This document shows, one piece after another, positions 1-64,000 of a stretch of 64,000 bases of DNA (the first letter of the stretch is position 1; each line of letters begins with the position of its first letter). Where the stretch lies: positions 26,275 to 90,274 of the forward strand of contig CAWFHZ010000016.1 of NCBI GenBank assembly GCA_963815785.1. The letters run 5' to 3'. Position numbers and translations under genes: made by a program. Source of the DNA: an uncultured Ignavibacteria bacterium. GTDB lineage: Bacteria > Bacteroidota > Ignavibacteria > Ignavibacteriales > Ignavibacteriaceae. The notes under the pieces were generated by a model. The model did not search any database and had not been told where the DNA came from. It saw only the letters and a list, made by a program, of their open reading frames with translations.

Positions 1-412
1 ATAATATAACTTTTTCAGTAGAAGGTTCTACAAATTTCAACATTAGTTTAGCATTTATTTCACCAAACGAACCATTGAAATATGTAATTTCTCCAAGCAA
101 AAAAGCACCTTGAGAAATAAATTTAGCTTTCAATTCCTCATTCAATTCCGAACGATTGATTATATGAAATAAATTTCTTGTCTTTAGTTCTCTTCTTAAA
201 ATGGCATTAACAGTATCAGCTTCCGGAATTCTAATATTATTGTTTTCTTTTTTAATAACTAAAGGAAGTAAATCAACATATTCCATTTTGGAAACAGATT
301 GCTGGTCTATAATTTCACTTTTACTTCCCATTAATGAAGTACCAACACAACCAGTAACAAATATTATGATTGCAAATGCAAAACTCAAAATCATCAATTT
401 TGTACATTTCAT
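1..412 (-). CDS. partial cassette ORF: lipoprotein (N-terminus in window, C-terminus beyond the left edge)
   Basis: My own minus-strand translation from the ATG at 412-410 reads MKCTKLMILSFAFAIIIFVTGCVGTSLMGSKSEIIDQQ... This gives a signal peptide with a lipobox Cys. The frame is open to position 1. The ORF is absent from the supplied track because it is open-ended. Confidence 0.55.
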   Translation of the reverse strand, partial: MKCTKLMILSFAFAIIIFVTGCVGTSLMGSKSEIIDQQSVSKMEYVDLLPLVIKKENNNIRIPEADTVNAILRRELKTRNLFHIINRSELNEELKAKFISQGAFLLGEITYFNGSFGEINAKLMLKFVEPSTEKVIL

Positions 413-432
413 TTTTTTGTAACTCCAAAATT

Positions 433-655
433 GCCTAACGGTGTTGCAACTAAAGCGGCGCCCAACAAATCCACGCCACCTTAGCCACAAACGCCAATAA
501 TTTTACAAATTGTATTTAACTTTCATCGTAAATACAATTTGTGATAATGTTATTTAGAACTAATCCCTTAAATAAAAATTTGAACGAAAATCATAAACTT
601 ACAATATTAAAAACGCTGCATCGATTATGCGGTCGCTTTGAGTTGCAGGTTAGGC
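433..655 (-). other. attC-like recombination site 1 (223 bp)
   Basis: GCCTAAC at 433-439 and GTTAGGC at 649-655. The arms gcctaacGGTGTtgcaactaaagcg and cgctttGagttgcaGgttaggc form an imperfect inverted repeat with a bulged base. A central 14-bp perfect hairpin lies at 505-518/529-542. Confidence 0.7.
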
Positions 656-658
656 AAT

Positions 659-1744
659 TTATTTTAGTAAAATAGATGAAACAAATCCTTGAACACCGGT
701 ACCAATATTTTGAATGCTCGTTCCATCCCATTTAAAAATACCGTTCACAGTTTTTCCATTAACAGTGGTAAATAAGCCTCCGACATACAAAAAGTCGCCG
801 GATGTATATAAGCTATTTGGCCAATTATCAAATGAGAACTTATTAAAATCCCAATCACTTCCGGTCCAAATTGCATAATATGGCAAATCATTTGAACCAT
901 TTGATTGACCCGCTAAATGGAGTTCATTTTTATACACTGTCGCCACATATATTCTGTTTGAAATGGCAGTACTATCGACCGATTGCCAAATACTGTTATT
1001 CCATTTTGCAATATTAGTAACCGTCACATTGCCACATTTACTAAAATTGCCAGTAGCGTATAACTCATTATTGAAAACCGTAAGTGTCATTATATAAGAA
1101 CCTGAATTAACCCCGCTTCCTACCGTATCCCAATTTACCCCATTCCATTTAGCGATATTATTTGCATTAAAATTTCCCGAATAGTTTATAGTAAACCAGC
1201 CGCCTGCATAAAGTTCATCATTATAAACACAAAGTGTATATACTTCATCTGAAAGTCCTTCACCAACTGAGGACCAATTTGTTCCATTCCATTTTGCAAT
1301 ATTATCAGCTTTAATGCCACCAGAGCTTGAAAACCAACCGCCAGCATAAAGTTCATCTTTATAAACTTTAAGGCTAGTTACTCTACCATTAATTCCACCA
1401 TCAACTGATGACCATTCTTTCCCATCCCACTTTGCAATATTTTTAGCTTCCTTCCCTCCAGCTGAATCAATGAATCCACCAACATACAATTCATTATTAT
1501 AGAAGGCCATACATTCTACATCTGCATTTTGCCCCGATATTCCGGTACTAAGTGCACTCCACTTACTTTCATTCCAAACAGCAATATTTTTTATAGATTG
1601 ATTGCCTGGTATGGTAAATCTACCACCAATGAAAAGTGAATCTGAAGGGGATGTGGTGTTCCCATCAATTATTTCAGTTGGAGCTTCTGATTTGCATCCG
1701 TAGAATATTATTGAAACTAAAAAAAGTAAATTTAATATTTTCAT
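659..1744 (-). CDS. cassette ORF: seven-bladed beta-propeller-like repeat lipoprotein
   Basis: Signal peptide with lipobox (LVSIIFYGC). About seven tandem repeats of about 47 aa carry the motif NIAKWNGxxWSxVGxG...VYNxELYAGGxF. The TAA stop lies 4 nt from the attC core. Confidence 0.75.
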   Translation of the reverse strand: MKILNLLFLVSIIFYGCKSEAPTEIIDGNTTSPSDSLFIGGRFTIPGNQSIKNIAVWNESKWSALSTGISGQNADVECMAFYNNELYVGGFIDSAGGKEAKNIAKWDGKEWSSVDGGINGRVTSLKVYKDELYAGGWFSSSGGIKADNIAKWNGTNWSSVGEGLSDEVYTLCVYNDELYAGGWFTINYSGNFNANNIAKWNGVNWDTVGSGVNSGSYIMTLTVFNNELYATGNFSKCGNVTVTNIAKWNNSIWQSVDSTAISNRIYVATVYKNELHLAGQSNGSNDLPYYAIWTGSDWDFNKFSFDNWPNSLYTSGDFLYVGGLFTTVNGKTVNGIFKWDGTSIQNIGTGVQGFVSSILLK

Positions 1745-1765
1745 AAATTACTCCCCATATTAGTT

Positions 1766-1992
1766 GCCTAACGATGTTGTGCCTAAGCTGCTGCCCAAAA
1801 CAACAATGCTGAACAAGAACACTACTGCAAATGATTTAGTAAACTGTGCTTAACTTTCTTCGCAAGCACAGTTTACAAGTTAATTAGTTAGAATGAACAC
1901 CTTTAACAAAAACCTTTTTACGGAACTACTGACTTAAAAATCTCAATAATGCCGAGTGCGAATTGGCAGTCAGCTTGAGGCACGGGTTAGGC
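1766..1992 (-). other. attC-like recombination site 2 (227 bp)
   Basis: GCCTAAC at 1766-1772 and GTTAGGC at 1986-1992. The arms gcctaacGATGTTgtgcctaagctgctgcc and ggcagTcagcttGaggcacGGgttaggc have the same bulge geometry as site 1 but different sequence. A central 13-bp hairpin lies at 1839-1851/1864-1876. Confidence 0.7.
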
Positions 1993-1993
1993 T

Positions 1994-4900
1994 TCAATTC
2001 TTCGCACCTTTTTTTAAATTACAATATTTATGACTTGCTTGTAAGTTTAAGAACCTATCTTTACCGCCAGGTCCTAGTGGTTTAATATGATCAATATGAA
2101 TTTCATCGTTAATTAGTAACTTATTCTCACAAATTGGACACAAACCATTTTGTAGCTTTATCAATTCAATTATTTCTTCTCTAGTCAAAGATATTTTTCT
2201 AATATCTTTTTGATATTTCTTCCGATATTCTAAAATCCTCTGATGAAATTGTTCGATTTGATAAGGATTTTCTTCTTTGCTTTTAACGTTTTTTATGCTC
2301 TCAAAAATATCTACCAAGTCTTTCTTTATGTTTGTACGATCACTTAGTACACGCGCTTGATTAATAAAATGAATTAGATACCAGAGTGTATAAAAATCTT
2401 GTAAGGTTCTTGAATACCATTTTTGATTTTTAACATTAAAAATTCGTGTTAATTCTTTAGCAAGGTATTCTGATTCAATATCTTGCTCTATTTCTTCATC
2501 GATTAAAATAGTTTTTAGCTTGCGGAGAAGTTGTTCTGTTGATTTAATGCTTTTTAGGAAATTTTGTTTTTCTTTTAAATCAATTGTTGCTGTATTTAAG
2601 ATTTTAGTAACATCAATTTTGCTCTTGACCCTTATATAAAGACCGGTTGATTTATGATGTATATCTAAGAATGGATAAAATTGATCCGAATCGAAATCAG
2701 TAAATTCATTTTTATATTCCAAGTAAGAAAATATAGTATACATTTCCTCATTTTTCATTCTAGTGTCATTTCGACTTTGTAGTAAGTAGAACCAATTATC
2801 AAATTTATTTACTAGAGACTTTATGTTGTCAATGATATCTTTATCAACGTATGAATTCCACATCTCAAAAGAATTTTCCTTTATTGGGTAGGGGCGATTG
2901 TTTAATCGAATAAATAAATCAACTGGGTTGAATTCAGGATTATATTTGCTGTCGATCATTATGAAAGATAGCGGGAAATCGTGAATTGCATCCTTTAGCT
3001 CTTCAGTTAGTTCGTCAAAAGTAAGGCCATTTAAATTCTCAAGAATTTTTAATTTAGTTAATCGAAAACCGGTTTTTTCAGATGTTACTCTATTACCTTT
3101 TTCATCAATAAATTCTTGGTTCATAAATCCTAAAATGGATAATATACGCTGTTGACCATCAATGATTTCATAAATTCCATCTTCACGTTGGAAAATAAAC
3201 ATTGGTGGTAACTTGATTCCTAAAAGTATGCTTTCAATTATTGCACTCGACTTTACCTTATTAATTACTTCCCCACGTTGATATACTGGGCGAACAAGAA
3301 ATTTTCTTCTCAACATCATCCGACAAATATCATTAATTGTCAACGGGAAAGGTTCCGGCTTATCAATACGTATGTTATCAAAACTGTCAAAGCTATATTC
3401 AACAGTACTCTCTTTATATGTTTTTATCTTCTTTCTAAATGATTGATTACTAGAAATATAAATATCGAAATTAACATTAAAGACCTTGCTGAAATAATCA
3501 GCAATTGTATTGTATCTTGTCATAAATTGACTATAAAGAAACTGACTTGAATCATCAATGAATGTTTCAGAATTTTTTCTAAAGAATTTAATTAATTCGG
3601 TTGTAAACCCGTTTGTAATCATTTTGGCAATATCTTTTTTTTCATTTTCAAGTATAGAAATTGCCCAATACAGAGTTTCATAAGCGTATCTAGTAATTTT
3701 TAAGTTGTTATTCTCGAATACTTCTTTTAGTTGCAATAGAATTTTCACTTTTTCAACGAAATTCTTAAATAGACTCATTGTATCAGTAATATTTTCAGAA
3801 AATCTATTATAGAAAACATCGAATATTTCTTTTTGCCGTGTCGTTGTTATTGGCATCTTTGTACAGATTAACAAAAATCTGATTTCTTGTAGCAATTTTT
3901 CGAGCGTTTCCTTTTTATCAAGTTTTTGTAAATCTGATTCAGCCGCGAATAAAGCTGTAATATTATGAAATAAGTTTTTATTCTTGGAAATGTGCTCTTT
4001 AAAATATTTTGTGGGCTCATCATTTATATAAATGGCTTTCTCAATTTCTACACGTTTTAAGGGTGTAATTCCAGAATTATATCTTCTAAATATTTCTTTT
4101 TTTAACATATCTATTGATTTTTCATCTAATCTTCTTTCATCAACCAAAGAAAATTTTATAATGCGTATTCTTGTTTCAATAAATAGTTCTTTTAATTTTT
4201 CCTCAAGTTCATCGAAAGTTTTTCTTTCCAAGAATTTTAATAAATACAAACCACTCTTATTTAATGAGAACTCATTTCTATGGAATCTTATTATTGTTTC
4301 TAATCTTTGTCGTCCGTCTATCACTTCCATTTTATTGTTTGATTCAAAAACAATTAATGGAGGGATTTCAGTGCCTATCAAAATGCTTTCAATGAAATAT
4401 GTACCCTTAACATTATCCCAAACATATCTTCGCTGATAGTAAGGTTCATAATTAATCTTATTGATGATGCGTGGAGAAAGAAGCGCATCAATTGTTTTGT
4501 CCCAAGTTTCAATTTTTAATAAATACCTAAAGATTTCTTGTATTTCTTTGTATTGTAAGAATAATTTTTCCTCAACCTCGTATGAGTAATCTGTTTCATC
4601 ATTCTCATCTAAAATTTTATTTTGACGATAGGATATAACTTGGTTATCCCGCGAACAAATTGGACATTTAGAATTTAAGTGAGTTCTATTAATTATTCGT
4701 GCCGGCCATTCATTAAGGCAATCTTTACATATCCACCAAACAATTTCATTACTTTTTGCTAAATAATCTTTGGGTGTATTTTTATTCTTTTTATAGTTCC
4801 ATTCTAAGGCAATTTCAGGATATAATGCAGCAACAGACAAGTTCTTTTCCATATTTTCTTTTGCGCATTCAGGGCATCCCATATCTGTTTCAGTCCTACT

Positions 4901-5293
4901 TCTAACAAAGGTATTCCATTCGTGCTTTGGGTTAGTCTTACATTGCCACCATACTCTTCTCACTCCTTTGGGTGCGACTTCATATGGGTTCAATCCTTCG
5001 TTTCGTGTTGGATGCCATTCTGCAAGTAGATTGGGATATAAGGCTGCAAGTGATTCGTCGGGATGAGTACGAAAGGTGGAACAATAAGGACATCCTTTAG
5101 TTTTTTTAGTACGATTGTATATAGTGGCTTCCCAAATATGTTTTGGATTTTTCTTGCATTTCCACCATACCTTTTTTGTTCCCCCCAAGCTAAGGGTATT
5201 TGGATCTAAATCACCATTCTTTTCATAAAACCATTCTTCTAATAATTCAGGATACTCTTTTGTAAATGGTGGTAATAATTTTCTTTTTGCCAT
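1994..5293 (-). CDS. cassette ORF: Zn-ribbon x3 / DUF262 (ParB-like nuclease, GmrSD N-terminal type) x2 / C-terminal HNH endonuclease
   Basis: Three N-terminal repeats have the form L..EW....N......VWWxC...HxWxxxxxxR.....CPxC. There are two DUF262 cores: YQRRYVW...VIDGRQRLETI, and YQRGEV...IIDGQQRILSIL followed by DLFIRLNNRPYPI. The C-terminus reads CPIC...HIDHIKP...HKYCNLKKG (HNH). The TGA stop lies 1 nt from the attC core. Confidence 0.8.
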   Translation of the reverse strand: MAKRKLLPPFTKEYPELLEEWFYEKNGDLDPNTLSLGGTKKVWWKCKKNPKHIWEATIYNRTKKTKGCPYCSTFRTHPDESLAALYPNLLAEWHPTRNEGLNPYEVAPKGVRRVWWQCKTNPKHEWNTFVRSRTETDMGCPECAKENMEKNLSVAALYPEIALEWNYKKNKNTPKDYLAKSNEIVWWICKDCLNEWPARIINRTHLNSKCPICSRDNQVISYRQNKILDENDETDYSYEVEEKLFLQYKEIQEIFRYLLKIETWDKTIDALLSPRIINKINYEPYYQRRYVWDNVKGTYFIESILIGTEIPPLIVFESNNKMEVIDGRQRLETIIRFHRNEFSLNKSGLYLLKFLERKTFDELEEKLKELFIETRIRIIKFSLVDERRLDEKSIDMLKKEIFRRYNSGITPLKRVEIEKAIYINDEPTKYFKEHISKNKNLFHNITALFAAESDLQKLDKKETLEKLLQEIRFLLICTKMPITTTRQKEIFDVFYNRFSENITDTMSLFKNFVEKVKILLQLKEVFENNNLKITRYAYETLYWAISILENEKKDIAKMITNGFTTELIKFFRKNSETFIDDSSQFLYSQFMTRYNTIADYFSKVFNVNFDIYISSNQSFRKKIKTYKESTVEYSFDSFDNIRIDKPEPFPLTINDICRMMLRRKFLVRPVYQRGEVINKVKSSAIIESILLGIKLPPMFIFQREDGIYEIIDGQQRILSILGFMNQEFIDEKGNRVTSEKTGFRLTKLKILENLNGLTFDELTEELKDAIHDFPLSFIMIDSKYNPEFNPVDLFIRLNNRPYPIKENSFEMWNSYVDKDIIDNIKSLVNKFDNWFYLLQSRNDTRMKNEEMYTIFSYLEYKNEFTDFDSDQFYPFLDIHHKSTGLYIRVKSKIDVTKILNTATIDLKEKQNFLKSIKSTEQLLRKLKTILIDEEIEQDIESEYLAKELTRIFNVKNQKWYSRTLQDFYTLWYLIHFINQARVLSDRTNIKKDLVDIFESIKNVKSKEENPYQIEQFHQRILEYRKKYQKDIRKISLTREEIIELIKLQNGLCPICENKLLINDEIHIDHIKPLGPGGKDRFLNLQASHKYCNLKKGAKN

Positions 5294-5315
5294 ATCTCAC
5301 TATTTCCTTTAAGAA

Positions 5316-5764
5316 GCCTAACGAAGTTGCCGATAAGCGGCGCCCCAGAACTATTTTATTAGCCTAATTATTGTACCATAGGCTAAAATATTTGAACCAA
5401 TAGAGTAACCAGAAGTAAAGTTTTCTTTATCAACTTTAATATGAATAATTCCATCACCCCCAGAATTAGATGCATTTTCCATTAGTTCTTTAATAAGATA
5501 ATCAAAAATATCAGTCATTTTTTCCGGTTTTTTTTGAACTAAAGTGCTAAAGAAAGCACTAGTAGTTCCAATTACTTCGTAATTTTCTTTAATATCCCCA
5601 GTGCTTGCAATTATGTCTTCCATTTTGACTCCATAAATATTAAGAAGGTTTTTATTTAATTTATTTATACACTGCTAAACTGCAATGTTTATTAATCTTA
5701 CTATACTTAAGAACTACTCAAATCCCGTTTATATTACGGCGTCCGCTTGATTGGCAGGTTATAT
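5316..5764 (-). other. attC-like site 3, with a 90-aa ORF inside its central region (449 bp)
   Basis: GCCTAAC at 5316-5322 and GTTATAT at 5758-5764. The arms taacGAAGTtgccgataagcggcgcc and ggcgTccgcttGattggcaGgtta pair with the same bulged C/A geometry as sites 1 and 2. About 390 nt, including ORF 5351..5623, separates the arms. Confidence 0.55.
5351..5623 (-). CDS. small YbjQ/UPF0145-like protein (tentative), embedded between the arms of attC-like site 3
   Basis: The 90-aa ORF follows the pattern I..T.....YEVIG...(n)...A...GGDGIIHIKVD...ILAYGTIIRL. This resembles the YbjQ-family layout (TT..i.GYE..G ... GAnAv ... yGTAV). The resemblance was judged by eye only. Confidence 0.4.
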   Translation of the reverse strand: MEDIIASTGDIKENYEVIGTTSAFFSTLVQKKPEKMTDIFDYLIKELMENASNSGGDGIIHIKVDKENFTSGYSIGSNILAYGTIIRLIK

Positions 5765-7039
5765 TTTTTTTACGAACTTCAAATAGTTAACAATACTTCT
5801 GTAGCATATTAATTCTATATCAATAAATGGATCTACATCATAAAGTGTTAAATATATTTCATACCCTTTCCAGTCTCTTAAACTGCTACTCCCGCCGTGT
5901 AGAATTTCATTTCTTAAATCGAAAAGTCTATCAGCTTTTTCATCTATCTTTTTATCAATATTTTTTAATGAACATAATCCATTTCTAATACTAGTTTCTA
6001 CATTGTTCTTTTCACCAAATAAAGCATCTAAAGCAATATAAAAGTGCATAAATCTTTCGATATCTGAAGAAGCAAGTAAGCCGTAATTTATAAACTGCGT
6101 AGCTGTCTCAAATCTTTTTTTTGATTCTGAGTTTAATCTATTGATGGATTTAATATAGGAATCAATTTCTTCCAGAGTTTCTATATCTACTTCAAGATGA
6201 GATGCAAAAGATGGCTGCAAAAATGGGAGTGAATTTATTTGTAGATTAAAATCTACAGTATCACTTCCGGGAAATAATATACAATATCTGGGCGTATCAT
6301 TTTCAATATAATTTTGTAAGGAATCATAAGAAGTAATTTTGAATGAACAAACAATGGCAATAAAATCTCTTACAGTAAATGTTAATTTTCTTCTGGCTCC
6401 TTTTTCAGTCCCATTTGTTTTGAATATTAACCAAGTCAAAGGAATATTGTATGCAGCAGGGATTATAGACCTATTGTAATTTTGTCCATTACTAGGATTG
6501 AAGCCGTTAGAAGATTTAAAATCACGACTTATCTTTTCCCAATTCATTGCATCAGATGGCGCTAATAATGCTAAATCTAAACTTTCAAAAATATAAGAGT
6601 TTGATTTTATTATGGTTAATGGAAATAAATTCATCCAATCAATTATTGATGACATTAGCTTATTCTCAATAATACAATATAATTTTTTTGATACATTTTT
6701 GTAATCTGAATTAATACTTACTTCCAACAAATTATCTGCTTCAGATTTAAAAACTAAATCAGAATTAAAAATATCTTTATTAAATCCATTATTTTGAATT
6801 GTATCTATAATTACTGTCGAGAAATATTCATAATCACCACCCAAAAACCTTTTGTCAGATGAAATAATCATTTTAGACAAATCATTTCGAAGCTTAAAGC
6901 TTTTTTTTGTGTACCACCACTGCAAACCAATATTACCAATTAAAAAACTTGTTGGGAAACAGTCATTATAACTCATTTTATGAAGTTTTATTTCACGTAA
7001 TAAAGCTAATATTTTACCATATATCTTTTCTTTACCCAA
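5759..7039 (-). CDS. cassette ORF: protein with a C-terminal HEPN-like domain (Rx4H motif)
   Basis: 426 aa with a TTG start. The C-terminal helical region FMHFYIALDALFGE ... DRLFDLRNEILHGG carries the R-x4-H HEPN signature (RNEILH). The N-terminal 300 aa is unrecognised. The TAA stop overlaps the GTTA of the attC core. Confidence 0.55.
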   Translation of the reverse strand: MGKEKIYGKILALLREIKLHKMSYNDCFPTSFLIGNIGLQWWYTKKSFKLRNDLSKMIISSDKRFLGGDYEYFSTVIIDTIQNNGFNKDIFNSDLVFKSEADNLLEVSINSDYKNVSKKLYCIIENKLMSSIIDWMNLFPLTIIKSNSYIFESLDLALLAPSDAMNWEKISRDFKSSNGFNPSNGQNYNRSIIPAAYNIPLTWLIFKTNGTEKGARRKLTFTVRDFIAIVCSFKITSYDSLQNYIENDTPRYCILFPGSDTVDFNLQINSLPFLQPSFASHLEVDIETLEEIDSYIKSINRLNSESKKRFETATQFINYGLLASSDIERFMHFYIALDALFGEKNNVETSIRNGLCSLKNIDKKIDEKADRLFDLRNEILHGGSSSLRDWKGYEIYLTLYDVDPFIDIELICYRSIVNYLKFVKKI

Positions 7040-7368
7040 CTTGTATTGTTTTTTAATTCTTGAAAAATATAACTATTAATTATGCCGCCAAATATCCGTA
7101 TAACTATCCCGCGGCAAGAATGTTATATTCCACTTAAAACTTTTATTATTGGATATTTTCAAAACTTTTTGCGGCATATCATTCCACATATTTAAGAATG
7201 TTATCCAGACAGTTTCTTCGCGGGTCCCTTACTGAATTCATCAACAACAATACCCCGTGACTTCTTAGTATTTTCAACAAAATTCATTTATAACATAAAT
7301 CAATTTTGAATTACAGGCAATATTTTTTTTAATTTTATTATTATTTTTATTACCAACTAAATTTTATA

Positions 7369-8232
7369 GTGATTATGCTCCATATCGGCACTTGTTCTTG
7401 GAAATACGATTTCTGGAAAGGAATCATCTACCCCGATAAAGAAAAATTTAATTTCCTTGAAGAATATTCTCAGCATTATGATACTGTAGAAGTAGATCAG
7501 TGGTTCTGGAGTTTATTCGAAGTTGATAAAATTCTGCTCCCAAATGGTAAAGATGTTAAGGATTACACTAAATCAGTTCCAGATGATTTCAAATTCACAA
7601 TCAAAATACCAAACAGCATCACACTTACTCATTTCTACAACCGGAGTAAAAAAGAACCTCTCAAAGAAAATCCTCACTTCTTTGATCCTGAATTATTCGA
7701 TTCATTTCTAGGCACATTAAAACCAATGAAGAAAAAACTTGGACCTTTAATGTTTCAGTTCGAATATCTTAATAAGCAAAAAATGAGCGGACTCCCTGAA
7801 TTCATAGATCGTTTCGAAGCATTCCTCGAACAGCTTGATAATAAATACCAATATGGTGTAGAACTCCGGAATCCGAATTATCTTAAAAAACCATTTTTTG
7901 AATTCATTCAAAGAAATAATCTTATCGCAGTATTACTCGAAGGCTACTATATGCCTCCTGTAAAAGAAGTATTCAAAGAATTTAAAGATTACATAGAAGA
8001 TACTGTTGTAATAAGACTTCACGGACCGGATAGATCAGGAATGGAAAAGGCAACAGGTAAAGTCTGGAATAAAATCGTTGCCCCAAAAGACGAACAATTA
8101 AATGATATTGCAGAAATAGCTCATTATTTCCTCAATAAAAAAATGGATGTTTACTTAAACGTAAACAACCATTACGAAGGTTCAGCTCCGCTAACTATAC
8201 AGAAAATTCAAAAGCTAATTCCGAACAAATGA
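7369..8232 (+). CDS. DUF72 family protein
   Basis: Motifs seen: HIGTCSWKYDFWKGIIYP, VIRLHGPDR and VYLNVNNHYEGSAPLTIQKI. These are typical of the DUF72 (YecE-like) family. The true start may be the ATG at 7375. Confidence 0.75.
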   Translation: MIMLHIGTCSWKYDFWKGIIYPDKEKFNFLEEYSQHYDTVEVDQWFWSLFEVDKILLPNGKDVKDYTKSVPDDFKFTIKIPNSITLTHFYNRSKKEPLKENPHFFDPELFDSFLGTLKPMKKKLGPLMFQFEYLNKQKMSGLPEFIDRFEAFLEQLDNKYQYGVELRNPNYLKKPFFEFIQRNNLIAVLLEGYYMPPVKEVFKEFKDYIEDTVVIRLHGPDRSGMEKATGKVWNKIVAPKDEQLNDIAEIAHYFLNKKMDVYLNVNNHYEGSAPLTIQKIQKLIPNK

Positions 8233-8696
8233 GAACCAGACAAAAATATATTTATGACTATGAAACTAATTTTCTTGTAAGATTCCGAGATGAGAAGGGA
8301 AGATATATACAGAAGGCCTTTGGCTATGCATCAAAAAGTAAAAAAGAAGTTTTGGCTAAAGCAATTAAATGGCGCGATGAAAATCTTCCTGATATTCGTA
8401 AAACCGGAAAAAGAATGCTGCAGAGTAAACCCCAAAGGAATAAAAAAAATAAACTGCCTGCTGGAATCAGCCTTTCATTCAAGTATAAAGATACAAGGAA
8501 TAAAAAGTATAAATACCCAATTCTAAGTATTTCAGCGGGAAAAGATGAAAAAGGTAAGGCACTTATAAAAACTATTCGAATAAATAATTATGCAAATAGT
8601 GATGCGGCGATTGAAGCTGCAATAAGGATAAGAGTGAATTTGCTAATCGAAAATAATAAGACTGAATTACAAAGATTTGAGAATAAGAAAGGTTGA
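8229..8696 (+). CDS. hypothetical basic protein (possible tandem AP2-like DNA-binding repeats)
   Basis: 155 aa, Lys/Arg-rich. Its ATGA overlaps the DUF72 stop. The stretch F.VRF.D..G.....FGYASKS..EVLAKAIKWRDE resembles the AP2/integrase-type fold. The functional call is weak. Confidence 0.4.
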   Translation: MRTRQKYIYDYETNFLVRFRDEKGRYIQKAFGYASKSKKEVLAKAIKWRDENLPDIRKTGKRMLQSKPQRNKKNKLPAGISLSFKYKDTRNKKYKYPILSISAGKDEKGKALIKTIRINNYANSDAAIEAAIRIRVNLLIENNKTELQRFENKKG

Positions 8697-8880
8697 TCCA
8701 GGTATGTCTTTGCCTTGTTGATCTGAAGCTTTGGGAGGATCTTTTATATTAGATTTCCAACTTTTCTGAGAACATCATCTTTAAGCTGAACATAAATCTG
8801 GTAGTTGAGATAAGAAGGCAGCGCCCCTCTCACAATAAAAAAGATTAATAAACTATTAGGGGAATAAATTCGGGCTGTAT

Positions 8881-8921
8881 GCCTGCCTGCCTTAGGCACG
8901 GCCTGCCTGCCGTAGGTACGG
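8881..8921. repeat. tandem 20-nt palindromic repeat (gcctgcctgccNtaggNacgg x2)
   Basis: Read directly: gcctgcctgccttaggcacg followed by gcctgcctgccgtaggtacgg. Related cctgcc...ggcagg palindromes occur at 57120-57142, 57268-57288 and 63913-63935. Confidence 0.7.
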
Positions 8922-9873
8922 TTATTACCATAACACTATAAACCAAGCCGTACTTGTCCCGAAGGTATAGCCAACATCATTGCGGGGAAAACTTAGTTGG
9001 TGTTTCTAATCGTTTTACATTTAGCTCATTCATTCATCAGCACAATTCCATTTTTTTTATTACCCCATCTACTTGATAGCTCCACTTCGTTCCGCTATCA
9101 AGCTATTCCACTTAATCACAAAGCTAACCCTCGCTTCTTTATTCAATCGCTAAAAGTACGTTTGCTGTAAAAATTTCATAAAATATTATTTTCAATAAAA
9201 TCATTTCATATCAGTTCAATCAGTTAAATCTGCGTCCTATTATCTCTTAACTTTTTTAATTCAATATTTACTTACCGCAAACTTCAAATCGTTTCTGCAG
9301 GACCTGTCCGCCTCTGGCGGAAAAGTTTTTATGCGCTTGTTTTATTATCCGGCATTCGCCGTATCCAGCCCTCATTTATCTTAGGGCATTAGAATTTCAA
9401 AGCATCAATTTATTTCCGTTGCTCCTGCTGCTTCACTTCGCCGGGTCTGGTCGCCCCGGCTCGCTCTTTGCACTTAAGCCCTCACTTATTCACGATGTCC
9501 TAAGCTCGTTCTTAAGCCGTCGCAACTTTCATTATACTAATTTTATTGTTTTTTGTACGTAATTGTACGGATGTATAACCCCAATTGATGAATTATATTA
9601 TGATCGGATATGGGTTTATTTGGGTGTAATGATTCCTGATTTATTATACTTTTTATTCTCCCTTTATTAAGATTTTTCCACCCCCTCGGGTCGCGAAAAC
9701 GCGCATAGATGCCCTTGCGTATGCAGGGGTATCTGTTTATTTACGGTCAATAATTACACTTTAATTAGTAGTTATTACGGTTGTCACATATTTTTAATAA
9801 AAATATTTAACATTTTCTTAGGTATAATTATTGATTTAATTAATAATTCTTCAACCCAAAAGGAGTATCTCTT

Positions 9874-10320
9874 ATGAAACATTTTCTACTTATTGGCTTT
9901 TTCTTAATAAGCGTTCAGTTATTAGCACAGGATAATTCCGGTATTTATTCAAACCCCTATTTGCGATATAATTCGAATAATAATTATAATTCAGATTTAT
10001 TCAATTCTAACAATTCTCGTCCGTATAAAGATCTATACGGGAATAGTTATAAATATTATGAAAATATGTTTAAAGATAAAGATAATGATGGTTTAACAGG
10101 TTATTTTGATAATAACGATGCTAATAGTGATCCTTATAAATCATTATTCAAATCTAATAGTACATATACTCCCAATTATCTTAATCAGGATAATAATTAT
10201 AACTCTAATTATAATTCTTCCTATTATGATTTTAATAGAAGTAAAACTATATACACTGGTCCACAAGGTGGTCAGTACTATATCAACAGTAATGGCAATA
10301 AAACTTATATTAAAAAATAG
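9874..10320 (+). CDS. secreted low-complexity Asn/Tyr-rich protein
   Basis: Signal peptide MKHFLLIGFFLISVQLLAQ. The rest is N/Y/S/D-rich and contains a DKDNDG stretch. An aggag RBS lies upstream. Confidence 0.55.
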   Translation: MKHFLLIGFFLISVQLLAQDNSGIYSNPYLRYNSNNNYNSDLFNSNNSRPYKDLYGNSYKYYENMFKDKDNDGLTGYFDNNDANSDPYKSLFKSNSTYTPNYLNQDNNYNSNYNSSYYDFNRSKTIYTGPQGGQYYINSNGNKTYIKK

Positions 10321-10485
10321 TTTGCCACTTGACGTGAGATGAACTCACTTCATCAATACATTATCAGCCAGTATTACATAAGAAAAATTATGCAACTAAC
10401 TTTTTCATCTTTACTATTTATTTACTTTCTGTCGAAGTCGGCATAACTTTGGCTTATGTAAACTCGGCACGGCGCAAATAGCAGT

Positions 10486-10512
10486 GTCATTCTGAACTTG
10501 TTTCAGAATCTC
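10486..10512. repeat. intergenic copy of the GTCATTCTGAAC..GTTTCAGAATCTC palindromic element
   Basis: Sequence gtcattctgaacttgtttcagaatctc. The same unit occurs inside ORF 16569..16841. Confidence 0.7.
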
Positions 10513-10728
10513 ATAGTATAATCCTGTTTACAAAACATTTTTCAATAAATCGTTTCGTATCTATTCAGTTCATCTTTCGTTCCGTTCAGGTGCAAGTGTT
10601 AAACTGCACCTTCACTCCACTCTCATTTTTTTTGGGTGTAAGCATCTAGCTCCAAAATATTTTAATTTGTTTTGTAAATATTGTCAAAAAGTAGTATCGT
10701 ATAATAAATAGTTTATAATATATTTTTA

Positions 10729-11388
10729 ATGCCTGATACCGAACTCCTTTATAAGTTAACAGAAGGTTTCTCAACTCAAGCAAAAAATACTAATCGGTAT
10801 TGGATATTACTTGCATCAGCTTCAATTTTCTCTTTTATCGCGGAATCAAAATGCGATCTGATAGACTTACCCTTTGGTCTGGGAAGTGTAAGTCAAATTG
10901 ATTTTTATTCTATTATTGTATTCATTTTATCTGTTTTGATAATTGCATTTGCTTCTGCTCAATTACAAGCATACCGTACAAGGCAACTGATCCAGAAGTT
11001 AATTGAGAAAGAGACATCTAATAAATCAGAATATATAGATGATTTTCATATACAAGATATTTTTGAATCCATTGTTACCCCCACTATAAATAGAGTAGGT
11101 CCTATAGCACAATTTGCACAAGGCAGGAATCAATTCTTTGGTGATAAAAAACCTTCCAAATTTTGGCGCCTCTTATCTACCAGTCTGTACTTAATATTAA
11201 AAATGGTAAGTATGATGGTCATATATTTGTTACCAGCTCTTGCTTTGATAGAGAGTACATCGTTTTTTAATCAGATTGGTGGTAGTAATAATTGGTATAT
11301 CCCAAATTTTGTCTATTGGATTTTTATTATTGTTTCTTTTATTGTTTTATTCATCTCATTTAATTCCGAAATTATTTTTCCTAACTAA
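10729..11388 (+). CDS. hypothetical multi-pass membrane protein
   Basis: 219 aa with about four hydrophobic segments. No recognisable family. Confidence 0.5.
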   Translation: MPDTELLYKLTEGFSTQAKNTNRYWILLASASIFSFIAESKCDLIDLPFGLGSVSQIDFYSIIVFILSVLIIAFASAQLQAYRTRQLIQKLIEKETSNKSEYIDDFHIQDIFESIVTPTINRVGPIAQFAQGRNQFFGDKKPSKFWRLLSTSLYLILKMVSMMVIYLLPALALIESTSFFNQIGGSNNWYIPNFVYWIFIIVSFIVLFISFNSEIIFPN

Positions 11389-11445
11389 GGGGTTGAAGAA
11401 AATTTATATAAATAAGTAAATATGTATTGTATCTCAAAATCCCCA

Positions 11446-12528
11446 TCACGTAAGATTATACCTCTTCTTAAAATATTCCTTACTGAAATTCACTCCCATA
11501 TCAGTAAGTACTTTATCCCGTTCAGCACTATGGTCAACAACAGCTTCCTTCTTATTCAGCTTTACTCTCGGCGCATCAATCTTTCCGTAATTAAGTTCAG
11601 TATAATATCTCAGTAATTCATTCAGCGCTCTCTCTACAAGCTTCTTATCGGTAATGCCTAAATAGTTAAGCATCTCTTTGTGTATCTCCGCAGCTTTATA
11701 TGAACCGCTCTTTTGTGTTTCTGTTGTCAGTGTAACAGTAAGTACAGCTTTGGATATTTCCGCATTATGAAAACCAACCAGGTTCTGGTATAACCCGCCC
11801 ACATCGTAGCTCGGTGATTCTTTTATCTCTATTTCTTTGCCTTCTTCAAATACACTTATCGTATCCTGCACCATCTGCTCAAGATCTTCCAGCAGTTGTG
11901 CTTTTTCTGCAGGTGTTGCACCGGTAGCATATCTGCCAATAAGATACGGCATTCCAAACCTCTCCATCATTAACTGCCAGTACTCAATCCCTGCTCTCTT
12001 AAAAGTTACAGGCCAGTAGCATCTGCTTAATACTTTCTCTCCGTAAGGATTAACATAAGTCGGCTGGTATTGTGTTACTATAAATTTATAGTCAGGAAGC
12101 TTTTCACCTTCTTCAAAAAGATAATTGCCGTATCTCATTTTTCTTAGTCTTAATTTATTTTCTTTGTCGTAGATAAACCATTCCTGCGGTTTGCCTATAA
12201 TATTAACCGGTACAATCTCACTCCCGTCAAGTTTCCAGTCAATCTCACCGACAGAAAAACCAAACAGCACTGCATCAAGTACATTGTTCATTATCTCCCC
12301 AAGCGGCATCATTCTAAGTATATCAATGGTGCGGTTCTTTATCTTTTCGTCCTGTTCATAATCAACTTCCCATCCCATCTGCATTACCTGCATTTTCCTT
12401 TGCTGTATAGCAGCAATCAAATGAGCATCACTCAGTAAATCCCTCAGTATACTGAAGTCATAATTATTTTCAGCGAGTATCTTGTCCGGGTCAGGCAGTG
12501 AAGTATAAAGATGTTCATAAACCTGCAT
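11446..12528 (-). CDS. phage portal protein, Mu gp29-like (DUF935), probably N-terminally truncated
   Basis: 360 aa. The motif FHNAEISKAVLTVTLTTETQKSGSYKAAEIHKE resembles the conserved DUF935 portal core. Portals of this family are usually longer. 350 nt of noncoding junk lies upstream. Confidence 0.65.
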   Translation of the reverse strand: MQVYEHLYTSLPDPDKILAENNYDFSILRDLLSDAHLIAAIQQRKMQVMQMGWEVDYEQDEKIKNRTIDILRMMPLGEIMNNVLDAVLFGFSVGEIDWKLDGSEIVPVNIIGKPQEWFIYDKENKLRLRKMRYGNYLFEEGEKLPDYKFIVTQYQPTYVNPYGEKVLSRCYWPVTFKRAGIEYWQLMMERFGMPYLIGRYATGATPAEKAQLLEDLEQMVQDTISVFEEGKEIEIKESPSYDVGGLYQNLVGFHNAEISKAVLTVTLTTETQKSGSYKAAEIHKEMLNYLGITDKKLVERALNELLRYYTELNYGKIDAPRVKLNKKEAVVDHSAERDKVLTDMGVNFSKEYFKKRYNLT

Positions 12529-12877
12529 TTTATCGCGTGTTGCAAAATCACTTAAAAGTCTGTTTCTTATAATTTTTTTTCATTTCTCTATTCCGCTTTT
12601 GGTTTTATCCGTTTTAACTTGTTTCTTAGTTCCTTTATGATACCTTATAGTAGCCTTCTAAAAGAGGTTTGAGGTTTATAAGGATGGTGAGTAATTTGCC
12701 TTGCGCTCTAAAATTACTGCCATCCTTCCTTTTTATCTCTGATTTATTTCCTCTTTGCCTGCTGAAGGTTGCCTACTGCATACTCATTATTGCCTACTTG
12801 CCCTATATTTCCTGTACTTGCTTCTAAATTGTTTCCTCGGTAAATGAATCACAGGTTCATTACTTATTATTCTTTTT

Positions 12878-14129
12878 TCATCTTTCGCATAGTTCAGAAA
12901 TTGAGCTCATACTATCCACCGCATCGTCAAATTCACCATCGGGAAATTCTTCGCATTCATCAATAAAATCTTTTACCCACACTTCACCTTCAGGCAGATA
13001 AACTTTCCCCGCTTCAATCAGTGGAGTAACAGAATGCACCCTCGCTATTTTATCTGTATCAACTTTAATAGCTTTAATCGGTATTCTGCTTCCTCTTTTC
13101 ATTTCCTGTATAAGTGATTGCCCGCTTGCTTTATCCTCAACAAGCACTTCATTCGGATTATAAAGCTTATATAATTCTTTGCATTTCTTTTTTAGTTCAG
13201 GAAACTCAACTCTGTCTTTCCAGAGATTAACCAGGTAAAATCCATCGGGTGTAATAAACCACGTAGTACAAACCGAAAAATCATTTCCTTCTTTATCCTT
13301 AAAAGCAGTATCCCAGCTTTGTATTTTTTTAAGTATTCTTTTTTGTGTTATGTATTCAGGATTATAATATCTCCACCATTCACTTTTTATTATTCCGCTT
13401 GTTTCTTTATCAACAAACTTTCCAAATACTTCCTGGTCTCTTAATGCAGGAGAAATTTCTTTTACAAGTTCATCAATCTCATTCTTATCAATCAAAGGAT
13501 TATCGTAGGATGAAAAATTAAAACTCTCCCATTGCGATTTTCATCCCCTCCACTGGAGGGGTCCGGCTTTAGCCGGGGGTGGGTTTATCTGCACTTTGAC
13601 CTCTCTCAAACAGTTCATAGAACAGGTGCTTCTCCCTCTTCCCTTTAACATTCTTACCCTTCGGAGTTCCGCCTATCAGTACATCTGCCTTATAATCCAG
13701 TATCATTGGTCTTATAGATTCATTCCAAAGACTTCTGTTCTTAAGCACAATACCGGCTTCATTTATAATAATAAGCGCATAACCAAATCCCTCAATATTC
13801 TCAGGTCTGTCCGCACTTCGGAAATCGCATACAGAACTCATTATCTTAAGATCATTCCTGTTGCTTCTGTACTTCCATAAGTTTTTAGGTAATTGTTTTA
13901 GCGTAGGAGTAAAATATCTCTCAACATATCTGTCTATGTTCCCGTATATGGTATCAACCCAAAGCACCGGCGAAACTCCATCCATCATCTGATCAATAAC
14001 ATAATTTGCAAATCCTCTCGTCAGCCCGAAACGTCTTCCTTTGGCAATTACCTTATATCTGGCTTTGCTCTCAAAAAATATCTTCTGCTGATTTTTATGG
14101 TAAGTAATATCTAAGCTGATTTCTTTCAT
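12878..14129 (-). pseudogene. phage terminase large subunit, split by a palindromic element insertion
   Basis: The N-terminal ATPase fragment is 13569..14129 (KGRRFGLTRG, LIIINEAG). The C-terminal nuclease fragment is 12878..13540 (WESFNFSSYDNP..., DTAFKDKEGNDFSV, VEDKASGQSL, EFPDGEFDDAVDSMS). The two fragments are in different frames and are separated by the element at 13544-13584, which supplies an in-frame TAA. Confidence 0.8.
13544..13584. repeat. GC-rich double-hairpin element (tcccctccactggagggg tccggctttagccgg gggtgggt) inserted in the terminase gene
   Basis: Palindromes cccctcc/ggagggg and ccggc/gccgg stand out in otherwise AT-rich coding sequence. A related copy lies at 49789-49822. 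Confidence 0.75.
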
Positions 14130-14476
14130 TTAACAGTCTTCCGGGTAATCTTAATATCATATTCTCCCGTCTCGTCTATCTTTTCAGCTTGTCCCAGGTA
14201 TTGCTTTCCTAACCAGATCAGCATAACTACATTTCCCTGCATAGCAACGGAAATCTGTTTCTTCTTTAACCGTTCTCTAAGGTTAGCTTTCCCTTTTATG
14301 ATATTTTTCTCAAAGTTCCGTTTCAGTGTGCTGTCATCATAACCAAGTGCTTCAGCAATTTCTTTATTGGTTAATCCGTATGAAGCCAGTTTTTCTATTT
14401 TCTGTTCTTCTGTTAATTCAACTTTTTTCTTCGGTGGCTTTTTCATAAGTGGCGTTTTCCTTCCAAAATCAAACAA
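14126..14476 (-). CDS. phage terminase small subunit-like HTH protein
   Basis: 116 aa with an HTH (LTNKEIAEALGYDDSTLKRNF). It lies immediately upstream of the large terminase and overlaps it. Confidence 0.6.
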   Translation of the reverse strand: MFDFGRKTPLMKKPPKKKVELTEEQKIEKLASYGLTNKEIAEALGYDDSTLKRNFEKNIIKGKANLRERLKKKQISVAMQGNVVMLIWLGKQYLGQAEKIDETGEYDIKITRKTVK

Positions 14477-14605
14477 TCGATATAGATAAAATCTATTATA
14501 TTTTAAATATAATAAATTCTATTGATATTTATTAGGCAAAATGTTATATTTAATTAAGTTTTTTAGGCTATGATATACGATTTGTTAATAAAGTAAGGAT
14601 ATTCG

Positions 14606-15621
14606 ATGATGAATGAATTTGAAATTTTTAAGGCAGGGACTCATACTTCAAGTAATGGAACCACTAAAGACTATTCCATAAAAGACTTGGAGTTTATCGC
14701 CTCTTCTTATAATCCCGCAGAAAATGAAGCTCCTATTGTAATCGGTCACCCCGTAGATAATTCACCTGCTTACGGATGGATTGAATCTCTTAAGGTTGCA
14801 GGCGACAACTTCTTGCAAAACCTAAGGAAGTTATCAAGGAGTTTTCTGAAGCAGTTAAAAAAGGATTATATAAAAAACGAAGTATCTCTCTTGATAAAGA
14901 TGGAAAGTTAAGACACGTAGGTTTTCTTGGCGGTGCCGCTCCCGCTGTAAAAGGTTTAGCTGATATTCAGTTTAACGAACCTTCAGCAGTTACTTTTGAA
15001 CTTGATATTGAGGGGCTTAAAGAAAACGCAAAAGATGAACAGGTTATAGATAAAATTGATAACACTTCGGACAAGGATATCAAAGAACCGGTAACAGATG
15101 ATAAGCCCCCTCTTTTTTCTGAACAGTTAAACCAGATACGCGATAATCTTATTGAGCTTAATAAAAAGTTTGTAAGCACTCCTGATAAAACTAATACTTC
15201 TGATATTTCTAAAATCCAGTCTGCTGTTGATGAACTAAGCTTCAAGATTAACTTCTCTGAGTTTGAACCAATGCTTAATGATAAATTATCTTCCGGTTCT
15301 CTTACTCCCGCAATGAAGAAATCTGTAATGAGTCTCTTCGAATATCTCAACACTCAGAACTTCTCTGCTGAATATGATTACTCAAAATTCAGGAATGATG
15401 TTAAGAAGCTTCTTACTGATTTTGTTGAGTCGGTTCCAAAGATAGTCTATTATGAAAACTTTGCGGAGAAACCCGATGAACCTGATAATGATAGTAATAG
15501 TTTTTCCGGCTATACGCTTGATGAGGAGTCTGCTGCACTTCACAAAAAAGCTAAAACAATAATGAGGAAAGATAATATCTCCTACGAAGCAGCAGTAATG
15601 AAATTGTCTAAATTAAATTAA
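14606..15621 (+). pseudogene. phage scaffold/prohead-protease-like protein with one frameshift (about 14800-14815)
   Basis: The first frame gives FKAGTHTSSNGTTKDYS..APIVIGHPVDNSPAYGWIESLKV. After a -1 shift the reading continues KPKEVIKEFSEAVKKGLYKKRSISL..RHVGFLGGAAPAVKGL... and joins track ORF 15271..15621 with no further stop. Confidence 0.65.
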
Positions 15622-15633
15622 GGAAATGATACG

Positions 15634-16557
15634 ATGGGTACACTTTCAAACAAACGTGTGGTAGATCCTGTTCTTACTAACATAGCACGTGGCTATAACA
15701 ACGCCGCTCTTATCGGCACAATGCTTTTCCCGGTTGTCTCGGTTGATAAGGAAGGCGGTAAGATTCCTCAGTTTACCAAGGAAGCTTTTAAGATTTATAA
15801 TACTGAACGCGCAATCCGTGCTAAGTCCAACAGGATTTCACCGGAAGGTCGCACTTCAGTTGATTTCGTTCTTGATGAACACGATCTTGAATATCCTATG
15901 GATTACAGGGAGATTGATGAGGATGTTACTCCCTTAAAGATTTATGCTACTCAGGTTGTCACTGATGGTATAGGTCTAAGACTTGAAAAACTCATAGCTG
16001 ATTTGTCGCAGAACTTGTCAACTTATCCCTCAGGTAATAAAGTAACTCTCTCTGCAAGTGATCAGTTCTCAAATGCTTCTTCCGATCCATTCGTAATATT
16101 TGATACAGCTAAGGAAGCAGTAAGAGGTAAGATTGCAAAACGTCCCAATGTTTGTGTACTTGGTGCGCAGTCTTATAAAGCATTAAAGAACCATCCTGCA
16201 GTGCTTGATAGAATTAAATACACTCAGCACGCAGTGATAACTCCGGAACTTCTCAGAAATCTCTTAGACTTTGAACAGCTTTTTGTAGGTGATGCAGTAA
16301 GCGCAGATGACACAGGCACTTTCTCTGATATATGGTCTGATAATGCTGTTGTTGCCTATGTTCCTAAAGCTAAAACTGATTTGCCCCGTTCCTACTTCGA
16401 GCCTGCTTTTGCATATACACTCAGGAAGAAAGATAATCCTTTGGTTGATGTATATGATGAGAATGGAAAAGTCCAGGTTGTACGTAATACTGATATATTC
16501 ATTCCTAAAGTTGTCGGTGCAGAAGCAGGTTATTTAATCAACGATACTAATGCATAA
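15634..16557 (+). CDS. phage major capsid protein (lambda gpE-like family)
   Basis: 307 aa and intact. It sits after the scaffold gene. The N-terminal DPVLTNIARGY...LFPVVSV..GKIP.F and C-terminal AGYLI patterns are typical of gpE-like capsid proteins. Confidence 0.65.
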   Translation: MGTLSNKRVVDPVLTNIARGYNNAALIGTMLFPVVSVDKEGGKIPQFTKEAFKIYNTERAIRAKSNRISPEGRTSVDFVLDEHDLEYPMDYREIDEDVTPLKIYATQVVTDGIGLRLEKLIADLSQNLSTYPSGNKVTLSASDQFSNASSDPFVIFDTAKEAVRGKIAKRPNVCVLGAQSYKALKNHPAVLDRIKYTQHAVITPELLRNLLDFEQLFVGDAVSADDTGTFSDIWSDNAVVAYVPKAKTDLPRSYFEPAFAYTLRKKDNPLVDVYDENGKVQVVRNTDIFIPKVVGAEAGYLINDTNA

Positions 16558-16568
16558 GGTAAGGATAG

Positions 16569-16841
16569 ATGAAATACAAACTAATCAACACAGATTTAAT
16601 CTATAAAGGTACTCTTTATTCTGAAGGCTGCATTCTCGAAATCGATTCTAAAGATGCAGACTCAATCTCAGAGTATCTCAAACCTATTGAGAGTCATTCT
16701 GAATCTTCCCAGGTCAGTCATCCTGAACGAGTCATCCTGGACTTGTTTCAGGATCTCTCGGATAGTCATCCTTATACCGATTTATCAGTTAAATCTCCAA
16801 AACAAAAAAATTCAAAAAGCAATAAAGGAAAGAAACGATGA
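16569..16841 (+). CDS. small phage protein carrying an in-frame palindromic-repeat insertion
   Basis: 90 aa. Residues about 42-68 (HSESSQVSHPERVILDLFQDLSDSHP) are encoded by GTCATYCTGA-type repeat units at 16693-16771. Its ATGA overlaps the next gene. Confidence 0.45.
   Translation: MKYKLINTDLIYKGTLYSEGCILEIDSKDADSISEYLKPIESHSESSQVSHPERVILDLFQDLSDSHPYTDLSVKSPKQKNSKSNKGKKR
16693..16771. repeat. three abutting GTCAT(T/C)CTGA... repeat units inside a coding frame
   Basis: Sequence gtcattctgaatcttcccaggtca gtcatcctgaacga gtcatcctggacttgtttcaggatctc ggata gtcatcc. The third unit closely matches the intergenic copy at 10486-10512. Confidence 0.7.
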
Positions 16842-17170
16842 AAACCGAACAGCCGATTTTAATAACCTCAATAACTGCAACAGCAGATTTATCCGCAAAG
16901 CAAAATCTTTTTATTGGTTTTGATGGTGCGGTCTGCGGTAACGGTGTAAAACCTCTCGGTTCACTTAACGCAAATGCTGATTTAGATGAGCAGGCTCCCG
17001 TTACCTGTACAGGTATAGCACTTGTTTATTCAGGCGATACTATTTTAAAAGGTGATAAGCTCCAGAGCAATGCAGCAGGTAAAGCAATCCCTTATTCTTC
17101 CGGTGATATTGCAGGCTATGCATTGGACGCAGCCACCGGAGCAGATGAACTAATCAGGGTTCTTCTTTAA
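16838..17170 (+). CDS. DUF2190-type capsid decoration/cement protein
   Basis: 110 aa. The pattern G..V.V..TG.ALVYSGD.I.KGD.L.S...GKA.P......AGYALDAA.GADELIRVLL is characteristic of DUF2190. Confidence 0.7.
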   Translation: MKTEQPILITSITATADLSAKQNLFIGFDGAVCGNGVKPLGSLNANADLDEQAPVTCTGIALVYSGDTILKGDKLQSNAAGKAIPYSSGDIAGYALDAATGADELIRVLL

Positions 17171-17229
17171 TTATTAAACAGGAAATTTATTTTGTCTTAC
17201 ATAACATTCACAGTCGGCTTTGATTCAGA

Positions 17230-17448
17230 TTGATCAAGCTTACTCAGACACAGATAGATTCTGTAAAGGCTTATATGTATGAGTATTGCAGTGTTGGTGC
17301 ATTCACAGATGACTTTAATCCTATCTTAAATGGTAAGTATAATTTTTACTGCTATGCAGTCGATAGCGGTCCTGATTTCTTCAAATTCTGGGTAGCAAAA
17401 GGATGGGCAAGCCCGTACAAAAAAGGAAAAGAAATAATAAAGGAATAA
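17230..17448 (+). CDS. small phage protein (TTG start)
   Basis: 72-aa ORF in the head-gene series. No family recognised. Confidence 0.4.
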   Translation: MIKLTQTQIDSVKAYMYEYCSVGAFTDDFNPILNGKYNFYCYAVDSGPDFFKFWVAKGWASPYKKGKEIIKE

Positions 17449-17452
17449 TAAT

Positions 17453-17695
17453 TTGGCTCAGGTATTTTTTGAATTTCGGTTCGAGTCTGATGGAGTAACT
17501 ACTGCTCAGGATGTTGCTGATGCAAAAGTTATGTTAAAGCAATGGATAGAAAAGAAACTGTTCCAGGTCTCGGTTAACAATGGATTACAGGTAGAAGAAA
17601 ATCTTAATATCCAGCTGATAACCTGCGATGATGATACTGCTGATTTTGAAGTTGTGGACGGATGGGCTGAACCATCTTTACGCCACATTGGTTAA
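17453..17695 (+). CDS. small phage protein (TTG start)
   Basis: 80-aa acidic ORF in the head-gene series. No family recognised. Confidence 0.4.
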   Translation: MAQVFFEFRFESDGVTTAQDVADAKVMLKQWIEKKLFQVSVNNGLQVEENLNIQLITCDDDTADFEVVDGWAEPSLRHIG

Positions 17696-17730
17696 ATAAA
17701 TAAGTTCAATATGTAATATGCGGAGATACG

Positions 17731-18417
17731 ATGATAAAATATTTTTTGTTAATTCTTATGCTTGATATTTCTTTCCACAAAGTCCTATTCACAGTGGTGG
17801 ACTAGTGGTGGTAATCTTATATGGCCTTACGGCAAAGTCTCAATAACCAAATCACCATTAGAAGTAGATACAGTTGCATCAGTTAATGGTAATTTAACTT
17901 TAACAGATCAGGGAAGAAATTCAAAACTAAATCTTTCCTCATCTCATATAAGTCTTTCAGGCTGATTCAAATTTCATAGATAACGGAAGTTTATATTTAT
18001 CTCCTAATACTGATATATGGTTATCTAATCAGGCATCACATAACTTTACAATTTATCAATATGATTGGGGTCAGGTATTCCAGTACATCTATCCGGCAAA
18101 ACTGCAATTCTGGAATAGTGATATGAATGGTACTTATTGGGTTTTAGATGACAATACATCCACATCTACTTTTCATGGTACTTATGTTTTCATTAATACC
18201 AATAAGTTTAGATAATCAGCAATGAACCTGGCTGGTCTTCATTTATATTCAATGAAGGTGATTCACCTGGTGAAAGCAGTATTTATATGGATGCGGATAC
18301 TTTAACCCTGCATTCAGATAAAATTGCATTACCAACAATTCCTTCGGATAGCTCCGGCTTGCAAACAGGTATGCTGTATTTTGATTCTTCAACAGGCGCA
18401 ATAAAACGTAAATTCTG
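17731..18417 (+). pseudogene. secreted fibre-like protein broken by at least three frameshifts
   Basis: Fragments in three frames: MIKYFLLILML (signal peptide); SQWWTSGGNLIWPYGKVSIT...; ADSNFIDNGSLYLSPNTDIWLSNQ...; SNEPGWSSFIFNEGDSPGESSIYMDADTLTLHSDKIALPTIPSDSSGLQTGMLYFDSSTGAIKRKF. Confidence 0.55.
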
Positions 18418-18460
18418 ATTTTATAAGCATATTTTGAAATAATATTTCTTAACCATACAT

Positions 18461-18742
18461 TTGTATGGTATGGAAAGAAAAACCTTCAAATCACGTTTAT
18501 TCAAAAAAACTATTAAGCCCGATAATCTGGATTATTGGTTTTATCTCTATGCAGATGTCCTCTACAGGTTAAAACTAAATGAAGAACTTAATTGCACTTG
18601 TTCTCATTGCTGGGCTGAAAGGACAAAGCTTAACCATTTATTATTTCAAATCGAGGAAGAAGGACACATCCCGCCTATCCAGAGGAAAAATAAATTTTCC
18701 GGTAAGGGAGATTGCGGCAGAAGATTAGGTCCCATTGCTTAA
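18461..18742 (+). CDS. hypothetical protein
   Basis: 93-aa ORF with a CTCSHC motif. No family recognised. Confidence 0.35.
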   Translation: MYGMERKTFKSRLFKKTIKPDNLDYWFYLYADVLYRLKLNEELNCTCSHCWAERTKLNHLLFQIEEEGHIPPIQRKNKFSGKGDCGRRLGPIA

Positions 18743-19335
18743 TCATTATATAATCTTTCTTTCTACCACTTCACTCTATTTCACTCATTCCTCCATTCGT
18801 AAAACTCATTTCGTCATTCGTTCAACAAAGTTCTCATTAAACGTAACATCAACATCATTAAGAAAAGTAATTGTTCGCTTCGCTCACAAATACTTTAAGT
18901 CAGTTAATCTTTTTATGGCTCTATTGTTTCGCTTTACCAAAATCCTTTAAATATTATTAAAATGTTCTCTTTTCCTTTTCTTTCTCCTTTCTACTCTTTC
19001 TATCACTATTTAAGGTTTTAGGCTTTTGATGTCGCTTCACAACAAGCCAAAAATCGTAAATCGTTCTGTCAGTTTATTGTCTGTCAGCTACACCTAATTT
19101 TTGCCCCTGAATAGTTAATTTGCCATAAGGCGGTCTTATCAAAACATTGCAGCATAGCGTAGGTTTTCACTCTTTTCTTTAGCGTGGTAAAGGCAAAAAG
19201 GTGAACCACGTGTAACGGCACACCTTTTCACCTTTCCTTTACTCAGTAAAACTAAATCGAAAGTTATTACGGGGCAAAAATTGTTTTTTTTGCGGGGCGG
19301 TGTGCCTTGCTTGGTTTAACTAAAAGGAGATAGAT

Positions 19336-19533
19336 ATGGATGATATAAAAACACTTTTCAACCAGTGCCAGGAAAAAGACTGGATACCACAGCATAAATG
19401 CAAAATGCATTTAAAGGTTTTAGAAGAAACGCACTCAGTAAACTCATTGCATAATATTGTAACAGCTCGCAAATCTCAATGTAAAATCTGTAAGAAAATT
19501 TTTGAACAATATGATCCTAATGGTTTAAGATGA
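19336..19533 (+). CDS. small Cys-containing protein, translationally coupled to the SymE-like ORF
   Basis: 65 aa. A strong aaggaga RBS lies 6 nt upstream. It has Cys at QCQ, HKCKMH and CKIC. Its stop overlaps the next ATG (ATGA). Confidence 0.5.
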   Translation: MDDIKTLFNQCQEKDWIPQHKCKMHLKVLEETHSVNSLHNIVTARKSQCKICKKIFEQYDPNGLR

Positions 19534-19709
19534 AAGTTTATAAAAGCTATAATTCTAATAAGAGGGATTATAAAAATGTCCCTCAGATTAAAATCAAAAA
19601 TGAGCAGCTTGAAAATTCAGGATTTAAAATCGGAAGAGAGTATGCAGTAATATATCAACACGGTAAAATTACTCTGCTGTTAGTTGCTAAGAAAGAAAAT
19701 GATTTTTAA
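19530..19709 (+). CDS. SymE-family (AbrB/SpoVT-fold) toxin-like protein, 59 aa, missing from the ORF track
   Basis: My translation is MKVYKSYNSNKRDYKNVPQIKIKNEQLENSGFKIGREYAVIYQHGKITLLLVAKKENDF. By eye it aligns with the E. coli SymE core [38 protein letters not shown]. Confidence 0.6.
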   Translation: MKVYKSYNSNKRDYKNVPQIKIKNEQLENSGFKIGREYAVIYQHGKITLLLVAKKENDF

Positions 19710-19896
19710 TTTTATAAAAGTTATGCAAATCATTAATTCAAATAATTTATTAATAACAAAAAATAGTTTGGTTAAGAGAGTATCTTTCCTCAAGTCCCTA
19801 CTTTACTCCCTACTCAGTCCCTACTCTGACAGTGGGATTTCAAAATCCTTTAAAACTAAAAAAGCCCCAAAACAATCTGTTTTAAGGCTTTTCTTG

Positions 19897-19969
19897 AGCT
19901 GGCAATGGGACTCGAACCCGCAACCTGCTGATTACAAATCAGCTGCTCTACCAATTGAGCTATGCCAGC
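19897..19969 (-). tRNA. tRNA-Thr (anticodon UGU)
   Basis: The reverse complement is gctggca ta gctc aattggta gagc a gctga ttTGTaa tcagc aggtt gcggg ttcgagt cccat tgccagc t. This is a cloverleaf with 7-bp acceptor, D, anticodon and T arms. There is one C.A mismatch in the T stem, and CCA is not encoded. Confidence 0.85.
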
Positions 19970-20251
19970 GAAATAATTAACTATTAAAAAAGAACAATCC
20001 TACCTACCGGCAGGTATTACTTTTTTACTATCAAAATTTGAGCTTCAAAACTAATATTAATTCGCATTCTATGCAACAGACTAATTGTTGATTTCACGTC
20101 GTCAATCAACCTAAGAATTAAGTAATGCTAATTCATAAACTTAAATGTTTTATTTCAGTAATTCCCGGCAATTGAAAATAACGTCTCTTCTGGCTATTTT
20201 TAATAAGTGCTTGACATAAGTTTATCTTTCATTAACTGTCAGGACTGGTAT

Positions 20252-20464
20252 ATGAAAGAATTTTTTAGTGTGGAGGAAGTAGCAAAATTATTAGAGATTA
20301 CTCATTCCGGAGTTTTATATCATATTAAGAACCAAAAACTAAAGGCACACCAGGTCGGGAAAATCTACATCATTACTAAAGAGGACTTCGGAGATTTTCT
20401 TAAAAGACACAGGGAAGGAAAAAAGAAGCCCGTTAAGACTGTTCAGACAAAACTGAATTTTTAA
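20252..20464 (+). CDS. excisionase/MerR-type helix-turn-helix DNA-binding protein
   Basis: MKEFFSVEEVAKLLEITHSGVLYHIKNQKLKAHQVGKIYIITKEDFGDFL is the typical HTH_17/excisionase-family layout. I prefer the ATG at 20252 over the GTG at 20207. Confidence 0.7.
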   Translation: MKEFFSVEEVAKLLEITHSGVLYHIKNQKLKAHQVGKIYIITKEDFGDFLKRHREGKKKPVKTVQTKLNF

Positions 20465-20727
20465 TTGACTGTACTCTTAAAGAATTACTCAAATGCATTA
20501 GTTTTATCTGGATATTCTTACTGTAACATTAAGAAGCGCCGCAAAATCTTCTCCAATTTAATTTCATTTTATTACCTTTGAGTCAACTCAAAAAACAAAG
20601 TTCAAGTTTGAAACATAATTTATTCAAATGATCAATTAATTTGATAATCTTTCAGGAATCGTTTAAATCATATAAACAACTGATATATTTGATCCGGGAA
20701 TTTTTTCAAATCTTGCAAAACAGGAAA

Positions 20728-21570
20728 ATGGAAACAATAATATTAAACGTAATTAAAGAAACTCTTCAGATTACTTTACTCATAACATTAATGATGATTG
20801 CTGTTGATGCAATAAATATCTGGTCACGGGGGAAAATATCCTTATTATTGAAAGGTAAGGGAAAACTTCGTCAGTATGTTGTCTCTTCATTTATCGGGAC
20901 AATACCCGGCTGCTTTGGCGGGTTTACAAATGTAACTTTCTATATGCATGGACTTATCAGCTTCGGAGCTTTAGCGGGTTCTATGATTGCTGTATCGGGA
21001 GATGAGGCATTTGTCATGCTTGCCATGTTTCCTAAAACTGCAATTCTTCTTTTTGCTGTACTTTTTGTAATCGGGATTTTTGGAGGAAAACTGACAGATA
21101 TTATAGTAAAGAAATATAAAATAATTACCTGCAGTGACTGCCCTGAATTGGTCGTCCATAATACGGAAAGAAACTTAAGACATTTTTTAAAAGAACATGT
21201 GCTTGAACATATTATTAAAAAGCATATATGGAAAATAGCTATCTGGACATTTGGTGCATTGCTGGTTGTTGAATTCGGGTTTCAATATTTTCATCTTGAA
21301 AAAATAGCATCGGAGTATAAACTCGCTTTATTATTCCTGGGTGCTATAATCGGACTTATTCCTGAATCCGGACCACATTTAATTTTTGTATCGCTGTTTG
21401 CTAACGGGTTAATACCTTTTTCGATCCTCCTTACCAGCTCAATAGTACAGGATGGACATAGTATGCTGCCATTGCTATCGTATTCTTTAAAGGATTCAAT
21501 TAAAATTAAAGCATTTAATTTTGTTTTCGGAATATCAATCGGGTTAATTCTGTTATTACTTGGTTTCTGA
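20728..21570 (+). CDS. polytopic membrane protein, putative metal (Mn/As-type, ArsP_2-like) transporter
   Basis: About 280 aa from METIILNV, with about 8-10 TM segments. The C-terminal GLIPESGPHLIFVSLF..G.IPFSILLTSSIVQDGHSMLPLL resembles the 10-TM putative heavy-metal exporter family. Confidence 0.5.
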   Translation: METIILNVIKETLQITLLITLMMIAVDAINIWSRGKISLLLKGKGKLRQYVVSSFIGTIPGCFGGFTNVTFYMHGLISFGALAGSMIAVSGDEAFVMLAMFPKTAILLFAVLFVIGIFGGKLTDIIVKKYKIITCSDCPELVVHNTERNLRHFLKEHVLEHIIKKHIWKIAIWTFGALLVVEFGFQYFHLEKIASEYKLALLFLGAIIGLIPESGPHLIFVSLFANGLIPFSILLTSSIVQDGHSMLPLLSYSLKDSIKIKAFNFVFGISIGLILLLLGF

Positions 21571-21840
21571 TTTAATGGAATAATATTCCAGTACATCTTT
21601 AAAAACAGGAAAACTATTATAACCACAAAGGGATTACTTCTAAAATGGTTTTTCTAAAAGAATATAAAAATGAGATAATTTTAGATATCATCTACGCTTT
21701 TTAATTTCAAATCTTTATCATCTGTTTTTTGATAAATAAATTTACCCATCTGGATTTAAGATTTAGTTCTACATATCGAAAAATTATTATATCTTTTGTT
21801 TTAATTAGTAATTTGGTATTTTTCAAAAACTTGAAATCCA

Positions 21841-22407
21841 ATGCAGTATAACTCAGAAGAGCTAACACTTTTATTAAATAAGAGTCTATCGGGAGATAAA
21901 TCCTCGTTGGATAAAATTCTTCCGATTGTATACAATGAATTACGAAAGATTTCTTCCAAATATCTTCACGAAGAACACCAACCTCACACACTTCAAACCA
22001 CAGAACTTGTGCATGAAGTTTACCTGAAGCTTATTGGCAGCCAGAAGATTAATTGGGAAAGCAGAGCCCATTTTTTCGGAATAGCCGCAAAAACAATGAG
22101 AGAAATTCTTGTTGATCATGCACGAAGACGAAATTCCCAAAAGCGCGGAAACGGCATAAAATCTTTATCCCTTGATGAAGTCTTCAATGTATCGGGTGAA
22201 TTTGACGAACAGATTATAGCACTTGATGAGGCGCTTAAAAAATTTGAAATGATTGAGGAGCGTCCCGGAAAAATTGTGGAACTACGATTTTTTTCGGGGT
22301 TGTCGATTGAAGAAACTGCTGAACTTCTCAGCATTTCTCCCGCAACTGCAAAAAGAGATTGGGTTTACGCCAAAGCCTGGCTTTACAGAGAAATGCGAAC
22401 ATCCTGA
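21841..22407 (+). CDS. ECF-type RNA polymerase sigma factor (kinase-associated ECF class)
   Basis: Motifs seen: LPIVYNELRKISSKYL..E...HTLQTTELVHEVYLKL, WESRAHFFGIAAKTMREILVDHARRR, and a region 4 HTH (LSIEETAELLSISPATAKRDW). Confidence 0.85.
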   Translation: MQYNSEELTLLLNKSLSGDKSSLDKILPIVYNELRKISSKYLHEEHQPHTLQTTELVHEVYLKLIGSQKINWESRAHFFGIAAKTMREILVDHARRRNSQKRGNGIKSLSLDEVFNVSGEFDEQIIALDEALKKFEMIEERPGKIVELRFFSGLSIEETAELLSISPATAKRDWVYAKAWLYREMRTS

Positions 22408-22410
22408 AGA

Positions 22411-24984
22411 ATGCTCACCTTGGAAAACAAAAGATCTGACAAAATAAAAGATTTATTAGATGAGGCACTGGCCTTAAGTCCTTCAGAAAGAGAATCATTT
22501 TTAGATAAAAATTGTGAAGATGATCCCGTTCTGAAGAAGGAAGCAATTTCACTTTTAAAATCTTTGGAGACAACAGAGGATTTTTTAGAAAAATATCTTG
22601 ATGGTGAAAATAAAAAAGAAGATACTTTTACAGATAATCTTATTGGAAAGAATATCGGTTCTTATTTAATTGAAGGTATCGCAGGCAGAGGTGGAATGGG
22701 AGTTGTTTACAGGGGAATTAGGAATGATGATGAATTTGATCATAAAGTTGCTATAAAAATTATCGGGTATGGATTAAACTCAGAATACCTGTTAAAACGA
22801 TTCCAGATTGAACGACAAACGCTGGCGAATTTACAGCATCCTAATATTACACGTCTATTAGATGGCGGCAGAACCGCAGAAGGTTTACCGTTCCTCGTTA
22901 TGGAATACATTGAGGGGATTCCGATAACTAAATATGCTGTTCAGAATAAGTTAAATATTGAAGACAGATTGAAGATATTTCTTAAGGTTTGTGAAGCAGT
23001 TCAATACGCTCATCAGAATCTAATTATTCATCGTGATATAAAACCTGGAAACATTTTGGTTAATAATCTTGGAATTCCGAAACTTCTTGATTTTGGAATT
23101 GCGAAAATAATGGATGAAAATTTGTTGGAGGGAAATGAAGTTTTAACACGTACAAATCTTCTGAATTTTACACCAGAATTTGCAAGTCCCGAACAAATTC
23201 TTGGTGAGAAAATTACAACTTCAAGTGATATATATTCGCTTGGGGTTTTATTATATAATTTACTTACAGATTCTCTGCCATATCGTTTTAAAGGAACATC
23301 CATCACTTCACTAAGCAAAATAATTTCGGATGAAGATTATTTAAAACCAAGCGAAGCAGTTCAAAAAAAACTTAGTGAACAGCAGAATCAAATATCACAG
23401 GAATCAATTAAGCCCGAAATATTATGTAAAAAACTAAAGGGAGATCTCGATAAAATAGTTCTCAAATCAATGCATAATGAACCGGCAAGAAGATATAGAT
23501 CCGTTGAACAACTTGCCGAGGATATCAGAAGGTATCTTTCAGGATTACCGGTTCTTGCACAAGGCGATTCAAAAAGTTACATTTTTCTAAAGTTTATTCA
23601 GCGTCATAAAGCCGGGGTCTTATCAACCACTTTGTTTTTATTGCTGCTTATTACAAGTGTAATAATTATAGTATGGCAGGCTAATCTTACAAAAATTGAA
23701 ATGAACAAGGCCAAAATTGAAGCAATAAAGGCTGAAAAGGTAAGTATGTTTTTACAAAAAATGATTTCATCTGCTGATCCATATGAAGTTGGACGTGATG
23801 TTAAAGTTTACGATGTTGTTGAAAAGGCATCACACAATGTTGGGAAAGAATTTAAAGAGGAACCGAAAGTTGAAGCCGCAATTCATTCAACTCTTGGTAA
23901 TACGTTTACAAATCTTGGTGAATATAAAGAAGCGAAAGATCATCTTTTAAAAGCACTTAAATTAAATGAGGAGAACTACGGTACAAATAGTAATGAAACT
24001 GCAGGCAGTTTACATGACCTGGCTCTTTACTATCATTGGACCGGTGAATTGAGATTTGCCGATTCACTTTATAATAAAGCAGATTATATTTTCCGTAAAA
24101 CCGGTTCCAAACCGGGGTTAGGAATGGAAACTAACCTTAATGATTATGCAACACTTCAAACTGATCTTGGGAACTATGAGAAAGCAAAAAAAATGTTACT
24201 CGAAGATATGCAGATCGCAATAAACATTAAAGGCTTCAATAGTTATGAAACTGCTACTGTTATGAATAACCTTGCCATAGCTCTTGATTATTTGAAGGAT
24301 CTTAAAGGTGCAGAAGAATATTATTTGAAAGCCCAAAAAATTGACAGGAACCTGTATGGAGAGAACAGCCCGACTGTAGCTTCAACCTATAATAATCTGG
24401 CTTTTATTTATTCTGAAAGAAATGAATTACAAAAAGCTAAAGATTATTTTATGAAATCTTTTGAAATGAAAAAGGCATTACTCGGTAAAGATCATCCGGA
24501 TGTGGGACTGGCGTTAAATAACCTTGGATGTATTGAAATAAAATTAAAAAATTACAAAGCTGCTAAAGACTATCTTGAGAAATCAGTTATACAATTAAGA
24601 AAAACTTATCCTGAAGATCATTTTTGGATTGGAAGAAGTTACTACTGGTTAGGTTTGATTCATAATGAAACCGGGGACTATGGTACCGCTGAAATGTATT
24701 TAAAAAAATCACTCTCTATTAGAGAGAAAAATTATCCTAAAGGAAATTCAATTATATTCCAGACGGAAGGTGAACTTGGAATTTCTTATCTCAATCAAAA
24801 CGAATTAAAAAATGCCGAAAAATATCTTTTAGATGCTTACAACGGCTATGTTGTTGAGGATTCAAATTTAGATGACAACTCAATTAGAATTGTACAAAAT
24901 ATTATTACACTGTATAAGAAAAATTCAAATTCTGCAGAAGTTGAAAAATATTCTGAAATATTAAAGAATATCCAGCCGAAATGA
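22411..24984 (+). CDS. Ser/Thr protein kinase with a TM segment and C-terminal TPR repeats
   Basis: Hanks kinase motifs are present: GRGGMGVVY, VAIK, HRDIKPGNIL, DFGIAK, SPEQ. A TM helix follows (LSTTLFLLLLITSVIIIVW). Multiple TPR-like repeats follow that (NNLA..Y...G.Y..A...Y.KA). Confidence 0.9.
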   Translation: MLTLENKRSDKIKDLLDEALALSPSERESFLDKNCEDDPVLKKEAISLLKSLETTEDFLEKYLDGENKKEDTFTDNLIGKNIGSYLIEGIAGRGGMGVVYRGIRNDDEFDHKVAIKIIGYGLNSEYLLKRFQIERQTLANLQHPNITRLLDGGRTAEGLPFLVMEYIEGIPITKYAVQNKLNIEDRLKIFLKVCEAVQYAHQNLIIHRDIKPGNILVNNLGIPKLLDFGIAKIMDENLLEGNEVLTRTNLLNFTPEFASPEQILGEKITTSSDIYSLGVLLYNLLTDSLPYRFKGTSITSLSKIISDEDYLKPSEAVQKKLSEQQNQISQESIKPEILCKKLKGDLDKIVLKSMHNEPARRYRSVEQLAEDIRRYLSGLPVLAQGDSKSYIFLKFIQRHKAGVLSTTLFLLLLITSVIIIVWQANLTKIEMNKAKIEAIKAEKVSMFLQKMISSADPYEVGRDVKVYDVVEKASHNVGKEFKEEPKVEAAIHSTLGNTFTNLGEYKEAKDHLLKALKLNEENYGTNSNETAGSLHDLALYYHWTGELRFADSLYNKADYIFRKTGSKPGLGMETNLNDYATLQTDLGNYEKAKKMLLEDMQIAINIKGFNSYETATVMNNLAIALDYLKDLKGAEEYYLKAQKIDRNLYGENSPTVASTYNNLAFIYSERNELQKAKDYFMKSFEMKKALLGKDHPDVGLALNNLGCIEIKLKNYKAAKDYLEKSVIQLRKTYPEDHFWIGRSYYWLGLIHNETGDYGTAEMYLKKSLSIREKNYPKGNSIIFQTEGELGISYLNQNELKNAEKYLLDAYNGYVVEDSNLDDNSIRIVQNIITLYKKNSNSAEVEKYSEILKNIQPK

Positions 24985-26048
24985 AAACTTCGGACATTCC
25001 CGGAATTCGCTTAACCTCTCAACATATTTCTTCAAAAAAATATAAAACTGTAAAAGACCTCATAAATTATTTGGGTGCGATCCAGGCACAGGATTATTTA
25101 ATGTCCAGGTGGGCAATTGGGGTTAGATTAGAAAATTCTTCAGAAAAAATAATAAATGATGCAATAGACAAAGGCGAAATACTCAGGACACATTTACTGC
25201 GTCCTACGTGGCATTTCGTTTCTTCAGAAAATATATACTGGATGCTTGAACTTACAGCATCAAGAATTAAGAATTCTATGAGTTCAAGAAATAGGGAGTT
25301 AGATCTTACCAGGGAAGTGTTTAGGAAAAGTAATAGAATTATATATAATGTTTTAAAAGGAAATAATTATTTAACCAGAGAAGAACTTATTTTAATCTTA
25401 AATAAAGCAAAAATTAAGACCGATAAAAACAGGGCTTCACATCTTTTGGCTGAAGCAGAACTTTGCGGAATAATATGCAGCGGAAAAACCAAAGGGAACA
25501 AGCATACTTATGCATTGCTTGAAGAGAGAGTTTCGACGTCAGAAGTATATGAGAGAGAAAAATCACTTTCAAAACTAGCACTTATTTATTTCCAAAGTCG
25601 TGGACCTGCGACACTAAAAGACTTTTCGTGGTGGTCGGGATTAAATCTTACTGAATCGGGATTAGCACTTGAATTGATTAAATCAGAATTAATTTCTTTT
25701 AAGAATGATTCACAAACGTACTGGTTTTCAGATCGTGCAAAAGAAAATACAAATCAAAAAAATAAAATTTATCTGCTGCCTGCTTTCGATGAATACTTAA
25801 TCAGTTATACCAATAGATCAGCGGTTTTGATTTCTGAAGAACATAAATCCATGGTATCTACGAATGGGTTGTTTCGTCCCATAATAGTTTTTGATGGAAA
25901 AATAATCGGAACATGGAAACGAACTTTAAAAAGAGATAAAGTATCTGTCCAGTTTGAATATTTTAAGAACCCAAGTAAGAAAGTGGATCAATTAGTTAAA
26001 AAAGAAACCGAAAATTTAGGCAGATTTTTAGGAAAGAAACTCTCTTAA
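24981..26048 (+). CDS. winged-helix AlkZ/YcaQ-like protein (DNA crosslink-repair glycosylase family)
   Basis: Motifs seen: LGAIQAQDYLMSRWAIGVRL, LLRPTWHFV, LLPAFDEYLISY and FDGKIIGTWKR. These are typical of the YcaQ/AlkZ family. Its ATGA overlaps the kinase stop. Confidence 0.7.
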   Translation: MKTSDIPGIRLTSQHISSKKYKTVKDLINYLGAIQAQDYLMSRWAIGVRLENSSEKIINDAIDKGEILRTHLLRPTWHFVSSENIYWMLELTASRIKNSMSSRNRELDLTREVFRKSNRIIYNVLKGNNYLTREELILILNKAKIKTDKNRASHLLAEAELCGIICSGKTKGNKHTYALLEERVSTSEVYEREKSLSKLALIYFQSRGPATLKDFSWWSGLNLTESGLALELIKSELISFKNDSQTYWFSDRAKENTNQKNKIYLLPAFDEYLISYTNRSAVLISEEHKSMVSTNGLFRPIIVFDGKIIGTWKRTLKRDKVSVQFEYFKNPSKKVDQLVKKETENLGRFLGKKLS

Positions 26049-26219
26049 AGTTGTAAATATAGTGCAGGCGATCTTGTATCCCACCCAATAATCCAATAAA
26101 TTTAGTTCAACCTCTCCCACTTGTGTCACGATTTCGAGAAGTCTAGCGAAAATATCATAATTTCCAGGTAGTGCCCTCAAACTGGTTATCTTTATTTTTC
26201 TATTTTAAGTTGTTAAATA

Positions 26220-29200
26220 ATGAAGTTTAATTCTTTCTATTTCCACATAATATTTATTATAGCCTTTTCTTTCAGCGCTGAATCGCAAGAAATACATTTC
26301 AGGCATTTAACTATTGATAACGGGCTTTCACAGAATGCTGTTTCCTCCATCATACAGGATAGACAGGGTTTTATGTGGTTTGGTACAAAGGATGGTCTTA
26401 ATCGTTACAATGGATACTCCTTTGTCATTTATCAGAACGATCCATTTGATACAACAACTATTCCACCAATTATGTAACTGCATTATTTCTTGACAAGGAT
26501 AGCTTTCTTTGGATCGGGGCGAAAGACGGATCCCTGAGTTATTTAAAAACCGGAAATGAAAATTTTAACCGCATTAATTATCAGCAAGATTCATCAGACA
26601 ACCAGGAAAATAGTTCAATCAATTGTATTGCGGAAGATTTAAACGGCAATATCTGGATTGGTACCAACGGAAATGGTTTATTCAGACTCTCATTTCCTGA
26701 TGAAAAAAACTCCAAAATGAAATTCAAACAATTTATAAATGATCCTGATGAAAGTACGAGTCTTGGTTATAATAACATAACCAGCCTTTTTGTTGATGCA
26801 ATCGGAACTTTGTGGATTGGTACCAGCCTGACTCTTGAAAAGTATAATTCCGCTGATGAAAACTTTAAACATTACAGTATCACAGTAAAATCAAAAGAAG
26901 CACCTTCTTTGCTAAGTGAAAATGAAGTCAGTGCAATTTATGAAGATAAATCTGGGAAATTCTGGCTGGGCACGCCAAGTGGTTTGGTATTATTTAATAG
27001 AAAAAGCGGGGACTATAATTTATTTCCTCACCACTACAGTATATTCAGATTCGGATGGGGAAGAATATCAAATATTCTGGAAGATGACTCCGGGTTGTTC
27101 TGGCTGGCTACTCCCGGCGGACTAATGATTTTTGATAACATTAAAAAAAAATATAATTATTGCATGAATGATCCTTTGGATCCTTCCAGCATAAGCTATA
27201 ATTCTGTCTCCAGCATCTGGCGTGACCGCACAGGTATTTTATGGCTGGGTACACCCGGTGCTGGAATTAATATTTATAATCCAAATCAAAACAGGTTTTC
27301 TACTTTTATAAGAAAAAAAGATGAAAAATCGCGGATTACCGGGTTTAGTGTCCGGGCTATACTTGAGGATAATAAAGAATATGTATGGATTAGTACAGAT
27401 GTTTTGTACAGATGGAACAGAAGCACCGGAGAACTCAAAAGTTACGAAACATCTTCAGATCATCCTGATGATTTTGGTAATACCGGTGCCCGGTCAATAA
27501 TACAATCAGTAAAAGGCGATTTATGGTTTGCGACTCCGCAGGGTTTATTCAATTATAATCCCATAAATGAAAAATCCAGGCAATATAAATTTGATCCGAT
27601 GAATACGGATGGTTTACCGCAAAGAGAAGTTTTTGCAGTTTATGAAGATCATAAAGGGGATATCTGGATTGCGACGGAAAATTATTTTTGTAAACTGACT
27701 GATTATAAAAAAGGAACATTTAAAACATTCAGGTACAATAAAAATATTCCTAAAAATGAAATTGCTCAAGTCTGTATTTATGAAGATACAAAATCAGATT
27801 TCTGGCTAGGCACAAATGACGGTTTGATACGGTTTGTACAGTCTACCGGAACTTTTTTAAAATACCGGAACGATCCTTCTGATCCTTCAAGTCTGAATAA
27901 TAATAATATTAAATCAATTTGTCCCGATCCATCGGAACCGGAAAAATTTCTCTGGTTGGGAACTGCTGGCGGAGGTCTAAACAAATTCAATTACAAAAAT
28001 AAAACTTTTACTCATTTTACGACAAAAGATAACCTCCCAAATAATGTAGTTTATGGAATTCTACCTGATGAAAAAAGAAATCTCTGGCTTAGCACAAATA
28101 GAGGATTATCAATGTTTAATCCTGTTCAGCTCAGATTCAGAAATTATGATGTGCTTGATGGTTTGCAGAGTAACGAATTTAACACCGGTGCTTATTTCAG
28201 GAGCAACCGTGGAGAATTATTCTTTGGTGGAATTAAAGGAATCAATCATTTTTTCCCGAAAAATATAAAGGACAACCGGGTAATCCCAAATATTGTCATA
28301 ACCCGGTGTATAATTCCAAGTCAATCATCTTCTACTACAAATGAGAATGGAGAAGAAATTAAATCTCTCTTAAACACAAAATCAATAACTCTCTCATACA
28401 ATGAAAATATTTTTAGTTTTGATTTTGCTGCAATGGATTTTTCGGCACCCGAAAAAAACAGGTATGCTTACAAACTCGAAAATTTTAACGAGAACTGGAT
28501 AAATACAGGCACAAGCAATACAGCCACTTTTACTCATCTTCCTCCCGGTAAATATGTTTTCCGTGTGAAAGGCTCAAACAATGATGGAGTCTGGAATAAT
28601 GAAGGAGCTTCTTTAGAATTAATAATTCTTCCTCCGTGGTGGAGAACCTTGTGGGCATATGCATTATACTTAATTTTATTTTTATCAGGTCTTTATTTCT
28701 TAAGGCGATATGAATTAAACCGGGTATATTTAAAAAATCAATTAAAGATAGAGATGGTTAAATCAGATTCGCTGAGTAATTTAAATAAGCTGAAGTCGCA
28801 ATTCTTTGCAAATATTTCACACGAATTCAGGACGCCTCTAACGTTAATCCTTGGGCAGATAGACAGCGTTCTTTCGTCAGAAATTAATTCTAAAGAAAAA
28901 GGAAAATTACACATTGCCAATCGGAACGCAGGCAGACTTCTAACCTTAATAAACCAGCTACTTGATATTTCAAAGATTGAAGCAGGAAAAATGGAATTAA
29001 AAGCTGAAAAGCATAATATTGTTTCATTTCTTAAAAGTCTGTTTTATTCATTTGAATCACTTGCTGAATCGCGAAAGATAACCCTTAAGTTTGAATCTGA
29101 GCTTCAGAATATTCCCGTAGTTTTTGATCCCGATAAGATGGAAAAAGTATTTTATAATCTTATTTCAAATGCTTTTAAGTTTACCAAATTGAATGATGAA

Positions 29201-30355
29201 ATAAGTGTAAAACTGAACCTGTATAAAACATCTGCATTGTTAATCAGGGTTAAGGATACCGGGATAGGAATAAAAACAGACCGGCTGGAGCATATTTTTG
29301 ACCGATTCTACCAGGCTGATAATTCGAATACAAGGGAACACGAAGGGACTGGAATTGGGCTGGCATTAGCTAAGGAACTAATTGAGCTTCACAATGGAAA
29401 AATTACTGTCGAAAGTAAATTTGGAGAAGGATCAGAATTTATAATTGAGCTTCCTTTGGGAGACACTAAAATTAAAATGGAACAGCCGGTTGAATTGCCA
29501 TCTTATAATATCCCTTCAACAAAACTTATCACTGTTACTGAACCGCTGAAAGAATATCAGGAGTACCCATCATCATTTGCTGAATCCGCTAATGATAAGG
29601 AAATTATATTGATTGTAGAAGATAATGCAGATGTGCTTTCATACATATGTGAGCAGCTTAAAACTGATTACCAGGTTATTGAGGCTACAGACGGTTTGGC
29701 CGGAAAATCCAGAGCACTGGATGTGATTCCTGATCTGATAATAACAGATGTTATGATGCCTAAGATGGATGGTTATACATTAAGCCGGGAAATAAGAATG
29801 GATGAAAGAACAAGCCATATCCCAATTATTATGTTAACTGCTAAAGCAGGGCTTGATGATAAAATAGAGGGACTTGAAACCGGAATTGATGATTATCTAA
29901 CAAAACCTTTCAGTGCTAAAGAATTAAAAGTTCGCGTTAAAAATTTAATTTTTCAACGCAGGCAATTGCGGAAACGCTTCAGTACCTCAACAATTATCAA
30001 ACCATCGGAAGTTTCAACCACATCTATTGACCAGGTATTTCTGAGAAAAACTTTAGAAATTATTGAAGAACATTTTGGTGATGAACAGTTTAGTGTTGAT
30101 AAACTGGCAGAAGAAATAAGTATGAGTGTTTCGCAACTTAACAGAAAGCTAAATGCCCTTGTTGATCAACCGGCAGGGCAACTAATCAGATCACTTCGTT
30201 TACAGAGAGCCGCAGATCTCTTACACAAAAATTCTGGTACAATAGCAGAGATATGTTATAAAGTGGGTTTTAATGACCAGGCTTATTTTTCCCGGGCTTT
30301 TAAAAAACAATTTGGGTGCAGTCCTTCAGAATATAAGAAGACCGAGAGTAATTGA
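26220..30355 (+). pseudogene. hybrid two-component regulator (propeller repeats / Y_Y_Y / TM / HisKA-HATPase / REC / AraC HTH) with one frameshift near 26465-26480
   Basis: Track ORF 26220..26477 holds the signal peptide and the first propeller repeat. The shifted frame reads NYVTALFLDKDSFLWIGAKDG... and joins 26717..30355. Later motifs are SHEFRTPLT, GTGIGLA, DVMMPKMDG and an AraC-type HTH C-terminus. It may be intact if the shift is a sequencing error. Confidence 0.8.
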
Positions 30356-30810
30356 AAGGTTAATTTAATATCAGTCCTATGGATGAAAATATTACAAAAA
30401 TAAGATTTTCCCTTAACCAACCCTTTGATTCAAATTAAAAGATTGAACGGATTAGGAAGACAACAAATAAAATTAACATCAGCACTTCATAGAATAAGAT
30501 TTATTACTTTCTCCATAAAAATTCCTCAGACAATATTCCCCTAAAAGTAGCTTCGTAGGGAATACTGGCGTAACTGCTGCTTAATCCAATCTCTATCTTT
30601 ACACAAGTAATTTTTGAAGTTTATCAAAAATCAGGGAGGGAAGTTAATGTTCTGTTTCTTTTCATTAAAGGTTGATTTTCATTTAATTCTGACAATAAGA
30701 GTGAATAATCCAAACATTTGCGTGAATAATACAAGATAAACTTAAACCTTTCTTTTACTTTTACTTCCACAGATTTACACCTACTATCGAGCAATTATCA
30801 ACAGATTAAT

Positions 30811-31251
30811 GTGAAATTATTAAAGATTAAAGGTATCTATAATGATTCAGGTACGATCGAGCTTGAATCTTTGAAAACAATTGATTGGAAATCGTTATGT
30901 GAGGACAATCCACCCGGACTTCCTCCCGGAATCAGGTTGGAATTGGCGATTTCAGTTAATGAGGATGATTTTCTGACGGGCGAAAACGGAATTGTGTGGG
31001 CAACCTACGATTCAAGGCAAACTGAAGTTATACAAAGCGCTTTGCTTGCCCAGCATATAAATTCTGAAATAAAGAAAATTCTGTTTAATGAAACTGAAAT
31101 GTACCTGCTGATTATTACCGATGATTCAGATTTAAGTGATGTAAAAGATTTTATATGGAGAAATAGAAGTGGATTGAGATTAAAACCCGATTGGAGTTAT
31201 CCAGATGGTGAAAAGAATAAAAGTTTTGAGCAATGGTTAAGCGGACAATAA
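30811..31251 (+). CDS. hypothetical protein (GTG start)
   Basis: 146-aa ORF. No recognisable family. Confidence 0.4.
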   Translation: MKLLKIKGIYNDSGTIELESLKTIDWKSLCEDNPPGLPPGIRLELAISVNEDDFLTGENGIVWATYDSRQTEVIQSALLAQHINSEIKKILFNETEMYLLIITDDSDLSDVKDFIWRNRSGLRLKPDWSYPDGEKNKSFEQWLSGQ

Positions 31252-31303
31252 ATTTTAATTCAAGGTAACTAATAAAATCAATAACAAATCCGAAAGGAAA
31301 TAT

Positions 31304-31735
31304 ATGAAATCAATTATTTCAGTACTTTTTTTGCTCGCTTTCTTTATATCGATGAGCAGTTCAGTGTTTGCACAGGCGGCAGAGGGGAATGTCTTTGTAG
31401 TAACAAATTTTGAAAGAGCTTTCCCGGATGACGGATCTGCAGCGGAATTAGATTCTCTTAATCAAATCTCTATGGATTATTCCTGGAAGAACAATCCATA
31501 TGTTGTTAGCTATAAAACTTTGCGTCACTGGTGGGGTCATGATAATCGTGATTTTATCCAGATCATAGAAGTAAAAAGCTGGGATGATGTTACAAAAGCC
31601 AACGAAAAGGCAAATGAATTATTTATGAAAGCAATGCCTAATAAAGCTGATAGGGTAGCCTTTGGTAAAGCTTACAATAAATATTTCTCCGGCAAACACT
31701 CTGATGAAATTTACAGAGAAGTAGTTTTTAAATAA
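31304..31735 (+). CDS. secreted hypothetical protein
   Basis: Signal peptide MKSIISVLFLLAFFISMSSSVFAQ. An aggaaa RBS lies upstream. Confidence 0.55.
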   Translation: MKSIISVLFLLAFFISMSSSVFAQAAEGNVFVVTNFERAFPDDGSAAELDSLNQISMDYSWKNNPYVVSYKTLRHWWGHDNRDFIQIIEVKSWDDVTKANEKANELFMKAMPNKADRVAFGKAYNKYFSGKHSDEIYREVVFK

Positions 31736-31823
31736 ATCAATGTTTTGTCAATTCAATGAATGGAAATATTATTAATTATTTCCATTCTTCAATTAATGTC
31801 AAAAATCAAATGGAGAAGGTACT

Positions 31824-32294
31824 ATGAAAAAACTAACTCAAATATTTTTTGCAATGTTCGTTTTATTGTTGTTAACAGGCAGCAGTTTCGCGCAGCAATG
31901 GTCTGATGCACAGAAAGATGTATGGGCTGGCGTAGAAAAATACTGGCAGGTATCATCATCAGGTGATGCAGCTGGATTTATGACGTATTTCGATGACAGC
32001 TATATGGGCTGGAGCAATAATTCACTTGTACCGATGAACAAGACCAACACAGGCAAGTGGGTTACTCAGGATGCACAGAACAATACAACTCTTGTATATT
32101 CCATCACTCCCCTCACTATATGGGTAAAGGGTGACTTTGCATATGTACATTATACTTATGCTTCGCTCGAACAAAATAATGAAACAAAAAAGAAGAACCC
32201 CAGCTCAGGTATCTGGACAGACATCCTGATGAAAAAAGACGGTAAGTGGGTGCTGATAGGCGATCACGGCGGAAGAACATCCAAGGATCAATAA
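31824..32294 (+). CDS. secreted NTF2-like (SnoaL/DUF4440-type) protein
   Basis: It has a signal peptide. The W...D...F...F.DDY.GW...... and KKDGKWVLIGDHG patterns are typical of the NTF2-fold DUF4440 family. Confidence 0.6.
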   Translation: MKKLTQIFFAMFVLLLLTGSSFAQQWSDAQKDVWAGVEKYWQVSSSGDAAGFMTYFDDSYMGWSNNSLVPMNKTNTGKWVTQDAQNNTTLVYSITPLTIWVKGDFAYVHYTYASLEQNNETKKKNPSSGIWTDILMKKDGKWVLIGDHGGRTSKDQ

Positions 32295-32324
32295 ATAGAA
32301 CTATCTGAGATAACCAGTAAAATT

Positions 32325-32362
32325 AAAAGATGTCATCTTCAAAAAAGATGACATCTTTTGTA
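32325..32362 (+). terminator. rho-independent terminator
   Basis: A 15-bp stem, aaaagatgtcatctt / aagatgacatctttt, with a 5-nt loop, followed by a T-rich run. Confidence 0.7.
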
Positions 32363-32416
32363 TTAGAGTGAATCTTACTATGAAAGAAAAAAAATTAACG
32401 AAGACCTTCGAAAAAA

Positions 32417-32944
32417 ATGAGAACAGGATCCATTCTGCAAATACTTTTATTAGTTGCAATCACAATTACCCCTTTAATATTTATTCCCTGCTCAAATCCC
32501 GAAAAAGAAGATACTGAACAAGTAGAATCAAACATAAAATCATACACTCATACGTGGGATGAAATTATGAATCACAGAAAACAGTATAAGTTTAATAATT
32601 CCAACTTTACACAAGATGTTGTAATGCGTGCAAGTCCATCAGATATAGTTGGAATTGACGGCGCAAAAGCTTATTATTCAAACTTTCTTACCGGGTTTTC
32701 AAATATTCAATTCACAATTAAAGATGTTTTCGGGCAGGGAGATAAACTTGTAAAGTACTGGAATTTTAAAGAAACTCACACACGCTATTTATTAGACATT
32801 CCTACAACGGGAAAATATGTGGGCATTGATTGTTCAACCTAAGTCCGAATGGGTAATGGAAAAATTGCGGAGGAAAGAGATTTTTATGATAACTATGATT
32901 TTCAAAATCAATTGAGACTAATACCACCTTATGAGCAAAAATAA
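32417..32944 (+). pseudogene. SnoaL-like (ester-cyclase type) protein with a frameshift near 32835-32845
   Basis: The track ORF ends ...GKYVGIDCST*. The shifted frame continues VRMGNGKIAEERDFYDNYDFQNQLRLIPPYEQK*, which is the canonical C-terminus of this fold. Confidence 0.6.
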
Positions 32945-32959
32945 AGAGAGTTCAAAATT

Positions 32960-33677
32960 ATGGTAAGGATCTTCAGAAGCATCAGACTTAAACTTGCAGC
33001 GGAAAACAATGTTGTAAAATACCTTCGTTATGCATTTGGCGAAATCGTACTTGTTGTAATCGGAATTTTAATTGCTTTGCAGGTAAACAACTGGAATGAA
33101 AAAAGAAAAGACGCAAATTTTGAGCATGAGATTCTTTCACTTATCGATCAAAATCTTGAACAGGATTCTGTTTCCTTATCGTTTGAACTTTCCCATACAA
33201 AACTTGCTATACATTTAACTGATCGATTGCTAAAGCAAGTCGCATTAAAAAACTTTAATGATAGTTTGAATTACTGGATGGGAAAAATTATCTCCTTCGA
33301 ACGTTTTAGATCTCAATCCAGCGCTTATGAAATGTTGAAGTCCAAAGGTCTGGAAAACATCTCTGATAAAAAACTTCAGATGGCACTAATAACGTATTAT
33401 GACCAAAGTTTATACCAAATTTACCAGTCTCTGAATGACGTAGAATTATCTTTTAAACAAGATTGGATTCCGGTAATTAAAAAAGAATTTTCAGACTTTA
33501 ACTGGACAAATTACTGCATTCCAACTAATCCTGAAAGAATTCTTTAAAAAGCCATCTACAATCACTCTCTTTAAATTGTATCAGGATAACAGAAGAGGTC
33601 TTGTTAGAAATGGAGAAAAAGCACTCGATAAAATTGCTGAAATCAGAAAGCTTATTAAAAAAGACACTGGAAGATGA
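32960..33677 (+). pseudogene. paralogue 1 of the tandem N-anchor family (DUF6090-like, name from memory); one frameshift near 33535
   Basis: The N-terminus is MVRIFRSIRLKLAAENNVVKYLRYAFGEIVLVVIGILIALQVNNWNEKRK. After ..NPE the frame slips in a gaaagaa run and continues FFKKPSTITLFKLYQDNRRGLVRNGEKALDKIAEIRKLIKKDTGR*. Confidence 0.65.
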
Positions 33678-34479
33678 AAATTTTTAGAAATGTAAGACAA
33701 AAACTCGCAGCCGAAAACAGTGTTGCAAAATACTTGCGTTATGCCGTTGGCGAAATAGTTCTGGTAGTAATTGGAATTCTGATTGCATCCTTCAGGTTAA
33801 CAACTGGAATGAAAACCAGAAACAAAAAAAACGGGAAACAGTCTATTTACAAAATTTAAGTATTGATCTAAAGAAACAAATACAGCTGCAGGATATCTAT
33901 ATCGATTTTGAAGATATCTTCCTTCAGGATTGCAAAGATATAGTTGCACATTATGAACAAAATATCGGGTTCAAAAACATGGACTCCATTTTTCCAAAAA
34001 TAAATGATCTGAGTGCAAGAATATCATTCACCAATGCCAACACAACTCTTTCAGAAATGATAAATTCCGGAGACATCAATATTATTGATAATGAATCACT
34101 AAAAAAGGAACTTATAGAATTTAACCAGTTTATAGAAGGGTTTGCCAGGAATACAGTTAATAATAACACTAATCTGGTAGATCAGATTGTTGCAAGAAGC
34201 GTTGTTAAGAATAGCAACTTTGCATATTCTAATTATTCCAAAAGAATGAGAAGCAAAATTCAAAAAAATTATCAGATGAATTTTATTAATGTTAAAGACA
34301 ACACCCTGAAAACGATTGCAATTCAAAATCTCAATGAACCCAAAATTAGACTGGAGTTAATTAATGATGTGGTTTTTAGAAATGGTTTAGCCGAATTACA
34401 AAAATCAGGCGACGAAATGTTAAAAACAAAAGCAACACAATTGTTAAAACATATTGAAACAGAATTAAATCATAGATGA
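33674..34479 (+). pseudogene. paralogue 2 of the tandem N-anchor family; one frameshift near 33790
   Basis: The N-terminus is MKIFRNVRQKLAAENSVAKYLRYAVGEIVLVVIGILIA. After the shift it reads LQVNNWNENQKQKKRETVYLQNLSIDLKKQ... and joins track ORF 33979..34479. Its ATGA overlaps paralogue 1. Confidence 0.65.
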
Positions 34480-35216
34480 AAATTTTTAGGAACATCCGCA
34501 AAAAACTAGCTTCCGAACAAAAAGGAATGTCTTACCTTCGTTATGCAGTCGGAGAAATATTTCTTGTAGTTATCGGAATACTTATTGCGCTGCAGATTAA
34601 TAATTGGAATGAAAACCGAAAACTTGATAAGTCTAGACAAGAATACTATCGGCAGCTTTTAATTGATTTGAACAAGGATAAAGAATCAGCAAACTATTTT
34701 ATAGAGAGTTTTAAAAAAGAACACGAGGAATACAACAATTACCTGGAACTTTATGACAAAAAGAATTTAACTCCGTCCGAAGTTTATAACAAACTATTAA
34801 AGTTAAACCTGGCTTCCGTTTTTATGAAATTCAATTCTAACACCATAGAATCAATCCGCAGCAGCGGTGAGTTGATATTGTTTCCCCTGGAAATAAGAAA
34901 TAAATTATTGGATTTAAAAGTGTTGCAGGATAATATACTTGAGAGAGCAAAACATGAAGATAACCATAAAGCGGATGTTATCAGAAGTATGTCTCTAATA
35001 AGAGGAGCCTCAACACTTGATTCCCGACTGAAAAATCATCCTCAATTAAAAGCTTTCTTGAAATTTAATAACAATCTTCCGCAAATAATTCTGGGCTTAG
35101 ACGCAACACAAAGATGGAAAGATTTTTCAGAAACACATTCAGTTTCGAGCTTAACAAAAATGATAAAGGATATTAATGTTATCATCGGTTTGATTAAAAA
35201 TGAAATGAACAAATAA
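34476..35216 (+). CDS. paralogue 3 of the tandem N-anchor family
   Basis: The N-terminus is MKIFRNIRKKLASEQKGMSYLRYAVGEIFLVVIGILIALQINNWNENRK. The C-terminal 195 aa is divergent. Its ATGA overlaps paralogue 2. Confidence 0.75.
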   Translation: MKIFRNIRKKLASEQKGMSYLRYAVGEIFLVVIGILIALQINNWNENRKLDKSRQEYYRQLLIDLNKDKESANYFIESFKKEHEEYNNYLELYDKKNLTPSEVYNKLLKLNLASVFMKFNSNTIESIRSSGELILFPLEIRNKLLDLKVLQDNILERAKHEDNHKADVIRSMSLIRGASTLDSRLKNHPQLKAFLKFNNNLPQIILGLDATQRWKDFSETHSVSSLTKMIKDINVIIGLIKNEMNK

Positions 35217-35232
35217 ATTTTATTAAAACTTT

Positions 35233-36000
35233 ATGACCAGAATCTTCAGAAACATCAGACAAAAACTCGCAGCCGAAAATAGTGTTGCAAAATACCTGCG
35301 TTATGCAATTGGTGAAATCGTACTTGTAGTAATTGGAATTTTAATTGCTCTACAGGTGAACAATTGGAATGAACAAAGAAAATCGAAAATACATGAAAAA
35401 GAATTATATGGCCGAATATTAATGGATTTGAAAATTGATGAAGACAGAATAAACCAACATATTGATTATTTTAATAATGATTTGGAAATTCTTAATAATA
35501 TTTACCAGGAAACTCAGGGTTTTTCGAAAAGTGATTCCCTTGCGGACTTTGGTTCAATCCGGAGTTTTAGAATTTTCAATCTGGTCATTACCTCAAATTA
35601 TTCCAAAAGCACCAAAGAAATAAGCAACCCTGAAATTGAGAAAAGTTTGAATGAATATTTTGCAAGAGAACAGCTCATAAAAGATGCTTTAGAAAATATT
35701 CGAAATTTCAAGGAGAGCCATGTAAAACCCTTTCTGGCCAAATACGGCATCAATAATACAGGAGTGCTATTTAAGAACCGCCAATTAGATTATTATAAGC
35801 TTAGGGAAAAAAATATACTATCCCTTACAAAATTTAAAGCACAGTATGGTACCGTACAATTAGACCAACTGCTTTTTGGTATCGGTGTAAGAACTTCCTG
35901 GGCCAGGACAGAACTTCAACATATCTTGTCCATGAACGAAAAACTGCAATTGGATTTGATGAACGAATTGGGCGATAATAATCCATTTAATAAAGAATAA
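35233..36000 (+). CDS. paralogue 4 of the tandem N-anchor family
   Basis: The N-terminus is MTRIFRNIRQKLAAENSVAKYLRYAIGEIVLVVIGILIALQVNNWNEQRK. The C-terminal domain is divergent. Confidence 0.75.
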   Translation: MTRIFRNIRQKLAAENSVAKYLRYAIGEIVLVVIGILIALQVNNWNEQRKSKIHEKELYGRILMDLKIDEDRINQHIDYFNNDLEILNNIYQETQGFSKSDSLADFGSIRSFRIFNLVITSNYSKSTKEISNPEIEKSLNEYFAREQLIKDALENIRNFKESHVKPFLAKYGINNTGVLFKNRQLDYYKLREKNILSLTKFKAQYGTVQLDQLLFGIGVRTSWARTELQHILSMNEKLQLDLMNELGDNNPFNKE

Positions 36001-36031
36001 TGAAATTAAAGAAACAACCAACAAATAATTA

Positions 36032-36808
36032 ATGATTAAGTTCTTCAGAAATATAAGAAAGCAACTTGCTTCAGAAAACAAAGTAATGGCGTATTTGCGT
36101 TATGCTGTTGGCGAAATAGTACTTGTTGTTGTTGGTATTTTAATTGCACTTCAGGTTAACAACTGGAACGAACAGCGAAAACATAAAAATGAAGAAATAC
36201 AGTTTCTAAAAGGTTTTAAGAGAACCCTAAATGAAGATCTAAAGAACAATAATTGGAGGGGAAAGCAGTTTGAGTTAACCAGAGAATCGATTGATATCCT
36301 TCTCTCAAGCCTTAAACAAAATATGCCCTATAACGACTCGCTTTCCTACCATTTTGGTAGGATAACTCAAACCTGGAGACTCGCAACAAACAATGAGGTA
36401 TTTGAAACCTTAAAATCTTACAACTTAAATCTTATTTCGAATGAGAAATTACGGTATGAAATTGTAGGTTATTATTCTTACTCAGACAATTATCTTAAAT
36501 CTGATGTACAAACATATTTTTCAATTATTGATGATGCCAGTAAAAATATTTTCAATACAAGGTTTGATGCATTGTGGAACGGAAGCTACACGAGGAAATC
36601 CGAGAAGAGTGGAAATATTATCGATTCGAATCTACGTATGATTCCTAATGACTATGCCGAATTGAAACATGACAATAAATTTCTCTATTTCTTAAGAAGT
36701 TTAAAAAATCAATATTATTGGAAAATTGAAACGAATTTGAATAGAATAGACAAAAATGCAAATGCTTTGATTAAAAATATAGATAACGAATTAAATAAAA
36801 TAGAATAA
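36032..36808 (+). CDS. paralogue 5 of the tandem N-anchor family
   Basis: The N-terminus is MIKFFRNIRKQLASENKVMAYLRYAVGEIVLVVVGILIALQVNNWNEQRK. The C-terminal domain is divergent. Confidence 0.75.
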   Translation: MIKFFRNIRKQLASENKVMAYLRYAVGEIVLVVVGILIALQVNNWNEQRKHKNEEIQFLKGFKRTLNEDLKNNNWRGKQFELTRESIDILLSSLKQNMPYNDSLSYHFGRITQTWRLATNNEVFETLKSYNLNLISNEKLRYEIVGYYSYSDNYLKSDVQTYFSIIDDASKNIFNTRFDALWNGSYTRKSEKSGNIIDSNLRMIPNDYAELKHDNKFLYFLRSLKNQYYWKIETNLNRIDKNANALIKNIDNELNKIE

Positions 36809-36841
36809 TGAAAGCAGAACAAGTTAACCAACTAATAACTC

Positions 36842-37552
36842 GTGATTAAATTCTTCAGAAATATAAGAAAGCAACTTGCCTCAGAGAATAAAGTGATGGC
36901 ATACTTACGCTATGCTGTTGGAGAAATTGTTTTAGTTGTTATCGGGATTTTAATTGCTTTGCAGATTAACAACTGGAATGAATTAAGAAAACAAAATGTT
37001 GCTGAGACTGAATTTTTAGAAGGTGTGAAAAAAGATCTTACGCAAGACAAACAATATATCAAATTAGTCTTAAAGGAAATGGAACCGAAAATAGAGGCAT
37101 TTGACTTATTAAACAGTAAGGGGTTTTTAAAGTCTCAGAATAATAATATAACTTCCATTGACACATTATTACAAATTTATTTTTCAACAAAGGGGATACG
37201 TACATTTTATCCGGTGTCCGGTTCTTTTCAATCAGCTGTGTCCGGAAGTGAACTTAATAACTATAAAGATAAAGAAATCATCAGTTCAATCATTAAATTA
37301 TATAATTCAACTTATTCGAGATTAATTGATAACGGGAAAATACTGGATGACAGATGGGCATTTTTAAGAAAAAAATATATCCATCAATTCCGTACAGCAA
37401 ATTTTCATTTTACGGATAATGCAAAACTCTCTGAAATTATGGATGATATGTACTATCACTATCTTGAACTGCAATGGTATCGGGGAGTGTTAAAAGATAC
37501 TCTTGTTGAAATTGATGGATTATTAAAAAAGATAAATGATGGAATTCTTTAA
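36842..37552 (+). CDS. paralogue 6 of the tandem N-anchor family (GTG start)
   Basis: The N-terminus is (M)IKFFRNIRKQLASENKVMAYLRYAVGEIVLVVIGILIALQINNWNELRK. The C-terminal domain is divergent. Confidence 0.75.
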   Translation: MIKFFRNIRKQLASENKVMAYLRYAVGEIVLVVIGILIALQINNWNELRKQNVAETEFLEGVKKDLTQDKQYIKLVLKEMEPKIEAFDLLNSKGFLKSQNNNITSIDTLLQIYFSTKGIRTFYPVSGSFQSAVSGSELNNYKDKEIISSIIKLYNSTYSRLIDNGKILDDRWAFLRKKYIHQFRTANFHFTDNAKLSEIMDDMYYHYLELQWYRGVLKDTLVEIDGLLKKINDGIL

Positions 37553-37644
37553 TCAAATCAGTACGAAATAAGGTTTTTAAAAATGAAAGCCGAATCAATT
37601 ATAAAATATTTTATCATGCCTGATTTTATTGAATCATACATTTA

Positions 37645-40600
37645 ATGAAAAAGAAAACACAACAGCTAAATCCCGAACAAAAAATTTCTGAACTTCAAAA
37701 AGAGTTATTGAAAAAAACCCGCGAACTTGAAATTGAAGCCTCACTTGAAAGAGTGAGAGCCGTTGCCATGGAAATGTATAAATCAGACGACCTGCTGAAT
37801 GTAAGTGAAGTTTTGTATAAAGAACTCTACAGGTTAGGATTCAATGAGATCAGAAATGCGATGATCAATATTCATAATGATGAGAATAAAACTTTTCTTA
37901 ATTATGATTATTCCGATGAAATTGGCAGAAGCAAAACGCTTTTAAATTTTAACACACATCCCGTAATGGAAAAACAAATAAAGCAGTCACGAATTGCAAA
38001 TGATGCTTTTTCAGAAGCAGTTTACAAGGGAAAGAATTTAGAGCAATGGAAAGAGTTTAGAAGAAAATACGGAGAAAAAGAAGATCCGAGAATTGAAAAG
38101 ATAAAAGCGCTTTACTACTATTTCTATTCAATAGGTACCGGAACAATCGGCATTTCAACTTTTAGTCAAATCGATAAAGAAAAACTGGTTTTGCTCAAAA
38201 GATTCAGAAATGTTTTCAGCTTGGCTTATCGAAGATATGCAGATATAGCTTTAGCAGAAGCACAGGCAAGAGAAGCGCTAATTGAAGCTTCACTTGAAAG
38301 AGTTCGTGCTGTTGCTATGAGCATGCAGTAAGTCGGATGATCTGCTTAGCATCTGCGAAGTTTCATTCAAAGAATTTAAAAAATTAGGATTTGATAATCT
38401 CAGAAACGCTATCATTCATATTCTTAATGATGAGCAAAAATATTTTATGGATTATGATTTTTCTGATTATCTGGGCGGCGGCATTAACAAAATAAGTTAT
38501 AACTCGCACCCGATGCTCAACGAGCATCTGAAAAAACTTAAAAAGGCAAATGATGCTTTTGCAGAGGTTGTTATCGATGGTGATCAGCTGGAAAGCTGGA
38601 AAGATTTCCGGCGGAGAGGCGGACAGCAGGATGATCCGAGACTCGATGATATTCCTGCACTTTATTATTATCTCTATTCTATAGGTGTTGGGGATATAGG
38701 TATTTCAACATTTAAACAGATTGATGAATCACAAATAAAAATTCTGAAAAGATTCCGGAATGTTTTTGATCTGGCATACCGAAGGTATAAGGACATATCT
38801 CAGGCAGAAGCACAGGCGCGGGAAGCACAGATTGAATTGGCACTCGAAAGAGTCCGTGCAAGAACAATGGCTATGCACAACAGCAGCGAACTTGCAGAAA
38901 CAACCGCTGTACTTTTTCAGCAGTTTGTAGCTTTGGGAATAACTCCGAAAAGATGTTTTATCGGAATTATCGATAAGGATAAAAAAAGTGAAGATGTTTA
39001 TCTTACAAGTAACGAAGGAAAGGTAATTCCAGGCACTGAATCAGTACCAATGATGGAACAGGAATATTTGAAAAAAGTATATAATGCCTGGAACAAAAAG
39101 AAGGAACACATTTCATATAAACTGCAGGGACAACAAAGGGTCGACTGGACAACTTATATTATGAACAAAGCAAAGCTGTCTCTACCGGAATATGCATCAG
39201 ATAAATTAAACCTCGACCAATTGCAAAATGAGCCGGCAGTATTTAATTACTTTTTCTTTTCAAGCGGCCACATTGGTCTGCATACTCTCGAAGATATTTC
39301 TGAAGAGGAAATTTCTATACTGAAAAGATTTTCAGCCGTATTTGAACAAACCTACACCCGTTTCCTCGATCTGCAAAAAGCAGAAACACAGGCAAGGGAA
39401 GCTGAAATTCAACTTGCTTTAGAAAGAGTACGTGCGCGAACAATGGCTATGCATAAAAGTGATGAGCTGGCTGAAACGGCAGCTATCCTATTTCAGCAAA
39501 TGACACAGCTTGGGGTTACACCTGAACGGATAAATATCTGTCTGATTAAAGAAGAAGATAACGTCCTTGAAGTGTGGGCTACAGATCAACAAGGTGTTAA
39601 AATCAGTCATCATTTTAATACAAGTCTTGATGAGCCGACAACAGGAAAAAGAGTTTATGATGCATGGAAAGAAAAAAAGAAATCACTTATCATTGACCTG
39701 AGCGGAAAAGAACTAAGTGATTGGATCCGGTATGTGCGGGAAGTTATGGGTATGACGATTAAAGCTGAGCTGATAAGAGAACATCGGATACATAGTGTGG
39801 CTTTCTTCTCTCAAGGTATGATATTAACAACTACACCTGAACCATTACCCAAAGAGTCAATAAAATTACTGGAACGTTTTGCAGAAGTATTCAATTTAAC
39901 CTATCGTCGTTTTCTCGATCTGCAAAAAGCAGAAGCGCAGGCAAGGGAAGCACAAATTGAAGTGGCTCTTGAAAGGGTGCGCGCAAGAACCATGGCCATG
40001 CAGAAAAGTGAAGAACTCAAGGAAGTTATTCGGGTCGTTTATGAACAAATCGCTCATTTAAAAATAAATGTGGACCATGCCGGTTTTGTAGTGGATTATA
40101 CACCAAAAGGTGACTGGCATTTTTGGATTGCTGATCAGCAGGAAATACCATCTAAAATCACACATCCATACTTTGATTCAGTTTGGGCGCATCAATTTAA
40201 TGAAGCTAAAGAAAAAGGAACAGATGTTTTTACCACCAGTCTGAACTTCGAAGAAAAAAATAAATTTTACAGCGATATGTTTAAACACCTTCCAGACTTA
40301 TCTGAGGAAGCAAAGGATTTTTATTTTAGTTGCCCTGGCTTAGCCGGCTCGACAGCATTAATGCAGAATGTTTCGCTCTACATTGAGAATTTTTCAGGCA
40401 TTCCTTATTCGGATGAAGAGAATAAAATTCTGATCCGATTTGGTAAAGTTTTCCAGCAGACGTATACCCGCTTCCTCGATCTGCAGAAAGCTGAGGCACA
40501 AGCAAGAGAATCTCAGATAGAAGCAGCTTTGGAAAGAGTAAGAACTAATGCAATGGCTATGCAAAATAGTGATGATCTTGCCAAAATTGTAGAAATAGTT

Positions 40601-43486
40601 TTTACCGAACTCAGGAAAGTTGGTTTTCAAACCAGTCGTTGTGGAATAGGAATAATTGAAAGTGCCGAAACTAAAAAAGTTGATATCTGGTCTACCACAC
40701 TAGCAGATGATGAGATATCAATTCAAATCTCAGGTGATGAAATTTTAGAGGGACATGCATTATTGGACGGTATAATTGAACACTGGGTAAATCAAACAGA
40801 ATTCTCTTATGTACTTGAAGGTGATGACTTTCTGAAGTACTACCAGAGAGTTAAAAAAACAAACTTTCATTTACCAGATTACGCACAGAAAAATTTATCA
40901 AAAGATGAAAAACAGTATTACTACATGGTTCCATGTAAAGCTGGTGGTATATATGCCTTCAGCTTGGTTCCGTTTACTGATGAAGTTAAAAAAATATTGA
41001 GAAGATTTATTGAAGTCTTTCAATTAGCATATACCCGCTATGAAGACCTACAAAAAGCAGAAGCACAGGCAAGAGAAGCTAAGATAGAAGCAGCTTTAGA
41101 AAAAGTTCGTTCACGTTCATTAGCCATGCACAAGAGCAAAGACCTGGAGATAGTTATTACAGTTCTTTTACAACAATTGGAGGAAATTGGGATTCTTTTA
41201 GATACAGCCTCAATAGTTATTCCTTCAAAGGATATGAAAACATCTGTCGATTGGACCGCAAGTAAAAAATACAAGTATTCGAAGGGTTTTATCGTACCTT
41301 TCATGGAGAATGGGAAGCCGGTACTAAGTGGTGAAATAAACAGGGACATGGTTGCAGCCCTGATATCGGGGAAAGAATTTACCAAATCGTATTCTATGAA
41401 AGAAAAAAATAAATACTATCAAAATTTATTTGATAAATCCGGGTTTAGTGAAACCCCTGAAGCACGTAAAAAATTTCTTTTGAGCCTTCCTGGCATATCA
41501 GTTTCAACGGCGGGAATGTAGACCTGCAAAAAGCAGAAGCACAGGCAAGAGAAGCACAAATTGAAGCTGCCTTGGAAAGAGTTCGAAGTCGAAGTATGGG
41601 TATGCATAAAAGTAATGAGTTAAAAGATGTGGTCAGATTGCTCTACAAAGAATTTCGAATTCTTGAAACAGGTTTTGATTCTGTCAATATCCAGTTAAAC
41701 CTGGATTCTTCCAAAGATATCAATTTCTGGGCTTCGGTAGAAGAAGATGTATACCCGGAATTATATCATTTGCCGTACTCTGAGTTACCGATATTTGAAA
41801 AAATTAAAAACGCTTTTAATTCACCAGGAGAAGGATTTTTTGAGTATTCATCAAACAAAGAAGAAAAGAATGCCTTTTTCAGTGGTATATTCAAAGTCCA
41901 GCCGGTACCGCTTAAAAGAAAAAAAATAATTCAAAATGCTGAAGGAATGGTTATGATGGGATGGTTTCACAGGCATTCCGGCATTGACATCGTGCGATAC
42001 AATCTCAAACGTTTCAGTGAAGAAGAGAAGGACATAGTAAAGCGATTCGCTGCTGCATTCGAACAGACCTATATCCGCTTCACTGATCTTCAAAAAGCAG
42101 AAACACAGGCACGAGAAGCAATTAAACAGGCATCCCTGGATAGAGTGCGCGGCGAAATTGCAAGTATGCGCACTGCTGAAGATTTAAATCGCATTACACC
42201 TATTATCTGGCGTGAACTAAAAACACTCGAGGTTCCCTTTATCAGGTGCGGTGTTTTTATTATTAATGAGGAAGATGAAGTAACGCAGGTTTATTTAACC
42301 ACGCCTGATGGTAAAGCACTCGGAGTTTTGAATTTGAGATTTGATGCAAATGAACTCACCCGTAATACAGTTAAGTTCTGGAGAAAAAATGAAATCTACA
42401 GAGAGCACTGGAATAAAGAAGAGTTTTTAAACTGGACAAAATCAATGATGAAACTCGGACAGGTTCAGAATGCAGAAACTTACCAGGGTTCATCAAATCC
42501 CCCTGATTCACTTCACCTTCACTTTGTTCCATTTACACAGGGGATGTTGTACGTTGGTGATATTTCTCCTCTTACTGATGAAAAACTCGATCTTGTAAAA
42601 ACATTGGCAGAAGCTTTCTCAATTGCCTATGCACGTTACGAGGATTTTAAAAATCTTGAAGATGCAAAAAATAAAATAGAGATTACATTAAATGAATTAA
42701 AAGCCGCACAGGCACAGCTTATCCATTCAGAAAAGATGGCATCACTCGGTGAACTGACTGCAGGCATAGCTCACGAAATTAAAAATCCTTTAAACTTTGT
42801 GAACAATTTTTCAGAGATAAGCCGGGAATTATTAATGAAATAGAAGATGAATTACAGAAAAATGATAAAGAAGAAGTGCATTGATCTATTCTAAAAGATT
42901 TAAAACTAAATCTTGAAAAAATAAATCAGCACGGTAAACGAGCTGATTCGATTGTAAAAGGAATGCTTCTTCACTCAAGAGGAACTTCGGGAGAAAAAAC
43001 ATTAACGGATATAAATGATTTGCTTGATCAGTATGTTAATCTTGCCTACCACGGAATGAGAGCACAGAATAAAGAATTCAATATAACGATTGAAAAAGAT
43101 TACGACGAATCATTGGAAAAGATAAGTGTAATACCGCAGGATATCAGCAGAGTATTTTTAAACATAATTAACAATTCCTGCTATGCGGCGTATGATAAGA
43201 AAAAGAAAAACAATGATGAAAATTTCTCTCCGATATCTGAAAGTCTCAACAAAAAAACTGAATGGGAAAATTGAAGTAAGAATTGCTGATAACGGAAACG
43301 GAATTCCAAAAGATAATACTTGATAAAATATTCCAGCCTTTCTTTACAACAAAGCCATCCGGCGAAGGAACAGGTTTAGGATTATCGTTAAGTTATGATA
43401 TAGTTACGAAAGTGCACGGAGGTGAATTGAAAGTTGAAACTACTGAAGGTAAAGGAACCGAATTCATAATCATTTTGAAAAATTGA
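37645..43486 (+). pseudogene. giant sensor histidine kinase with nine tandem modules of about 185 aa; interrupted by frameshifts, a deletion and an in-frame TGA
   Basis: Track ORFs 37645..38331, 38447..41521, 41572..42843, 42963..43274 and 43283..43486 join into one reading when shifted. Modules are delimited by ..LKRF..VF...[37 protein letters not shown]. The C-terminus holds HisKA ([27 protein letters not shown]) and HATPase ([23 protein letters not shown]). Confidence 0.8.
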
Positions 43487-43495
43487 GAAACACCA

Positions 43496-46400
43496 ATGAA
43501 AAATAACTTCACAAAAATCCTTTATACTGTAGTATGTTGCGTTATAATACTTAACTCGGGGTTGGCAACTATTACCTTCGGACAACAAAGAAATTATTTG
43601 TTCGAAAATATTTCAGATTCCAGAAGGACTCTCAAATTCTAACGTGAATTATATCTTCCAGGACACAATGGCTTTCTCTGGATTTCAACTGCAGACGGAC
43701 TTAACAGATATGATGGAAATAATATAAAAGTATTTAAAAACGATCCGAATGATTCCACTACAATACCAACGAATGATTGCTATGCAATTACAGAGGATTC
43801 GGACGGATTTATCTGGGTTGGTGTTTCAAATAATATTATTGCAAAATATGATCCCAAAAATGAAACTTTTCAAAGCTATCACATTCAAACTTCAGGTGTC
43901 ACTAAAATATCATTATTTTATTCGGCACATGTTAGACTCAAAAGGAAATTTATGGTTTGGATCTTCGTATCATGGAATACAAAAATTCAACAAAGCAAAA
44001 AATAAGTTTGAACAGATGCACTCTTGAGGTAATCCAATAAAAATATTCAATGGGGAAATCTCTATGATATAACTGAATTAAAGAATGGAAGTCTACTTAG
44101 CTAGCTGATTACGCAAATGGTATAAAAATATACAATGAGAAGCTCAATTTATTTCAGCCATATTTACCTCAAAACCAATTTCAGTCCGGATCAAATTTCA
44201 AAAATCTATCAAGACATAGCCGGAAATATTTGGTTCGGAGGTAGAAATGCTACTTTAATCAAATACTCTCCCAGCTTATAATACTATTGAAAATATCGAT
44301 ATTTTTGGACCGAACAAAAATGGCAAGGGAAGCTATGACAAATAGATGGAATCGTTCAGGATGATGAAGGATATTTATGGGTAGGAATTTATTCGAGGTG
44401 AATTTCACAGAATTGATGTCAAATACAAAAAGCATTCAGAAAATACGATTACAGTAATCAACAAATTCAGATATTGCAGCAAGAATAGTTATTAAGTCAA
44501 CTAATTAAGAGACAAATATGGTAGTAGTCTGGATGGCGACATGTGGTAAAGGACTCATCAAATTTGATCCGCTTAGAGAACCGTTTAATTTTTATAAGTT
44601 TATTGCTAACCGGGGCTGCAAGTTCCAGCGCAAATTTTTCAACAGTAATAGCGGGTTTACAGCAGAGCAAAGAAATAATAGTCGGAACATCTGAAAAGGG
44701 GTTATTTACTTATGATACTGGAAAATCATAAGTCTGAATAACTTAAAATCTCAAAATTGACAAATCTAATGCTGCAGGAGGGAAAATAAATATTCAGGGT
44801 CTTGCTGTTGATAATGAGGGTAATAAATGGTTTGCATATAATAATCTTGGTCTGCACAGAATTGACAAGAATAATTTGTTAAGCACTTATCTAAATCGCC
44901 TAATGCAAATAAAACCACAAATATTATATAAACTCGATAAAGACTAGATTCATCAGGTAATATCTGGATTGCCTCAAGACAGGGATTTGAGAAATACGAA
45001 CCCGTCCCAAAATCAATATACGTTCCTACCAACGATAATGAATAAACCGATAAGAGAGGAACTAAACGCAAAAAATACATAGAATAACTGAGTCCAGAAA
45101 CCTATAGCTTCCATATTAAAAGTTGGTGAAGCCTCAAATCTGGAAAAAACATTCACCCTGAATTCAGACCAGAAAGTTTTAATAATTGGTCTAGGAGAGG
45201 GTCAAATGGATGTCGGCGTGGGTCTTTCAGATGCCGGATCATTATTAAACAAAGATGGTAAGACAATCTGGTCGATGAATGATTTATATAAAACATTTAA
45301 TGACGGGGGAGGATTTAAAAACCGGATTGCACTTGGATGTTTAAATTTGAAAAAGGGAGATTATAAAATTACATATGCAACAGATGTGGGTCACTCTTAC
45401 GGCACTTGGAATGTAACTCCACCTCCTGATTCCCTGTGGTACGGAATTCAGGTATTGAGTTTAACTGAATCCGATTATAACAGCATTAACCAAATGAATG
45501 AAAAAGAAATTAACTCCAATAAATTTATGCATACGGAAATAGGCACAAGTATTGAATTCAGTAAGCGGTACCGTAATGTTCTTTGGTTAGGTTCTACACA
45601 AAGCGGATTTTTTAAATATGATTTAACAACAGGTAATTTTAAGCAATATAATTTTGACTCCCTGAATGTTAGTTCTCTGAACAATTATATTAATTGCATT
45701 TTTGAAGATCGGGAAGGAATAGTCTGGATTGCAACAGCAAACAGTTTACTAAGATTTGATCCCTCCACTGAAAATATTAACAGATTTGATCAAAAAGACG
45801 GCCTTCCCTCCAATCAAATAAATTCGATTCTAGAAGATCTTGAAGGGAGTCTTTGGATTAACACCTCAGCAGGATTATCCAAACTGAATAAAAATGCACC
45901 TAAGGATAAATGGAATTTTGTCAACTTTGATGCTCAGGACGGGCTTCAGGGTTTCACCAGCAGTAAGGCAAACTGGATTGATAAAGACGGAGAAATATTT
46001 TTAGGAGGAATCGATGGGTTTACATATTTCTATCCCGGCAAAATTAATGAGATAAAACCGGATATAGTTATAGAGGACATAAAAGTTTCTGATATCTCAC
46101 TTAAATCAGATTCCTCTGAAATTAAGACTGATAAAAGTGTAATGAGGCTGAATGAACTTAATCTTTCATATACTCAGAATAATTTATCCTTTGAGTTTGC
46201 TTCGATCCATTATTCAAGACCTGAAAAAAATAAAATTATGTACAGACTGGAGGGTTTTGATAATCACTGGCTGTCCAATGATCGGGATTTCGCTTCATAC
46301 AATAATCTTTCTCCGGGTGAGTACACATTTATGGTTAAAGGCTCAAACGGTGATGGGATCTGGAATGAAGGTGGAAAGTCAATAAAAATTATTATCAATC

Positions 46401-47376
46401 CTCCATGGTGGAAAACCATTGTTGCATACATTAGCTACTTTTTCGTGTTTGGTTTTTTAGTTTTTGGTGTAGACAGGTTCCAGAGGAGACGTTTAATTGA
46501 AAAAGAACGAACCATTGCAAAAGAGAAAGAGCTTGAGCAGGCAAAAGAAATTGAAAAAGCCTATGACGAATTGAAGGCTACCCAGGCACAGCTTATTCAT
46601 TCAGAAAAGATGGCTTCACTCGGTGAACTAACAGCAGGTATTGCACACGAAATAAAAAATCCTTTAAACTTCTATTAATAATTTTTCTGAGATAAGTACT
46701 GAATTGCTGGATGAAATGCAGACCGAATTAAATAGCAACGACAAAAAGAGTGAGAGTGTAAAGGAGATAGTAGAAAATTTGAAACAAAACCTGGAAAAAA
46801 TTAATCTGCATGGAAAACGTGCAGATTCCATCGTGAAAGGAATGCTTCTTCACTCAAGAGGGACTTCCGGAGAAAAAACACCAACAGATATAAATGATCT
46901 GCTGGATCAATATGTAACTCTTGCTTATCACGGATTGAGGGCACAGGATAAAGAATTTAATATTACAATTCAAAAAGATTATGATAAGTCAATTGAAAAG
47001 ATAGATGTTGTTCCGCAGGATATAAGCAGGGTATTTCTCAACATAGTTAACAATGCCTGCTATGCGGCAAATGAAAAAAAGAAACAGGATAATGGTAATT
47101 TTAATCCGGTACTTAAAGTATCAACGAAAAATTTACAAAACAGTGTTGAAATCCACATAATAGATAACGGAAATGGAATACCGTTTATCAGCAAAAGAAA
47201 ATATATTTAATCCTTTTTTTACAACCAAACCAACCGGCGAAGGAACGGGTCTGGGACTTTCGCTAAGCTATGATATCGTTACAAAGATGCACGGCGGGAA
47301 TATAGCTTTTAAAACTGAAGAAGGTAAATACACAGAATTTATAATAACATTACCTAAACACAAAGAGGCAAAATGA
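43496..47376 (+). pseudogene. second sensor histidine kinase (propeller repeats / Y_Y_Y / TM / HisKA-HATPase); N-terminal 1.7 kb heavily fragmented
   Basis: It starts MKNNFTKILYTVVCCVIILNSGLA. The stretch 43.5-45.2 kb gives only short propeller-repeat fragments in all three frames (ADGLNRYDGNNIKVFKNDPNDSTTIP, GFIWVG, GNLWFGS). 45206..46678 is intact through Y_Y_Y and the TM segment. Further shifts lie near 46675 and 47190. The C-terminal kinase core is paralogous to 42.66-43.49 kb. Confidence 0.75.
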
Positions 47377-47735
47377 AGTTATTAGTAGTAGATGATGAAA
47401 GCGATGTTCAGTTTTTATTCCAGCAGAAATTCAGGAAGGAAATAAAAGCCGGTACAATTCAGATAAAATATGCTTTAAACGGAATTTCCGCTCTTGAATT
47501 GCTTGAATCAATTGAAAATAAATATGAATATTTGATTTTAACGGATATTAATATGCCCGAGATGAATGGAATAGAACTGCTCAAAAATATTAAAGCCAGG
47601 TATCCTTCTCTAAAAGTGATTATAATAACAGCTTACGGAGATGAACAGAATTTTAATATGGCAAAGCAATTGGGAGCGTATGATTATTTTACTAAGCCGC
47701 TTCAGTTTGAGCTGCTCAAAGAGAGATTAAGTTAA
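47373..47735 (+). CDS. single-domain response regulator (CheY-like receiver)
   Basis: The pattern LLVVDDE...[10 protein letters not shown]...ITAYGD...[11 protein letters not shown] identifies a receiver. Its ATGA overlaps the kinase stop. Confidence 0.85.
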
Positions 47736-47761
47736 TAAATATCATTAAATGGAATTATAAA

Positions 47762-48922
47762 ATGGAATTAGCACGAATACTGGTGGTAGATGACGAACCG
47801 GATCTCCAGGAATTAATCCGTCAGAAATTCCGGAATAAAATTAAAGCAAATGAATATGAATTTCATTTTGCTGAAAACGGTGTTGAAGCGCTTGATAAAT
47901 TAACTGCCGACGGAACAATTGATCTTATTTTAACTGACATCAATATGCCGGTGATGGACGGGCTTACACTGCTTTCCAGAATAAATGAGCTTAATAATAA
48001 ATTTCTGCGTTCAGTTATTGTTTCCGCATACGGAGATATGGAAAATATTAGAACTGCCATGAACAGGGGAGCGTATGATTTCGTGACCAAACCCATTGAT
48101 TTAAAGGACCTGGAAATAACCATAGAAAAATCACTGAAGGAAATTGAAAAGTCCAAAGAAGCCTTATCGTCACACGATAAATTAATTGCACTGAAGCAGG
48201 AGCTTGAGATTGCAAAGGTAATTCAGACTTCTATTCTTCCAAAAACATTTCCTGAAAAAAAAGAATTTGAAATATTCGCAAAAATGATTCCCGCTAAAGA
48301 AGTAGGTGGTGATCTGTATGATTTTTTCATGCTGGATAAATACAGGCTTGCAGTTGTATTGGGAGATGTATCAGGCAAAGGAATTGCTGCAGCTATGCTG
48401 ATGGCGGTTAGTAAGACTTTAATTAAGGCAACTGCCTACAAAGGAATGCCCGCAGACAGTGTTTTATTTGAAGTAAATAATCTTCTTGCGGATGATAGTC
48501 CCCCGAATATGTTTGTTACAGTTTTTTACGGGGTTCTCGATACAAGAAATGGTTCATTCGAATATTCAAACGGGGGACACAACGCCCCGTTTCTGATTTC
48601 CTCTGACGGCAATATTACTCAGCTCGATAATATCGGTGGTTTACTGCTGGGAGCAATGAAAGATTCGGAATATGAATCAAATATAATAACACTGAAACCT
48701 GGTGATTATCTGGTTTTATATACTGACGGAGTGACAGAGGCATTTAATAAAGACGATGAGGAATATGAAGATGAACGTCTTATTAATTCACTACGGAATG
48801 CCGGAAAGGAAAACGCCGGTAAACTTGTAGAAAGAGTTATTGCTGATGTTCAGAAATTTTCTGAGGGAGTCGAACAGTCCGATGATATAACATGCTTAGT
48901 CTTAAAATACTTAAGCTTATAG
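47762..48922 (+). CDS. response regulator fused to a PP2C/SpoIIE-type phosphatase (RsbU-like)
   Basis: The receiver shows ILVVDDEPD, TDINMPVMDG and KP. The SpoIIE-type domain shows GGDLYDF, VLGDVSGKGIAAAMLMA, LYTDGVTEA and DDITCLVL. Confidence 0.85.
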   Translation: MELARILVVDDEPDLQELIRQKFRNKIKANEYEFHFAENGVEALDKLTADGTIDLILTDINMPVMDGLTLLSRINELNNKFLRSVIVSAYGDMENIRTAMNRGAYDFVTKPIDLKDLEITIEKSLKEIEKSKEALSSHDKLIALKQELEIAKVIQTSILPKTFPEKKEFEIFAKMIPAKEVGGDLYDFFMLDKYRLAVVLGDVSGKGIAAAMLMAVSKTLIKATAYKGMPADSVLFEVNNLLADDSPPNMFVTVFYGVLDTRNGSFEYSNGGHNAPFLISSDGNITQLDNIGGLLLGAMKDSEYESNIITLKPGDYLVLYTDGVTEAFNKDDEEYEDERLINSLRNAGKENAGKLVERVIADVQKFSEGVEQSDDITCLVLKYLSL

Positions 48923-49124
48923 AATTAATTGATTTAGCAACTGGATATTTGATAATTGTAGACTAGTCCTGAGGTAGAGTATTAATTCTGGTGAAAATCA
49001 TTCGTTCATTTCAATTTTCTGTTTTTTTGTCCCTTTATTAACTTCTGGTTTACTATCTTACTAATACATCCTGAAATTTCTTCAACTAGATTTTAATTAT
49101 TATTTATATTTATCGGAGGTAACT

Positions 49125-50270
49125 ATGTACAAATCTACCGGGTTTTTGTACCTGTTCACTGCCATATCTCTATTTCTCTTTTCAGCACAATTAATAAATG
49201 CACAAAGTCCTGATACTTTGTTTTATGATTCATTCGAAAACATGGATAACTGGACACCGGTTGGACCATTGGGACAAATAAACTGGTCTGTAGAAAATTC
49301 AAATTATGCTGGCGGTCTTGCAGCACCGGAAGTCCGGTTTACATGGCAATATATTTTTGTTGGTGAATCATATCTTCTTGCAACACCTGTTTTCACCGGA
49401 ATGCAGGGACATAATATGGAATTAAAATTTAATTACTACGAAGATTACTGGTCGAATATTGTTTATGTAGGAGTTGCAATTACAGGTGATGGCGGAACGA
49501 CTTACAATTCGATTTGGGAACTGCAGGCAAGCGGCAATTCAGGTCCCGAACAAATTACAGTTGATTTTACCGGGATAGATAATATGCAGGTTGCACTCTA
49601 TTATCTTGGCGACGCAAATGATATCGATTTCTGGTATGTAGATGATTTTACTTTAATGGATATTGATGCAGTTCCGGTTGAGCTTACTTCTTTTACTGCA
49701 CAGTCAGTTGCCGGAAATGTAAATCTGGAATGGCAGACAGCAACAGAGACAAATAATAAAGGATTTGAAATTCAGAGATACGAAGTTAGTCCCCTCCAGG
49801 GAGGGGAACTGAAGGGGTGGGTAAATATAGGATTTGTTGAAGGAAATGGAACAACAACTAAATCACATTCATATAACTTTAAAGAGAGAAATGTTGAAAC
49901 AGGGACACACTCATACAGGTTAAAACAAATTGATTTTGATGGTTCGTTTGAGTATTCAGATATTGTGGATGTTAAAGTAACCAATATTCCGTTGGAGTTT
50001 TCACTTTCACAGAATTATCCAAATCCGTTTAATCCGACAACAAATATAAAATTCAGTTTACCAGTTGATTCCAGGGTAACTCTGGAAGTTTATAATATCC
50101 TTGGGCAAAAAGTGAAAACCTTAATAAGCAATGAACTAACGGCGGGAAATAATAATATTACTTTTGATGCTTCCGGTTTTAACAGCGGGGTTTATATTTA
50201 TAGAATTGAAGCAGAAGGAAATAACGGAGAAAAATTTTCAACAATTAAGAAAATGATTCTTACAAAATAA
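49125..50270 (+). CDS. secreted protein with a T9SS C-terminal sorting domain; carries an in-frame palindromic element
   Basis: It has a signal peptide. The C-terminal LSQNYPNPFNPTTNIKFSLP...VYNILGQKV...SGVYIYRI..........KKMILTK is the canonical type A CTD. The segment YEVSPLQGGELKGWV is encoded by a GC-rich hairpin element. Confidence 0.8.
   Translation: MYKSTGFLYLFTAISLFLFSAQLINAQSPDTLFYDSFENMDNWTPVGPLGQINWSVENSNYAGGLAAPEVRFTWQYIFVGESYLLATPVFTGMQGHNMELKFNYYEDYWSNIVYVGVAITGDGGTTYNSIWELQASGNSGPEQITVDFTGIDNMQVALYYLGDANDIDFWYVDDFTLMDIDAVPVELTSFTAQSVAGNVNLEWQTATETNNKGFEIQRYEVSPLQGGELKGWVNIGFVEGNGTTTKSHSYNFKERNVETGTHSYRLKQIDFDGSFEYSDIVDVKVTNIPLEFSLSQNYPNPFNPTTNIKFSLPVDSRVTLEVYNILGQKVKTLISNELTAGNNNITFDASGFNSGVYIYRIEAEGNNGEKFSTIKKMILTK
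49789..49822. repeat. GC-rich hairpin element (gtcccctccagggagggg aactgaa ggggtgggt) in frame within a CDS
   Basis: It belongs to the same family as 13544-13584 (tcccctcc..ggagggg ... ggggtgggt). The local GC spike stands out in AT-rich coding sequence. Confidence 0.7.
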
Positions 50271-50293
50271 TAACGCAAATTATTATTAGAGAA

Positions 50294-50330
50294 AAGGCCG
50301 GTTTTAATTAAGCCGGCTTTATATTTATTT
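50294..50330 (+). terminator. rho-independent terminator
   Basis: An 8-bp stem aaggccgg / ccggcttt with an 11-nt loop, followed by tatttatttt. Confidence 0.55.
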
Positions 50331-50438
50331 TATTTTTTCTTTCCTCTCCGAGGAAAATACCCTGATAAAACAAAATACCGTAAGTACTATAATCGTTCCC
50401 CATGCACTAATCAAAAATATCCAGCCGCTTATTTTCAT
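50325..50438 (-). CDS. possible 37-aa single-pass membrane peptide downstream of the TonB-dependent receptor
   Basis: My translation is MKISGWIFLISAWGTIIVLTVFCFIRVFSSERKEKIK. An aggaaa RBS lies 8 nt upstream. It falls below the ORF-track size cutoff. Confidence 0.3.
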   Translation of the reverse strand: MKISGWIFLISAWGTIIVLTVFCFIRVFSSERKEKIK

Positions 50439-50591
50439 AATATTTTCCTGCGGGAATTATATTGGTGTTAAAAAATAATAATGTTTCGGAAGAACATATC
50501 TAAGTTATATTTGAGAATCAAGATTGATTAGATGGGTAGTCGGATTTATAAAAGGACAGGATTACTCCTGTCCTTTTAAAACTAAATTGGA

Positions 50592-52721
50592 TTACAGCAT
50601 TATTCTGATACTGCCGAAAAATTCTCTTCCTGCACCCGGCTGGTAGGCATTACCTCCCGGATCGGGTTCTGTAAATGCAACATACTTCTGATCGCCGAGA
50701 TTTCTTCCCTGTAATATAATTTCTGCATTCAATCCGTTAAGAATTAAGTTATAGCCTATTCTTGCCCCGATAAGTGTATAACCAGCAGCAGCTTCACTTT
50801 CTATGTTTGCACCGTCAATAAAGGTTTTACTTTGAGTTTCGCTGTTTACTCCTATAAAGAAGTTATAAGGTAACTGGTACTTAACATCAATATATAGTTG
50901 ATGCTGTGGAGAGTTTGGCAGAAGGTTGCCATTCTCAATATATTTTACAACTGCAGGATCATCCATCAGAATACGGATGGGGGTATCGTTTGTGTATTTG
51001 AAATGTGAATATGTGTAAGCTGCCTGGATTGTTAAATCATTAGTCGGATGAACTTTGGTTGAAAATTCTATTCCTATTCTTTCACTGGATCCTACATTCC
51101 TGTAAAAGGTTTCCTGGTTTCGCAGTGAATCTGTTATGCGGTAGCGGTCAAAATCGTTCTCAGTCACTAAATAAAATCCGGTTAAATCATAATAGACAGA
51201 GTTGGCAACATAACCTCTGCACCCAAGCTCATAATCGTTTGAGGTTGACGGGACGAGATGAGTGTTAAACCCGCCGAAGTTATCAGGGTTCTGGGCAAGC
51301 TCTTCAGTTGCAGGAGGAAGAAATCCCTGTCCCCAGTCGGCATAAAGGTTAGCTTCTTCCATTAAAGAATAACTAATACCGACTTTACCGGTTGTTTTGG
51401 AAAAATCAGCATTTCCTGATGCATCATATCCCGCTTTTAATAAATCATCCAGTTCGTTGTGGATCTTATCGTAGCGCAGACTCAGGAATAAATTTGTCTT
51501 ATCACCAAGTGAAATATTATCAAAAAAGAATAAACCCAGTCCCCTCTGGTTAATTTCTTCGTTAGATAGAATTTCATTTTCAGGAACAGAATAATTATTA
51601 GCAACACGGTGTTCATTTATTTTCTGCCATTGCAGATCTGCACCCGCACTTATTTTATTTTTGAAGAAGTCTTCTTTTTTTCCGTAGCTGAATGAGTACT
51701 GGAGTGAAGTTCCCGGTGTCTGGATTGTTCTGTAATTAAAAGTATGATTATTAGCTTCCGTGAATAATGTTCTTTTATTGTAAACATAAAATTGAATTTC
51801 ATGTTTATCAAATATCATTAGTCCTGTTAAACCTGCTGTTGTTCTTTCGGTTTGAAGATATTCGTTGAAAGGAACTGCATCAGGGTTTGCCTGCTTTGGG
51901 TCTTCATTGTACTGTTGAAGATTTATGCCTTCAGGGTTCTCGTGATAGAAATTTACATATTCAACAATAGGAGTCAGTTTAATATTACTGTTGGGGATAT
52001 AAGCTGCTTTTGCATAAACATTATTCCCCCAGAAATGAGTATGCACACGGTAGCCGTCTCCCATAGTTCTTCCGAAAGAAACCCGGTAATTTATATCATT
52101 CGAATGTCCGCCAAACTGTCCGTAACCTTTCCAGAAATTATTTGAACCATATACTCCTCCTGCTTCTGCAGAGAGGGGAGTGTTGGGTGAATTTTTACTG
52201 AGTATATTTATTATTCCGCCGGAAGCACTTCCGCCGTATAAAGAAGCCGCCGGTCCCCTGAGAACTTCAATTCGTGCAATATTAGCCATGTCAATATCAA
52301 AGAAGTCCGGTGCGAAACCTGTCGGGTCGTTAATAGGTAATTCGTCTAATAGAATTTTGATTCCCCGTATTCCTCTTTCTGTCAAAATTCCAATCCCGCG
52401 TATTGAAAGGTGAAGCCTGTTTCCATTCGCCTGGTTATCTATTTTAACCCCGGGCACAATTTTCAACGCTTCATCTATTGAAACAAATCTTGGAACTGTG
52501 TTTAGAAAATCCTGTTCAACTATGCTTGTGGCAAAAGGAATTTCTTTAAGAGGAATGTTAAGTCTGGGCGCAGTTACTACCACATCCTGGGGCAGCTGGT
52601 AGGTGATTGTATCTGTTTTTGAAGTCTTATCCTGTGCGAGTGAAACAAACCCGCAGAACAGGATCCCTGATATTAATAATATTAATCTTTTCATTTTCTT
52701 TCCGAATGAATTGTAAAACAA
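50592..52721 (-). CDS. TonB-dependent outer-membrane receptor
   Basis: It has a signal peptide and a plug domain (VVVTA.R......IP...S...........V..DEAL..VPGV, IEVLRGPAS.LYG). The barrel is long, with a C-terminal aromatic-rich terminus (REFFGSIRIML). Confidence 0.85.
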   Translation of the reverse strand: MFYNSFGKKMKRLILLISGILFCGFVSLAQDKTSKTDTITYQLPQDVVVTAPRLNIPLKEIPFATSIVEQDFLNTVPRFVSIDEALKIVPGVKIDNQANGNRLHLSIRGIGILTERGIRGIKILLDELPINDPTGFAPDFFDIDMANIARIEVLRGPAASLYGGSASGGIINILSKNSPNTPLSAEAGGVYGSNNFWKGYGQFGGHSNDINYRVSFGRTMGDGYRVHTHFWGNNVYAKAAYIPNSNIKLTPIVEYVNFYHENPEGINLQQYNEDPKQANPDAVPFNEYLQTERTTAGLTGLMIFDKHEIQFYVYNKRTLFTEANNHTFNYRTIQTPGTSLQYSFSYGKKEDFFKNKISAGADLQWQKINEHRVANNYSVPENEILSNEEINQRGLGLFFFDNISLGDKTNLFLSLRYDKIHNELDDLLKAGYDASGNADFSKTTGKVGISYSLMEEANLYADWGQGFLPPATEELAQNPDNFGGFNTHLVPSTSNDYELGCRGYVANSVYYDLTGFYLVTENDFDRYRITDSLRNQETFYRNVGSSERIGIEFSTKVHPTNDLTIQAAYTYSHFKYTNDTPIRILMDDPAVVKYIENGNLLPNSPQHQLYIDVKYQLPYNFFIGVNSETQSKTFIDGANIESEAAAGYTLIGARIGYNLILNGLNAEIILQGRNLGDQKYVAFTEPDPGGNAYQPGAGREFFGSIRIML

Positions 52722-52752
52722 GTTGATTATTGGATATAAGATTAATTTTAAT

Positions 52753-53289
52753 TCAGGAAAGCTTCGGTGGCGGGACAGGTATTTTTATATCATTAAATAA
52801 TATTTTTCCGGCAGAGGCTGAAAAATAACTGCACTGGTAAAATGAAATTTCCAGGCTGAATACATTATTCACAAGCGCCTGTGAAATCAGGTTTACAATG
52901 CTTGTTTTCACTCTTGAATCGTTCAGGTTACCGCTTGCAAGCTGGTTTATTTCATCATTGAATGATTTTACAATTTTTTCTTCGGCTATATCATTTAAGA
53001 CTGATAAAATAAAGCAATCGTCCGATTCTTCAATACTCAAAATATCATATAATCTTCCCCTGTATTCAAACTCATTTTCGTCACTCCATATGAATCCATT
53101 TATGGTTTTATTAAAACAGTCTTTTTTTATTCTAAACTTTTCAATCTTATCTGATATGAAATTACCTTCCTTTATGTTCGAAAGGATTTCCTGTTTAACT
53201 GATTTCTGCACCTGGTAAAAAATGACGATAAATCCCCCTGAGTTAATGAAAAGTAAAATGGCGAGCAATATGGTGATGCACTTCTTCAA
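52753..53289 (-). CDS. hypothetical membrane-anchored protein
   Basis: 178 aa with an N-terminal TM helix. It lies upstream of the receptor and is co-oriented with it. Confidence 0.5.
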   Translation of the reverse strand: MKKCITILLAILLFINSGGFIVIFYQVQKSVKQEILSNIKEGNFISDKIEKFRIKKDCFNKTINGFIWSDENEFEYRGRLYDILSIEESDDCFILSVLNDIAEEKIVKSFNDEINQLASGNLNDSRVKTSIVNLISQALVNNVFSLEISFYQCSYFSASAGKILFNDIKIPVPPPKLS

Positions 53290-53597
53290 TAATATTCATT
53301 TTTGTGCTTAACAAAAATACATAATCTGAATTATTAATACAGTATTATATTAATCCTTTTATTTCCTCACTAAAAAAATGATTTTTGGAAGATATTTAAG
53401 ATTATTCTCTGAACCAGAGGAAAAATTGAAGCTTAAAAAGTTAACCTTTACAGGATTTGTACTACGGGGAGTTTTTCTTAGCACTTCACACACTTAGGAT
53501 TAGACCTTTCATGGGATAAATCACATAAGTTTTTCTTCGGGAATAAAATTGTTTTTATATTGTACTATTCAATTGAAACTGAAAAGAGAAATGCCGG

Positions 53598-54227
53598 ATG
53601 AATAAACTGCTGAAAAAAGCTTTAATCCTTGGAATAATAACTGTGGTCTATAATATTATTGAAGGGCTGGTCTCGGTTTTCTTCGGGGCAAAGGATGAAA
53701 CACTTGCTCTTCTCGGTTTTGGTATAGACAGTTTTGTAGAAGTAATTTCAGGAATAGCTATTGTTCATATGATTCTCCGGATGAAGTACTCAAAGGTAAT
53801 TTCGCGGGATAAATTTGAAAGAACAGCTTTAATAATAAACGGCTCGGCTTTTTATCTGTTAACAGCAGGATTAATTGTCGGCTCAGCGTTAAATATAATT
53901 TATAACATTAAACCGGAAACCACTTTTGCGGGAATAATAATATCGGTTATATCAATTGGAACAATGTACTACCTTATGAAAGCAAAACTGAGTGTTGGCA
54001 GAGAATTGAAATCTGACGCAATAATAGCAGACGCAAACTGTACTAAAACATGTTTCTATCTTTCTTTTATCCTGCTTGCTTCAAGCGGACTTTATGAAAT
54101 TTTTAAGATAGGATATTTCGATGTTTTAGGTTCACTTGGTATTGCATATTATGCATTCAAAGAGGGGAGAGAGTCATTCGAAAAATCACGCTCTGAGAAT
54201 TTAAGCTGTGCCTGTGATGATGACTGA
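53598..54227 (+). CDS. cation-efflux (CDF-like) transmembrane-domain protein
   Basis: 209 aa with about 5-6 TM segments. The N-terminal NIIEGLVSVFFG....LALLGFGIDSFVEV pattern is typical of CDF TM helices 1-2. The tail is Cys/Asp-rich (CACDDD). Confidence 0.55.
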   Translation: MNKLLKKALILGIITVVYNIIEGLVSVFFGAKDETLALLGFGIDSFVEVISGIAIVHMILRMKYSKVISRDKFERTALIINGSAFYLLTAGLIVGSALNIIYNIKPETTFAGIIISVISIGTMYYLMKAKLSVGRELKSDAIIADANCTKTCFYLSFILLASSGLYEIFKIGYFDVLGSLGIAYYAFKEGRESFEKSRSENLSCACDDD

Positions 54228-54237
54228 TGTAAACGGA

Positions 54238-56298
54238 TTACCATCCGCCTCCGCCTCCCCCACCGCCTCCTCCTCCGGAAGAACCGCTGCTTCCTGAACT
54301 TGAGCCCGGTGCAGTTGATGATGAAGATATTGCACCCGAAAATCCGCTGCTGAAGGATGATGTGAAACCTGATGTATCAAAACTGTTCCAGTTGGTTCCT
54401 GAATACCATGCAGGCGAATAATTTTGTTCCGCTGCTGCTTTGGCAAGTACATCGGAGAATTGTTCCGACCATTTCTGCTCAACACTTAACGCAAATGCAA
54501 ACGGCAGATATTTTTCAAAAAGTTCCGGTGTCTTTTCAACGGGAGTAAGATAATTTAACCTGTCCTTTTCTGCTGTTGAAAGATACATCTTGAATCCTTC
54601 AATTTTATCGAGCATTTTTCGTCCTAGGAGAGTAGGTGCTTTCAGCAGGTGATAAAAAAGAATGTTCAGAAAAAAGATTGCCCCGACTATTATTGCTGAA
54701 ACTAGTGAACCGGAAGTATAGAAAAAATAAATGCCTGCTATTTCCCCGATGACAAACGGTATTGCAAACAATGTTGAAAAGATTGCAGCTCCTACTACAG
54801 ACGCTTTAAATTTTCCTCCGGAAAATACCTGCCGCCATGTTTTAGATACTGCTACTAATAGTGCTCCTACTGCTAAACTCCAGATTGATATCCAGATAAG
54901 CAGAAATACCTGTTCACCGTGACCCATAGAAATACTAAAAATTAAAAAGAAAAAGGAAATGACTACACCAATAATAAACTGCTTCCTGTTTGTGAGAAAA
55001 TATGTTTTTTCAAATGAGTTCTTCAATTCTTTCTTTAAAGCACTTATCGCACTGCTGAATATTGCGTGATTTGTATTTTTTAATTCCAGTTCATATTCTT
55101 CATCTTTACCGGGATCCTCTTTAGGTATATCTTTTATTCTGTTCTGTACAGCTGATGAGATAATGCCGGATATTTTTTTTGCAAAGAAATTATTGCTGTT
55201 CTTTAAAGTGTCCAGCTTATTTAATACATCTTCAGCCTGGAAGTTGGAACCGTTTTTTGAAAAAGTTAGTTTTTCGGCAATCTTCTTTTCTTCTTTACTT
55301 AGTGATGCAGTATCACTTTTCAATCTTATTAATGAATACTTTCCGTCTTCCTCTTTTATTTTAAGGTAACCTTTCACTGCCATATTAATAATTGAAGCTG
55401 CAAATGATTTATTATCAAATCCCATTCGTTCAATATATCTTACAGCAGCAGGGGAGAGGTTGTCAGGCGGAGTAAACAAAGGAATTATAACATCTTTTTC
55501 AGGATCTTTCCCGACCTTAAACCATACAATCAGGTAGTAAAAGAAAATAATAAACAGCCCGGTAATGCCAATAATTTCACTTAAGTTATCTTCGGCAAAA
55601 TAAGAGAGCTTTTGTGTGGCTGTCGGTTCTGATACAATTCCTTTAGGGAATTCAAGTACAACTGTCAATCCTTCAAACGAACGAAGAGAATTATTAGTTT
55701 CATAATTTACTTTCCCCGGTGAAAGTAGTTTTGCAGATAAATTTCTTTCTCGCGAACCCTGCCTGCCTGTGTACCCGTAAAATTTCAAATCATTTGATGA
55801 GACTCTTTCGGGAAGAGTTATTGTTGCCGAAGCTTCTTCAATCGGGAATACCCACCCGTTGCCTGTTGCATTCCAGTAAAGCTCGTCATGGTCAGGGAAG
55901 AAGCCGAGCTGCCGGTTAGTTTTGTAAACGAGTTTGTAAGTATAATCACCGGGATCGAGATAAACATTTTTATTGCCGATATAAATTCTTATTCCGTTAC
56001 TCATAGATTCCGTATGATAATCTTCAGGCTTATTGTCCCTGTAAACTCCGAGTATATTCATATCAACTACAATTTTATTACCGTAGGAATCCTTGTAGGT
56101 TGTGGGGAAATCTCTGTAGATACCTCGCTTTATATCTATTCCAAGAGCCTTCACTTTTATTGTTTCAGTCACAAGCATCGAGGCATCTTTTTGAATTACA
56201 ATATCACTGTGGTAGGAGTATATTTTTTCCTGTGAGATGGCGGATAAAGAAGAAGTTAAAACCAGGATTACAGAAAAGGTGATTAAAATATTTTTCAT
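54238..56298 (-). CDS. DUF2207 domain membrane protein with a Ser/Gly-rich tail
   Basis: It has a signal peptide and an N-terminal extracytoplasmic domain (Y.SDI.I..D.S..VTETI.V......I.RGIYRDFP). Several TM segments follow. The C-terminus is [20 protein letters not shown]. It is paired with LemA. Confidence 0.8.
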
Positions 56299-56300
56299 TT

Positions 56301-56849
56301 TCAGCTTAAACCAACCTTCGGGGTATCTCGTTCTGTGGCTAACGAAATTTCGAAGAATTCCTCTTTCTTGAAATTAAAAACCAATGCAATAATATTTGAA
56401 GGAAAAGATTCAACCTGCGTGTTGTAATCTCTTACAGCCCCGTTATAATATCTTCTTGCAAACTGTATCTGGTCTTCAACTTCAGTTAATTGTTCCTGAA
56501 GTTTAAGAAAATTCTGATTGGCTTTTAGGTCGGGATAATTTTCAACAACTGCAAACAGATTTTTAAGCATTCCCGATAATTCTGATTCCGGCTGTGCTTT
56601 TTCCCCGGGTGAGTTAAGCTGCATGGTTCTTGCTCTCTGACTGGTTATTTTCTGCAGAAGATCTTTTTCATAGTTACTGTATCCGCTTACTGTATCAACA
56701 AGATTAGGTATAAGATCGTATCGTCTTTTAAGCTGAACATCAATTCCGCTCCACGCTTCTCTAACAATATTCTTTTGTTTAATAAACCGGTTGTATATAA
56801 AAACAAACCAGAGAATTATAAATGCAATTAATATAACGGCTATTATCAT
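56301..56849 (-). CDS. lemA: LemA family protein
   Basis: It has an N-terminal TM helix. Motifs seen: [28 protein letters not shown] and [12 protein letters not shown]...E..I..AR..YN..V..YN. Confidence 0.9.
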
Positions 56850-56929
56850 TTTAAAATTTCAGTCCCGGAATTAAGATTATAATTAAGAGTAATAGAATAT
56901 AATCAGAAAACTTTACAGTTTGAAAATTA

Positions 56930-57543
56930 ATAGCATGAAAGAATTCTGTGCTTTCCAAAATGCTGTTTAAGCACCTGTCATTTACTCCTATGCCGGCCAG
57001 GTTTGGCAGAATGACATAAGTTGCTCATTGTCATTTCGATCCCGGTTTATCGGGAGAGATTTCTCATCCTGTTAAACCAGGGATTCGAAATGCCACAAAC
57101 ACTGAATGTCATTTCGAGCCTGCCTATGCCGGTAGGCAGGTTTAACGAGAAATCTCCTCCTCAAATGTTTTTCTCTTTCCCCGCACATTAAAAGAATTGT
57201 GCCGTCATTTAATGTTAAAGAATTCTGTGCCTTCCAAACTTATAATTGAAAATTGATAGTTGATAACCTGACTGCCGTCAGGCAAGTTTGAAAATTCTTA
57301 ATTATTAATTGTTCATCGTTAATTGTTCATCAAGTGCTGTCATTTCGACTTGGCTGCCGGTAAGGCAGTTTCCGATTTATCGGGAGAGAAATCTCATCCT
57401 CAAATGTTTTTCTCTTTCCCCGCACATTAAAAGAATTGTGCCGTCATTTAATGTTAAAGAATTCTGTGCCTTCCAAACTTATAATTGAAAATTGATAGTT
57501 GTCAACCTGACTGCCGTCAGGCAAGTTTGATAATTAATAATTG
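56930..57543. repeat. cluster of nested palindromic units plus a 133-bp direct repeat (57160-57292 and 57399-57531)
   Basis: GTCATTTCGA-[hairpin]-GAGAAATCTC units lie at 57030-57065, 57108-57156 and 57340-57396. The two 133-bp copies are nearly identical (offset 239 bp), and each ends in the hairpin ctgactgccgtcaggcaag. Confidence 0.8.
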
Positions 57544-58140
57544 TTAATTTACAATTGTTAACTCGTTAACCCATACAAGCTCACATGCACCCCCGCCGGT
57601 ATCATCTCTTCTGAGGGAGCTCTCCCAGTGAAATCCGCCTTTGCCTTTAACAGCAACAAGAAAACCTTTCATCTCTATTATACATCCTTTATAAAGTTTG
57701 TCCAGGGTTTTTTCAATTTTATCATTTGCGGGGATGATGTGCATATTTGCACTATGTGTGCTTATTTCAGAAGCGGGTATTATGAGTGTCTTGGCTTTCC
57801 AGTGATACCACCTGTTACTCTGACTGATTTCCAGTCCGTCTATTATTACCTGGTTAGACATCTGACCCCAGCCCAAAGCAAGATCCATCGGGGACAAATC
57901 ACTTGCTTCTCCAATTGAAAAACTGTTTGTGCTTAATACAAAAGCTTTTATGCTGAAGCTTGCAAGAGGTGTAATTGTAAAATCATCTTTCTGCCAGCTG
58001 ACAGGATTATTAACTGTCACCTGCACAGGATCATCCGGTGCAAGTATGCCCGGAGGATGCTTTAATTCTTTCTCAGGCCAGAAGCTGTAAACCGCTATCG
58101 CAGTGATGAGAACTAAAAGGAAAATAAGAAATTTCTTCAT
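57544..58140 (-). CDS. hypothetical membrane-anchored/exported protein
   Basis: 198 aa with an N-terminal hydrophobic anchor. No family recognised. Confidence 0.5.
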   Translation of the reverse strand: MKKFLIFLLVLITAIAVYSFWPEKELKHPPGILAPDDPVQVTVNNPVSWQKDDFTITPLASFSIKAFVLSTNSFSIGEASDLSPMDLALGWGQMSNQVIIDGLEISQSNRWYHWKAKTLIIPASEISTHSANMHIIPANDKIEKTLDKLYKGCIIEMKGFLVAVKGKGGFHWESSLRRDDTGGGACELVWVNELTIVN

Positions 58141-58306
58141 TTCATAAATTATTTTTCCTCCCTTAACTGCACAAATGAAATGCCAGCTGCTAAGTAAAAC
58201 CAGGGAATAATATTTTTAATCTTAATTGCTGATATGTATTCCAAATACGCAATTATTACCACAGGTGCCGGTTAAATAGCTGCAAATTCCGGAAATAATC
58301 AAAAAC

Positions 58307-58837
58307 TCAGTCCTGCAGAGTCATTACAAAATCATTTGGATTATAACCATTCTTCCTGAGAATATTGTAAGCTTCATTAAGCTTTTCTTCAGGCAGCTGT
58401 TTCGTACGGCTGAGTATCCATCCGTATTTACGGTTTGGAGTACCGATAACCGCGTAATCATAATCATCACTAAGCCCTATTATCCAGTAATCTCCCCAGA
58501 AAAGATTTATCCCGAAAATGCTTACAAAACTGACTTCAAGTTTTGAATTGGATTTTTTATCTGCAACTTTTGCAATACCCTCCGATGTATTCATTTCACC
58601 ATCTTCTTCTCTGCAGCTGTTTACAACTTTAATAGTTCCGTCTTCATTTAGGGAATAATTTGCTGTTGTATTGCCAGTGCAGTTCTTCTGAAAGCGATTC
58701 GGAATTTTAGCTATTTCATACCACAGACCAATATACCTTTTAAGATCTACATGGTTAACAGTTACAGGTTCCGTGTTTTCATCCTGTGCCATAATATTAA
58801 TTGAAAGTATTAAAAAAATTACCATTATTGATTTCAT
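58307..58837 (-). CDS. blc: bacterial lipocalin (Blc-like)
   Basis: It has a signal peptide. Motifs seen: YIGLWYEIAKIPNRFQKNC, DGTIKVVNSC, YWIIGLSDDYDYAVIG.P.R.YGWILSR. Confidence 0.85.
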   Translation of the reverse strand: MKSIMVIFLILSINIMAQDENTEPVTVNHVDLKRYIGLWYEIAKIPNRFQKNCTGNTTANYSLNEDGTIKVVNSCREEDGEMNTSEGIAKVADKKSNSKLEVSFVSIFGINLFWGDYWIIGLSDDYDYAVIGTPNRKYGWILSRTKQLPEEKLNEAYNILRKNGYNPNDFVMTLQD

Positions 58838-59223
58838 ACAAATTGTTCTTCATTAATTAATAAAAGATTTTAGCTTACATCAGTTAAACACAATCAGTGC
58901 AAAAAAAATTCCATTACATTGTAAAAATAAAGAAATTCAGGTTGGAAAATTTATTAATGATTTTAATCACGGTAATTGATCATTATTATTATACCTTTGC
59001 AGCAGATTTAATAATAATTATAAGGTGTACGATGAGATTAGTCTTTACAGAATTTGTTGTACTTTTAGCCGGTGGATTAAGGAAAACGGAAGGCATTTAA
59101 TTTGAGAGCGCTACTGATTTCTTTGGTTGCCGGCGCCGATTTTTGAATATAATTTTCCATACATAATATCATAGTAATTGCCCCTTGTAATGAGGGGTTT
59201 TTACTTTTTATACACTCGGGGTG

Positions 59224-59499
59224 TTAACCCAGGTTTTTAAATATCCTGGAAATAAATGGAAGTATGAAACCTATGGATGCGATTAAAACCTCTTTGGTTC
59301 CAAAAACGAATGCGTGGCTGATGCCTGAGAAATGCATAAATGTTTCTATTAAAAAAAGAAAAAACATAAAAAAAGCAAACCCGGTAATGCCTGCATAAAA
59401 TGGCTCTATAAAATAATTATATGCTGATGATTTAACTGTTACTGATGTGCTCCCTTTTTTGTTTATAATTTTGGAATAGATCCGTAAAATTGCTTCCAT
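59224..59499 (-). CDS. small membrane protein
   Basis: 91 aa with two or three hydrophobic segments. No family recognised. Confidence 0.4.
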   Translation of the reverse strand: MEAILRIYSKIINKKGSTSVTVKSSAYNYFIEPFYAGITGFAFFMFFLFLIETFMHFSGISHAFVFGTKEVLIASIGFILPFISRIFKNLG

Positions 59500-59821
59500 A
59501 TTATCTAATCCCTATCCTGTCGGTAAATAGTTTCTGTAATTGAAAATTTAAGATACATAGTAAACAGTTCATCGTATGTGACAATTTTACAGCATCCTGA
59601 TATTTGTGATTTTTATTAATAGTTAATAGATCCTCATTGAAGCATTTCATTCTTAGTAGTGTCCTCGTTTAACTTTGAATGTGAAAATCTTTCAGTTGAA
59701 CAAATTCACAAAGTCTCGAATCATTTTAAATTTACGGCACTGTATCATCTTTTTTGTTTGGTCATTTGTTATCGTTAAACTATTTTAGATAACTTTTTAT
59801 TATTAAGGTTGCAGAATATTC

Positions 59822-60922
59822 ATGACAAAACCATTGAAGATCATCTCAGTAGTAGGGGCGCGCCCCAACTTTATGAAAATAGCGCCGATACACCGGGAAT
59901 TTCTTAAACATAAAGATGTGGTTAATAACCTTGTCTGCCATACAGGTCAGCATTATGATGAAAAGATGTCCGAAGTTTTCTTCAGGGATCTTGAACTGCC
60001 CGAGCCTGATTTTTATCTCGGTGCAGGTTCCGGGTCTCACGCAGAACAGACAGCCAAAGTTATGATTGAGTTTGAGAAAGTTGTTCTGGCCGAAAAACCT
60101 GACCTCGTAATCGTGGTTGGAGATGTTAATTCAACTATTGCCTGCAGCCTGGTTGCCGTAAAACTTGGAATTAAAGTGGCGCACGTTGAAGCAGGTTTAA
60201 GATCTTTCGACAGGACAATGCCGGAAGAAATAAACAGGATTCTGACCGATTCAATTTCTGATTACCTTTTCATTACAGAAGAGAGCGGTATAAAGAATCT
60301 TGAAAAGGAGGGAGTGGATAAAGAGAAAGTATTCTTTGTCGGTAACGTAATGATAGACAGCCTCGTTCATTTTCTCGGCAAAGCGGATAAATCCGGAATA
60401 ATGGAATCGTTAAAAGTTAAAGCCGGTGAATTTGTCCTCGTAACACTTCATCGTCCTTCAAATGTTGATTCCGTGGAAACTCTTAAAGAGATAATTGATT
60501 TACTGAATTTTATAGCTGATAAAGCAAATGTTATATTTCCTGTTCATCCAAGAACAATAAAGAATATTACATCAGCCGGGTTACTGGGTAAAATAAATAA
60601 AAACCTTATTCTTACTGAACCGGTTGGTTATATTGATTTTCTTTCTTTGATAAAGAATGCGCGGCTTATAATAACCGACAGCGGCGGTATCCAGGAGGAA
60701 TCAACGTATCTTGGCGTTCAATGTATTACCGTAAGGGACAATACTGAAAGACCAATCACTGTTAAACTCGGTACTAACCAGCTGATAGGAACCGATCTGA
60801 ATAAAGTTAAAGCTGCTGCAATGAGTATTTTGAACGGAAACATTAAAAAGGGTTCGGTACCTCCGCTATGGGATGGACATGCTTCCGGACGTATAGTAGA
60901 TATTATCCTTAACAATCTTTAG
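59822..60922 (+). CDS. wecB: UDP-N-acetylglucosamine 2-epimerase (non-hydrolysing)
   Basis: Motifs seen: VVGARPNFMKIAP, HTGQHYD..MS..FF, GDVNSTIA, HVEAGLRSFD..MPEEINR, HRPSNVD, DSGGIQEE. Confidence 0.9.
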   Translation: MTKPLKIISVVGARPNFMKIAPIHREFLKHKDVVNNLVCHTGQHYDEKMSEVFFRDLELPEPDFYLGAGSGSHAEQTAKVMIEFEKVVLAEKPDLVIVVGDVNSTIACSLVAVKLGIKVAHVEAGLRSFDRTMPEEINRILTDSISDYLFITEESGIKNLEKEGVDKEKVFFVGNVMIDSLVHFLGKADKSGIMESLKVKAGEFVLVTLHRPSNVDSVETLKEIIDLLNFIADKANVIFPVHPRTIKNITSAGLLGKINKNLILTEPVGYIDFLSLIKNARLIITDSGGIQEESTYLGVQCITVRDNTERPITVKLGTNQLIGTDLNKVKAAAMSILNGNIKKGSVPPLWDGHASGRIVDIILNNL

Positions 60923-60935
60923 AAATATTTAATAA

Positions 60936-61640
60936 GATTTCTCTCCCGACTTGTCGGGATTCGAAATGACACCTCTTTTACTCCCGCTTGCCTCATCCGA
61001 ATGAAATGAAGAAAGGTCATTCCTCTAAAACCCTCGCACATAAAAAGAATTGCGAATAAAAATTTTATGAAGCGAAACGTTAAAAGATAAATTCTGTTTG
61101 ACCCCGCCCTGGCGGGGGAGTTTATTTATCTTAGTGAAGCGGAATAAAATTTTAGCAATTATTTTTCGGTGCATGTTCTTTTGTAACTTTTCTTGCGCCA
61201 AGAAAAGTTAGTCTAAAATCATAAATTAATTGATTATGAATAATAACTTTTATTAACATATTATAGATTTCTCACCCCGATGAACCTGCCTACCGGTTTA
61301 CCTCGCTGAGCCTTGGCGAAGCGGATAGGCCGGATTGTTAATTGCTGATTGTTAATTTTTAATTATAAATTATTCATCTCTCCGCCTCTGGCGGAAGATA
61401 TCTTTTCCTGGGGAGTAAGATCTCTCCCGTTGGTCGAAATGGCTGCAATTAGTACCCGTCATTTCGAAGGAGGAACGACTGCCTGTCCGCCTCTGGCAGA
61501 AGAAATCTAATGTCCAAAAAGATTTCTCTCCCGATAAACCGGGATCGAAATGACTGAAGAAACAGGGTGATCTTATCGACAACTCTGCCAGAGACAAACA
61601 GGCTCCGGAAGGAGACATCCTAAACACCCATACAATATTC
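60936..61640. repeat. second cluster of the same palindromic repeat families
   Basis: An inverted unit gatttctctcccgacttgtcgggattcgaaatgac lies at 60936-60970. The palindrome ccccgccctggcgggg lies at 61102-61117. ccgcctctggcgg occurs at about 61381-61393, with the variant ccgcctctggcag at about 61487-61499. gtcatttcgaagg lies near 61458. An inverted unit gatttctctcccgataaaccgggatcgaaatgac lies at about 61521-61554. Confidence 0.75.
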
Positions 61641-61865
61641 CCCGTCCTTTTCCGCAAACAGCCCTCTATTTGTGGCATTATTTTCGCTTTTTAATAGCTG
61701 ATTAAAATTTTTCCTGTGCTGCAACAGGCTGAAATTCAGAATATTTTCAGAAAAATGCATTTTTACTCAATTTACATTTACTGAACACTTCCAATTTTAT
61801 CCTGCAGCAAGGTAAATATTACAAGTTGGAATCTGACCAAATTATTAACAATCAGGAATACTGAT

Positions 61866-62270
61866 ATGAAAAAATGGTTCTTTTTAACGCCTCTGTTTCT
61901 GCTGACTATTCTCAGCTATACCGGGTGCAGTTCTTCTGTTGGTACACAGATTACCTTCAGGAACCTCGCATCTAATGCAGTTTATGTAAACTTCCGGGCG
62001 AACGTTATTAATGTACCTGCCGGACAAACTGTGTTAATTAAGGATGTCCCCAAAGGAATGTTCGATTATAACACTACCTATGAAGTCCCTGCAAATTCAA
62101 CTGCTTCAGCTGCACAAGGAGATGTCTCCGGTACAATTACCATCGCCGGATCAGGAACAAAAATTCTGATTCTCTATTCAAGTACCTTCGTTGATGGTAC
62201 TTATACAGTTTATGCAACTTACTCTACTAATGAAGATCAGACAGTAGTAACAAGTCCTACTGGTCCCTAG
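61866..62270 (+). CDS. lipoprotein, unknown function
   Basis: Signal peptide with lipobox (LLTILSYTGC). 134 aa. Confidence 0.6.
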   Translation: MKKWFFLTPLFLLTILSYTGCSSSVGTQITFRNLASNAVYVNFRANVINVPAGQTVLIKDVPKGMFDYNTTYEVPANSTASAAQGDVSGTITIAGSGTKILILYSSTFVDGTYTVYATYSTNEDQTVVTSPTGP

Positions 62271-62726
62271 TTGAGCAGAAAAATTTAAATACCCCGGCCG
62301 TTACTGCGGGTTTCTGATATCTCCCTGCAGACTGGCCGGAAGGGGTATATCTTCAGCAGTTCCTTTAAGTTAAAGTAATTATTACACCCGCATGTCATAT
62401 TTATTCAATCCTTATTTCCTCACAGCCCTCATTTTTTTCCGGCATAGCCTTTTTCTGCACTTGCAGCGGTAAGTAAATAATAATAAATTTGGCATTGAGT
62501 TTGTTTTCAACAGAAGTGTTTTTTGAATAGCAGGAACTTCCGGTTGAAGACATTAAGGGAGTTTAGTTGAGTACCCGGGCGGCATCCCACGAACAAGACT
62601 CGCTTTTTGTAATCATTTCATACGGTTATTATATCCGGAGTGATGCAGGATACTGGTTTATTTACGGCTGGGTGTCAATATTGTTATTATCATTTTTATT
62701 TTTCTCAAAATAGGTTCAGCAGCATT

Positions 62727-63890
62727 ATGAATTTAAAAGTACTTTTACTTACACCAATTCTTGTAATTTTATTTACTCTCCTGCAAAATCAATTAACATA
62801 CGCCCAGGAAGAAGAACCCATTTTATATTACCAGATGGAGCCTCTTGACGACAGTCTTTTCATCCATATACAGGATCAGCTTCTTATTGCTCCGCCCGAT
62901 CCCAAGGCTGAAATAATTGTAGACCTGAGAGATCCCAACAACCAGACTATCTCCATAAAAGGAAATTTATACCCGTTCCTTGCTCTAAAACCTGAGACAC
63001 GTGCACTTGTTCAGACCTATGCTTTTAAAATAAATCTTGAAGAGACAACTAATTACGGCAGTGTATTCACAAGAGTAATCGAAAAGATAAGGCTGAACAA
63101 AATAGCATCCCCGCCGAGTGTTTTCCAGATTACATCAACACTCAGTTACATTAACCCGTTTTTCCAGCTTCTTGGCGGAGAACGATTTGGTATTTCTCTT
63201 AAAAAGGATGCAGGTTTTTCTTTCGGTATTGAGACACCTTACTCGGGTCCTCTCGAATCAAATATGGTGGAAGCTAATTTCCATATACTCGGGTTCCACG
63301 GAGGTATTTATTCCAATATCGATGCTATAACAGAAATCCAGACAAAGAATAACCACAATAATATTTATGTAACAAATGGGTTCCAGCTTGGTTATGTAAT
63401 TCCTCTCGGCAACTTTCTTGAAGTGGGTTACCTGGAATCATCCAAGAAGTTCAGTGATTCACAAATGAAAGAATATATAAAAAACAAAGCAATTGTTTAC
63501 AATAAGGATTCCACGATAAAATACAGTGCTTACTTTGTTGAAAAAAGTTATTTGAATTTTGAAATTCGTTATCCTATAGAAATTATGGGCTCCACACGCG
63601 GAAAATTTTACGGCGCACGTTACCTCGATGAATGGCATATAGGCTATACAGGCAGGGAGCTTTCATTAGCCGGAAGTACTTTCGATTTTCGTTTCGATGC
63701 AATGTTCGATAGTCCTGTAAGAAGAAACCAGATAGTGTTTGAAATGATGGTTCAAAAGGTAATGGATTACTGGGGCTTCAGTGCTTTCGCAATGGGTCCA
63801 TCGGGCACGCTTACTACCTTGAATGACGGTGCTTACGGGTTCTCATCCATATTCTTTAATATGAGGTTAAAGCTGGGTACATCGCTGTAA
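62727..63890 (+). CDS. exported hypothetical protein (possible outer-membrane beta-barrel)
   Basis: I prefer the ATG at 62727 (MNLKVLLLTPILVILFTLLQNQLTYAQ signal peptide). The protein has alternating-hydrophobicity strands and the C-terminal residues are GTSL. No family recognised. Confidence 0.55.
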   Translation: MNLKVLLLTPILVILFTLLQNQLTYAQEEEPILYYQMEPLDDSLFIHIQDQLLIAPPDPKAEIIVDLRDPNNQTISIKGNLYPFLALKPETRALVQTYAFKINLEETTNYGSVFTRVIEKIRLNKIASPPSVFQITSTLSYINPFFQLLGGERFGISLKKDAGFSFGIETPYSGPLESNMVEANFHILGFHGGIYSNIDAITEIQTKNNHNNIYVTNGFQLGYVIPLGNFLEVGYLESSKKFSDSQMKEYIKNKAIVYNKDSTIKYSAYFVEKSYLNFEIRYPIEIMGSTRGKFYGARYLDEWHIGYTGRELSLAGSTFDFRFDAMFDSPVRRNQIVFEMMVQKVMDYWGFSAFAMGPSGTLTTLNDGAYGFSSIFFNMRLKLGTSL

Positions 63891-64000
63891 GATGTGTGAT
63901 GTGTTCCGCCATAGCCTGCCTGACGGTAGACAGGGCGGATCAGCCTTTGGCTGAGATGTATGATGGAAGAGGGGAAGAGAGTGAGTGACGGAGGGCGCAG

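What the first reader, a model, noticed from the sequence alone, without database searches (positions are those of the whole stretch)
1..7130. Integron-style gene-cassette array with no integrase in view
Seen in sequence: each minus-strand ORF is followed at once by a structured site. The site starts with GCCTAAC (433, 1766, 5316) and ends with GTTAGGC (649-655, 1986-1992) or GTTATAT (5758-5764). The primary sequence of the arms differs among the three sites, but the geometry is conserved. That geometry is: a 7-bp core, an asymmetric unpaired spacer (5-6 nt on one arm, 1-2 nt on the other), a 6-7 bp stem, a bulged C, a 6 bp stem, a bulged A, then a 4-5 bp stem. The bulges always sit on the arm next to the stop codon of the upstream ORF. 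Stop codons abut or overlap the core, and the next ORF starts 21-24 nt past the distal core. Established knowledge: RYYYAAC / GTTRRRY cores, structure-not-sequence conservation and extrahelical bases on the R''-L'' arm define integron attC sites. Inference: this is part of a chromosomal integron or a CALIN cluster in an FCB-group genome. The integrase and attI, if present, should lie to the right of the array, but 7.1-8.7 kb holds only DUF72 and a small basic protein. The array continues past the left edge of the window.
Basis: partly seen in the sequence, partly recalled or inferred. Interest (0 to 1): 0.8.

Follow-up and report, generated by a model that had tools for sequence, protein, structure and literature searches.

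The report
Integron cassette array lacking its integrase
The left 7.2 kb of the window is the start of an integron gene-cassette array in an Ignavibacteria-type chromosome; it keeps its cassette insertion site but has no integrase gene, which is a known kind of element with a few unusual details.

Summary
The observation and the interpretation both hold. Sites 433-655, 1766-1992 and 5316-5764 are the three best AAC...GTT arm pairings out of 12,724 in the window. All three share one geometry on the + strand.

They belong to a family of about 180 sites, in two size classes of about 189 and 225 nt. These sites form one-orientation arrays in 64 Ignavibacteriota loci. Nine of those loci carry a TIGR02249 integron integrase next to the sites.

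A covariance model built only from the integrase-linked sites hits the two uninterrupted window sites at E 4e-31 and 3e-23. It hits nothing else in 64 kb.

The arm stems covary. The outer bases of R' do not pair with R''. Whole cassettes recur in other genomes with unrelated neighbours, and the break falls exactly at G|TT. Two contigs that are 99.9% identical diverge at exactly that point.

An attI core (7067-7082) closes the array on the right. No intI or clear intI remnant exists anywhere in the window, so this is a CALIN-type array that retains attI.

Integrons are already reported in Ignavibacteriae, so this is a new member of a known kind. Three details are unusual: very long attC sites, a covarying inner hairpin, and one attC with a complete small gene inside its loop.

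The parts
2..412 (-). 5' part of the next cassette ORF. It starts at 412 and runs off the left edge, so the array continues beyond the window.
   Evidence: ORF map and sequence. The start codon lies 20 nt beyond the R' core of attC1. No family match.
433..655 (+). attC1, long class (223 nt). The + strand is the folding (bottom) strand. R' 433-439, L' 445-461, L'' 629-647 with extrahelical G640 and T633, R'' 649-655.
   Evidence: Model R1: 119 bits, E 3e-23. Near-identical copies in L039 and L055.
496..551 (+). Inner hairpin of attC1, the module that separates the 225-nt class from the 189-nt class. Conserved loop AACTTTCATCG.
   Evidence: I8. Covariation across 31 long-class sites: 13 pairs, 12 with changes on both sides.
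439..1771 (-). Cassette A (1333 bp): ORF 659-1744, a 361-aa beta-propeller/Kelch-like lipoprotein, plus attC1.
   Evidence: 98% identical in L055 and 95.6% in L039, with unrelated DNA on both sides and breaks at the TAAC cores. A homologue at 59% aa identity sits in the array of integrase locus L013. Pfam.
1766..1992 (+). attC2, long class (227 nt). R' 1766-1772, L' 1778-1795, inner hairpin 1830-1885, L'' 1965-1984 with extrahelical T1970 and G1977, R'' 1986-1992.
   Evidence: Model R1: 157 bits, E 3.6e-31.
1772..5321 (-). Cassette B (3550 bp): ORF 1994-5293, 1099 aa, with three treble-clef zinc fingers, two GmrSD_N/DUF262 regions and an HNH domain. Probably an anti-phage nuclease.
   Evidence: Pfam. 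PADLOC NsnA at E 3e-54 and PD-T4-2_A.
5316..5764 (+). attC3 (449 nt). R' 5316-5322, L' 5328-5344, then an insert at about 5352-5659, family-like interior 5660-5737, L'' 5738-5756 with extrahelical T5742 and G5749, R'' 5758-5764 (GTTATAT).
   Evidence: Four different downstream neighbours follow its R'. L151 and L152 are 99.9% identical up to that point.
5351..5623 (-). 90-aa YbjQ-like ORF with a GGAG ribosome-binding site, lying inside the loop of attC3.
   Evidence: Pfam YbjQ_1 at E 2e-4. Identical protein on three other contigs. Homologues at 78% and 67% identity are ordinary genes without attC arms.
5322..7072 (-). Cassette C, the first cassette (1751 bp): ORF 5759-7039 (426 aa, no family match), followed by attC3 with the nested ORF.
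   Evidence: 99.1% identical over 1767 nt in L151 and L152, while the adjoining DUF72 flank is 85.3% identical. No match in Pfam, NCBIfam, PADLOC or PDB.
7067..7082 (-). attI core TAATTAATA-GTTATAT. The predicted crossover lies between G7073 and T7072.
   Evidence: The only match in the window. The same motif lies 105-190 nt after the intI stop codon in eight integrase loci. L060 matches 25 of 27 nt, E 3e-5.
7083..7211 (-). Rest of the attI region. 7171-7208 resembles the last five codons of intI plus 20 nt in L014 (tentative remnant).
   Evidence: Local alignment score 39 against a shuffle mean of 19.3 (sd 2.6), 0 of 500 shuffles as high. A generic intI-3' profile finds nothing. The region cannot be aligned with L151 or L152.
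7212..8232 (+). Chromosomal flank. 7212-7368 is conserved with L151 and L152. DUF72 gene at 7369-8232. No integrase.
   Evidence: tblastn with IntI1 and nine Ignavibacteria IntI proteins gives only noise across the 64 kb.

Best explanation
Window 1-7211 is the attI-proximal end of a chromosomal integron cassette array in an Ignavibacteriota genome. The integrase gene is no longer next to it, so it is a CALIN-type array that still has attI.

Layout. Each cassette is one tightly packed minus-strand ORF followed by an attC site. The + strand is the bottom strand. As single-stranded DNA it folds so that R' (nnnTAAC) pairs with R'' (GTTAnnn) and L' pairs with L''. A G and a T are left extrahelical, 6 bp apart, on the L'' arm.

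Mechanism. An integron integrase would cut the folded strand in the AAC of R' (between 438/439, 1771/1772 and 5321/5322). It would exchange it with another attC, or with attI at 7072/7073. In this way whole cassettes are excised, inserted and reshuffled.

What is shown: the site anatomy; covariation; linkage of the same site family to bona fide integron integrases in relatives; the one-orientation ORF-attC arrays; and exchange of cassettes exactly at G|TT, including between contigs that are 99.9% identical.

What is inferred: that an integrase encoded elsewhere in the genome acts in trans on this array; that intI was once adjacent and was deleted; and that the cassettes are transcribed from near attI.
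For: Anatomy and rank among all candidate pairings.

Family: about 180 related sites in 64 Ignavibacteriota loci, in size classes of about 189 and 225 nt.

Integrase linkage: nine loci carry IntI proteins at 44-48% identity to IntI1 over the full length. The three I scanned against NCBIfam scored 411-428 bits on TIGR02249 (cut-off 265).

Model R1, built only from sites in integrase loci, hits the window at E 3.6e-31 and 3e-23 and nowhere else.

Covariation: in the L helix 98% of cells are paired, 10 of 16 pairs change on both sides, and 0 of 500 shuffles reach this.

The outer 3 nt of R' are often unpaired. Full R'/R'' complementarity is no more frequent than chance (21 observed, 26 expected). 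This is expected if those bases come from the neighbouring cassette.

G.T outnumbers A.C 47:14 on the + (bottom) strand. Published attC sites show the same bias (PMC5027507). The 6-bp spacing of the extrahelical bases also matches that paper.

Arrays: no mixed orientation, 113 of 119 intervals with the longest ORF on the top strand, median interval 840 nt.

Cassette exchange at the core: cassette A; four different neighbours after attC3; L151 and L152 identical up to the crossover.

attI core at the predicted end of the array.
Against: No integrase was found, so catalysis at these sites is inferred, not shown.

IntegronFinder's generic attC model could not be run.

The sites are 189-449 nt long, outside the 57-141 bp range usually quoted (PMC5027507). 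Long loops are reported to lower recombination from double-stranded DNA.

The evidence for an intI remnant is one 38-nt pairwise similarity, and a profile search does not support it.

The attI regions of the window and of L151/L152 cannot be aligned, yet both join the same chromosomal point. A simple deletion story does not explain this.
Confidence: 0.88

Rival explanations
1. The array is a dead relic. The integrase was lost and the sites no longer recombine, so the cassette differences between genomes are old.
For: No intI in 64 kb. Several relatives (L036, L047, L069) also show truncated intI next to attI and an array. CALINs are generally viewed as degraded integrons (PMC9024848).
Against: L151 and L152 are 99.9% identical over 3.4 kb and diverge exactly at the G|TT of attC3. 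Cassette C is 99.1% identical between genomes whose flank is only 85% identical and whose attI regions cannot be aligned. Both points indicate recent exchange in lineages that lack intI at this locus.
Confidence: 0.15
2. The junction polymorphisms come from ordinary homologous recombination between the conserved attC arms and attI core, not from integrase-mediated exchange.
For: Arms and interiors of the family are similar enough (about 65-80% identity) for occasional homologous exchange. The L150 copy of attC3 looks chimeric in its L'' arm.
Against: The breaks fall within 1-3 nt of the G|TT in every case, not at varied points along the 190-225 nt of similarity. The outer R' bases are uncorrelated with R'' across 130 sites, as expected for a fixed crossover point.
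Confidence: 0.07
3. The integrase lies beyond the left edge of the window, so this is simply a complete integron cut by the window.
For: The array does run off the left edge.
Against: The attI core is at the right end. In all nine integrase loci intI lies next to attI, either 105-190 nt upstream (8 loci) or divergent from it (L013). L151 and L152, which share this flank, also have no intI there.
Confidence: 0.03
4. The sites are generic palindromic repeats (REP or MITE-like) or transcription terminators that happen to follow ORFs.
For: They are structured intergenic repeats downstream of ORFs. No Rfam family matches them.
Against: They occur only in one-orientation arrays and lie next to integron integrases. 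They have AAC/GTT cores, extrahelical bases on one arm and a strand-biased G.T excess. They delimit units that move as cassettes. No T-run follows the stems.
Confidence: 0.02

Closest known systems
CALIN (cluster of attC sites lacking an integron integrase; Cury et al. 2016, PMC4889954; Neron et al. 2022, PMC9024848)
   Same: Three attC sites less than 4 kb apart, one orientation, and no intI nearby. This is the operational definition.
   Different: An attI core is retained at the end of the array. Near-identical strains differ at the crossover point, which suggests the array is still being recombined.
Sedentary chromosomal integrons such as the Vibrio cholerae superintegron with its VCR attC sites (my own knowledge; features summarised in PMC5027507)
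   Same: Chromosomal array of promoterless single-ORF cassettes. The attC sites form one related family with long, partly branched loops. Cassettes are of unknown or defence-type function.
   Different: The sites are 189 or 225 nt rather than about 120-130 nt. The host is Ignavibacteriota. In eight of nine related loci intI points towards the cassettes rather than away. There is no intI in cis here.
Integrons already reported in Chlorobi and Ignavibacteriae by IntegronFinder surveys (PMC9024848)
   Same: Same phylum-level host and the same element type. The relatives I fetched have complete integrons.
   Different: The papers I read do not describe the attC family, its two size classes, the attI motif or intI-less arrays for this clade. 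I did not find such a description, but the library is incomplete.
DUF1874 motif (Weinberg et al. 2017, PMC5737381), a multistem element in consecutive intergenic regions proposed to be an unusual attC
   Same: A structured element more complex than a simple hairpin, repeated after successive ORFs, with no integrase seen by its discoverers.
   Different: No Rfam family matches the window sites, even at E up to 10. I did not confirm that this motif is itself among Rfam's models. For the present family the integrase link is shown.
IS1111-attC group of IS110-family insertion sequences that target attC sites (my own knowledge)
   Same: In related locus L150, four IS110-family transposase genes each lie about 60 nt from the R'' end of an attC.
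   Different: Not present in the window. Membership of the attC-targeting subgroup was not tested.

Membership tests
attC recombination site | Inverse cores: on the bottom strand, R' is 5'-RYYYAAC and R'' is 5'-GTTRRRY, with invariant AAC/GTT triplets | tested here: met
   GCCTAAC...GTTAGGC twice and GCCTAAC...GTTATAT once. TAAC/GTTA is invariant in the 22 and 31 aligned relatives. Some family members (ATATAAC, GTATAAC) depart from strict RYYY.
attC recombination site | L'/L'' arms conserved as structure rather than sequence | tested here: met
   16 pairs with 98% of cells paired; 10 pairs change on both sides; 0 of 500 shuffles as high; slid controls give 28-42% paired. The same holds for 31 long-class sites that include the window sites.
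attC recombination site | Extrahelical bases on the L'' arm of the bottom strand, with a 6-bp stem between the first and last (PMC5027507) | tested here: met
   G640/T633, G1977/T1970 and G5749/T5742, each pair separated by a 6-bp stem and all on the arm next to the ORF stop. The two bulge columns are conserved in the alignments.
attC recombination site | Unpaired central spacer between the R and L boxes | tested here: met
   5 nt on the R'-L' side and 1 nt on the L''-R'' side in all three sites. This is more asymmetric than the 5-6 nt per arm quoted in PMC5027507.
attC recombination site | Length 57-141 bp, with a variable terminal structure of 20-100 nt (PMC5027507, PMC4889954) | tested here: not met
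   Window sites are 223, 227 and 449 nt. The family has modes at 188-191 and 223-227 nt. This range is descriptive rather than a mechanistic requirement.
attC recombination site | Bottom strand favoured for folding (excess of G.T over A.C mispairs) | tested here: met
   47 G.T against 14 A.C cells on the + (bottom) strand. The published figures are 1.24 against 0.39 per site.
attC recombination site | Significant hit to the IntegronFinder attC covariance model | not testable with these tools
   That model is not in Rfam or otherwise on hand. As a substitute, family model R1 built from integrase-linked sites gives E 3.6e-31 and 3e-23.
attC recombination site | Recombined by an integron integrase at G|TT | tested here: inconclusive
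   The enzyme could not be assayed. Indirect evidence: cassette borders fall at the core in five comparisons, and the outer R' bases are independent of R''.
Gene cassette array | Single, tightly packed ORFs in one orientation, each followed by its attC | tested here: met
   Window: four minus-strand ORFs, stop codons 0-3 nt from R'' and starts 20-22 nt after R'. Relatives: 113 of 119 intervals, with the ORF covering a median 84% of the interval.
Complete integron | intI gene with the integron-specific extra domain, adjacent to attI | tested here: not met
   No IntI similarity anywhere in the 64 kb with IntI1 or nine Ignavibacteria IntI queries (best E above 0.04). The relatives do have it: TIGR02249 matched end to end.
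Complete integron | attI site at the integrase-proximal end of the array | tested here: met
   TAATTAATAGTTATAT at 7067-7082 is unique in the window. It matches the motif found 105-190 nt after intI in eight loci. Function was not assayed.
CALIN | At least two attC sites clustered, with no intI nearby | tested here: met
   Three sites within 5.3 kb, and no intI within the 57 kb to the right.

The most novel reading that the evidence does not exclude
An attC site whose loop carries a complete, separately translated gene (attC3 with the YbjQ-like ORF) is still used as a recombination partner. In addition, an attI with no integrase in cis has recently received or exchanged cassettes through an integrase acting in trans.

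The nested gene would then be either a two-gene cassette of a new layout, or a snapshot of how a chromosomal gene becomes joined to an attC. How cassettes originate is an open question. Homologues of the nested gene at 78% and 67% identity are ordinary chromosomal genes without attC arms.
Probability: 0.25. Interest if true: 0.6.

Novelty: new member of a known kind. Interest (0 to 1): 0.36.

Why it matters
In itself this is a further example of a known element. Integrons and integrase-less cassette clusters are well described, and integrons have been reported in Ignavibacteriae.

It has some practical value:
- It defines the attC family of this clade: two size classes of about 189 and 225 nt, an inner covarying hairpin, and the attI motif TAAKTARTA-GTTA.
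- From my own memory of IntegronFinder (not verified here), its default upper attC size limit is about 200 nt. If so, the 225-nt class and the 449-nt site would be missed by default, and cassettes in this phylum would be miscounted.
- One cassette encodes a large GmrSD/NsnA-like nuclease. To my knowledge, chromosomal integrons are thought to store anti-phage genes, and this fits that view.

Two observations could interest integron specialists if confirmed: the attC with a nested gene, and the evidence for recent exchange at a locus without its own integrase.

Tried and rejected
- The ungapped inverted-repeat finder did not report the arms, because of the bulges. I replaced it with a duplex-energy scan.
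- Rfam at gathering and at permissive thresholds found nothing at the sites.
- Exact-protein look-ups for the propeller ORF and for DUF72 (two start codons) were not on record. The look-up succeeded only for the 90-aa ORF.
- Synteny through DUF72: 80 metagenome loci at 53-71% identity have no attC. Only one has an IntI-like fragment, 6.7 kb away at a contig end. The integron position is therefore not conserved at that distance.
- Search for an intI remnant in the window. tblastn gave noise. A generic profile of the intI 3' end found nothing. Only one pairwise similarity to L014 stands out, so I call the remnant tentative.
- Function of the 426-aa first-cassette protein: no match in Pfam, NCBIfam, PADLOC or PDB sequences.
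- Conserved structure in the rest of the attC interior: RNAalifold supports only the outer stems. The long-class hairpin has support from pair counts.
- Search for other attC sites with nested genes in all fetched loci: only this lineage (window, L151, L152). The other long pairings were cross-pairings between neighbouring sites.
- Considered and rejected: that site 3 is two fused attC sites. This needs two separate deletions, and the whole unit recurs intact in L150. It is not excluded.

Full report
OBSERVATION

The three sites are real and sit at the stated coordinates. All five GCCTAAC heptamers of the window lie at their ends.

I paired the 32 nt after every AAC with the 32 nt before every GTT lying 40-700 nt downstream. 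This gave 12,724 pairs per strand. The three sites took ranks 1-3, at -17.1 to -20.0 kcal/mol against a mean of -5.6 (sd 1.7).

All three share this geometry on the + strand:
- a 7-nt core;
- a 5-nt spacer;
- an unbroken 5' arm;
- a 3' arm with a bulged T and a bulged G separated by a 6-bp stem;
- a 1-nt spacer;
- the inverse core.

The bulged arm is always the one next to the stop codon of the minus-strand ORF. Stop codons lie 0-3 nt from the core, and the next ORF starts 20-22 nt past the other core. In site 1 the innermost stem is weaker. Site 3 is interrupted (see below).

WHAT THE SITES ARE

A pattern taken from the 5' arm (GCCTAACGNNGTTGNNNNTAAGCNGC) found 69 loci among one genome per species. 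By my rough estimate about 4 would be expected by chance. Nearly all are Ignavibacteria, Melioribacteraceae or 'Bacteroidetes bacterium' MAGs.

Profile searches then found about 180 related sites in 64 of these loci. Within each locus the sites always form a one-orientation array. Lengths fall into two classes, 188-191 nt and 223-227 nt. The long class is the short one plus an inner hairpin of about 36 nt.

Across 119 intervals between neighbouring sites, none has mixed orientation. In 113 the longest ORF is on the strand predicted from the window. The median interval is 840 nt, and the ORF fills 84% of it.

LINK TO INTEGRON INTEGRASES

Nine loci encode a protein 44-48% identical to IntI1 over its full length. 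Three of these proteins were checked and score 411-428 bits on NCBIfam TIGR02249 'integron integrase' (cut-off 265), matched end to end.

In eight loci intI points towards the cassettes, and a conserved motif (consensus TAAKTARTA-GTTAKRY) lies 105-190 nt after its stop codon, immediately before the first cassette. In L013 intI is divergent, with the same motif between it and the array.

A NON-CIRCULAR TEST

I aligned 22 sites taken only from integrase-bearing loci, leaving out the one that is homologous to a window site. I built a covariance model from them and searched the window.

It hits 1766-1992 at 157 bits (E 3.6e-31) and 433-655 at 119 bits (E 3e-23), both over the full model. Nothing else is below E = 1. 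Site 3 is missed because of its insert. Sequence profiles recover its two ends, 5316-5351 and 5660-5762.

STRUCTURE UNDER SELECTION, ON THE + STRAND

On that alignment the L helix has 98% of cells paired, and 10 of 16 pairs change on both sides. No shuffle out of 500 reaches the observed values, and sliding the partners drops pairing to 28-42%.

The TAAC/GTTA part of the R boxes is invariant. The outer three positions are unpaired in 7-12 of 22 sites. Across 130 sites, full R'/R'' complementarity is no commoner than chance (21 observed, 26 expected). This is the pattern expected if the outer six bases of R' are supplied by the neighbouring cassette after a crossover at G|TT.

G.T mispairs outnumber A.C mispairs 47 to 14 when read on the + strand. 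Published attC sites show the same bottom-strand bias. The 6-bp spacing between extrahelical bases also matches what is reported as needed for efficient recombination (PMC5027507).

CASSETTES MOVE AS UNITS AT THE CORE

Cassette A (439-1771) is 98% identical in L055 and 95.6% identical in L039. On both sides the neighbouring DNA is unrelated, and similarity starts and stops at the TAAC of the R' cores. A homologue at 59% aa identity sits in the array next to the integrase of L013.

The 90-aa protein inside site 3 was on record, which brought in three contigs from one assembly.

L151 and L152 share the window's flank (Mu-like portal, DUF72), attI core, first cassette and attC3. After the G|TTA of attC3's R', the window, L150, L151 and L152 each continue with a different cassette. 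L151 and L152 are 99.9% identical over 3.4 kb up to exactly that point.

THE RIGHT END

The attI motif occurs once in the window, at 7067-7082 on the minus strand, exactly where the first cassette should begin. L060 matches it at 25 of 27 nt.

No integrase or convincing remnant exists in the 64 kb. One 38-nt stretch (7171-7208) resembles the last five codons of intI plus the following 20 nt in L014 (0 of 500 shuffles as high). I treat this as tentative.

Loci L036, L047 and L069 likewise show attI plus an array with only short intI remnants. Loss of intI therefore seems common in this clade.

Under the IntegronFinder definitions the window element is a CALIN, with attI retained. Integrons in Ignavibacteriae have been reported before (PMC9024848).

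IS IT STILL ACTIVE?

Between the window and L151/L152, the DUF72 flank is 85.3% identical and the first cassette is 99.1% identical. The attI region between them cannot be aligned, although both join the flank at the same nucleotide.

Together with the L151/L152 difference at the crossover point, this suggests recent site-specific exchange in lineages without a local integrase, hence an integrase acting in trans. This is inference. A recent independent loss of intI, or homologous exchange, is not excluded. The two unalignable attI regions at one chromosomal junction remain unexplained.

UNUSUAL DETAILS

(1) Size. At 189 and 225 nt the sites exceed the 57-141 bp usually quoted and the 20-100 nt loops described by Cury et al..

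(2) Inner hairpin. The long-class inner hairpin (496-551 and 1830-1885 in the window) has 13 pairs, 12 of which change on both sides, and a conserved loop AACTTTCNTCG. Branched loops are known in chromosomal integrons. Its role is unknown.

(3) Nested gene. attC3 has normal arms and a normal right-hand interior. About 77 model positions are replaced by about 300 nt, which hold an intact YbjQ-like ORF with its own ribosome-binding site. The ORF ends flush with L'.
- The whole 446-nt unit recurs at 98.4% identity in L150 behind an unrelated ORF.
- Homologues of the ORF at 78% and 67% identity are ordinary genes with no attC nearby.
- No other nested case was found in the fetched loci.
- How the gene got there is unexplained.

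CASSETTE CONTENT

- Cassette A: a beta-propeller lipoprotein.
- Cassette B: a 1099-aa zinc-finger, GmrSD_N and HNH protein that matches the PADLOC defence model NsnA.
- Cassette C: a 426-aa protein with no detectable family.
- One further ORF, cut by the window edge.

VERDICT

The element is a new member of a known kind. It is of modest general interest, with a few details worth a specialist's attention.

Noticed in passing
L058:4379-4655 and L050:4650-4927 (reverse strand): An element of about 280 bp, 84% identical between the two genomes, interrupts intI at the same codon (about 306), just upstream of the catalytic-tyrosine motif. It has 16-nt terminal inverted repeats (ATCCCGTGAGATAT...) and encodes an 86-aa GIY-YIG protein (Pfam E 1e-14)..
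   Followed up: partly
L150:1230-9315: Four IS110-family transposase genes each lie about 60 nt from the R'' end of an attC site in a cassette array. This is reminiscent of insertion sequences known to target attC sites.
   Followed up: no
L036:3206-3457; L047 and L069, upstream of their attI cores: Arrays with an attI core but only short remnants of intI (for example residues 15-56 plus 303-328 in L036). Repeated decay of the integrase gene in this clade.
   Followed up: partly
window 7084-7211, compared with L151:7090-7307: The attI regions of the window and of L151/L152 cannot be aligned, yet both join the conserved chromosomal flank at the same nucleotide (after ...GCGAARAAAYTG). Neither has intI.
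   Followed up: partly
window 11446-19000 and 19896-19969: Decayed Mu-like prophage (portal, terminase in pieces, major capsid) next to a tRNA-Thr gene. The portal region is 93.7% identical in L151.
   Followed up: no
window 8881-8921, 57120-57142 and 57147-57601: Two tandem copies of a GC-rich 20-mer (GCCTGCCTGCCGTAGGCACG) in a 34%-GC genome. Similar GC-rich hairpins lie in and near a 239-nt tandem duplication (1.9 copies, 86% identity) in an intergenic region.
   Followed up: no
window 8700-9870: About 1.1 kb without any ORF of 60 aa or more, and with no Rfam match, between a small basic protein gene (8229-8696) and the next ORF.
   Followed up: no
L010 (Gemmatimonadales MAG): 301-444, 1006-1147, 6699-6840: Sites of 142-144 nt with the same two-bulge geometry and the same 5'-arm pattern occur in a non-Ignavibacteria genome. 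Related attC arms therefore exist outside the phylum, or the contig is mis-binned.
   Followed up: no

Follow-up and report, generated by a model that had tools for sequence, protein, structure and literature searches.

The 1099-amino-acid (aa) protein studied here is most likely a DNA endonuclease that needs no partner gene and belongs to the defence superfamily of DUF262 (ParB-like NTPase) proteins; it is encoded on a 3.55-kb integron cassette and would work as an NTP-gated restriction nuclease similar to GmrSD. DUF262 nucleases (GmrSD, BrxU, SspE, TgvAB) make up a major class of modification-sensing restriction enzymes. In GmrSD, BrxU and SspE, DUF262 is an NTP-driven sensor that activates a His-Me nuclease (PMC10952713, PMC12065111). 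The protein is an uncharacterised variant within a known class of anti-phage nucleases, not a new kind of system, and a role in defence, plausibly of type IV, is suggested by homology. Its gene lies in a 64,000-nucleotide stretch of DNA from an uncultured Ignavibacteria bacterium, hereafter the window.

Domain organisation and conserved residues

The open reading frame (ORF) put forward in the preliminary description, 1994-5293, is indeed present, with an ATG start and a product of 1099 aa. Its strand had been left unstated and is minus according to the ORF list. All the motifs quoted from it could be located in the translation, namely VIDGRQRLETI (aa 324-334), IIDGQQRILSIL (aa 710-721), HIDHIKP (aa 1066-1072) and HKYCNLKKG (aa 1088-1096). 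The combination of a triple zinc ribbon, two DUF262 domains and one HNH domain was likewise recovered by Pfam with the whole protein as query (DUF4379 in three stretches, E 1.9e-49; GmrSD_N/DUF262 in two stretches, E 1.3e-22; HNH PF01844, E 2e-10), and every DUF4379, GmrSD_N and HNH match exceeded the gathering score in segment-wise scans, which gave the following features:

1994-5293, minus strand: coding sequence of the 1099-aa protein (ATG start; stop codon 1994-1996; full-length homologues at 41-86% identity)
5078-5245, minus strand: DUF4379 treble-clef zinc ribbon 1, aa 17-72 (Pfam PF14311, E 1.7e-21)
4859-5029, minus strand: DUF4379 zinc ribbon 2, aa 89-145 (Pfam E 1.3e-17)
4649-4813, minus strand: DUF4379 zinc ribbon 3, aa 161-215, with CxxC...CxxC ligands (Pfam E 8.4e-16)
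3380-4522, minus strand: NsnA-like module 1, aa 258-638 (Pfam GmrSD_N 6.9e-19; PADLOC NsnA E 3e-28)
2507-3346, minus strand: NsnA-like module 2, aa 650-929 (Pfam GmrSD_N 3.1e-10; PADLOC NsnA E 1.3e-29)
2003-2140, minus strand: C-terminal HNH (beta-beta-alpha-metal) nuclease domain, aa 1052-1097, CPIC...DH...N...HKYCN (Pfam PF01844, E 5.6e-12)

The first zinc ribbon finds its structural matches (Foldseek) among DUF4379 proteins of trypanosomal mitoribosome assembly intermediates, and the second has a PDB sequence match to 6sga_Fd, also a DUF4379 protein. Module 1 consists of a ParB-like DUF262 NTPase core (aa 278-422, with QRRYVW, DGRQR and FRRYN) followed by a helical ParBDB-like domain, and module 2 of a second DUF262 core (aa 663-803, with QRGEVI, DGQQR and FIRLN) followed by a helical domain whose helices run to about aa 1030. 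The two cores are mutually homologous (39% identity over 100 aa, E 1e-15). With the PADLOC model of NsnA, the sensor subunit of Menshen, the entire 1099-aa protein gives a match of E 3e-54; module 1 spans positions 43-375 and module 2 positions 50-321 of its 385 positions. As the NsnA model is covered almost completely by each of the two DUF262 halves, the layout of the protein is [3 Zn ribbons]-[NsnA-like]-[NsnA-like]-[HNH]. DUF1524 (PF07510), the canonical partner of DUF262 that was claimed to be missing, yielded no match at E ≤ 0.1 with either the whole protein or its C-terminal segment.

Across 64 related sequences both DGxQR motifs are invariant; the invariant residues are Q287, R288, W292, D326, G327, Q329, R330, F402 and N406 in module 1 and Q672, R673, D712, G713, Q714, Q715, R716 and N798 in module 2. 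Throughout the family, motif I of module 2 (QRGEVI) has lost its tryptophan; the two modules are therefore not equivalent. The HNH domain of the same sequences has C1052, D1068, H1069, N1083, H1088 and N1092 as invariant residues, with C1055 and C1091 at least 90% conserved. The domain holds a DHxxP-type motif (IDHIKP), adopts a strand-strand-helix at 1065-1095 in the AF2 model and matches the Gme HNH nickase 4h9d and the HNH domains of Cas9 (Foldseek), so that sequence and model together display the beta-beta-alpha-metal fold, the catalytic His, the structural Asn, the metal-binding Asn or His and the flanking Zn ligands of HNH endonucleases (PF01844).

The AF2 model of the full protein (pLDDT 80) aligns with BrxU (7p9k_A) over 596 columns (Foldseek E 1.5e-3) and also matches ParB/Noc/KorB CTPase domains. 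Its pTM is only 0.38, so that the packing of the two modules into a pseudo-dimer is no more than a proposal.

Integron cassette and genomic neighbourhood

The gene moves as an attC-bounded cassette. Its integron location, already proposed from the sequence, is borne out by flanking attC sites, by homology blocks that end at R' cores and, in two other loci, by integron integrases that adjoin homologous cassettes. The attC sites were recognised by a strict scan, by homology to known attCs and by reading the sequences by eye. The cassette and its surroundings comprise:

1766-1992, minus strand: attC of the nuclease cassette, 227 nt (R'' GCCTAAC immediately behind the stop codon; R' GTTAGGC at 1772-1766)
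5316-5351, minus strand: L'-R' arm of the upstream attC (GTTAGGC at 5322-5316)
5735-5762, minus strand: R''-L'' arm pairing with the 5316-5351 arm (90-aa ORF 5351-5623 between the arms)
433-1744, minus strand: next cassette downstream (361-aa lipoprotein-like beta-propeller ORF, 659-1744, and 223-nt attC, 433-655)
5759-7039, minus strand: upstream cassette ORF of 426 aa, possible HEPN-like protein (invariant C-terminal LRNExLHGG, i.e. Rx4H, motif)

The nuclease cassette starts at 5321 and extends to 1772 (3550 bp). Its 227-nt attC, a member of our repeat family D3, has L''/L' arms that pair with two extrahelical bases, a DNA fold z of -3.25 and an arm duplex of -27.5 kcal/mol, being one of only two such sites in the 64 kb; the arms covary among 10 attC copies. 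The arms of the upstream attC are 96% and 94% identical to the two arms of an attC in another locus, L004. A relaxed scan of all loci (NNNNAAC...GTTNNNN plus arm duplex energy) returned 73 matches in 995 kb, which is the background level, and was dropped as evidence. Counts from a promoter and terminator scan of the cassette region were no better than those from shuffled sequence.

Comparison with the other loci (L004, L005, L015, L017 and L018) in which, as in the window, the gene is cassette-borne supports these boundaries. The window and L005 share a homology block (434-5322, 98.8%) that ends at GTTAGGC cores and beyond which the flanking cassettes differ; within it, the beta-propeller cassette travels with the nuclease cassette. 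The L005 array also holds a MunI-type restriction-modification cassette. In the L005 copy of the nuclease gene the HNH region is frameshifted at a GATCAT site, which may be genuine or may be a base-calling error at a methylated site. The block shared by L017 and L018 begins at a GTTGGGC box. An integron integrase adjoins the homologous cassette in L004 (TIGR02249, 429 bits against a cut-off of 265), as does an IntI homologue (45.6% identical) in L018, and two of the cassette-borne copies occupy the first position after intI. As tblastn with IntI detected no integron integrase in the 64 kb of the window, the array there consists of clustered attC sites that lack an integrase of their own. The nuclease cassette moves alone between integrons of distant phyla.

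Integron-borne anti-phage cassettes similarly contain putative single-gene defence systems bounded by attC sites, and the defence systems that integrons carry have been found to be smaller than their counterparts outside integrons (Darracq et al., bioRxiv 10.1101/2024.07.02.601686). Against this trend, the cassette-borne zinc-ribbon clade, with its 3.55-kb cassette, is about 240 aa larger than the non-cassette relatives of ~855 aa. As this clade demonstrates, and contrary to the reported size trend, a single-gene nuclease cassette of 3.4-3.6 kb can be carried and exchanged by integrons across very different attC types.

A non-immune, selfish or maintenance function was also considered, in which the protein would stabilise or spread the cassette array, for example as an HNH endonuclease of the homing type or as a DNA-handling protein related to ParB. 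Homing endonucleases often contain HNH domains, proteins with a ParB fold have a role in partition, and many relatives sit among housekeeping genes, outside recognisable defence islands. We nevertheless regard this function as very unlikely, since IntI, not the cargo, moves integron cassettes, and the gene is not located inside an intron, an intein or a phage. Searches of phage and plasmid collections retrieved no full-length copy; apart from a partial match on one Priestia plasmid, all matches were limited to single domains. Furthermore, the patchy distribution of the family across phyla and its variable positions resemble those of defence genes, and every characterised protein combining DUF262 with a nuclease is a defence protein.

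Directly upstream of the nuclease gene lies the 90-aa ORF and, one ORF further, the gene for the 426-aa protein, whose presumed HEPN nature had been taken as support for a defence role. The HEPN assignment is tentative. The Rx4H motif is present, with R376 and H381 invariant, but the protein has no Pfam or PADLOC match and no significant Foldseek match (HEPN entries appear at E 1.4-2.5 with an AF2 model of pLDDT 90), and it belongs to a separate cassette. Only one of its 16 homologues matches HEPN_MAE_28990, weakly (E 0.029), and its profile found no matches among PDB sequences. Because neighbouring integron cassettes are independent units, the 426-aa protein says little about the function of the nuclease.

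No neighbouring gene is conserved across seven different genomic contexts, in agreement with the single-protein architecture originally described; the nuclease is therefore a single-gene system. Neither dnd, ssp, methyltransferase nor hsd genes occur beside it in the contexts examined, and this absence of modification genes argues against two explanations. The first one, an SspE-like effector that reads a host DNA mark such as phosphorothioate and nicks unmarked invaders, would need a separate modification system. SspE is a DUF262 nuclease that works in this way (PMC9646914, PMC10952713) and PADLOC reports a match to it, but this match (E 0.002) covers only 25 residues and is negligible, and the protein lacks the combination typical of SspE, DUF262 plus DUF1524 linked to sspABCD. 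Transfer of a lone cassette between distant phyla is also difficult to reconcile with dependence on a host-specific mark, which makes this explanation highly improbable. The second one, a sequence-specific type II-like restriction endonuclease with a cognate methyltransferase, is extremely improbable. The PADLOC model 'REase_II' does match the DUF262 cores (1.4e-15) and sister proteins built on the same tandem-DUF262 chassis carry a weak TaqI_C-like specificity domain in the place of HNH (E 2.3e-4), but the REase_II match is limited to the DUF262 core, no methyltransferase is encoded in the cassette or conserved nearby, and an unprotected sequence-specific nuclease would kill its new host after cassette transfer.

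Known relatives and proposed mechanism

Judged by architecture, the closest functional analogue appears to be TgvAB, a two-protein, GmrSD-like type IV restriction system of the Vibrio cholerae VPI-2 island, which needs the DGQQR motifs of both its DUF262 proteins as well as the nuclease (bioRxiv 10.1101/2024.04.04.588119, 10.1101/2024.04.05.588314). Both have two DUF262 units with DGxQR, of which the second bears the only His-Me finger nuclease, and the order found here, DUF262 followed by DUF262-nuclease, is that of a TgvA-TgvB fusion. However, TgvAB is a two-gene operon often found inside a type I restriction-modification cluster, whereas here there is one gene with no hsd genes in any context; and the TgvAB nuclease is DUF1524, in contrast with the PF01844 HNH and the three additional N-terminal zinc ribbons of our protein.

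Members of the GmrSD family possess an N-terminal DUF262 domain with an (I/V)DGQQR motif and a C-terminal DUF1524 (PF07510), and their cleavage depends on DNA modification (glc-hmC, hmC or 5mC) and is stimulated by NTP (Machnicka et al. 2015, PMC4619093). The first of these domains occurs twice in the 1099-aa protein (VIDGRQR in aa 278-422, IIDGQQR in aa 663-803); the place of the second is taken by a PF01844 nuclease. GmrSD, BrxU and HEC-06 share with it the ParB-like DUF262 NTPase with DGQQR, the helical middle domain, the C-terminal His-Me nuclease with a DHxxP-type motif and the single-gene organisation. They differ in that they form homodimers, whereas here the DUF262 plus helical unit is tandemly duplicated, without DUF1524, and two non-identical units share one chain.

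Menshen NsnA (ParB-DUF262 plus ParBDB) resembles each half of the protein, as described above, but here the NsnA-like unit is doubled and the effector (HNH) fused to it. No gene for an NsnB ATPase or an NsnC-like protein adjoins any of the HNH-bearing homologues examined, and the window neighbours have no PADLOC matches; membership in Menshen, with its NsnB ABC ATPase and NsnC effector, was rejected on these grounds.

The McrA-type HNH modification-dependent endonucleases, e.g. EcoKMcrA, ScoMcrA and VcaM4I, read DNA through SRA, EVE/PUA or SBD domains. They are likewise encoded by single genes and have a C-terminal PF01844-type HNH placed after DNA or modification readers, which, unlike here, are not NTP-driven DUF262 units.

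In the restriction mechanism that we favour, the two DUF262 units would form an intramolecular pseudo-heterodimer and so correspond, within one chain, to the homodimers of BrxU or SspE and to TgvA paired with TgvB. DNA would be bound by their helical domains, with the binding and hydrolysis of NTP serving as a switch. Upon recognition of foreign DNA, which as in GmrSD, BrxU and TgvAB would most likely be modified phage DNA, this switch would license its nicking or cutting by the single HNH domain. The array of zinc ribbons might have been added as a module for nucleic-acid binding or sensing, comparable to the N-terminal sensor domains, variable in kind, of type II Menshen NsnA proteins (PMC12065111). 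With the array alone as query, we retrieved mostly proteins made only of DUF4379 repeats and a few DUF559/Vsr-like fusions, which says little about its role.

Several observations were counted against the restriction reading: the nuclease is a PF01844 HNH, as opposed to DUF1524 in every characterised GmrSD-type enzyme; one HNH per chain would allow only nicking unless the protein dimerises; and the low pTM, the non-equivalence of the two modules, the relatives located among housekeeping genes and the lack of a whole-architecture model in PADLOC v2 were added to these.

A different outcome of activation would be abortive infection, with the DUF262 domains and zinc ribbons sensing a phage protein or replication intermediate and the HNH domain degrading DNA indiscriminately, that of the host included, to stop the infected cell. 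Toxicity in E. coli that does not require DNA methylation is known for EF_B0059, a DUF262 protein (PMC11322646). In Septu PtuB the effector is an HNH domain of the same Pfam type (PADLOC matches), and growth arrest or lysis is the mode of action of several systems carried by integrons (bioRxiv 10.1101/2024.07.02.601686). Such a toxic nuclease is unlikely, however, given that phage DNA itself is the target of the characterised enzymes with DUF262 and a His-Me nuclease (GmrSD, BrxU, TgvAB) and that the 1099-aa protein has no recognisable protein-sensing domain.

The tandem-DUF262 family

At E ≤ 1e-30 the tandem-DUF262 core retrieves 187 clusters (50% identity). The preliminary description regarded the architecture as non-standard, and this holds for the triple zinc ribbon, the only addition that is clade-specific, the zinc-ribbon forms being a single clade; the double-DUF262 plus HNH core is, by contrast, not rare and belongs to a widespread, generically annotated family. 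Whether the architecture is already catalogued was checked in PADLOC-DB v2, which gives domain-level matches only and has no model for the whole, and in a literature search, in which we found no paper describing the zinc-ribbon/double-DUF262/HNH combination. A natural two-gene split at the module boundary was considered and rejected. The short tandem-DUF262 matches start and end at scattered positions and look like contig-truncated fragments; they therefore provide no evidence for a split ancestor.

It is conceivable, although doubtful, that the tandem-DUF262 chassis constitutes a modular family in its own right, apart from GmrSD and Menshen, whose members are ParB-like NTP switches made 'pseudo-dimeric' within a single chain. 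Its outputs and inputs would be interchangeable: HNH, the weak TaqI_C/TRD-like domain that replaces HNH in the sister proteins, HNH plus Schlafen/AlbA_2, no added domain, or N-terminal zinc-ribbon arrays. Two non-equivalent NTP sites would close on DNA as the clamp of ParB does, thereby licensing cleavage, and the zinc-ribbon clade would have specialised as an unusually large integron cassette able to cross phylum boundaries.

For the requirement of TgvAB for two DUF262 proteins, and for the coupling of ParB-like NTPases to nucleases, a tractable heterodimer model is offered by this naturally occurring chain, in which two conserved, yet non-identical, DUF262 units are joined to one HNH domain. 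The ~855-aa HNH form without zinc ribbons occurs, under generic names, in Bacillus, Clostridium, cyanobacteria and others, and the first two of these are experimentally easy genera.

Domain architecture and relatives of the nuclease

The nuclease is encoded by an ATG-start open reading frame of 1099 aa (1994..5293, minus strand) in the ORF list of the window. Every motif quoted in the preliminary description is present in its translation, and Pfam searches, with the whole protein and by segment, confirm the combination of a triple zinc ribbon, two DUF262 domains and an HNH domain. The whole protein matches DUF4379 in three stretches (E 1.9e-49), GmrSD_N/DUF262 in two (E 1.3e-22) and HNH (PF01844, E 2e-10), with no Pfam match to DUF1524. 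All domain matches in the segment-by-segment scan exceed gathering scores.

Segment-wise Pfam matches in the nuclease
aa 17-72, 89-145 and 161-215: DUF4379
aa 278-422 and 663-803: DUF262
aa 1052-1097: HNH

The two DUF262 cores are paralogous (39% identity, E 1e-15). Judged by profile matches, each half of the chain covers almost the entire PADLOC model of NsnA (Menshen): aa 258-638 alone align with positions 43-375 of its 385 (E 3e-28), and aa 650-929 alone with positions 50-321 (E 1.3e-29). NsnA consists of a ParB-DUF262 and a helical DNA-binding ‘ParBDB’ domain (Li et al., PMC12065111), and in these terms the predicted architecture is [3 x DUF4379]-[ParB-DUF262+ParBDB]-[ParB-DUF262+ParBDB]-[HNH]. 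The HNH resembles that of the Septu PtuB type in PADLOC, where the zinc ribbons have no match.

The NTP-binding motifs of both modules (the first and second DUF262 plus helical units) and the HNH residues are conserved. In an alignment of 64 relatives, the invariant positions are Q287, R288, W292, D326, G327, Q329, R330, F402 and N406 in module 1, Q672, R673, D712-R716 and N798 in module 2, and C1052, D1068, H1069, N1083, H1088 and N1092 in the HNH. The motif I tryptophan is missing from module 2 family-wide (QRGEVI), so that the modules are conserved yet not equivalent. The AlphaFold2 model built from this alignment has a mean pLDDT of 80 and a pTM of only 0.38; its individual domains can be taken as reliable, their relative placement cannot, and linkers 225-246 and 622-647 are disordered. 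Foldseek searches against the PDB match the model to DUF4379 proteins from trypanosomal mitoribosome assembly complexes, BrxU (7p9k_A, 596 aligned columns, E 1.5e-3), the CTPase domains of ParB, Noc and KorB, and the HNH domains of the Gme nickase and Cas9.

The architecture had been called non-standard. It is uncharacterised: PADLOC-DB v2 (2023) yields domain-level matches only, none to the whole architecture, and full-text literature searches (DUF262 with HNH, tandem DUF262, DUF4379) found no description of it. It is not unique, however, as it has many relatives, and it clearly lies within a well-studied superfamily. A word-indexed search recovered 1380 relatives at E<=1e-5, including, among the matches listed, more than 30 full-length proteins of roughly 1075-1208 aa with the same architecture from Ignavibacteria (Stygiobacter, 75%), Planctomycetota, Nitrospiraceae and Bacteroidetes. 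Zinc-ribbon-free DUF262-DUF262-HNH proteins (~850-870 aa) form a much larger set, with hosts such as Bacillus subtilis, Priestia, Clostridioides difficile, Clostridium perfringens, C. botulinum and cyanobacteria; their annotations go no further than ‘DUF262 domain-containing’, ‘HNH endonuclease family’ or ‘GmrSD restriction endonuclease domain-containing’. The uncharacterised tandem-DUF262 family is present in laboratory genera. In an exhaustive HMMER search of 1.84 billion representatives, aa 247-1099 matched 187 clusters (50% identity) at E<=1e-30, and a one-genome-per-species scan gave 225 loci across Bacillota, Cyanobacteriota, Bacteroidota, Chloroflexota, Ignavibacteriota, Nitrospirota, Planctomycetota and a few archaeal MAGs. 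The zinc-ribbon forms group as one clade in a neighbour-joining tree of the core region, with two apparently N-truncated sequences nested within that clade, a topology consistent with the ribbon array having been acquired once.

The tandem-DUF262 chassis also occurs without a C-terminal domain (~775 aa), with HNH plus Schlafen/AlbA_2 (1017 aa), with about 120 extra aa at the N-terminus (971 aa), and with an extra ~230-aa C-terminus (~1000 aa) bearing weak, sub-threshold similarity to TaqI_C specificity domains/TRDs (E 2.3e-4). That the window nuclease is itself a sequence-specific type II-like enzyme is the least probable of the alternatives that we considered. Alternative C-termini were seen among relatives P0153, P0170, P0144, P0161 and P0171.

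The nuclease is genetically stand-alone, since seven unrelated neighbourhoods share no conserved adjacent gene.

Neighbourhoods of homologues
Stygiobacter: flanked by a purE fragment and a cation-efflux gene
B. subtilis: queCDEF neighbourhood, with an SDR gene on one side and a DUF3219 gene on the other
Ignavibacteria genome: near BrnT/BrnA
Remaining homologues: metabolic genes around

No full-length copy was found in phage or plasmid collections. The HNH-less P0171 lies directly behind a 487-aa gene of unknown type in an apparent operon, with an AAA_15/AAA_21 ATPase near; this single example hints that nuclease-free versions work with partners.

Mobility as an integron cassette

The proposed location in an integron cassette, the best-supported part of the preliminary interpretation, is borne out by attC sites, by homology that ends at their cores and by integron integrases (IntI) beside homologous cassettes. 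A strict attC scan of the 64 kb found only two sites.

attC sites in the window
1992-1766, minus strand: nuclease attC, GCCTAAC (R'') right behind the stop codon, GTTAGGC (R') at 1772-1766
655-433, 223 nt: equivalent attC after the next gene

The arm behind R'' in the nuclease attC has its pairing partner some 190 nt further downstream, two bases being bulged. Ten long-type copies (window and loci L004 and L005) show compensatory arm changes, with the pairings AAGCTG/CAGCTT, AAAGCG/CGCTTT, AACCCG/CGGGTT and AAGCGG/CCGCTT. These Ignavibacteriota-type sites are unusually long, about 190-230 nt, and have a conserved central region with its own hairpin; the central repeat at window 486-540 resembles 1820-1874.

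Long attC sites
Window: 433-655, 1766-1992
L004: 11292-11517
L015 (Melioribacter copy): 7318-7506
L005: 13301-13527, 14638-14860, 16124-16346, 18153-18360

The cassette is mobile. The L005 contig is 98.8% identical to window 434-5322, and this block has GTTAGGC cores at both ends, beyond which the cassettes differ on either side. In L004, a 79%-identical homologue with an attC lies divergently beside a 318-aa protein that scores 429.5 bits on the TIGR02249 integron-integrase model (cut-off 265). In L018, from a Georgfuchsia MAG, a homologue with 44% identity comes first after an IntI homologue and is followed by a classical 69-nt attC (GCCCAAC...GTTAGGT); L017 carries the same cassette at 91.8% identity behind a different attC, the homology starting at a GTTGGGC box. 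In L015 the attC is directly 3' of the stop codon. Overall, cassettes account for at least six of about 13 zinc-ribbon contexts, with two very different attC types. Because the window holds no IntI homologue, its array is an attC cluster without integrase. A selfish, non-defence function for this mobile gene is quite improbable.

Integron-borne defence systems are reported to be smaller than their counterparts outside integrons (Darracq et al., bioRxiv 10.1101/2024.07.02.601686), whereas here the cassette-borne zinc-ribbon clade is the larger one; the nuclease cassette (5321..1772, 3550 bp) departs from the ‘small cassettes’ pattern of integrons.

Predicted mode of action

In GmrSD, BrxU and SspE, DUF262 is an NTP-binding and NTP-hydrolysing sensor and the helical domain after it binds DNA, both activating a C-terminal His-Me nuclease (PMC10952713, PMC12065111, PMC4619093). 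BrxU and SspE are homodimers. TgvAB depends on a pair of different DUF262 proteins, on the DGQQR motif in each, and on the nuclease (bioRxiv 10.1101/2024.04.04.588119). The two DUF262 units of our single chain may form an intramolecular pseudo-heterodimer that would bind DNA and be switched by NTP; once it recognises foreign DNA, most likely that of a phage and modified, the HNH would be licensed to make a nick or a cut. The zinc ribbons might contribute nucleic-acid binding or sensing, much as the variable sensor domains do at the N-terminus of type II NsnA. We consider this mechanism, taken as a whole, rather probable; dependence on modification is a weaker claim, advanced tentatively. An abortive-infection role for the nuclease is unlikely, and an SspE-like effector, dependent on a DNA mark of the host, very unlikely.

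We infer that the nuclease works like a GmrSD or TgvAB-type enzyme, yet it belongs to neither: it differs from GmrSD in having no DUF1524 and a doubled DUF262, and from TgvAB in being one gene with no type I restriction-modification cluster around it. Membership of Menshen was rejected, NsnB and NsnC being absent. The predicted pseudo-heterodimer would offer a single-chain model for the unexplained need of TgvAB for two DUF262 proteins.

Neighbouring cassettes and the rest of the window

A HEPN protein had been placed next to the nuclease. The gene directly upstream is instead a 90-aa ORF (5351-5623) with a weak, sub-threshold YbjQ_1 match (E 2e-4). It is enclosed by two mutually pairing arms of one attC (5316-5762, minus strand), which are separated by about 445 nt and share 96% and 94% identity with the L004 attC arms; the ORF appears to sit in the attC central loop. 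Beyond it lies the 426-aa candidate, which has only 18 homologues. R376 and H381 (LRNExLHGG) are invariant in its family, and one of 16 homologues matches HEPN_MAE_28990 (E 0.029); the protein has no Pfam domain, and its model (pLDDT 90) has no significant PDB match, HEPN entries appearing only at E 1.4-2.5. Its identity as a HEPN is plausible yet unproven. Being in a separate cassette, the protein says little about the nuclease.

The adjacent cassette (659-1744, minus strand), which is large too, codes for a lipoprotein-like beta-propeller of 361 aa that matches DUF5122 and Kelch weakly. It has internal ~138-144-nt DNA repeats and accompanies the nuclease cassette in L005. The L005 array also holds a classical restriction-modification cassette, as an MT-A70 methylase, a MunI-family restriction enzyme and an HTH controller-like gene lie at 16473-18013; a ParA-like gene lies at 14884-15747. 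The near-identical nuclease gene of L005 (10001-13219; ENA ERZ25039495 contig_43388) has a 1-nt deletion in GATCAT, exactly on the HNH catalytic Asp-His codons, and its protein ends at 1072 aa. The deletion may have truly inactivated the gene, or it may reflect wrong base calling of long reads where the GATC is methylated.

A Mu-like prophage remnant (11446-16557), separated from the attC array by a few kb, encodes a Mu-type portal (E 2e-90), a terminase large-subunit C-terminal domain and an E-type major capsid protein. A tRNA-Thr gene lies at 19896-19969. At 22411-26048, an AlkZ-like DNA glycosylase (E 5e-52) comes immediately after an 857-aa Ser/Thr kinase that has TPR repeats; according to a preprint from 2025, diverse DNA glycosylases have antiviral roles. 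Finally, within about 1.2 kb (8700-9870) with no long ORF and no Rfam match, a 20-nt sequence, GCCTGCCTGCCTTAGGCACG, is repeated in tandem in two copies (8881-8920) and shows a loose similarity to a portion of the attC arm (1965-1984).

Follow-up and report, generated by a model that had tools for sequence, protein, structure and literature searches.

A stand-alone gene for a putative HEPN-like nuclease on an integron-type cassette of an Ignavibacteria bacterium

The window, by which we mean the whole stretch of 64,000 nucleotides that was analysed, comes from an Ignavibacteria genome of 3.95 Mb with 35% GC. The gene described here is real, sits on a mobile cassette of integron type and encodes a protein of two domains that we call P0001 (Table 1). 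The TTG start of the gene is supported because homologues begin with M-x-KEKI(Y/H)GKI at the matching position. A scan for sigma-70 promoters and terminators returned sites no more numerous than by chance.

Table 1. Features of the P0001 gene and of the cassette that carries it (window coordinates)
Feature	Position	Strand	Remarks
CDS of two-domain protein P0001	5759..7039	(-)	426 aa; TTG start 7039-7037, TAA stop 5761-5759; conserved full-length family
N-terminal alpha/beta domain, aa 1-285	6185..7039	(-)	Faster evolving; no detectable relatives outside the P0001 family
C-terminal helical HEPN-like domain, aa 286-426	5762..6184	(-)	AlphaFold model and profile comparisons
Rx4H motif codons, R376-N-E-I-L-H381	5897..5914	(-)	End of predicted helix 365-380
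Invariant D338 codon	6026..6028	(-)	FYIALDALFG helix, the predicted HEPN helix 2
GTTATAT box, inferred 5' cassette boundary	7067..7073	(-)	27 nt upstream of start codon
R''/L'' arm of attC-like site, ATATAAC CTGCCAATCAAGCGGACGCC...	5733..5764	(-)	Overlaps stop codon; family D18
L'/R' arm of attC-like site, ...GGGGCGCCGCTTATCGGCAAC TTC GTTAGGC	5316..5351	(-)	Family D3
90-aa ORF, weakly YbjQ-like, between both attC arms	5351..5623	(-)	Not a conserved partner of P0001

The attC-like sites that delimit the cassettes are real. Downstream of the P0001 gene, arms 5316-5351 and 5733-5764 pair across ~380 nt, and the bulge pattern of these ATATAAC...GTTAGGC arms is the same as in two neighbouring attC-like sites; everything expected of a downstream attC (R''/L''...L'/R' boxes, bulged pairing and a GTTRRRY core) was found. 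The site is atypical in its length of ~450 nt and in having an ORF between its arms. Upstream of the gene there is no attC of the local type: 7055-7260 folds no better than shuffled sequences (z = -1.4), and the GTTATAT box stands alone. We take this box to be the 5' boundary of the cassette because its sequence reverse-complements ATATAAC, the R'' box of the same cassette, without a mismatch. A cassette 5' end should carry a TTRRRY sequence complementary to its own R'', which the box does, one position off the RRR consensus; the chance of such a match was estimated, by inference, at ~0.02, and the spacing of 27 nt to the start codon is similar to the 20-24 nt of other cassettes. The best match to the integron integrase IntI (TIGR02249) in the source genome, which is 95.7% complete, scored 87 bits where the cut-off is 265, and the array is therefore an integrase-less, CALIN-like attC cluster. 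The neighbour on the next cassette is the predicted DUF262-HNH gene (1994..5293 (-), product P0002, with three zinc ribbons, two DUF262 domains and an HNH domain). The further expectation that the array acts as a small defence island held for these two cassettes, which look defence-related, but not for the others among the at least six, which encode lipoproteins or unknowns.

P0001 had no match in Pfam, NCBIfam or PADLOC, and PDB searches with the single sequence and two profiles returned nothing usable. Its sole match was phrog_23812, of unknown function, which also matches 95 of 98 family members. The family forms ~235 clusters at 50% identity, is without annotation, and is absent from the known and candidate systems of PADLOC. 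AlphaFold modelled the full-length protein with a pLDDT of 90 and the C-terminal domain alone with a pLDDT of 93. As originally predicted, the N-terminal part matches nothing: its ~285 residues retrieved nothing from Pfam, NCBIfam, PADLOC or PDB, and when full-length P0001 was compared with PDB and BFVD by Foldseek, no match was significant. Mean identity of homologues to P0001 is 21% in the N-terminal domain versus 34% in the C-terminal domain, and no polar residue of the former is invariant. Because relatives outside the family are undetectable and evolution is faster, we regard the N-terminal domain as a putative sensor or auto-inhibitory domain.

The C-terminal part had been described as helical with an Rx4H motif in an RN...HG context, and so it appears in the AlphaFold model, in which the last ~140 residues are all-helical at high confidence. 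Helix 326-341 bears D338 and is followed by a short insert helix (347-357); R376 lies at the end of helix 365-380, H381-G-G in the next loop, and a last helix spans 404-425. The peptide DRLFDLRNEILHGG, encoded at 5891-5932 (-), forms the end of this putative catalytic helix, and the codons of R376 (5912-5914) and H381 (5897-5899) give exactly the Rx4H spacing, with N directly after R. In an alignment of 98 divergent homologues (mean column identity 25%), D338, G342, R376 and H381 are invariant and no other residue is. Chance does not account for the motif, since R376 and H381 are 100% conserved across homologues of such low identity, and the conservation on which the original prediction depended was borne out in 98 of 98. 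Residue 377, directly after R376, is S in 50, N in 36, C in 11 and H in 1 of these homologues. In HEPN active sites, R and H mark where helix 3 ends, the position after R is polar, and helix 2 supplies an acidic residue (PMC3710099). In the predicted structure, R376, H381 and D338 of P0001 occupy exactly the positions that all these rules prescribe: the family has Rx4-6H plus a polar residue after R (98/98 homologues), and D338 in predicted helix 326-341 supplies the second conserved acidic residue.

Searches for similarity to named HEPN families pointed repeatedly in the same direction, all below threshold. Sub-threshold Pfam HEPN matches were obtained with 13 of the 98 members (RiboL-PSP 8, Apea 2, Cthe2314 2, MAE_28990 1). 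The 41 weak Pfam matches of the 98 include these four different HEPN families, against a chance expectation of ~0.06 if the HEPN clan is taken to have ~35 of the 24,736 Pfam families. P0001 itself did not match RiboL-PSP-HEPN (PF18735) at E <= 1; the best of its eight matching relatives reached E = 7.2e-5, below the gathering cut-off of 28.4 bits. Similarly, P0001 was unmatched by HEPN_Apea (PF18739), ApeA_NTD1 and the PADLOC ApeA models, and 2 of the 98 relatives weakly matched PF18739 (best E = 0.018). A bridge to PF18735 via a 468-residue protein positive for that family (L030) was dropped, L030 lying outside the P0001 family. When the C-terminal profile was searched against PDB, it retrieved Ec4ApeA (9hxm) in two collinear pieces, ALDAL/ALESL and LRxxxVH/LRNTIVH, with D338 aligned to the E of ALESL. 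hhalign of the C-terminal domain against an ApeA HEPN alignment covered 117-119 columns (P = 2e-4 to 3e-3, probability 10-44%) and outscored the reversed control as well as 30/30 block-shuffled controls, with the Rx4H motifs of the two families out of register; against the RiboL-PSP alignment, just 24-44 columns around the motif aligned (P = 0.002-0.03). Solved HEPN domains are four-helix up-and-down bundles that often have an insert separating helices 2 and 3. The top-probability Foldseek matches of the isolated C-terminal domain were the annotated HEPN protein 2hsb, 2q00 and HepT (6m6u), at E = 0.8-3 and TM = 0.34-0.47, scores that generic four-helix bundles share; all E values exceeded 0.7, and none was significant. 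The predicted profile and structural similarity to HEPN proteins therefore recurs across families and structures, while in no search did homology to a named HEPN family attain conventional significance. For that reason membership of the 'ApeA-like' or 'Abi-like' families, which the original prediction had suggested as typical, cannot be claimed, while the positional rules of HEPN sites hold in the model.

These sub-threshold scores, together with the out-of-register ApeA alignment, leave some room for a different reading of the C-terminal domain: an unrelated helical bundle with a convergent Rx4H-like motif, or a HEPN fold that binds a ligand or RNA without cleaving it, in some other accessory role. 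Non-catalytic HEPN domains exist, but they usually lack the motif (PMC3710099). The only four residues invariant among the 98 homologues are the expected HEPN active-site set at the expected structural positions, and four HEPN families among the weak Pfam matches far exceed the chance figure. We consider this alternative unlikely, if the least unlikely of those weighed here.

The P0001 family is mobile, on cassettes and on one prophage. Within its own class it is very patchy, being found in 2 of 251 genomes, one copy being a decayed remnant, and its range extends from Cyanobacteria to Proteobacteria and Acidobacteriota. Family members occupy one-gene cassettes flanked by attC in an Acidobacteriota MAG and in Motiliproteus, and there are attC-like sites in two further genomes. 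In the Acidobacteriota genome, an intI that scores above cut-off lies at a distance of ~42 kb from the cassette, provided both are on one contig. A Mu-like prophage carries one member, placed between its late activator and its lysis genes; with two family members as queries, tblastn found nothing in the phage and plasmid collections. Several homologue loci have defence-type neighbours (TIR proteins, DarT-Macro, type IIG R-M, MADS, PDC-M04, AriA/Old/GajA) and many have ordinary housekeeping neighbours.

The gene had been taken to stand alone, and this was upheld by the 37 genome loci of P0001 homologues, which share no neighbour family, and by the one-gene cassettes of other phyla. Both results bear on whether P0001 could serve as toxin in an addiction (toxin-antitoxin) module by which the cassette array is kept stable, with the 90-aa ORF or an unrecognised RNA as antidote. 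HEPN toxins are commonly paired with protein or RNA antitoxins (PMC3710099), toxin-antitoxin cassettes are the commonest defence-type systems of integrons (10.1101/2024.07.02.601686), and the 90-aa ORF lies inside the same attC-bounded unit as the P0001 gene. Its product, however, has only two homologues, neither of them near a member of the P0001 family, and was ruled out as the antitoxin; in other phyla, a partner has no room because the cassettes hold one gene. The possibility of an antitoxin RNA or some other ncRNA was likewise ruled out: conserved ToxI/AbiF-type tandem repeats flank neither the window's own gene nor 33 family genes, and positions 1-10000 of the window have no Rfam match. 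The search for an antitoxin or ncRNA within the cassette, which the original prediction had proposed, thus came out negative, and we hold an addiction module to be distinctly improbable.

Pairing of P0001 with P0002 in a two-component system modelled on PD-T4-2, which is listed with DUF262 and PF18735 HEPN domains (PMC10952713), has in its favour the match of P0002 to PADLOC PD-T4-2_A (E = 5.6e-14), the shared strand and spacing of 466 bp of the two genes, and reports of RiboL-PSP-HEPN genes in operons with ParB-like genes, but it is very improbable and at family level was ruled out: the two genes are separate mobile units, with a further ORF and an entire attC-like site lying between them, no DUF262 gene lies within 5 kb at any of the 37 homologue loci (phmmer with P0002), and the PD-T4-2 models match neither P0001 nor its family.

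Among described systems, the closest likeness is to ApeA, a single-protein abortive-infection tRNA anticodon nuclease activated via a ligand pocket (bioRxiv 10.64898/2026.01.26.701840). Each is a single polypeptide of 430-500 aa in which a non-catalytic N-terminal region precedes a C-terminal HEPN (in P0001, HEPN-like) domain, both are encoded by stand-alone genes, and both carry AL(D/E)xL in helix 2 and LRNxxxH in helix 3. ApeA is the best profile-profile match of P0001, spanning the whole C-terminal domain; only the C-terminal domains align. In contrast to the alpha/beta N-terminal domain of P0001, the N-terminal and Mid domains of ApeA are mostly helical, and its HEPN domain is split by ~100-aa insertions that P0001 lacks. 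RiboL-PSP-HEPN, the HEPN type listed for PD-T4-2, PD-T4-5 and PD-T7-3/DARNA, is the commonest weak Pfam match and has RNxxxHG at the helix end as P0001 does, but the likeness stays below the Pfam cut-off and is limited to the motif helix; in DARNA, moreover, the HEPN domain is N-terminal and the C-terminal domain helical and DNA-sensing. HepS (HEPN Solo) of the Gifsy-1 prophage, an anticodon nuclease that senses a phage protein directly (PMC13043305), is likewise a partner-less HEPN protein on a mobile element and acts in abortive infection, comparable to the family member in the Mu-like prophage. It differs in being short and essentially single-domain (its homologue search left out proteins of >250 aa), and has no detectable sequence similarity to P0001.

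The genetic vehicle also has precedents. The single-gene HEPN cassettes Esos, Taranis/AbiJ-like and AbiV are anti-phage in Vibrio chromosomal integrons, where Esos and Taranis protect Vibrio (10.1101/2024.07.02.601686), and an 'integron cassette HEPN' family (PDB 3jrt) has been described (Anantharaman et al. 2013). These share with P0001 the arrangement of one HEPN gene per attC-bounded cassette and the same expected role. The demonstrated likeness to P0001 is one of vehicle (Taranis matches Pfam Abi_C, P0001 does not), and the Vibrio cassettes are gammaproteobacterial, whereas the P0001 array lies in a genome without an integrase and has unusually long attC-like sites.

With an N-terminal domain of no known type joined to a tail that resembles an RNA-cutting HEPN domain, P0001 makes its gene a credible candidate for a one-gene anti-phage or growth-arrest module of an already known kind. 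The reading of P0001 that we favour, and hold to be somewhat better than evenly probable, is that of a self-contained, auto-inhibited HEPN RNase for abortive infection, carried on an integron-type cassette. RNase activity, dimerisation, auto-inhibition, trigger and anti-phage role would be related as follows. The C-terminal 140 residues would form a HEPN-type helical domain whose metal-independent RNase site is made up of R376, H381, D338 and the small polar residue that follows R. As with other HEPN enzymes, P0001 would probably have to dimerise for this site to be complete. The N-terminal alpha/beta ~285 residues would most likely keep the nuclease inactive until a signal, most plausibly phage-derived, is sensed. 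Once active, and by analogy with ApeA, DARNA and HepS, it would cleave RNA of the cell, either in tRNA anticodon loops or in mRNA, with translation stop and abortive infection as the outcome. A broader proposal, which we put forward tentatively and at rather less than even probability, is that the family may be an unrecognised single-protein anti-phage system, in which a novel alpha/beta sensor directly activates a minimal HEPN RNase and which spreads between phyla as one-gene cassettes and prophage morons.

No principle would be altered, since HEPN proteins that act in abortive infection from a single gene are already known, as are integron cassettes with HEPN genes. If the favoured reading of P0001 as an auto-inhibited HEPN RNase is true, an unannotated family would join the few immune effectors known to consist of one HEPN protein, and its sensor domain would resemble none described so far; compact proteins of this sort, with sensor and RNase in one chain, suit the study of infection detection and are easily tested. 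The role of integron arrays as stores of phage-defence genes would then extend past Vibrio to low-GC environmental bacteria and to arrays that lack an integrase.

The R-x4-H motif of the original prediction, read in the 426-aa protein P0001, was confirmed: R376 and H381 are encoded with that spacing, an asparagine directly follows the arginine, and both residues are invariant in 98/98 aligned family members. The TTG start is supported by homologues, which begin M-x-KEKIYGKI... at the same position. A word-indexed search returned 18 relatives of P0001, and phmmer, run exhaustively against 1.84 billion cluster representatives, returned 235 at E ≤ 1e-3 and 64 at E ≤ 1e-30, nearly all of them 410–470 aa long and aligned end to end. 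As judged from these sequences, the family is real, full-length and conserved, with a fixed two-domain architecture. Across the 98 aligned full-length representatives, whose mean column identity is 25%, D338 and G342 are the only invariant residues besides R376 and H381; G382, W390 and Y396 are 99% conserved, P404, D407 and R309 at least 90%, and S, N, C or H occupies the position after R in every member. Mean identity to P0001 is 34% for the C-terminal domain versus 21% for the N-terminal domain, and the latter contains no invariant polar residue in this alignment. The pattern suits a variable, putatively sensory or regulatory domain and a conserved, putatively catalytic one.

Features of the P0001 locus (window nucleotides) and of the modelled C-terminal domain (P0001 residues)
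Feature	Position	Strand	Remark
CDS of P0001	5759..7039	minus	open 426 codons, TTG start
Peptide DRLFDLRNEILHGG	5891-5932	minus	encoded in P0001 CDS
attC-like site after P0001 gene	arms 5733-5764 and 5316-5351	minus	pairing across ~380 nt
90-aa ORF	5351..5623	minus	between attC-like arms
Helix	304-322		AlphaFold
Helix with FYIALDALFG, including D338	326-341		AlphaFold
Short helix	347-357		AlphaFold
Helix ending ...LFDLRNEIL	365-380		AlphaFold
H381-G-G	opens loop after helix 365-380		AlphaFold
Short helix	393-400		AlphaFold
Final helix	404-425		AlphaFold

AlphaFold modelled full-length P0001 with pLDDT 90.1 and pTM 0.84, and residues 280–426 alone with pLDDT 93.3; the C-terminal domain is all-helical. 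Model and conservation together agree with all four statements of the defining description of the HEPN superfamily (Anantharaman et al. 2013, PMC3710099), among them that a polar residue follows R, that a second conserved acidic residue, if present, lies in helix 2, and that helices 2 and 3 are often separated by inserts. We are therefore fairly confident that the domain is HEPN, an assignment for which the conservation and predicted geometry of the active site weigh more than alignment statistics.

Formal similarity to HEPN is weaker than the active-site match. Searches with P0001 as a single sequence gave nothing at E ≤ 1 in Pfam and PADLOC and noise only in NCBIfam and PDB; the earlier statement that the N-terminal 300 aa match nothing was thus borne out, and at this level it is true of the whole protein. 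When the 98 members were scanned singly, 41 Pfam families were weakly matched, four of them HEPN: HEPN_RiboL-PSP (8/98 members, best E 7.2e-5), HEPN_Apea (2/98), HEPN_Cthe2314 (2/98) and HEPN_MAE_28990 (1/98). P0001 itself did not match RiboL-PSP, and the best member falls below its cut-off of 28.4 bits by our own E-to-bits conversion. Against a home-made PF18735 alignment from 15 genomes, hhalign aligned the motif helix only, over 24–25 columns with -M first (P 0.01–0.03) and over 44 columns under -M 50 (P 0.002). In the PDB, the C-terminal-domain profile matched Ec4ApeA (9hxm, E 0.33) in two collinear pieces, the FIALDAL helix against YWSALESL and LFDLRSELVHG against LYLLRNTIVHN. With 11 aligned ApeA-type proteins of the same phylum, hhalign covered the whole C-terminal domain (117–119 columns; P 2e-4 to 4e-4, probability 34–44%, or P 3e-3 with the other column setting), scoring 28.0 versus 11.5 for a reversed control and 14–26 for 30 block-shuffled controls, above them all; the two Rx4H motifs are left out of register, so this alignment rests mainly on helices 1–2. 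Foldseek gave no significant PDB match for the isolated domain, its highest-probability matches being 2hsb (annotated HEPN), 2q00 and HepT (6m6u), with TM 0.34–0.47. These modest similarities leave some room for a convergent or non-catalytic helical domain, which we consider unlikely given the active-site geometry and conservation. The domain is not a member of ApeA or RiboL-PSP as Pfam and PADLOC define them; of the proposed Abi-like or ApeA-like HEPN assignment, the HEPN part is probable and ApeA membership was not borne out.

Thirty-eight homologue loci were fetched from named genomes (including Microcoleus, Fischerella, Acidobacteriota, Thermoanaerobaculia, Pirellulales, Phycisphaerae, Pectobacterium, Pseudomonas, Psychrobacter, Lysobacter, Pseudoalteromonas, Halanaerobium and Sulfurospirillum), and ORFs within 5 kb were compared all-against-all. 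Besides the P0001 gene, and except for synteny among near-identical genera, no neighbour family is shared across these loci, in keeping with the stand-alone gene predicted. By phmmer, no DUF262 gene was found within 5 kb at 37 homologue loci, and no ToxI-like tandem repeats were found flanking 33 family genes or the window's own. The suggested check for a small antitoxin or ncRNA within the cassette was negative: window positions 1–10,000 have no Rfam match, and the 90-aa ORF, the candidate at hand for a hidden antidote, is not a conserved partner, which makes it quite improbable that P0001 is an addiction toxin. A PD-T4-2-like pairing of P0001 with the neighbouring DUF262-DUF262-HNH gene is very improbable: that gene (PADLOC PD-T4-2_A, E 5.6e-14) adjoins a weakly PF18735-like HEPN gene, and the arrangement (1994–5293 and 5759–7039) mirrors the domain pair listed for PD-T4-2, but there is no co-occurrence at the family level, and the adjacency is therefore probably coincidence.

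TIR proteins and DarT-Macro occur among homologue neighbours, and the 116 immediate neighbours at 31 loci include matches to type IIG R-M, MADS mad2/mad3, PDC-M04A/B, PDC-S03, AriA/Old/GajA-type, bSEFIR and DrmMI; the same sets hold enolase, glutamine synthetase, GMP synthase, thymidylate synthase and similar housekeeping genes. The association with defence genes is suggestive only. The defence island envisaged for the window's array is reduced to the P0001 gene and the DUF262-DUF262-HNH gene (NsnA/GmrSD-like), both of which look defence-related; the remaining cassettes code for lipoproteins (a beta-propeller one and other small ones) and for unknowns.

The P0001 gene lies within a minus-strand array of attC-like sites (R'' GCCTAAC or ATATAAC, bulged L''/L' arms, R' GTTAGGC). 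A GTTATAT box 27 nt 5' of the start codon is exactly complementary to the R'' ATATAAC of the same cassette, as expected of a cassette 5' end, and the predicted unit spans about 7072 down to 5322. A search of the 95.7%-complete genome for an integron integrase found none (top score 87 bits versus a cut-off of 265), and the array is therefore CALIN-like. The family was found in 2/251 searched genomes of the window's class, the window's own and one with a remnant.

Several observations concern the surroundings. The arms at 5316–5764 still pair in minimum-energy and centroid folds despite the enclosed ORF. That 90-aa ORF has just two homologues, each likewise 90 aa long and respectively 78% and 67% identical to it, in other genomes and without such an attC-like site; one follows an RE_Bsp6I restriction gene. 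The attC-like sites at 433–655 and 1766–1992 are unusually long (about 222–227 nt) with a central hairpin; those of an Acidobacteriota MAG (locus L039, 9760–9958 and 11268–11466) are also long (199 nt), and their L'' arms partly resemble those of the window (TGCC..AAGC..G.C.GC), a hint that environmental phyla may share a class of long attC sites. The attC 3' arm (GGGC.GC.GCTTA....CAAC..CGTTAGGC) recurs at C7:32074-32104, C14:37769-37799 and, left of the window, C16:25943-26147, so the genome, in which no integron integrase was found, has several integrase-less attC loci. About 1.5–6 kb left of the window (C16:20000-24900), a tyrosine recombinase split into overlapping ORFs (21246–21635 and 21560–22204) is followed by a 785-aa protein, taken by eye for a primase/helicase; a decayed integrative element thus seems to border the array at its far end. 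Window positions 7055–7260, 5' of the gene and a possible attI-like end of the array, carry the inverted repeats TATGCCGC/GCGGCATA as well as recurring ATAAC/GTTAT boxes, fold no better than shuffled sequence (z -1.4) and lack the local attC arms. The remnant in the same-order genome (L078, G173:C4:69889-70107), its sole trace of the family, is an 80-codon C-terminal piece with two TAA stops, evidence that the gene has been gained and has decayed among relatives.

Homologues elsewhere also occupy mobile contexts. In the Acidobacteriota MAG no other ORF shares the interval between two 199-nt attC sites with the gene, whose nearest neighbours include TIR-domain genes; an intI (456 bits) lies about 42 kb from the cassette if contig C2 is contig_2141, an identity that their coordinate ranges fit. 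In Motiliproteus coralliicola the gene lies between 90-nt and 55-nt attC sites, and single attC-like sites accompany homologues in two further genomes. An IMG/VR contig of 49.8 kb contains a Mu-like prophage (L091:2701-14765) that encodes a MuA-type transposase and a MuB-type protein as well as a Mor-type late activator. Its family member (7962–9248) sits where accessory genes are typically found, after the activator and just ahead of the genes for endolysin, terminase and portal.

Residues 1–285 are modelled by AlphaFold as a mixed alpha/beta domain, which had no match by Foldseek in PDB and BFVD, by profile search of PDB, or by hhalign against the ApeA N-terminal region. The family and this domain are undescribed, without a Pfam, NCBIfam or PADLOC model; the unannotated viral family phrog_23812 matches 95/98 members. 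Single-protein HEPN systems are a kind already known: HepS is activated by a phage tail-tip protein (PMC13043305), and the Vibrio integron single-gene HEPN cassettes Esos and Taranis protect against phages (10.1101/2024.07.02.601686). ApeA, an anticodon nuclease, is switched on by deoxydinucleotides in a pocket separate from its active site, and DARNA is activated by ssDNA. Beyond the HEPN-like active site, we infer by analogy that P0001 may be an auto-inhibited single-polypeptide HEPN RNase. Its N-terminal domain, a putative sensor or auto-inhibitor, would sense a signal and set free the C-terminal domain, whose active form is probably a dimer with a composite site; once freed, this domain would cleave tRNA or mRNA and so arrest translation.

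Follow-up and report, generated by a model that had tools for sequence, protein, structure and literature searches.

Organization of the locus

The window, the whole stretch of 64,000 nucleotides analyzed here, carries six consecutive genes (w1-w6) on the + strand between positions 32960 and 37552 (Table 1). The description of these genes as a tightly packed tandem set on one strand, made in an earlier sequence-only reading of this DNA, was confirmed together with the junctions, which comprise two ATGA overlaps (w1/w2 and w2/w3) and later gaps of 16, 31 and 33 nt. The family name DUF6090 given in that reading is correct, as all six products match Pfam PF19578 over its gathering score of 23.5 bits: 32.9 bits for w1 (31.7 bits once its frame is repaired), 46.2 for the repaired w2 protein, 25.0 for w3, 28.0 for w4, 36.4 for w5 and 64.2 for w6.

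Table 1. Window coordinates of the DUF6090 genes, their constant modules and the adjacent kinase gene
Feature	Position	Strand	Description
w1	32960..33677	+	DUF6090 gene, ectodomain type 1; frame broken near 33534
w2	33674..34479	+	DUF6090 gene; ATGA overlaps to both w1 and w3
w3	34476..35216	+	DUF6090 gene, rare ectodomain type
w4	35233..36000	+	DUF6090 gene, rare ectodomain type
w5	36032..36808	+	DUF6090 gene
w6	36842..37552	+	DUF6090 gene, GTG start; ectodomain type is the commonest
w1 constant 5' module	32960..33109	+	Cytoplasmic amphipathic helix, TM helix, NNWNE.RK motif
Equivalent modules, w2-w6	33674-33825, 34476-34622, 35233-35382, 36032-36181, 36842-36991	+	
w1 gene-conversion tract	32988..33049	+	Inside w1 module
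w2 module with two recombination junctions	33674..33792	+	Seen against close relatives
Multi-module histidine kinase	37645..43490	+	Downstream, listed as context only; split by frameshifts in this assembly

The reading frames of w1 and w2 are interrupted in the window. Single-nucleotide frameshifts had been reported in two copies; this holds for w1, which contains one extra nucleotide, whereas in w2 two nucleotides are inserted at 33789-33790, within the TM-coding part, and a substitution flanks them in two places. Both lesions are absent from the close relatives L006 and L085, and the adjacent kinase gene is split into at least 4 ORFs in the window as opposed to one intact ORF in L006. For these reasons the frameshifts are most likely assembly errors, private to an error-prone assembly, and a reading of w1 and w2 as pseudogenes is not supported. 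In the kinase gene itself, eight module starts of the LERVR type and a match to HisKA are seen, and its L006 orthologue (1778 aa) is devoid of any TM-like segment.

DUF6090 is a very large family confined to the FCB superphylum. In the survey of FCB genomes, two thirds of 84 loci contain at least 2 copies, the largest reaching 18, and many genomes harbor a single one. The 265 ectodomains sort into 163 types. Within loci, 644 of 669 ectodomain pairs are without BLAST similarity and only 4 reach 40% identity; the tandem array is a co-oriented, packed and non-redundant collection of types rather than a set of recent duplicates. The possibility had been raised earlier that such arrays were both ubiquitous and already characterized: ubiquitous they are, but no mention of DUF6090 or PF19578 was found in a literature search, and the Pfam entry records neither a function nor an array organization. 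Comparison of the neighbors of the arrays across phyla revealed no conserved gene common to them.

The constant N-terminal module

A MAFFT alignment of the six copies gives a mean pairwise identity of 73% (range 67-85%) over the first ~150 nt and of ~31% beyond. An independent repeat finder delimits a 121-nt repeat (family D2) present in 6 copies at 66-83% identity, with no further repeat among the copies past it. The step in identity noticed earlier is therefore real, as both methods confirm, although the 80-90% nucleotide identity then attributed to the 5' ends is in fact about 73%. The encoded, almost invariant 50-residue module combines a cytoplasmic helix, basic and amphipathic, with a TM helix (GEIxLVVIGILIALQ) that carries a GxxxA motif and an invariant Glu, and with an outer-face NNWNE.RK motif. 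Across 264 sequences, most TM positions of its family-wide consensus, MIKFFRxIRxxLxxENKxxKYLxYAIGEIxLVVIGILIALQINNWNExRK, are at least 90% identical, and a profile search with the module returned 10,945 representative clusters (50% identity), always matching at residues 1-55.

The sequence-only reading ascribed the homogeneity of the 5' ends to gene conversion. The nucleotide identity of modules is, however, 0.785 both within and between genomes (permutation p=0.47), and third-codon positions are only ~53% identical. Since sharing a genome makes modules no closer to one another and their third positions differ to this extent, homogenization does not account for their likeness, which is maintained by family-wide purifying selection on the protein.

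Ectodomain types and predicted structure

The net charge across the family is +5.5 on the N-side of the hydrophobic helix and +0.55 on its C-side, which supports the earlier proposal of a single TM anchor bearing an extracytoplasmic domain; DUF6090 proteins are thus predicted to be bitopic, N-in/C-out inner-membrane proteins. The AF2 model of w6 (pLDDT 86.8) is all-helical, with helices at residues 2-14, 18-91, 144-178 and 193-235, the TM helix running on as a single helix of 74 residues. The same helix pattern is seen in the model of w4, but with low confidence (pLDDT 63.7), and the w6 and w4 profiles align with an hhalign probability of 99.9 over columns 1-123. As modeled, the ectodomain comprises ~190 all-helical residues, arranged as three long helices and a variable cap. 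Structure searches of the PDB and viral libraries returned generic helical bundles only, with no match at E<0.001. Invariant aromatic and charged residues are found in the w6-type cap (among them RTFYP.SG, Y154, R160, W172 and H206), and the w4-type cap possesses its own, different set. These type-specific residues are consistent with putative type-specific binding sites.

When the six ectodomains alone were compared using phmmer, similarity was detected only between w1 and w5 (1e-9), and the description of the C-terminal parts as near-unrecognizable to one another was fair at the pairwise level. Each type nevertheless has orthologues that are 50-69% identical in Flavobacteriaceae, Cryomorphaceae or Balneolaceae. 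The repaired w1 protein could be aligned to its orthologues across its full 238 aa (96% identity to L006, 78% to L001 a1), and its ectodomain is 62-69% identical to proteins of Cryomorphaceae, Winogradskyella and Rhodohalobacter loci. Orthologues of w2 in L005, L008 and L031 are 80-84% identical (ectodomain dN/dS 0.24-0.34), and that of w3 in L006 is 98% identical (dN/dS 0.09). A search with the w4 ectodomain alone retrieved 29 clusters, including Psychroserpens, Xanthomarina and Sediminicola proteins at 50-60% identity. Orthologues of w5 share 84% (L001 a6), 82% (L005) and 99% (L006) identity, with an ectodomain dN/dS of 0.13-0.18, and those of w6 share 80% in L001 and 52-58% in Flavobacteriaceae. 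Between close relatives, the w2-w5 ectodomains differ by 1-3%. Ectodomain dN/dS ranges from 0.09 to 0.34 over the orthologue comparisons; these values, obtained on the very domains that had been regarded as hypervariable, argue against diversification, as does the retention of each type across phyla. From these comparisons, the ectodomains represent many discrete and ancient types, each under purifying selection.

Recombination and cassette turnover

Comparison of w1 with its L006 orthologue places 19 of 26 differences inside 62 nt of the module (binomial p=2e-15). Over this tract, the L006 version agrees with more distant w1 orthologues and the window version resembles w4/w2-type modules, a pattern that marks it as a gene-conversion tract. 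Three close relatives exhibit three array configurations (w1-w6; w1-x1-w2-w5; w1-w5), with several of the junctions in modules. An entire extra cassette, 74.5% identical to w6 at the nucleotide level, lies between w1 and w2 in L006, and w6 is missing at its own position in both L006 and L085, the cassette being variably present among close relatives. The extra cassette is joined to w2 within the first ~46 nt of the w2 module, where at base 33682 the window agrees with the cassette that it lacks. Against L085, the same module is ~76% identical before ~33790 (~10-19 differences in every 50 nt) and ~98% identical from there on (~0-3). The w6 indel has its right-hand end outside any module, and some of the boundaries between identity blocks may stem from allelic exchange among strains instead of ectopic recombination.

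Over a wider sample of 38 orthologue pairs, which are not independent as the same loci recur, four-fold sites differ more in the module (0.50) than in the ectodomain (0.27), 31 of the pairs following this trend (p=8e-6). Moreover, a variant of the module with a 7-residue insert occurs in both L001 and L031, but on ectodomain types that differ. The conversion tract, the gain and loss of cassettes and the excess synonymous divergence of modules bear out the earlier suggestion that copies recombine at their 5' ends. Recombination at the module is real but sporadic. Most of the close comparisons are drawn from one Ignavibacteria lineage.

Interpretation of the array

The locus is interpreted, with a probability of roughly 0.6, as a DUF6090 array of conserved ectodomain types mounted on an invariant anchor and recombining at the module. 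Because the module is the only DNA common to the copies, it acts as a homology handle at which cassettes are replaced and short conversion tracts and unequal crossovers arise. Modules and ectodomains in this manner reassort, and whole cassettes are gained or lost between close relatives. A tentative extension, rather less likely than not, is that each type binds a distinct periplasmic ligand or partner, and that the invariant TM helix and cytoplasmic tail dock all types, singly or as mixed oligomers, onto one common putative partner of the membrane or cytoplasm. If this is true, the array would supply a common machine with a set of input or adaptor modules that can stand in for one another.

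The sequence-only reading favored a diversifying family, with hypervariable ectodomains and 5' ends homogenized by gene conversion; it is considered here in its arms-race form, with the ectodomains under positive selection. The sharp fall in identity from 73% to 31%, the failure of pairwise searches to relate most ectodomains and the genuine conversion tract in w1 all speak for it. It is nonetheless largely refuted, and now highly improbable, given dN/dS values of 0.09-0.34 in every orthologue pair, types kept at 50-69% identity across phyla, w2-w5 ectodomains that differ by just 1-3% between close relatives, and modules no closer within than between genomes with third positions ~53% identical. 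The six proteins could also be dedicated co-sensors passing periplasmic signals to the adjacent nine-module histidine kinase, a link that had been called conceivable from their proximity. In the window, as in L001, L005, L006, L008, L031 and L085, arrays are indeed found directly upstream of orthologous multi-module HisKA/SpoIIE proteins, and the surroundings contain many sensors, among them a Reg_prop/Y_Y_Y hybrid kinase (26717-30355). The loci compared at the DNA level are, however, syntenic relatives amounting to one observation, and the adjacency holds in syntenic Ignavibacteria loci only, whereas ~75 loci of other lineages, those of Flavobacteria among them, have unrelated neighbors (beta-lactamase-like proteins, S41/tricorn peptidases, permeases, MFS transporters). 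The output domain of the neighbor further varies among relatives (SpoIIE or HisKA) and, as the orthologues of the kinase lack any TM-like segment, contact would be possible only through the 27-residue tail, all of which makes the functional link weak and a co-sensor role very unlikely.

An immunity or exclusion repertoire, horizontally collected, in which each type would either neutralize its own periplasm-acting toxin or block its own phage or effector, fits the lack of redundancy within arrays, whose members come from a very large number of discrete types, the variable presence of cassettes among close relatives and the near-identical types shared by distant lineages such as L031 and L079 (90% aa identity, 7/62 four-fold differences). 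We consider it unlikely: no recurrent toxin, T6SS, recombinase or mobile-element genes were found beside arrays, PADLOC returned one weak and probably spurious match (HamA, E=0.005, 14 bits, w6 only), PHROGs matches were weak only (E>=0.003), and the plasmid and phage collections searched gave no matches. In addition, such a role would require no more than a simple signal anchor, leaving the invariant 50-residue module with its conserved cytoplasmic tail unexplained. Pilin-like or hetero-oligomeric envelope subunits, whose Glu-bearing hydrophobic helix would form a polymerization core decorated by the variable domains, are a little less probable still. Their gene logic resembles that of the locus (Glu-containing hydrophobic helix at the N-terminus, variable C-terminal domains, overlapping co-oriented tandem genes), the TM helix continues as a 74-residue helix in the model, and helices could associate through GxxxA together with the polar Glu/Gln/Asn residues of the TM. 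On the other hand, no N_methyl or pilin Pfam match was obtained even at E<=10, the motif is G-E rather than G-F/M-x-x-x-E, the 27-residue leader, too, shows high conservation and the ectodomain is all-alpha; prepilin peptidase, ATPase and platform genes were not found beside arrays, and many genomes hold a single copy.

Comparison with known systems

With respect to Pfam PF19578, a family of unknown function, the six proteins are members above threshold and differ from it in nothing, sharing its length (~235-270 aa), N-terminal TM start and FCB distribution. The Pfam model begins at the TM Glu, leaving out the conserved 27-residue cytoplasmic leader, and covers only its first 45-65 positions in the w3-w5 types.

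Pilin and pseudopilin sets are tandem, co-oriented paralogues combining a Glu-bearing hydrophobic N-terminal helix with variable C-terminal domains, and pilE/pilS-style recombination uses conserved 5' segments. DUF6090 arrays resemble them in offering conserved 5' DNA as a recombination substrate. They differ by the lack of a prepilin cleavage motif or N_methyl match, by a long conserved leader and an all-helical ectodomain, by the absence of adjacent pilus biogenesis genes, and by variable parts under purifying selection instead of antigenic variation.

Some bitopic accessory proteins rely for their action on a tail that is short and conserved or on a TM helix, such as YycH/YycI with WalK, or PilN, whose N-terminal peptide binds PilM. 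DUF6090 proteins are likewise N-in and single-pass, with a short conserved cytoplasmic N-terminus or TM as the likely interaction surface and the extracytoplasmic domain as the likely input. They share neither sequence nor fold similarity with these proteins, have no consistently nearby partner gene, and comprise thousands of ectodomain types with up to 18 copies per locus. The 4HB_MCP and Tar-like sensor ectodomains of chemoreceptors and kinases also present a helical bundle on a helix continuing from the TM and a membrane-distal variable region; DUF6090 proteins have one TM helix, no cytoplasmic output domain and no Pfam match to 4HB families. Among the Foldseek matches listed, none of which reached E<0.001, no chemoreceptor or kinase sensor domain was present.

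Orphan immunity gene arrays, exemplified by the acquired interbacterial defense clusters of Bacteroidales, are similar in being made of non-redundant small proteins of many discrete types whose content varies between close relatives. DUF6090 arrays are distinguished from these by the absence of associated recombinase, toxin or secretion genes, and by members that are all built on one homologous scaffold with an invariant N-terminal module.

The DUF6090 array and its reading frames

The six genes w1-w6 (Table) encode proteins of 236-267 aa that are bona fide members of the catalogued but uncharacterised family DUF6090 (PF19578). The gathering score of this model, 23.5 bits, is exceeded by all six, with w1 and w2 considered after frame repair (w1, 32.9 bits, or 31.7 repaired; w2, 46.2 repaired; w3, 25.0; w4, 28.0; w5, 36.4; w6, 64.2), and the family name given in the sequence-only reading was correct. 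The match to the model begins at residue 27-28, and the proteins display the family architecture: about 230-270 aa, a single N-terminal transmembrane (TM) helix and a distribution within the FCB group. NCBIfam holds no model for these proteins.

Intergenic gaps of 16, 31 and 33 nt follow w3, w4 and w5, respectively. A promoter/terminator scan, which does not cover FCB promoters and whose counts equalled the shuffle expectation, detected no terminator in the array interior. The tight co-orientation, the ATGA overlaps and the lack of internal terminators point to co-expression of the array. A perfect 16-bp palindromic hairpin (AAAAGATGTCATCTTC...GAAGATGACATCTTTT) located between the upstream DUF4440 and SnoaL-like genes is probably a bidirectional terminator, in which case the SnoaL-like gene may be transcribed together with the array and apart from the upstream genes.

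Coordinates of the DUF6090 genes, their neighbors and associated elements (L followed by a number denotes a DUF6090 locus of another genome)
Feature	Locus	Coordinates	Strand	Remarks
Reg_prop/Y_Y_Y hybrid kinase with AraC output	window	26717-30355		upstream of the array
Palindromic hairpin	window	32325-32359
w1	window	32960-33677	+	frame break near 33534; tail frame ends in the ATGA starting w2 (ORF listing, raw sequence)
w2	window	33674-34479	+	2-nt insertion at 33789-33790
w3	window	34476-35216	+	ATGA overlap with w2
w4	window	35233-36000	+
w5	window	36032-36808	+
w6	window	36842-37552	+	GTG start
Multi-module kinase	window	37645-43490		downstream of the array
Relative of the multi-module kinase	L001	13094-17749
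Relative of the multi-module kinase	L085	9695-13933
Long (~350-aa) variant	L001	8938-9990
Long variant	L013	8151-9209
Long variant	L037	10783-11844
Long variant	L056	2095-3189
Long variant	L079	4206-5255
Palindrome insertions	L001	8173-8193, 10736-10756
Palindrome insertions	L031	6216-6236; gene 4599-5402
Palindrome insertion	L039	11599-11619
Palindrome insertion	L085	5726-5776

The frame lesions of w1 and w2 are private to the window assembly, being absent from both L006 and L085, the loci of two close relatives which each carry private indels of their own elsewhere. The w2-w5 block is 98.2% identical to L006 at the nucleotide level. Once repaired, w1 matches its orthologues over the full length (96% identity in L006, 78% with copy a1 of L001), and repaired w1 and w2 display dN/dS values below 0.35 with conserved downstream frames. 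The multi-module kinase is also split in the window, into at least four ORFs (breaks near 38331/38447, 41521/41572 and 42843), yet its L006 orthologue is a single ORF of 1778 aa; the Reg_prop-type gene that follows (about 43498-46678) is heavily fragmented as well. A pseudogene status of w1 and w2 is not supported, since the lesions are not shared with relatives, constraint is not relaxed and the neighboring kinase, broken too, is intact in L006. The two frameshifts are probably assembly artefacts, and the state of the kinase and of the Reg_prop-type gene points to many indel errors in the window assembly, real decay being less likely. The MFD MAG labels and contig names of the contig_48018 type presumably indicate long-read assemblies. 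The frameshifts of the window assembly should not be taken as biological evidence.

A conserved module in a widespread family

Each gene is composed of a 5' module of about 150 nt, encoding a cytoplasmic amphipathic helix, the TM helix and the NNWNE.RK motif, followed by a divergent ectodomain. Aligned with MAFFT, the six genes average 65-80% identity in 30-nt windows over the first 150 nt and about 30-40% thereafter; the mean pairwise identity is 73% for the first ~150 nt (range 67-85%) and averages 31% for the remainder. A repeat finder independently retrieved one family of six 121-nt copies (66-83% identity) and nothing deeper into the genes. The two methods agree that the step is real, although the 80-90% previously estimated for the 5' ends was too high. 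When the N-terminal 55 residues were removed, the sole similarity detected by phmmer among w1-w6 was between w1 and w5 (1e-9).

Homologues of w1-w6 were found in Ignavibacteria, Flavobacteriaceae, Saprospiraceae, Cyclobacteriaceae and Balneolales, and a genome scan identified more than 587 DUF6090 loci. The copy-number survey proposed in the sequence-only reading covered 84 loci: two thirds display at least two same-strand copies with a pitch of 750-800 nt, and the largest arrays contain 18 (L036, Winogradskyella maritima), 12 (L071) and 11 copies (L013, L031). A search of 1.84 billion representative proteins with a profile of the 55-residue module returned 10,945 clusters, defined at 50% identity, at E<=1e-3 and 8,432 at E<=1e-10. 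The module lies at residues 1-55 in all matches listed (n=150) except one short fragment. Most module-bearing proteins are 235-270 aa long, with a minority of 340-417 aa. The consensus of 264 sequences reads MIKFFRxIRxxLxxENKxxKYLxYAIGEIxLVVIGILIALQINNWNExRK, with most TM positions at least 90% identical. The family-wide net charge of +5.5 on the N-side of the TM helix versus +0.55 on the C-side indicates a bitopic protein with an N-in/C-out orientation. The literature search retrieved no paper on DUF6090 or PF19578.

Several side observations were made across these loci. The ~350-aa variants carry an extra beta-rich C-terminal domain; among the three scanned, it gave sub-threshold matches to DUF3471 in L001 and L056 (E 3.7e-5 and 1.6e-3) and none in L037. 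Elsewhere, DUF3471 terminates beta-lactamase-family hydrolases, which are also the commonest non-family neighbor of the arrays (13 loci). As a clue to function, this sub-threshold likeness was set aside as uninformative. A locus labeled Gammaproteobacteria (L019) contains three copies. Ectodomains of Ignavibacteria MAGs are in two cases 86-90% identical to those of a Balneolales-labeled MAG (L031 7688 vs L079 1100; L008 6141 vs L079 3305), with few four-fold differences (7/62), which suggests recent horizontal cassette transfer or mis-binning. Finally, a GC-rich palindrome (CCTGCCTG...CAGGCAGG), absent from the window, occurs in frame within the module of several Ignavibacteria genes and one Flavobacteriaceae gene, always at one common site that follows the E-N codons; the encoded residues are LP..QAG. 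Its length is mostly 21 nt (51 nt in L085). The palindrome is also intergenic in L014, L022 and L029, and looks like a small hairpin repeat tolerating in-frame insertion into coding sequence.

Ectodomain types

The individual ectodomains have orthologues in other phyla. w6 aligns over its full length with homologues in L001 (80% identity) and in Flavobacteriaceae, for example Formosa (52-58%). For the w1 ectodomain, counterparts at 62-69% identity occur in loci of Cryomorphaceae, Winogradskyella and Rhodohalobacter, and the w2 ectodomain matches a Flavobacteriaceae protein at 49%. Even w4, seemingly the most isolated, has 29 homologous clusters for its ectodomain, including Psychroserpens, Xanthomarina and Sediminicola at 50-60% identity. 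Average dN/dS over the ectodomain (Nei-Gojobori) was estimated for 17 orthologue pairs and ranges from 0.09 to 0.34 in 15 of them; the closest two, w1 and w4 versus L006, give 0.24 and 0.56 from just 6 and 10 substitutions. The ectodomain types are thus under purifying selection and are conserved rather than hypervariable.

At 40% identity, 265 ectodomains fall into 163 types. Nearly all within-locus pairs (644/669) lack BLAST similarity and just 4/669 reach 40%. An array is therefore a non-redundant set of old types; neither rapid diversification nor recent tandem duplication produced it. For annotation, the types behave as orthologous groups despite their common 5' end, and the first 150 nt are unfit for inferring orthology.

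AF2 predicts an all-helical w6 (pLDDT 86.8, from a 63-sequence alignment). Residues 2-14 form a short N-terminal helix, and residues 18-91 one helix of 74 residues that includes the TM segment and extends to the outside. Short helices and loops make up the ensuing cap (about 93-143), after which residues 144-178 and 193-235 form two more long helices. The helices of the w4 model (pLDDT 63.7) follow the same order. Alignment of the w6 and w4 subfamily profiles with hhalign gave a probability of 99.9 over columns 1-123, a stretch that reaches beyond the module to the first helix of the ectodomain and the DS...R.F motifs. The aromatic and charged residues invariant within a subfamily are concentrated in and around the cap and differ between types, which points to a putative type-specific binding. 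Foldseek searches of the w6 model against PDB and BFVD returned generic helical bundles only, none with E<0.001. Permissive Pfam searches (E<=10) with the module and the isolated ectodomains returned DUF6090 only, plus a spurious 15-bit Malt_amylase_C match within the N-terminal 61 residues.

Constancy and recombination of the module

The homogeneous 5' ends had been attributed to gene conversion among copies. In a permutation test on a 78-nt block of 35 modules from 5 Ignavibacteria genomes, mean identity was 0.785 within genomes versus 0.785 between genomes (p=0.47), with third-codon identities of 0.54 and 0.53. Concerted evolution was rejected, as copies within a genome are no more alike than copies of different genomes. 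This equality and the low third-position identity indicate that the module is kept constant by selection on the protein and not by homogenizing conversion, which fits its conservation across phyla.

Recombination among copies, proposed in the same context, is nevertheless supported in a sporadic form by several types of observation. Between w1 of the window and L006, 19 of the 26 differences fall in 32988-33049, i.e. 62 of 718 nt (binomial p=2e-15); in this tract the L006 version agrees with more distant w1 orthologues and the window version resembles w4/w2-type modules. Array content also varies among the three close relatives, with w1-w2-w3-w4-w5-w6 in the window, w1-x1-w2-w3-w4-w5 in L006 and w1-w2-w3-w4-w5 in L085. 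The extra cassette x1 is a w6-type gene merely 74.5% identical to w6. Its junction lies within ~46 nt of the start of the w2 module, where window base 33682 is that of x1 and not that of L006 w2; the right-hand boundary of the w6 indel lies outside any module. The window and L085 diverge by ~24% up to ~33790, where the w2 module ends, and by ~2% beyond it.

Finally, module and ectodomain are incongruent. Orthologue pairs with an ectodomain dS of 0.3-0.65 display a module dS of at least 1 or saturated. Among 38 unsaturated pairs, 0.50 of the four-fold degenerate sites differ in the module versus 0.27 in the ectodomain, the module exceeding the ectodomain in 31 of these non-independent pairs (Wilcoxon p=8e-6). 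Codon composition was rejected as the cause since the excess persists at four-fold sites alone. A module with a 7-residue insert is found on types a2 and a5 of L001, is lacking from their L031 orthologues (ectodomain identity 87% and 94%) and is carried in L031 by two other ectodomain types. These alignments show sporadic recombination or conversion at the module, apparently ectopic, although some of the boundaries could reflect allelic exchange.

The left flank displays a related pattern. The SnoaL-like gene (window 32400-32900) is a mosaic relative to L006, with ~50% divergence (32400-32550, 32800-32850) alternating with near-identity, and is wholly absent from L085; strain-level recombination thus reaches this flank too.

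Genomic context

The best matches of the window proteins are in Ignavibacteriaceae and Ignavibacteria MAGs. Four small genes, including the DUF4440 and SnoaL-like genes, separate the array from the upstream hybrid kinase. The array and its multi-module neighbor also occur together in L001, L005, L006, L008, L031 and L085. Among relatives this neighbor varies in its C-terminal output, which is HisKA/HATPase in the window as well as in L085 and SpoIIE in L001, and no TM-like segment was detected in the multi-module proteins. The neighbor consists of about nine ~185-residue repeats, each beginning with a coiled-coil-like motif and devoid of Pfam matches; it is an uncharacterised cytoplasmic multi-sensor architecture. 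In ~75 loci of other lineages the neighbors are varied (beta-lactamase-like hydrolases, S41/tricorn peptidases, amino-acid permeases, MFS transporters, FIST proteins, acyltransferases) and none is universal. BLAST clustering of 357 neighboring ORFs from 82 loci revealed only lineage-specific or generally abundant neighbors, and no conserved one.

Functional interpretation

Our best guess, to which we assign a probability of roughly one in three, is that each array supplies a repertoire of adaptors for periplasmic binding or sensing, which dock via their constant module to one shared machine. A specific intramembrane or juxtamembrane contact is suggested by the 20-residue TM helix, at least 90% identical across phyla, and likewise by its invariant Glu, GxxxA motif and polar Gln/Asn and by the conserved cytoplasmic amphipathic helix; the modules would contact either a common partner or one another. 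A broader and more speculative proposal, which we consider rather unlikely, is that DUF6090 constitutes a modular input system, so far undescribed, of the FCB group. Thousands of conserved periplasmic ectodomain types, receptors or adaptors, would be placed on one membrane machine via the invariant TM/cytoplasmic module, whose DNA would act as the recombination handle, and genomes would assemble, swap and prune non-redundant repertoires with up to 18 types at one locus.

Each of the four alternatives has evidence against it. The sequence-only reading viewed the C-terminal domains as hypervariable and the family as diversifying; the identity step is as described, and the low ectodomain dN/dS, the conserved orthologues of each type and the near-identity of the w2-w5 block with L006 argue against positive selection or rapid turnover. 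It also considered a functional link between array and kinase, in which the DUF6090 proteins would be dedicated co-sensors. The association recurs in the relatives, but given the heterogeneous neighbors elsewhere it amounts to a single inherited synteny block, and the multi-module proteins lack TM-like segments; this explanation was down-weighted. A repertoire for immunity or exclusion would share the gene logic of known immunity arrays, but their defining features were not found: PADLOC and PHROGs yielded chance-level matches only (best E 0.003-0.005), and tblastn against 72,556 plasmids and 50,697 phages gave no match.

A pilin-like or hetero-oligomeric envelope assembly was also down-weighted. 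Pilin gene sets resemble DUF6090 arrays in gene logic, but the class III signal peptide of type IV pilins and pseudopilins has a short basic leader and a G|F/M-x-x-x-E site, whereas DUF6090 has a conserved 27-residue leader, reads ...YAxG-E-I-x-L-V-V with the Glu directly after the Gly, and lacks the N_methyl Pfam match of pilins. Pilins adopt an alpha-beta fold and the w6 model is all-helical; prepilin peptidase, ATPase and platform genes are not among the recurring array neighbors.

Sensors of the 4HB_MCP type have two flanking TM helices and an output domain, unlike DUF6090 with its one TM helix and no output domain, and neither Pfam (4HB_MCP and relatives) nor Foldseek (E<0.001) returned a match. 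Bitopic accessory regulators are similar in topology, but the features defining them were not found either. With about 11,000 clusters and arrays of up to 18 genes, DUF6090 is among the larger uncharacterised envelope families of Bacteroidota, Ignavibacteriota and their relatives. It offers a testable picture: an invariant membrane-docking module, discrete ectodomain types, non-redundant arrays and cassette reshuffling by module recombination. An invariant docking module which also gives thousands of conserved ectodomain cassettes a handle for recombination appears undescribed at the family level. If the modular input proposal is true, DUF6090 would resemble pilin or integron cassettes in its logic as a cassette system, operating on conserved modules with a function and not on antigenic variants.
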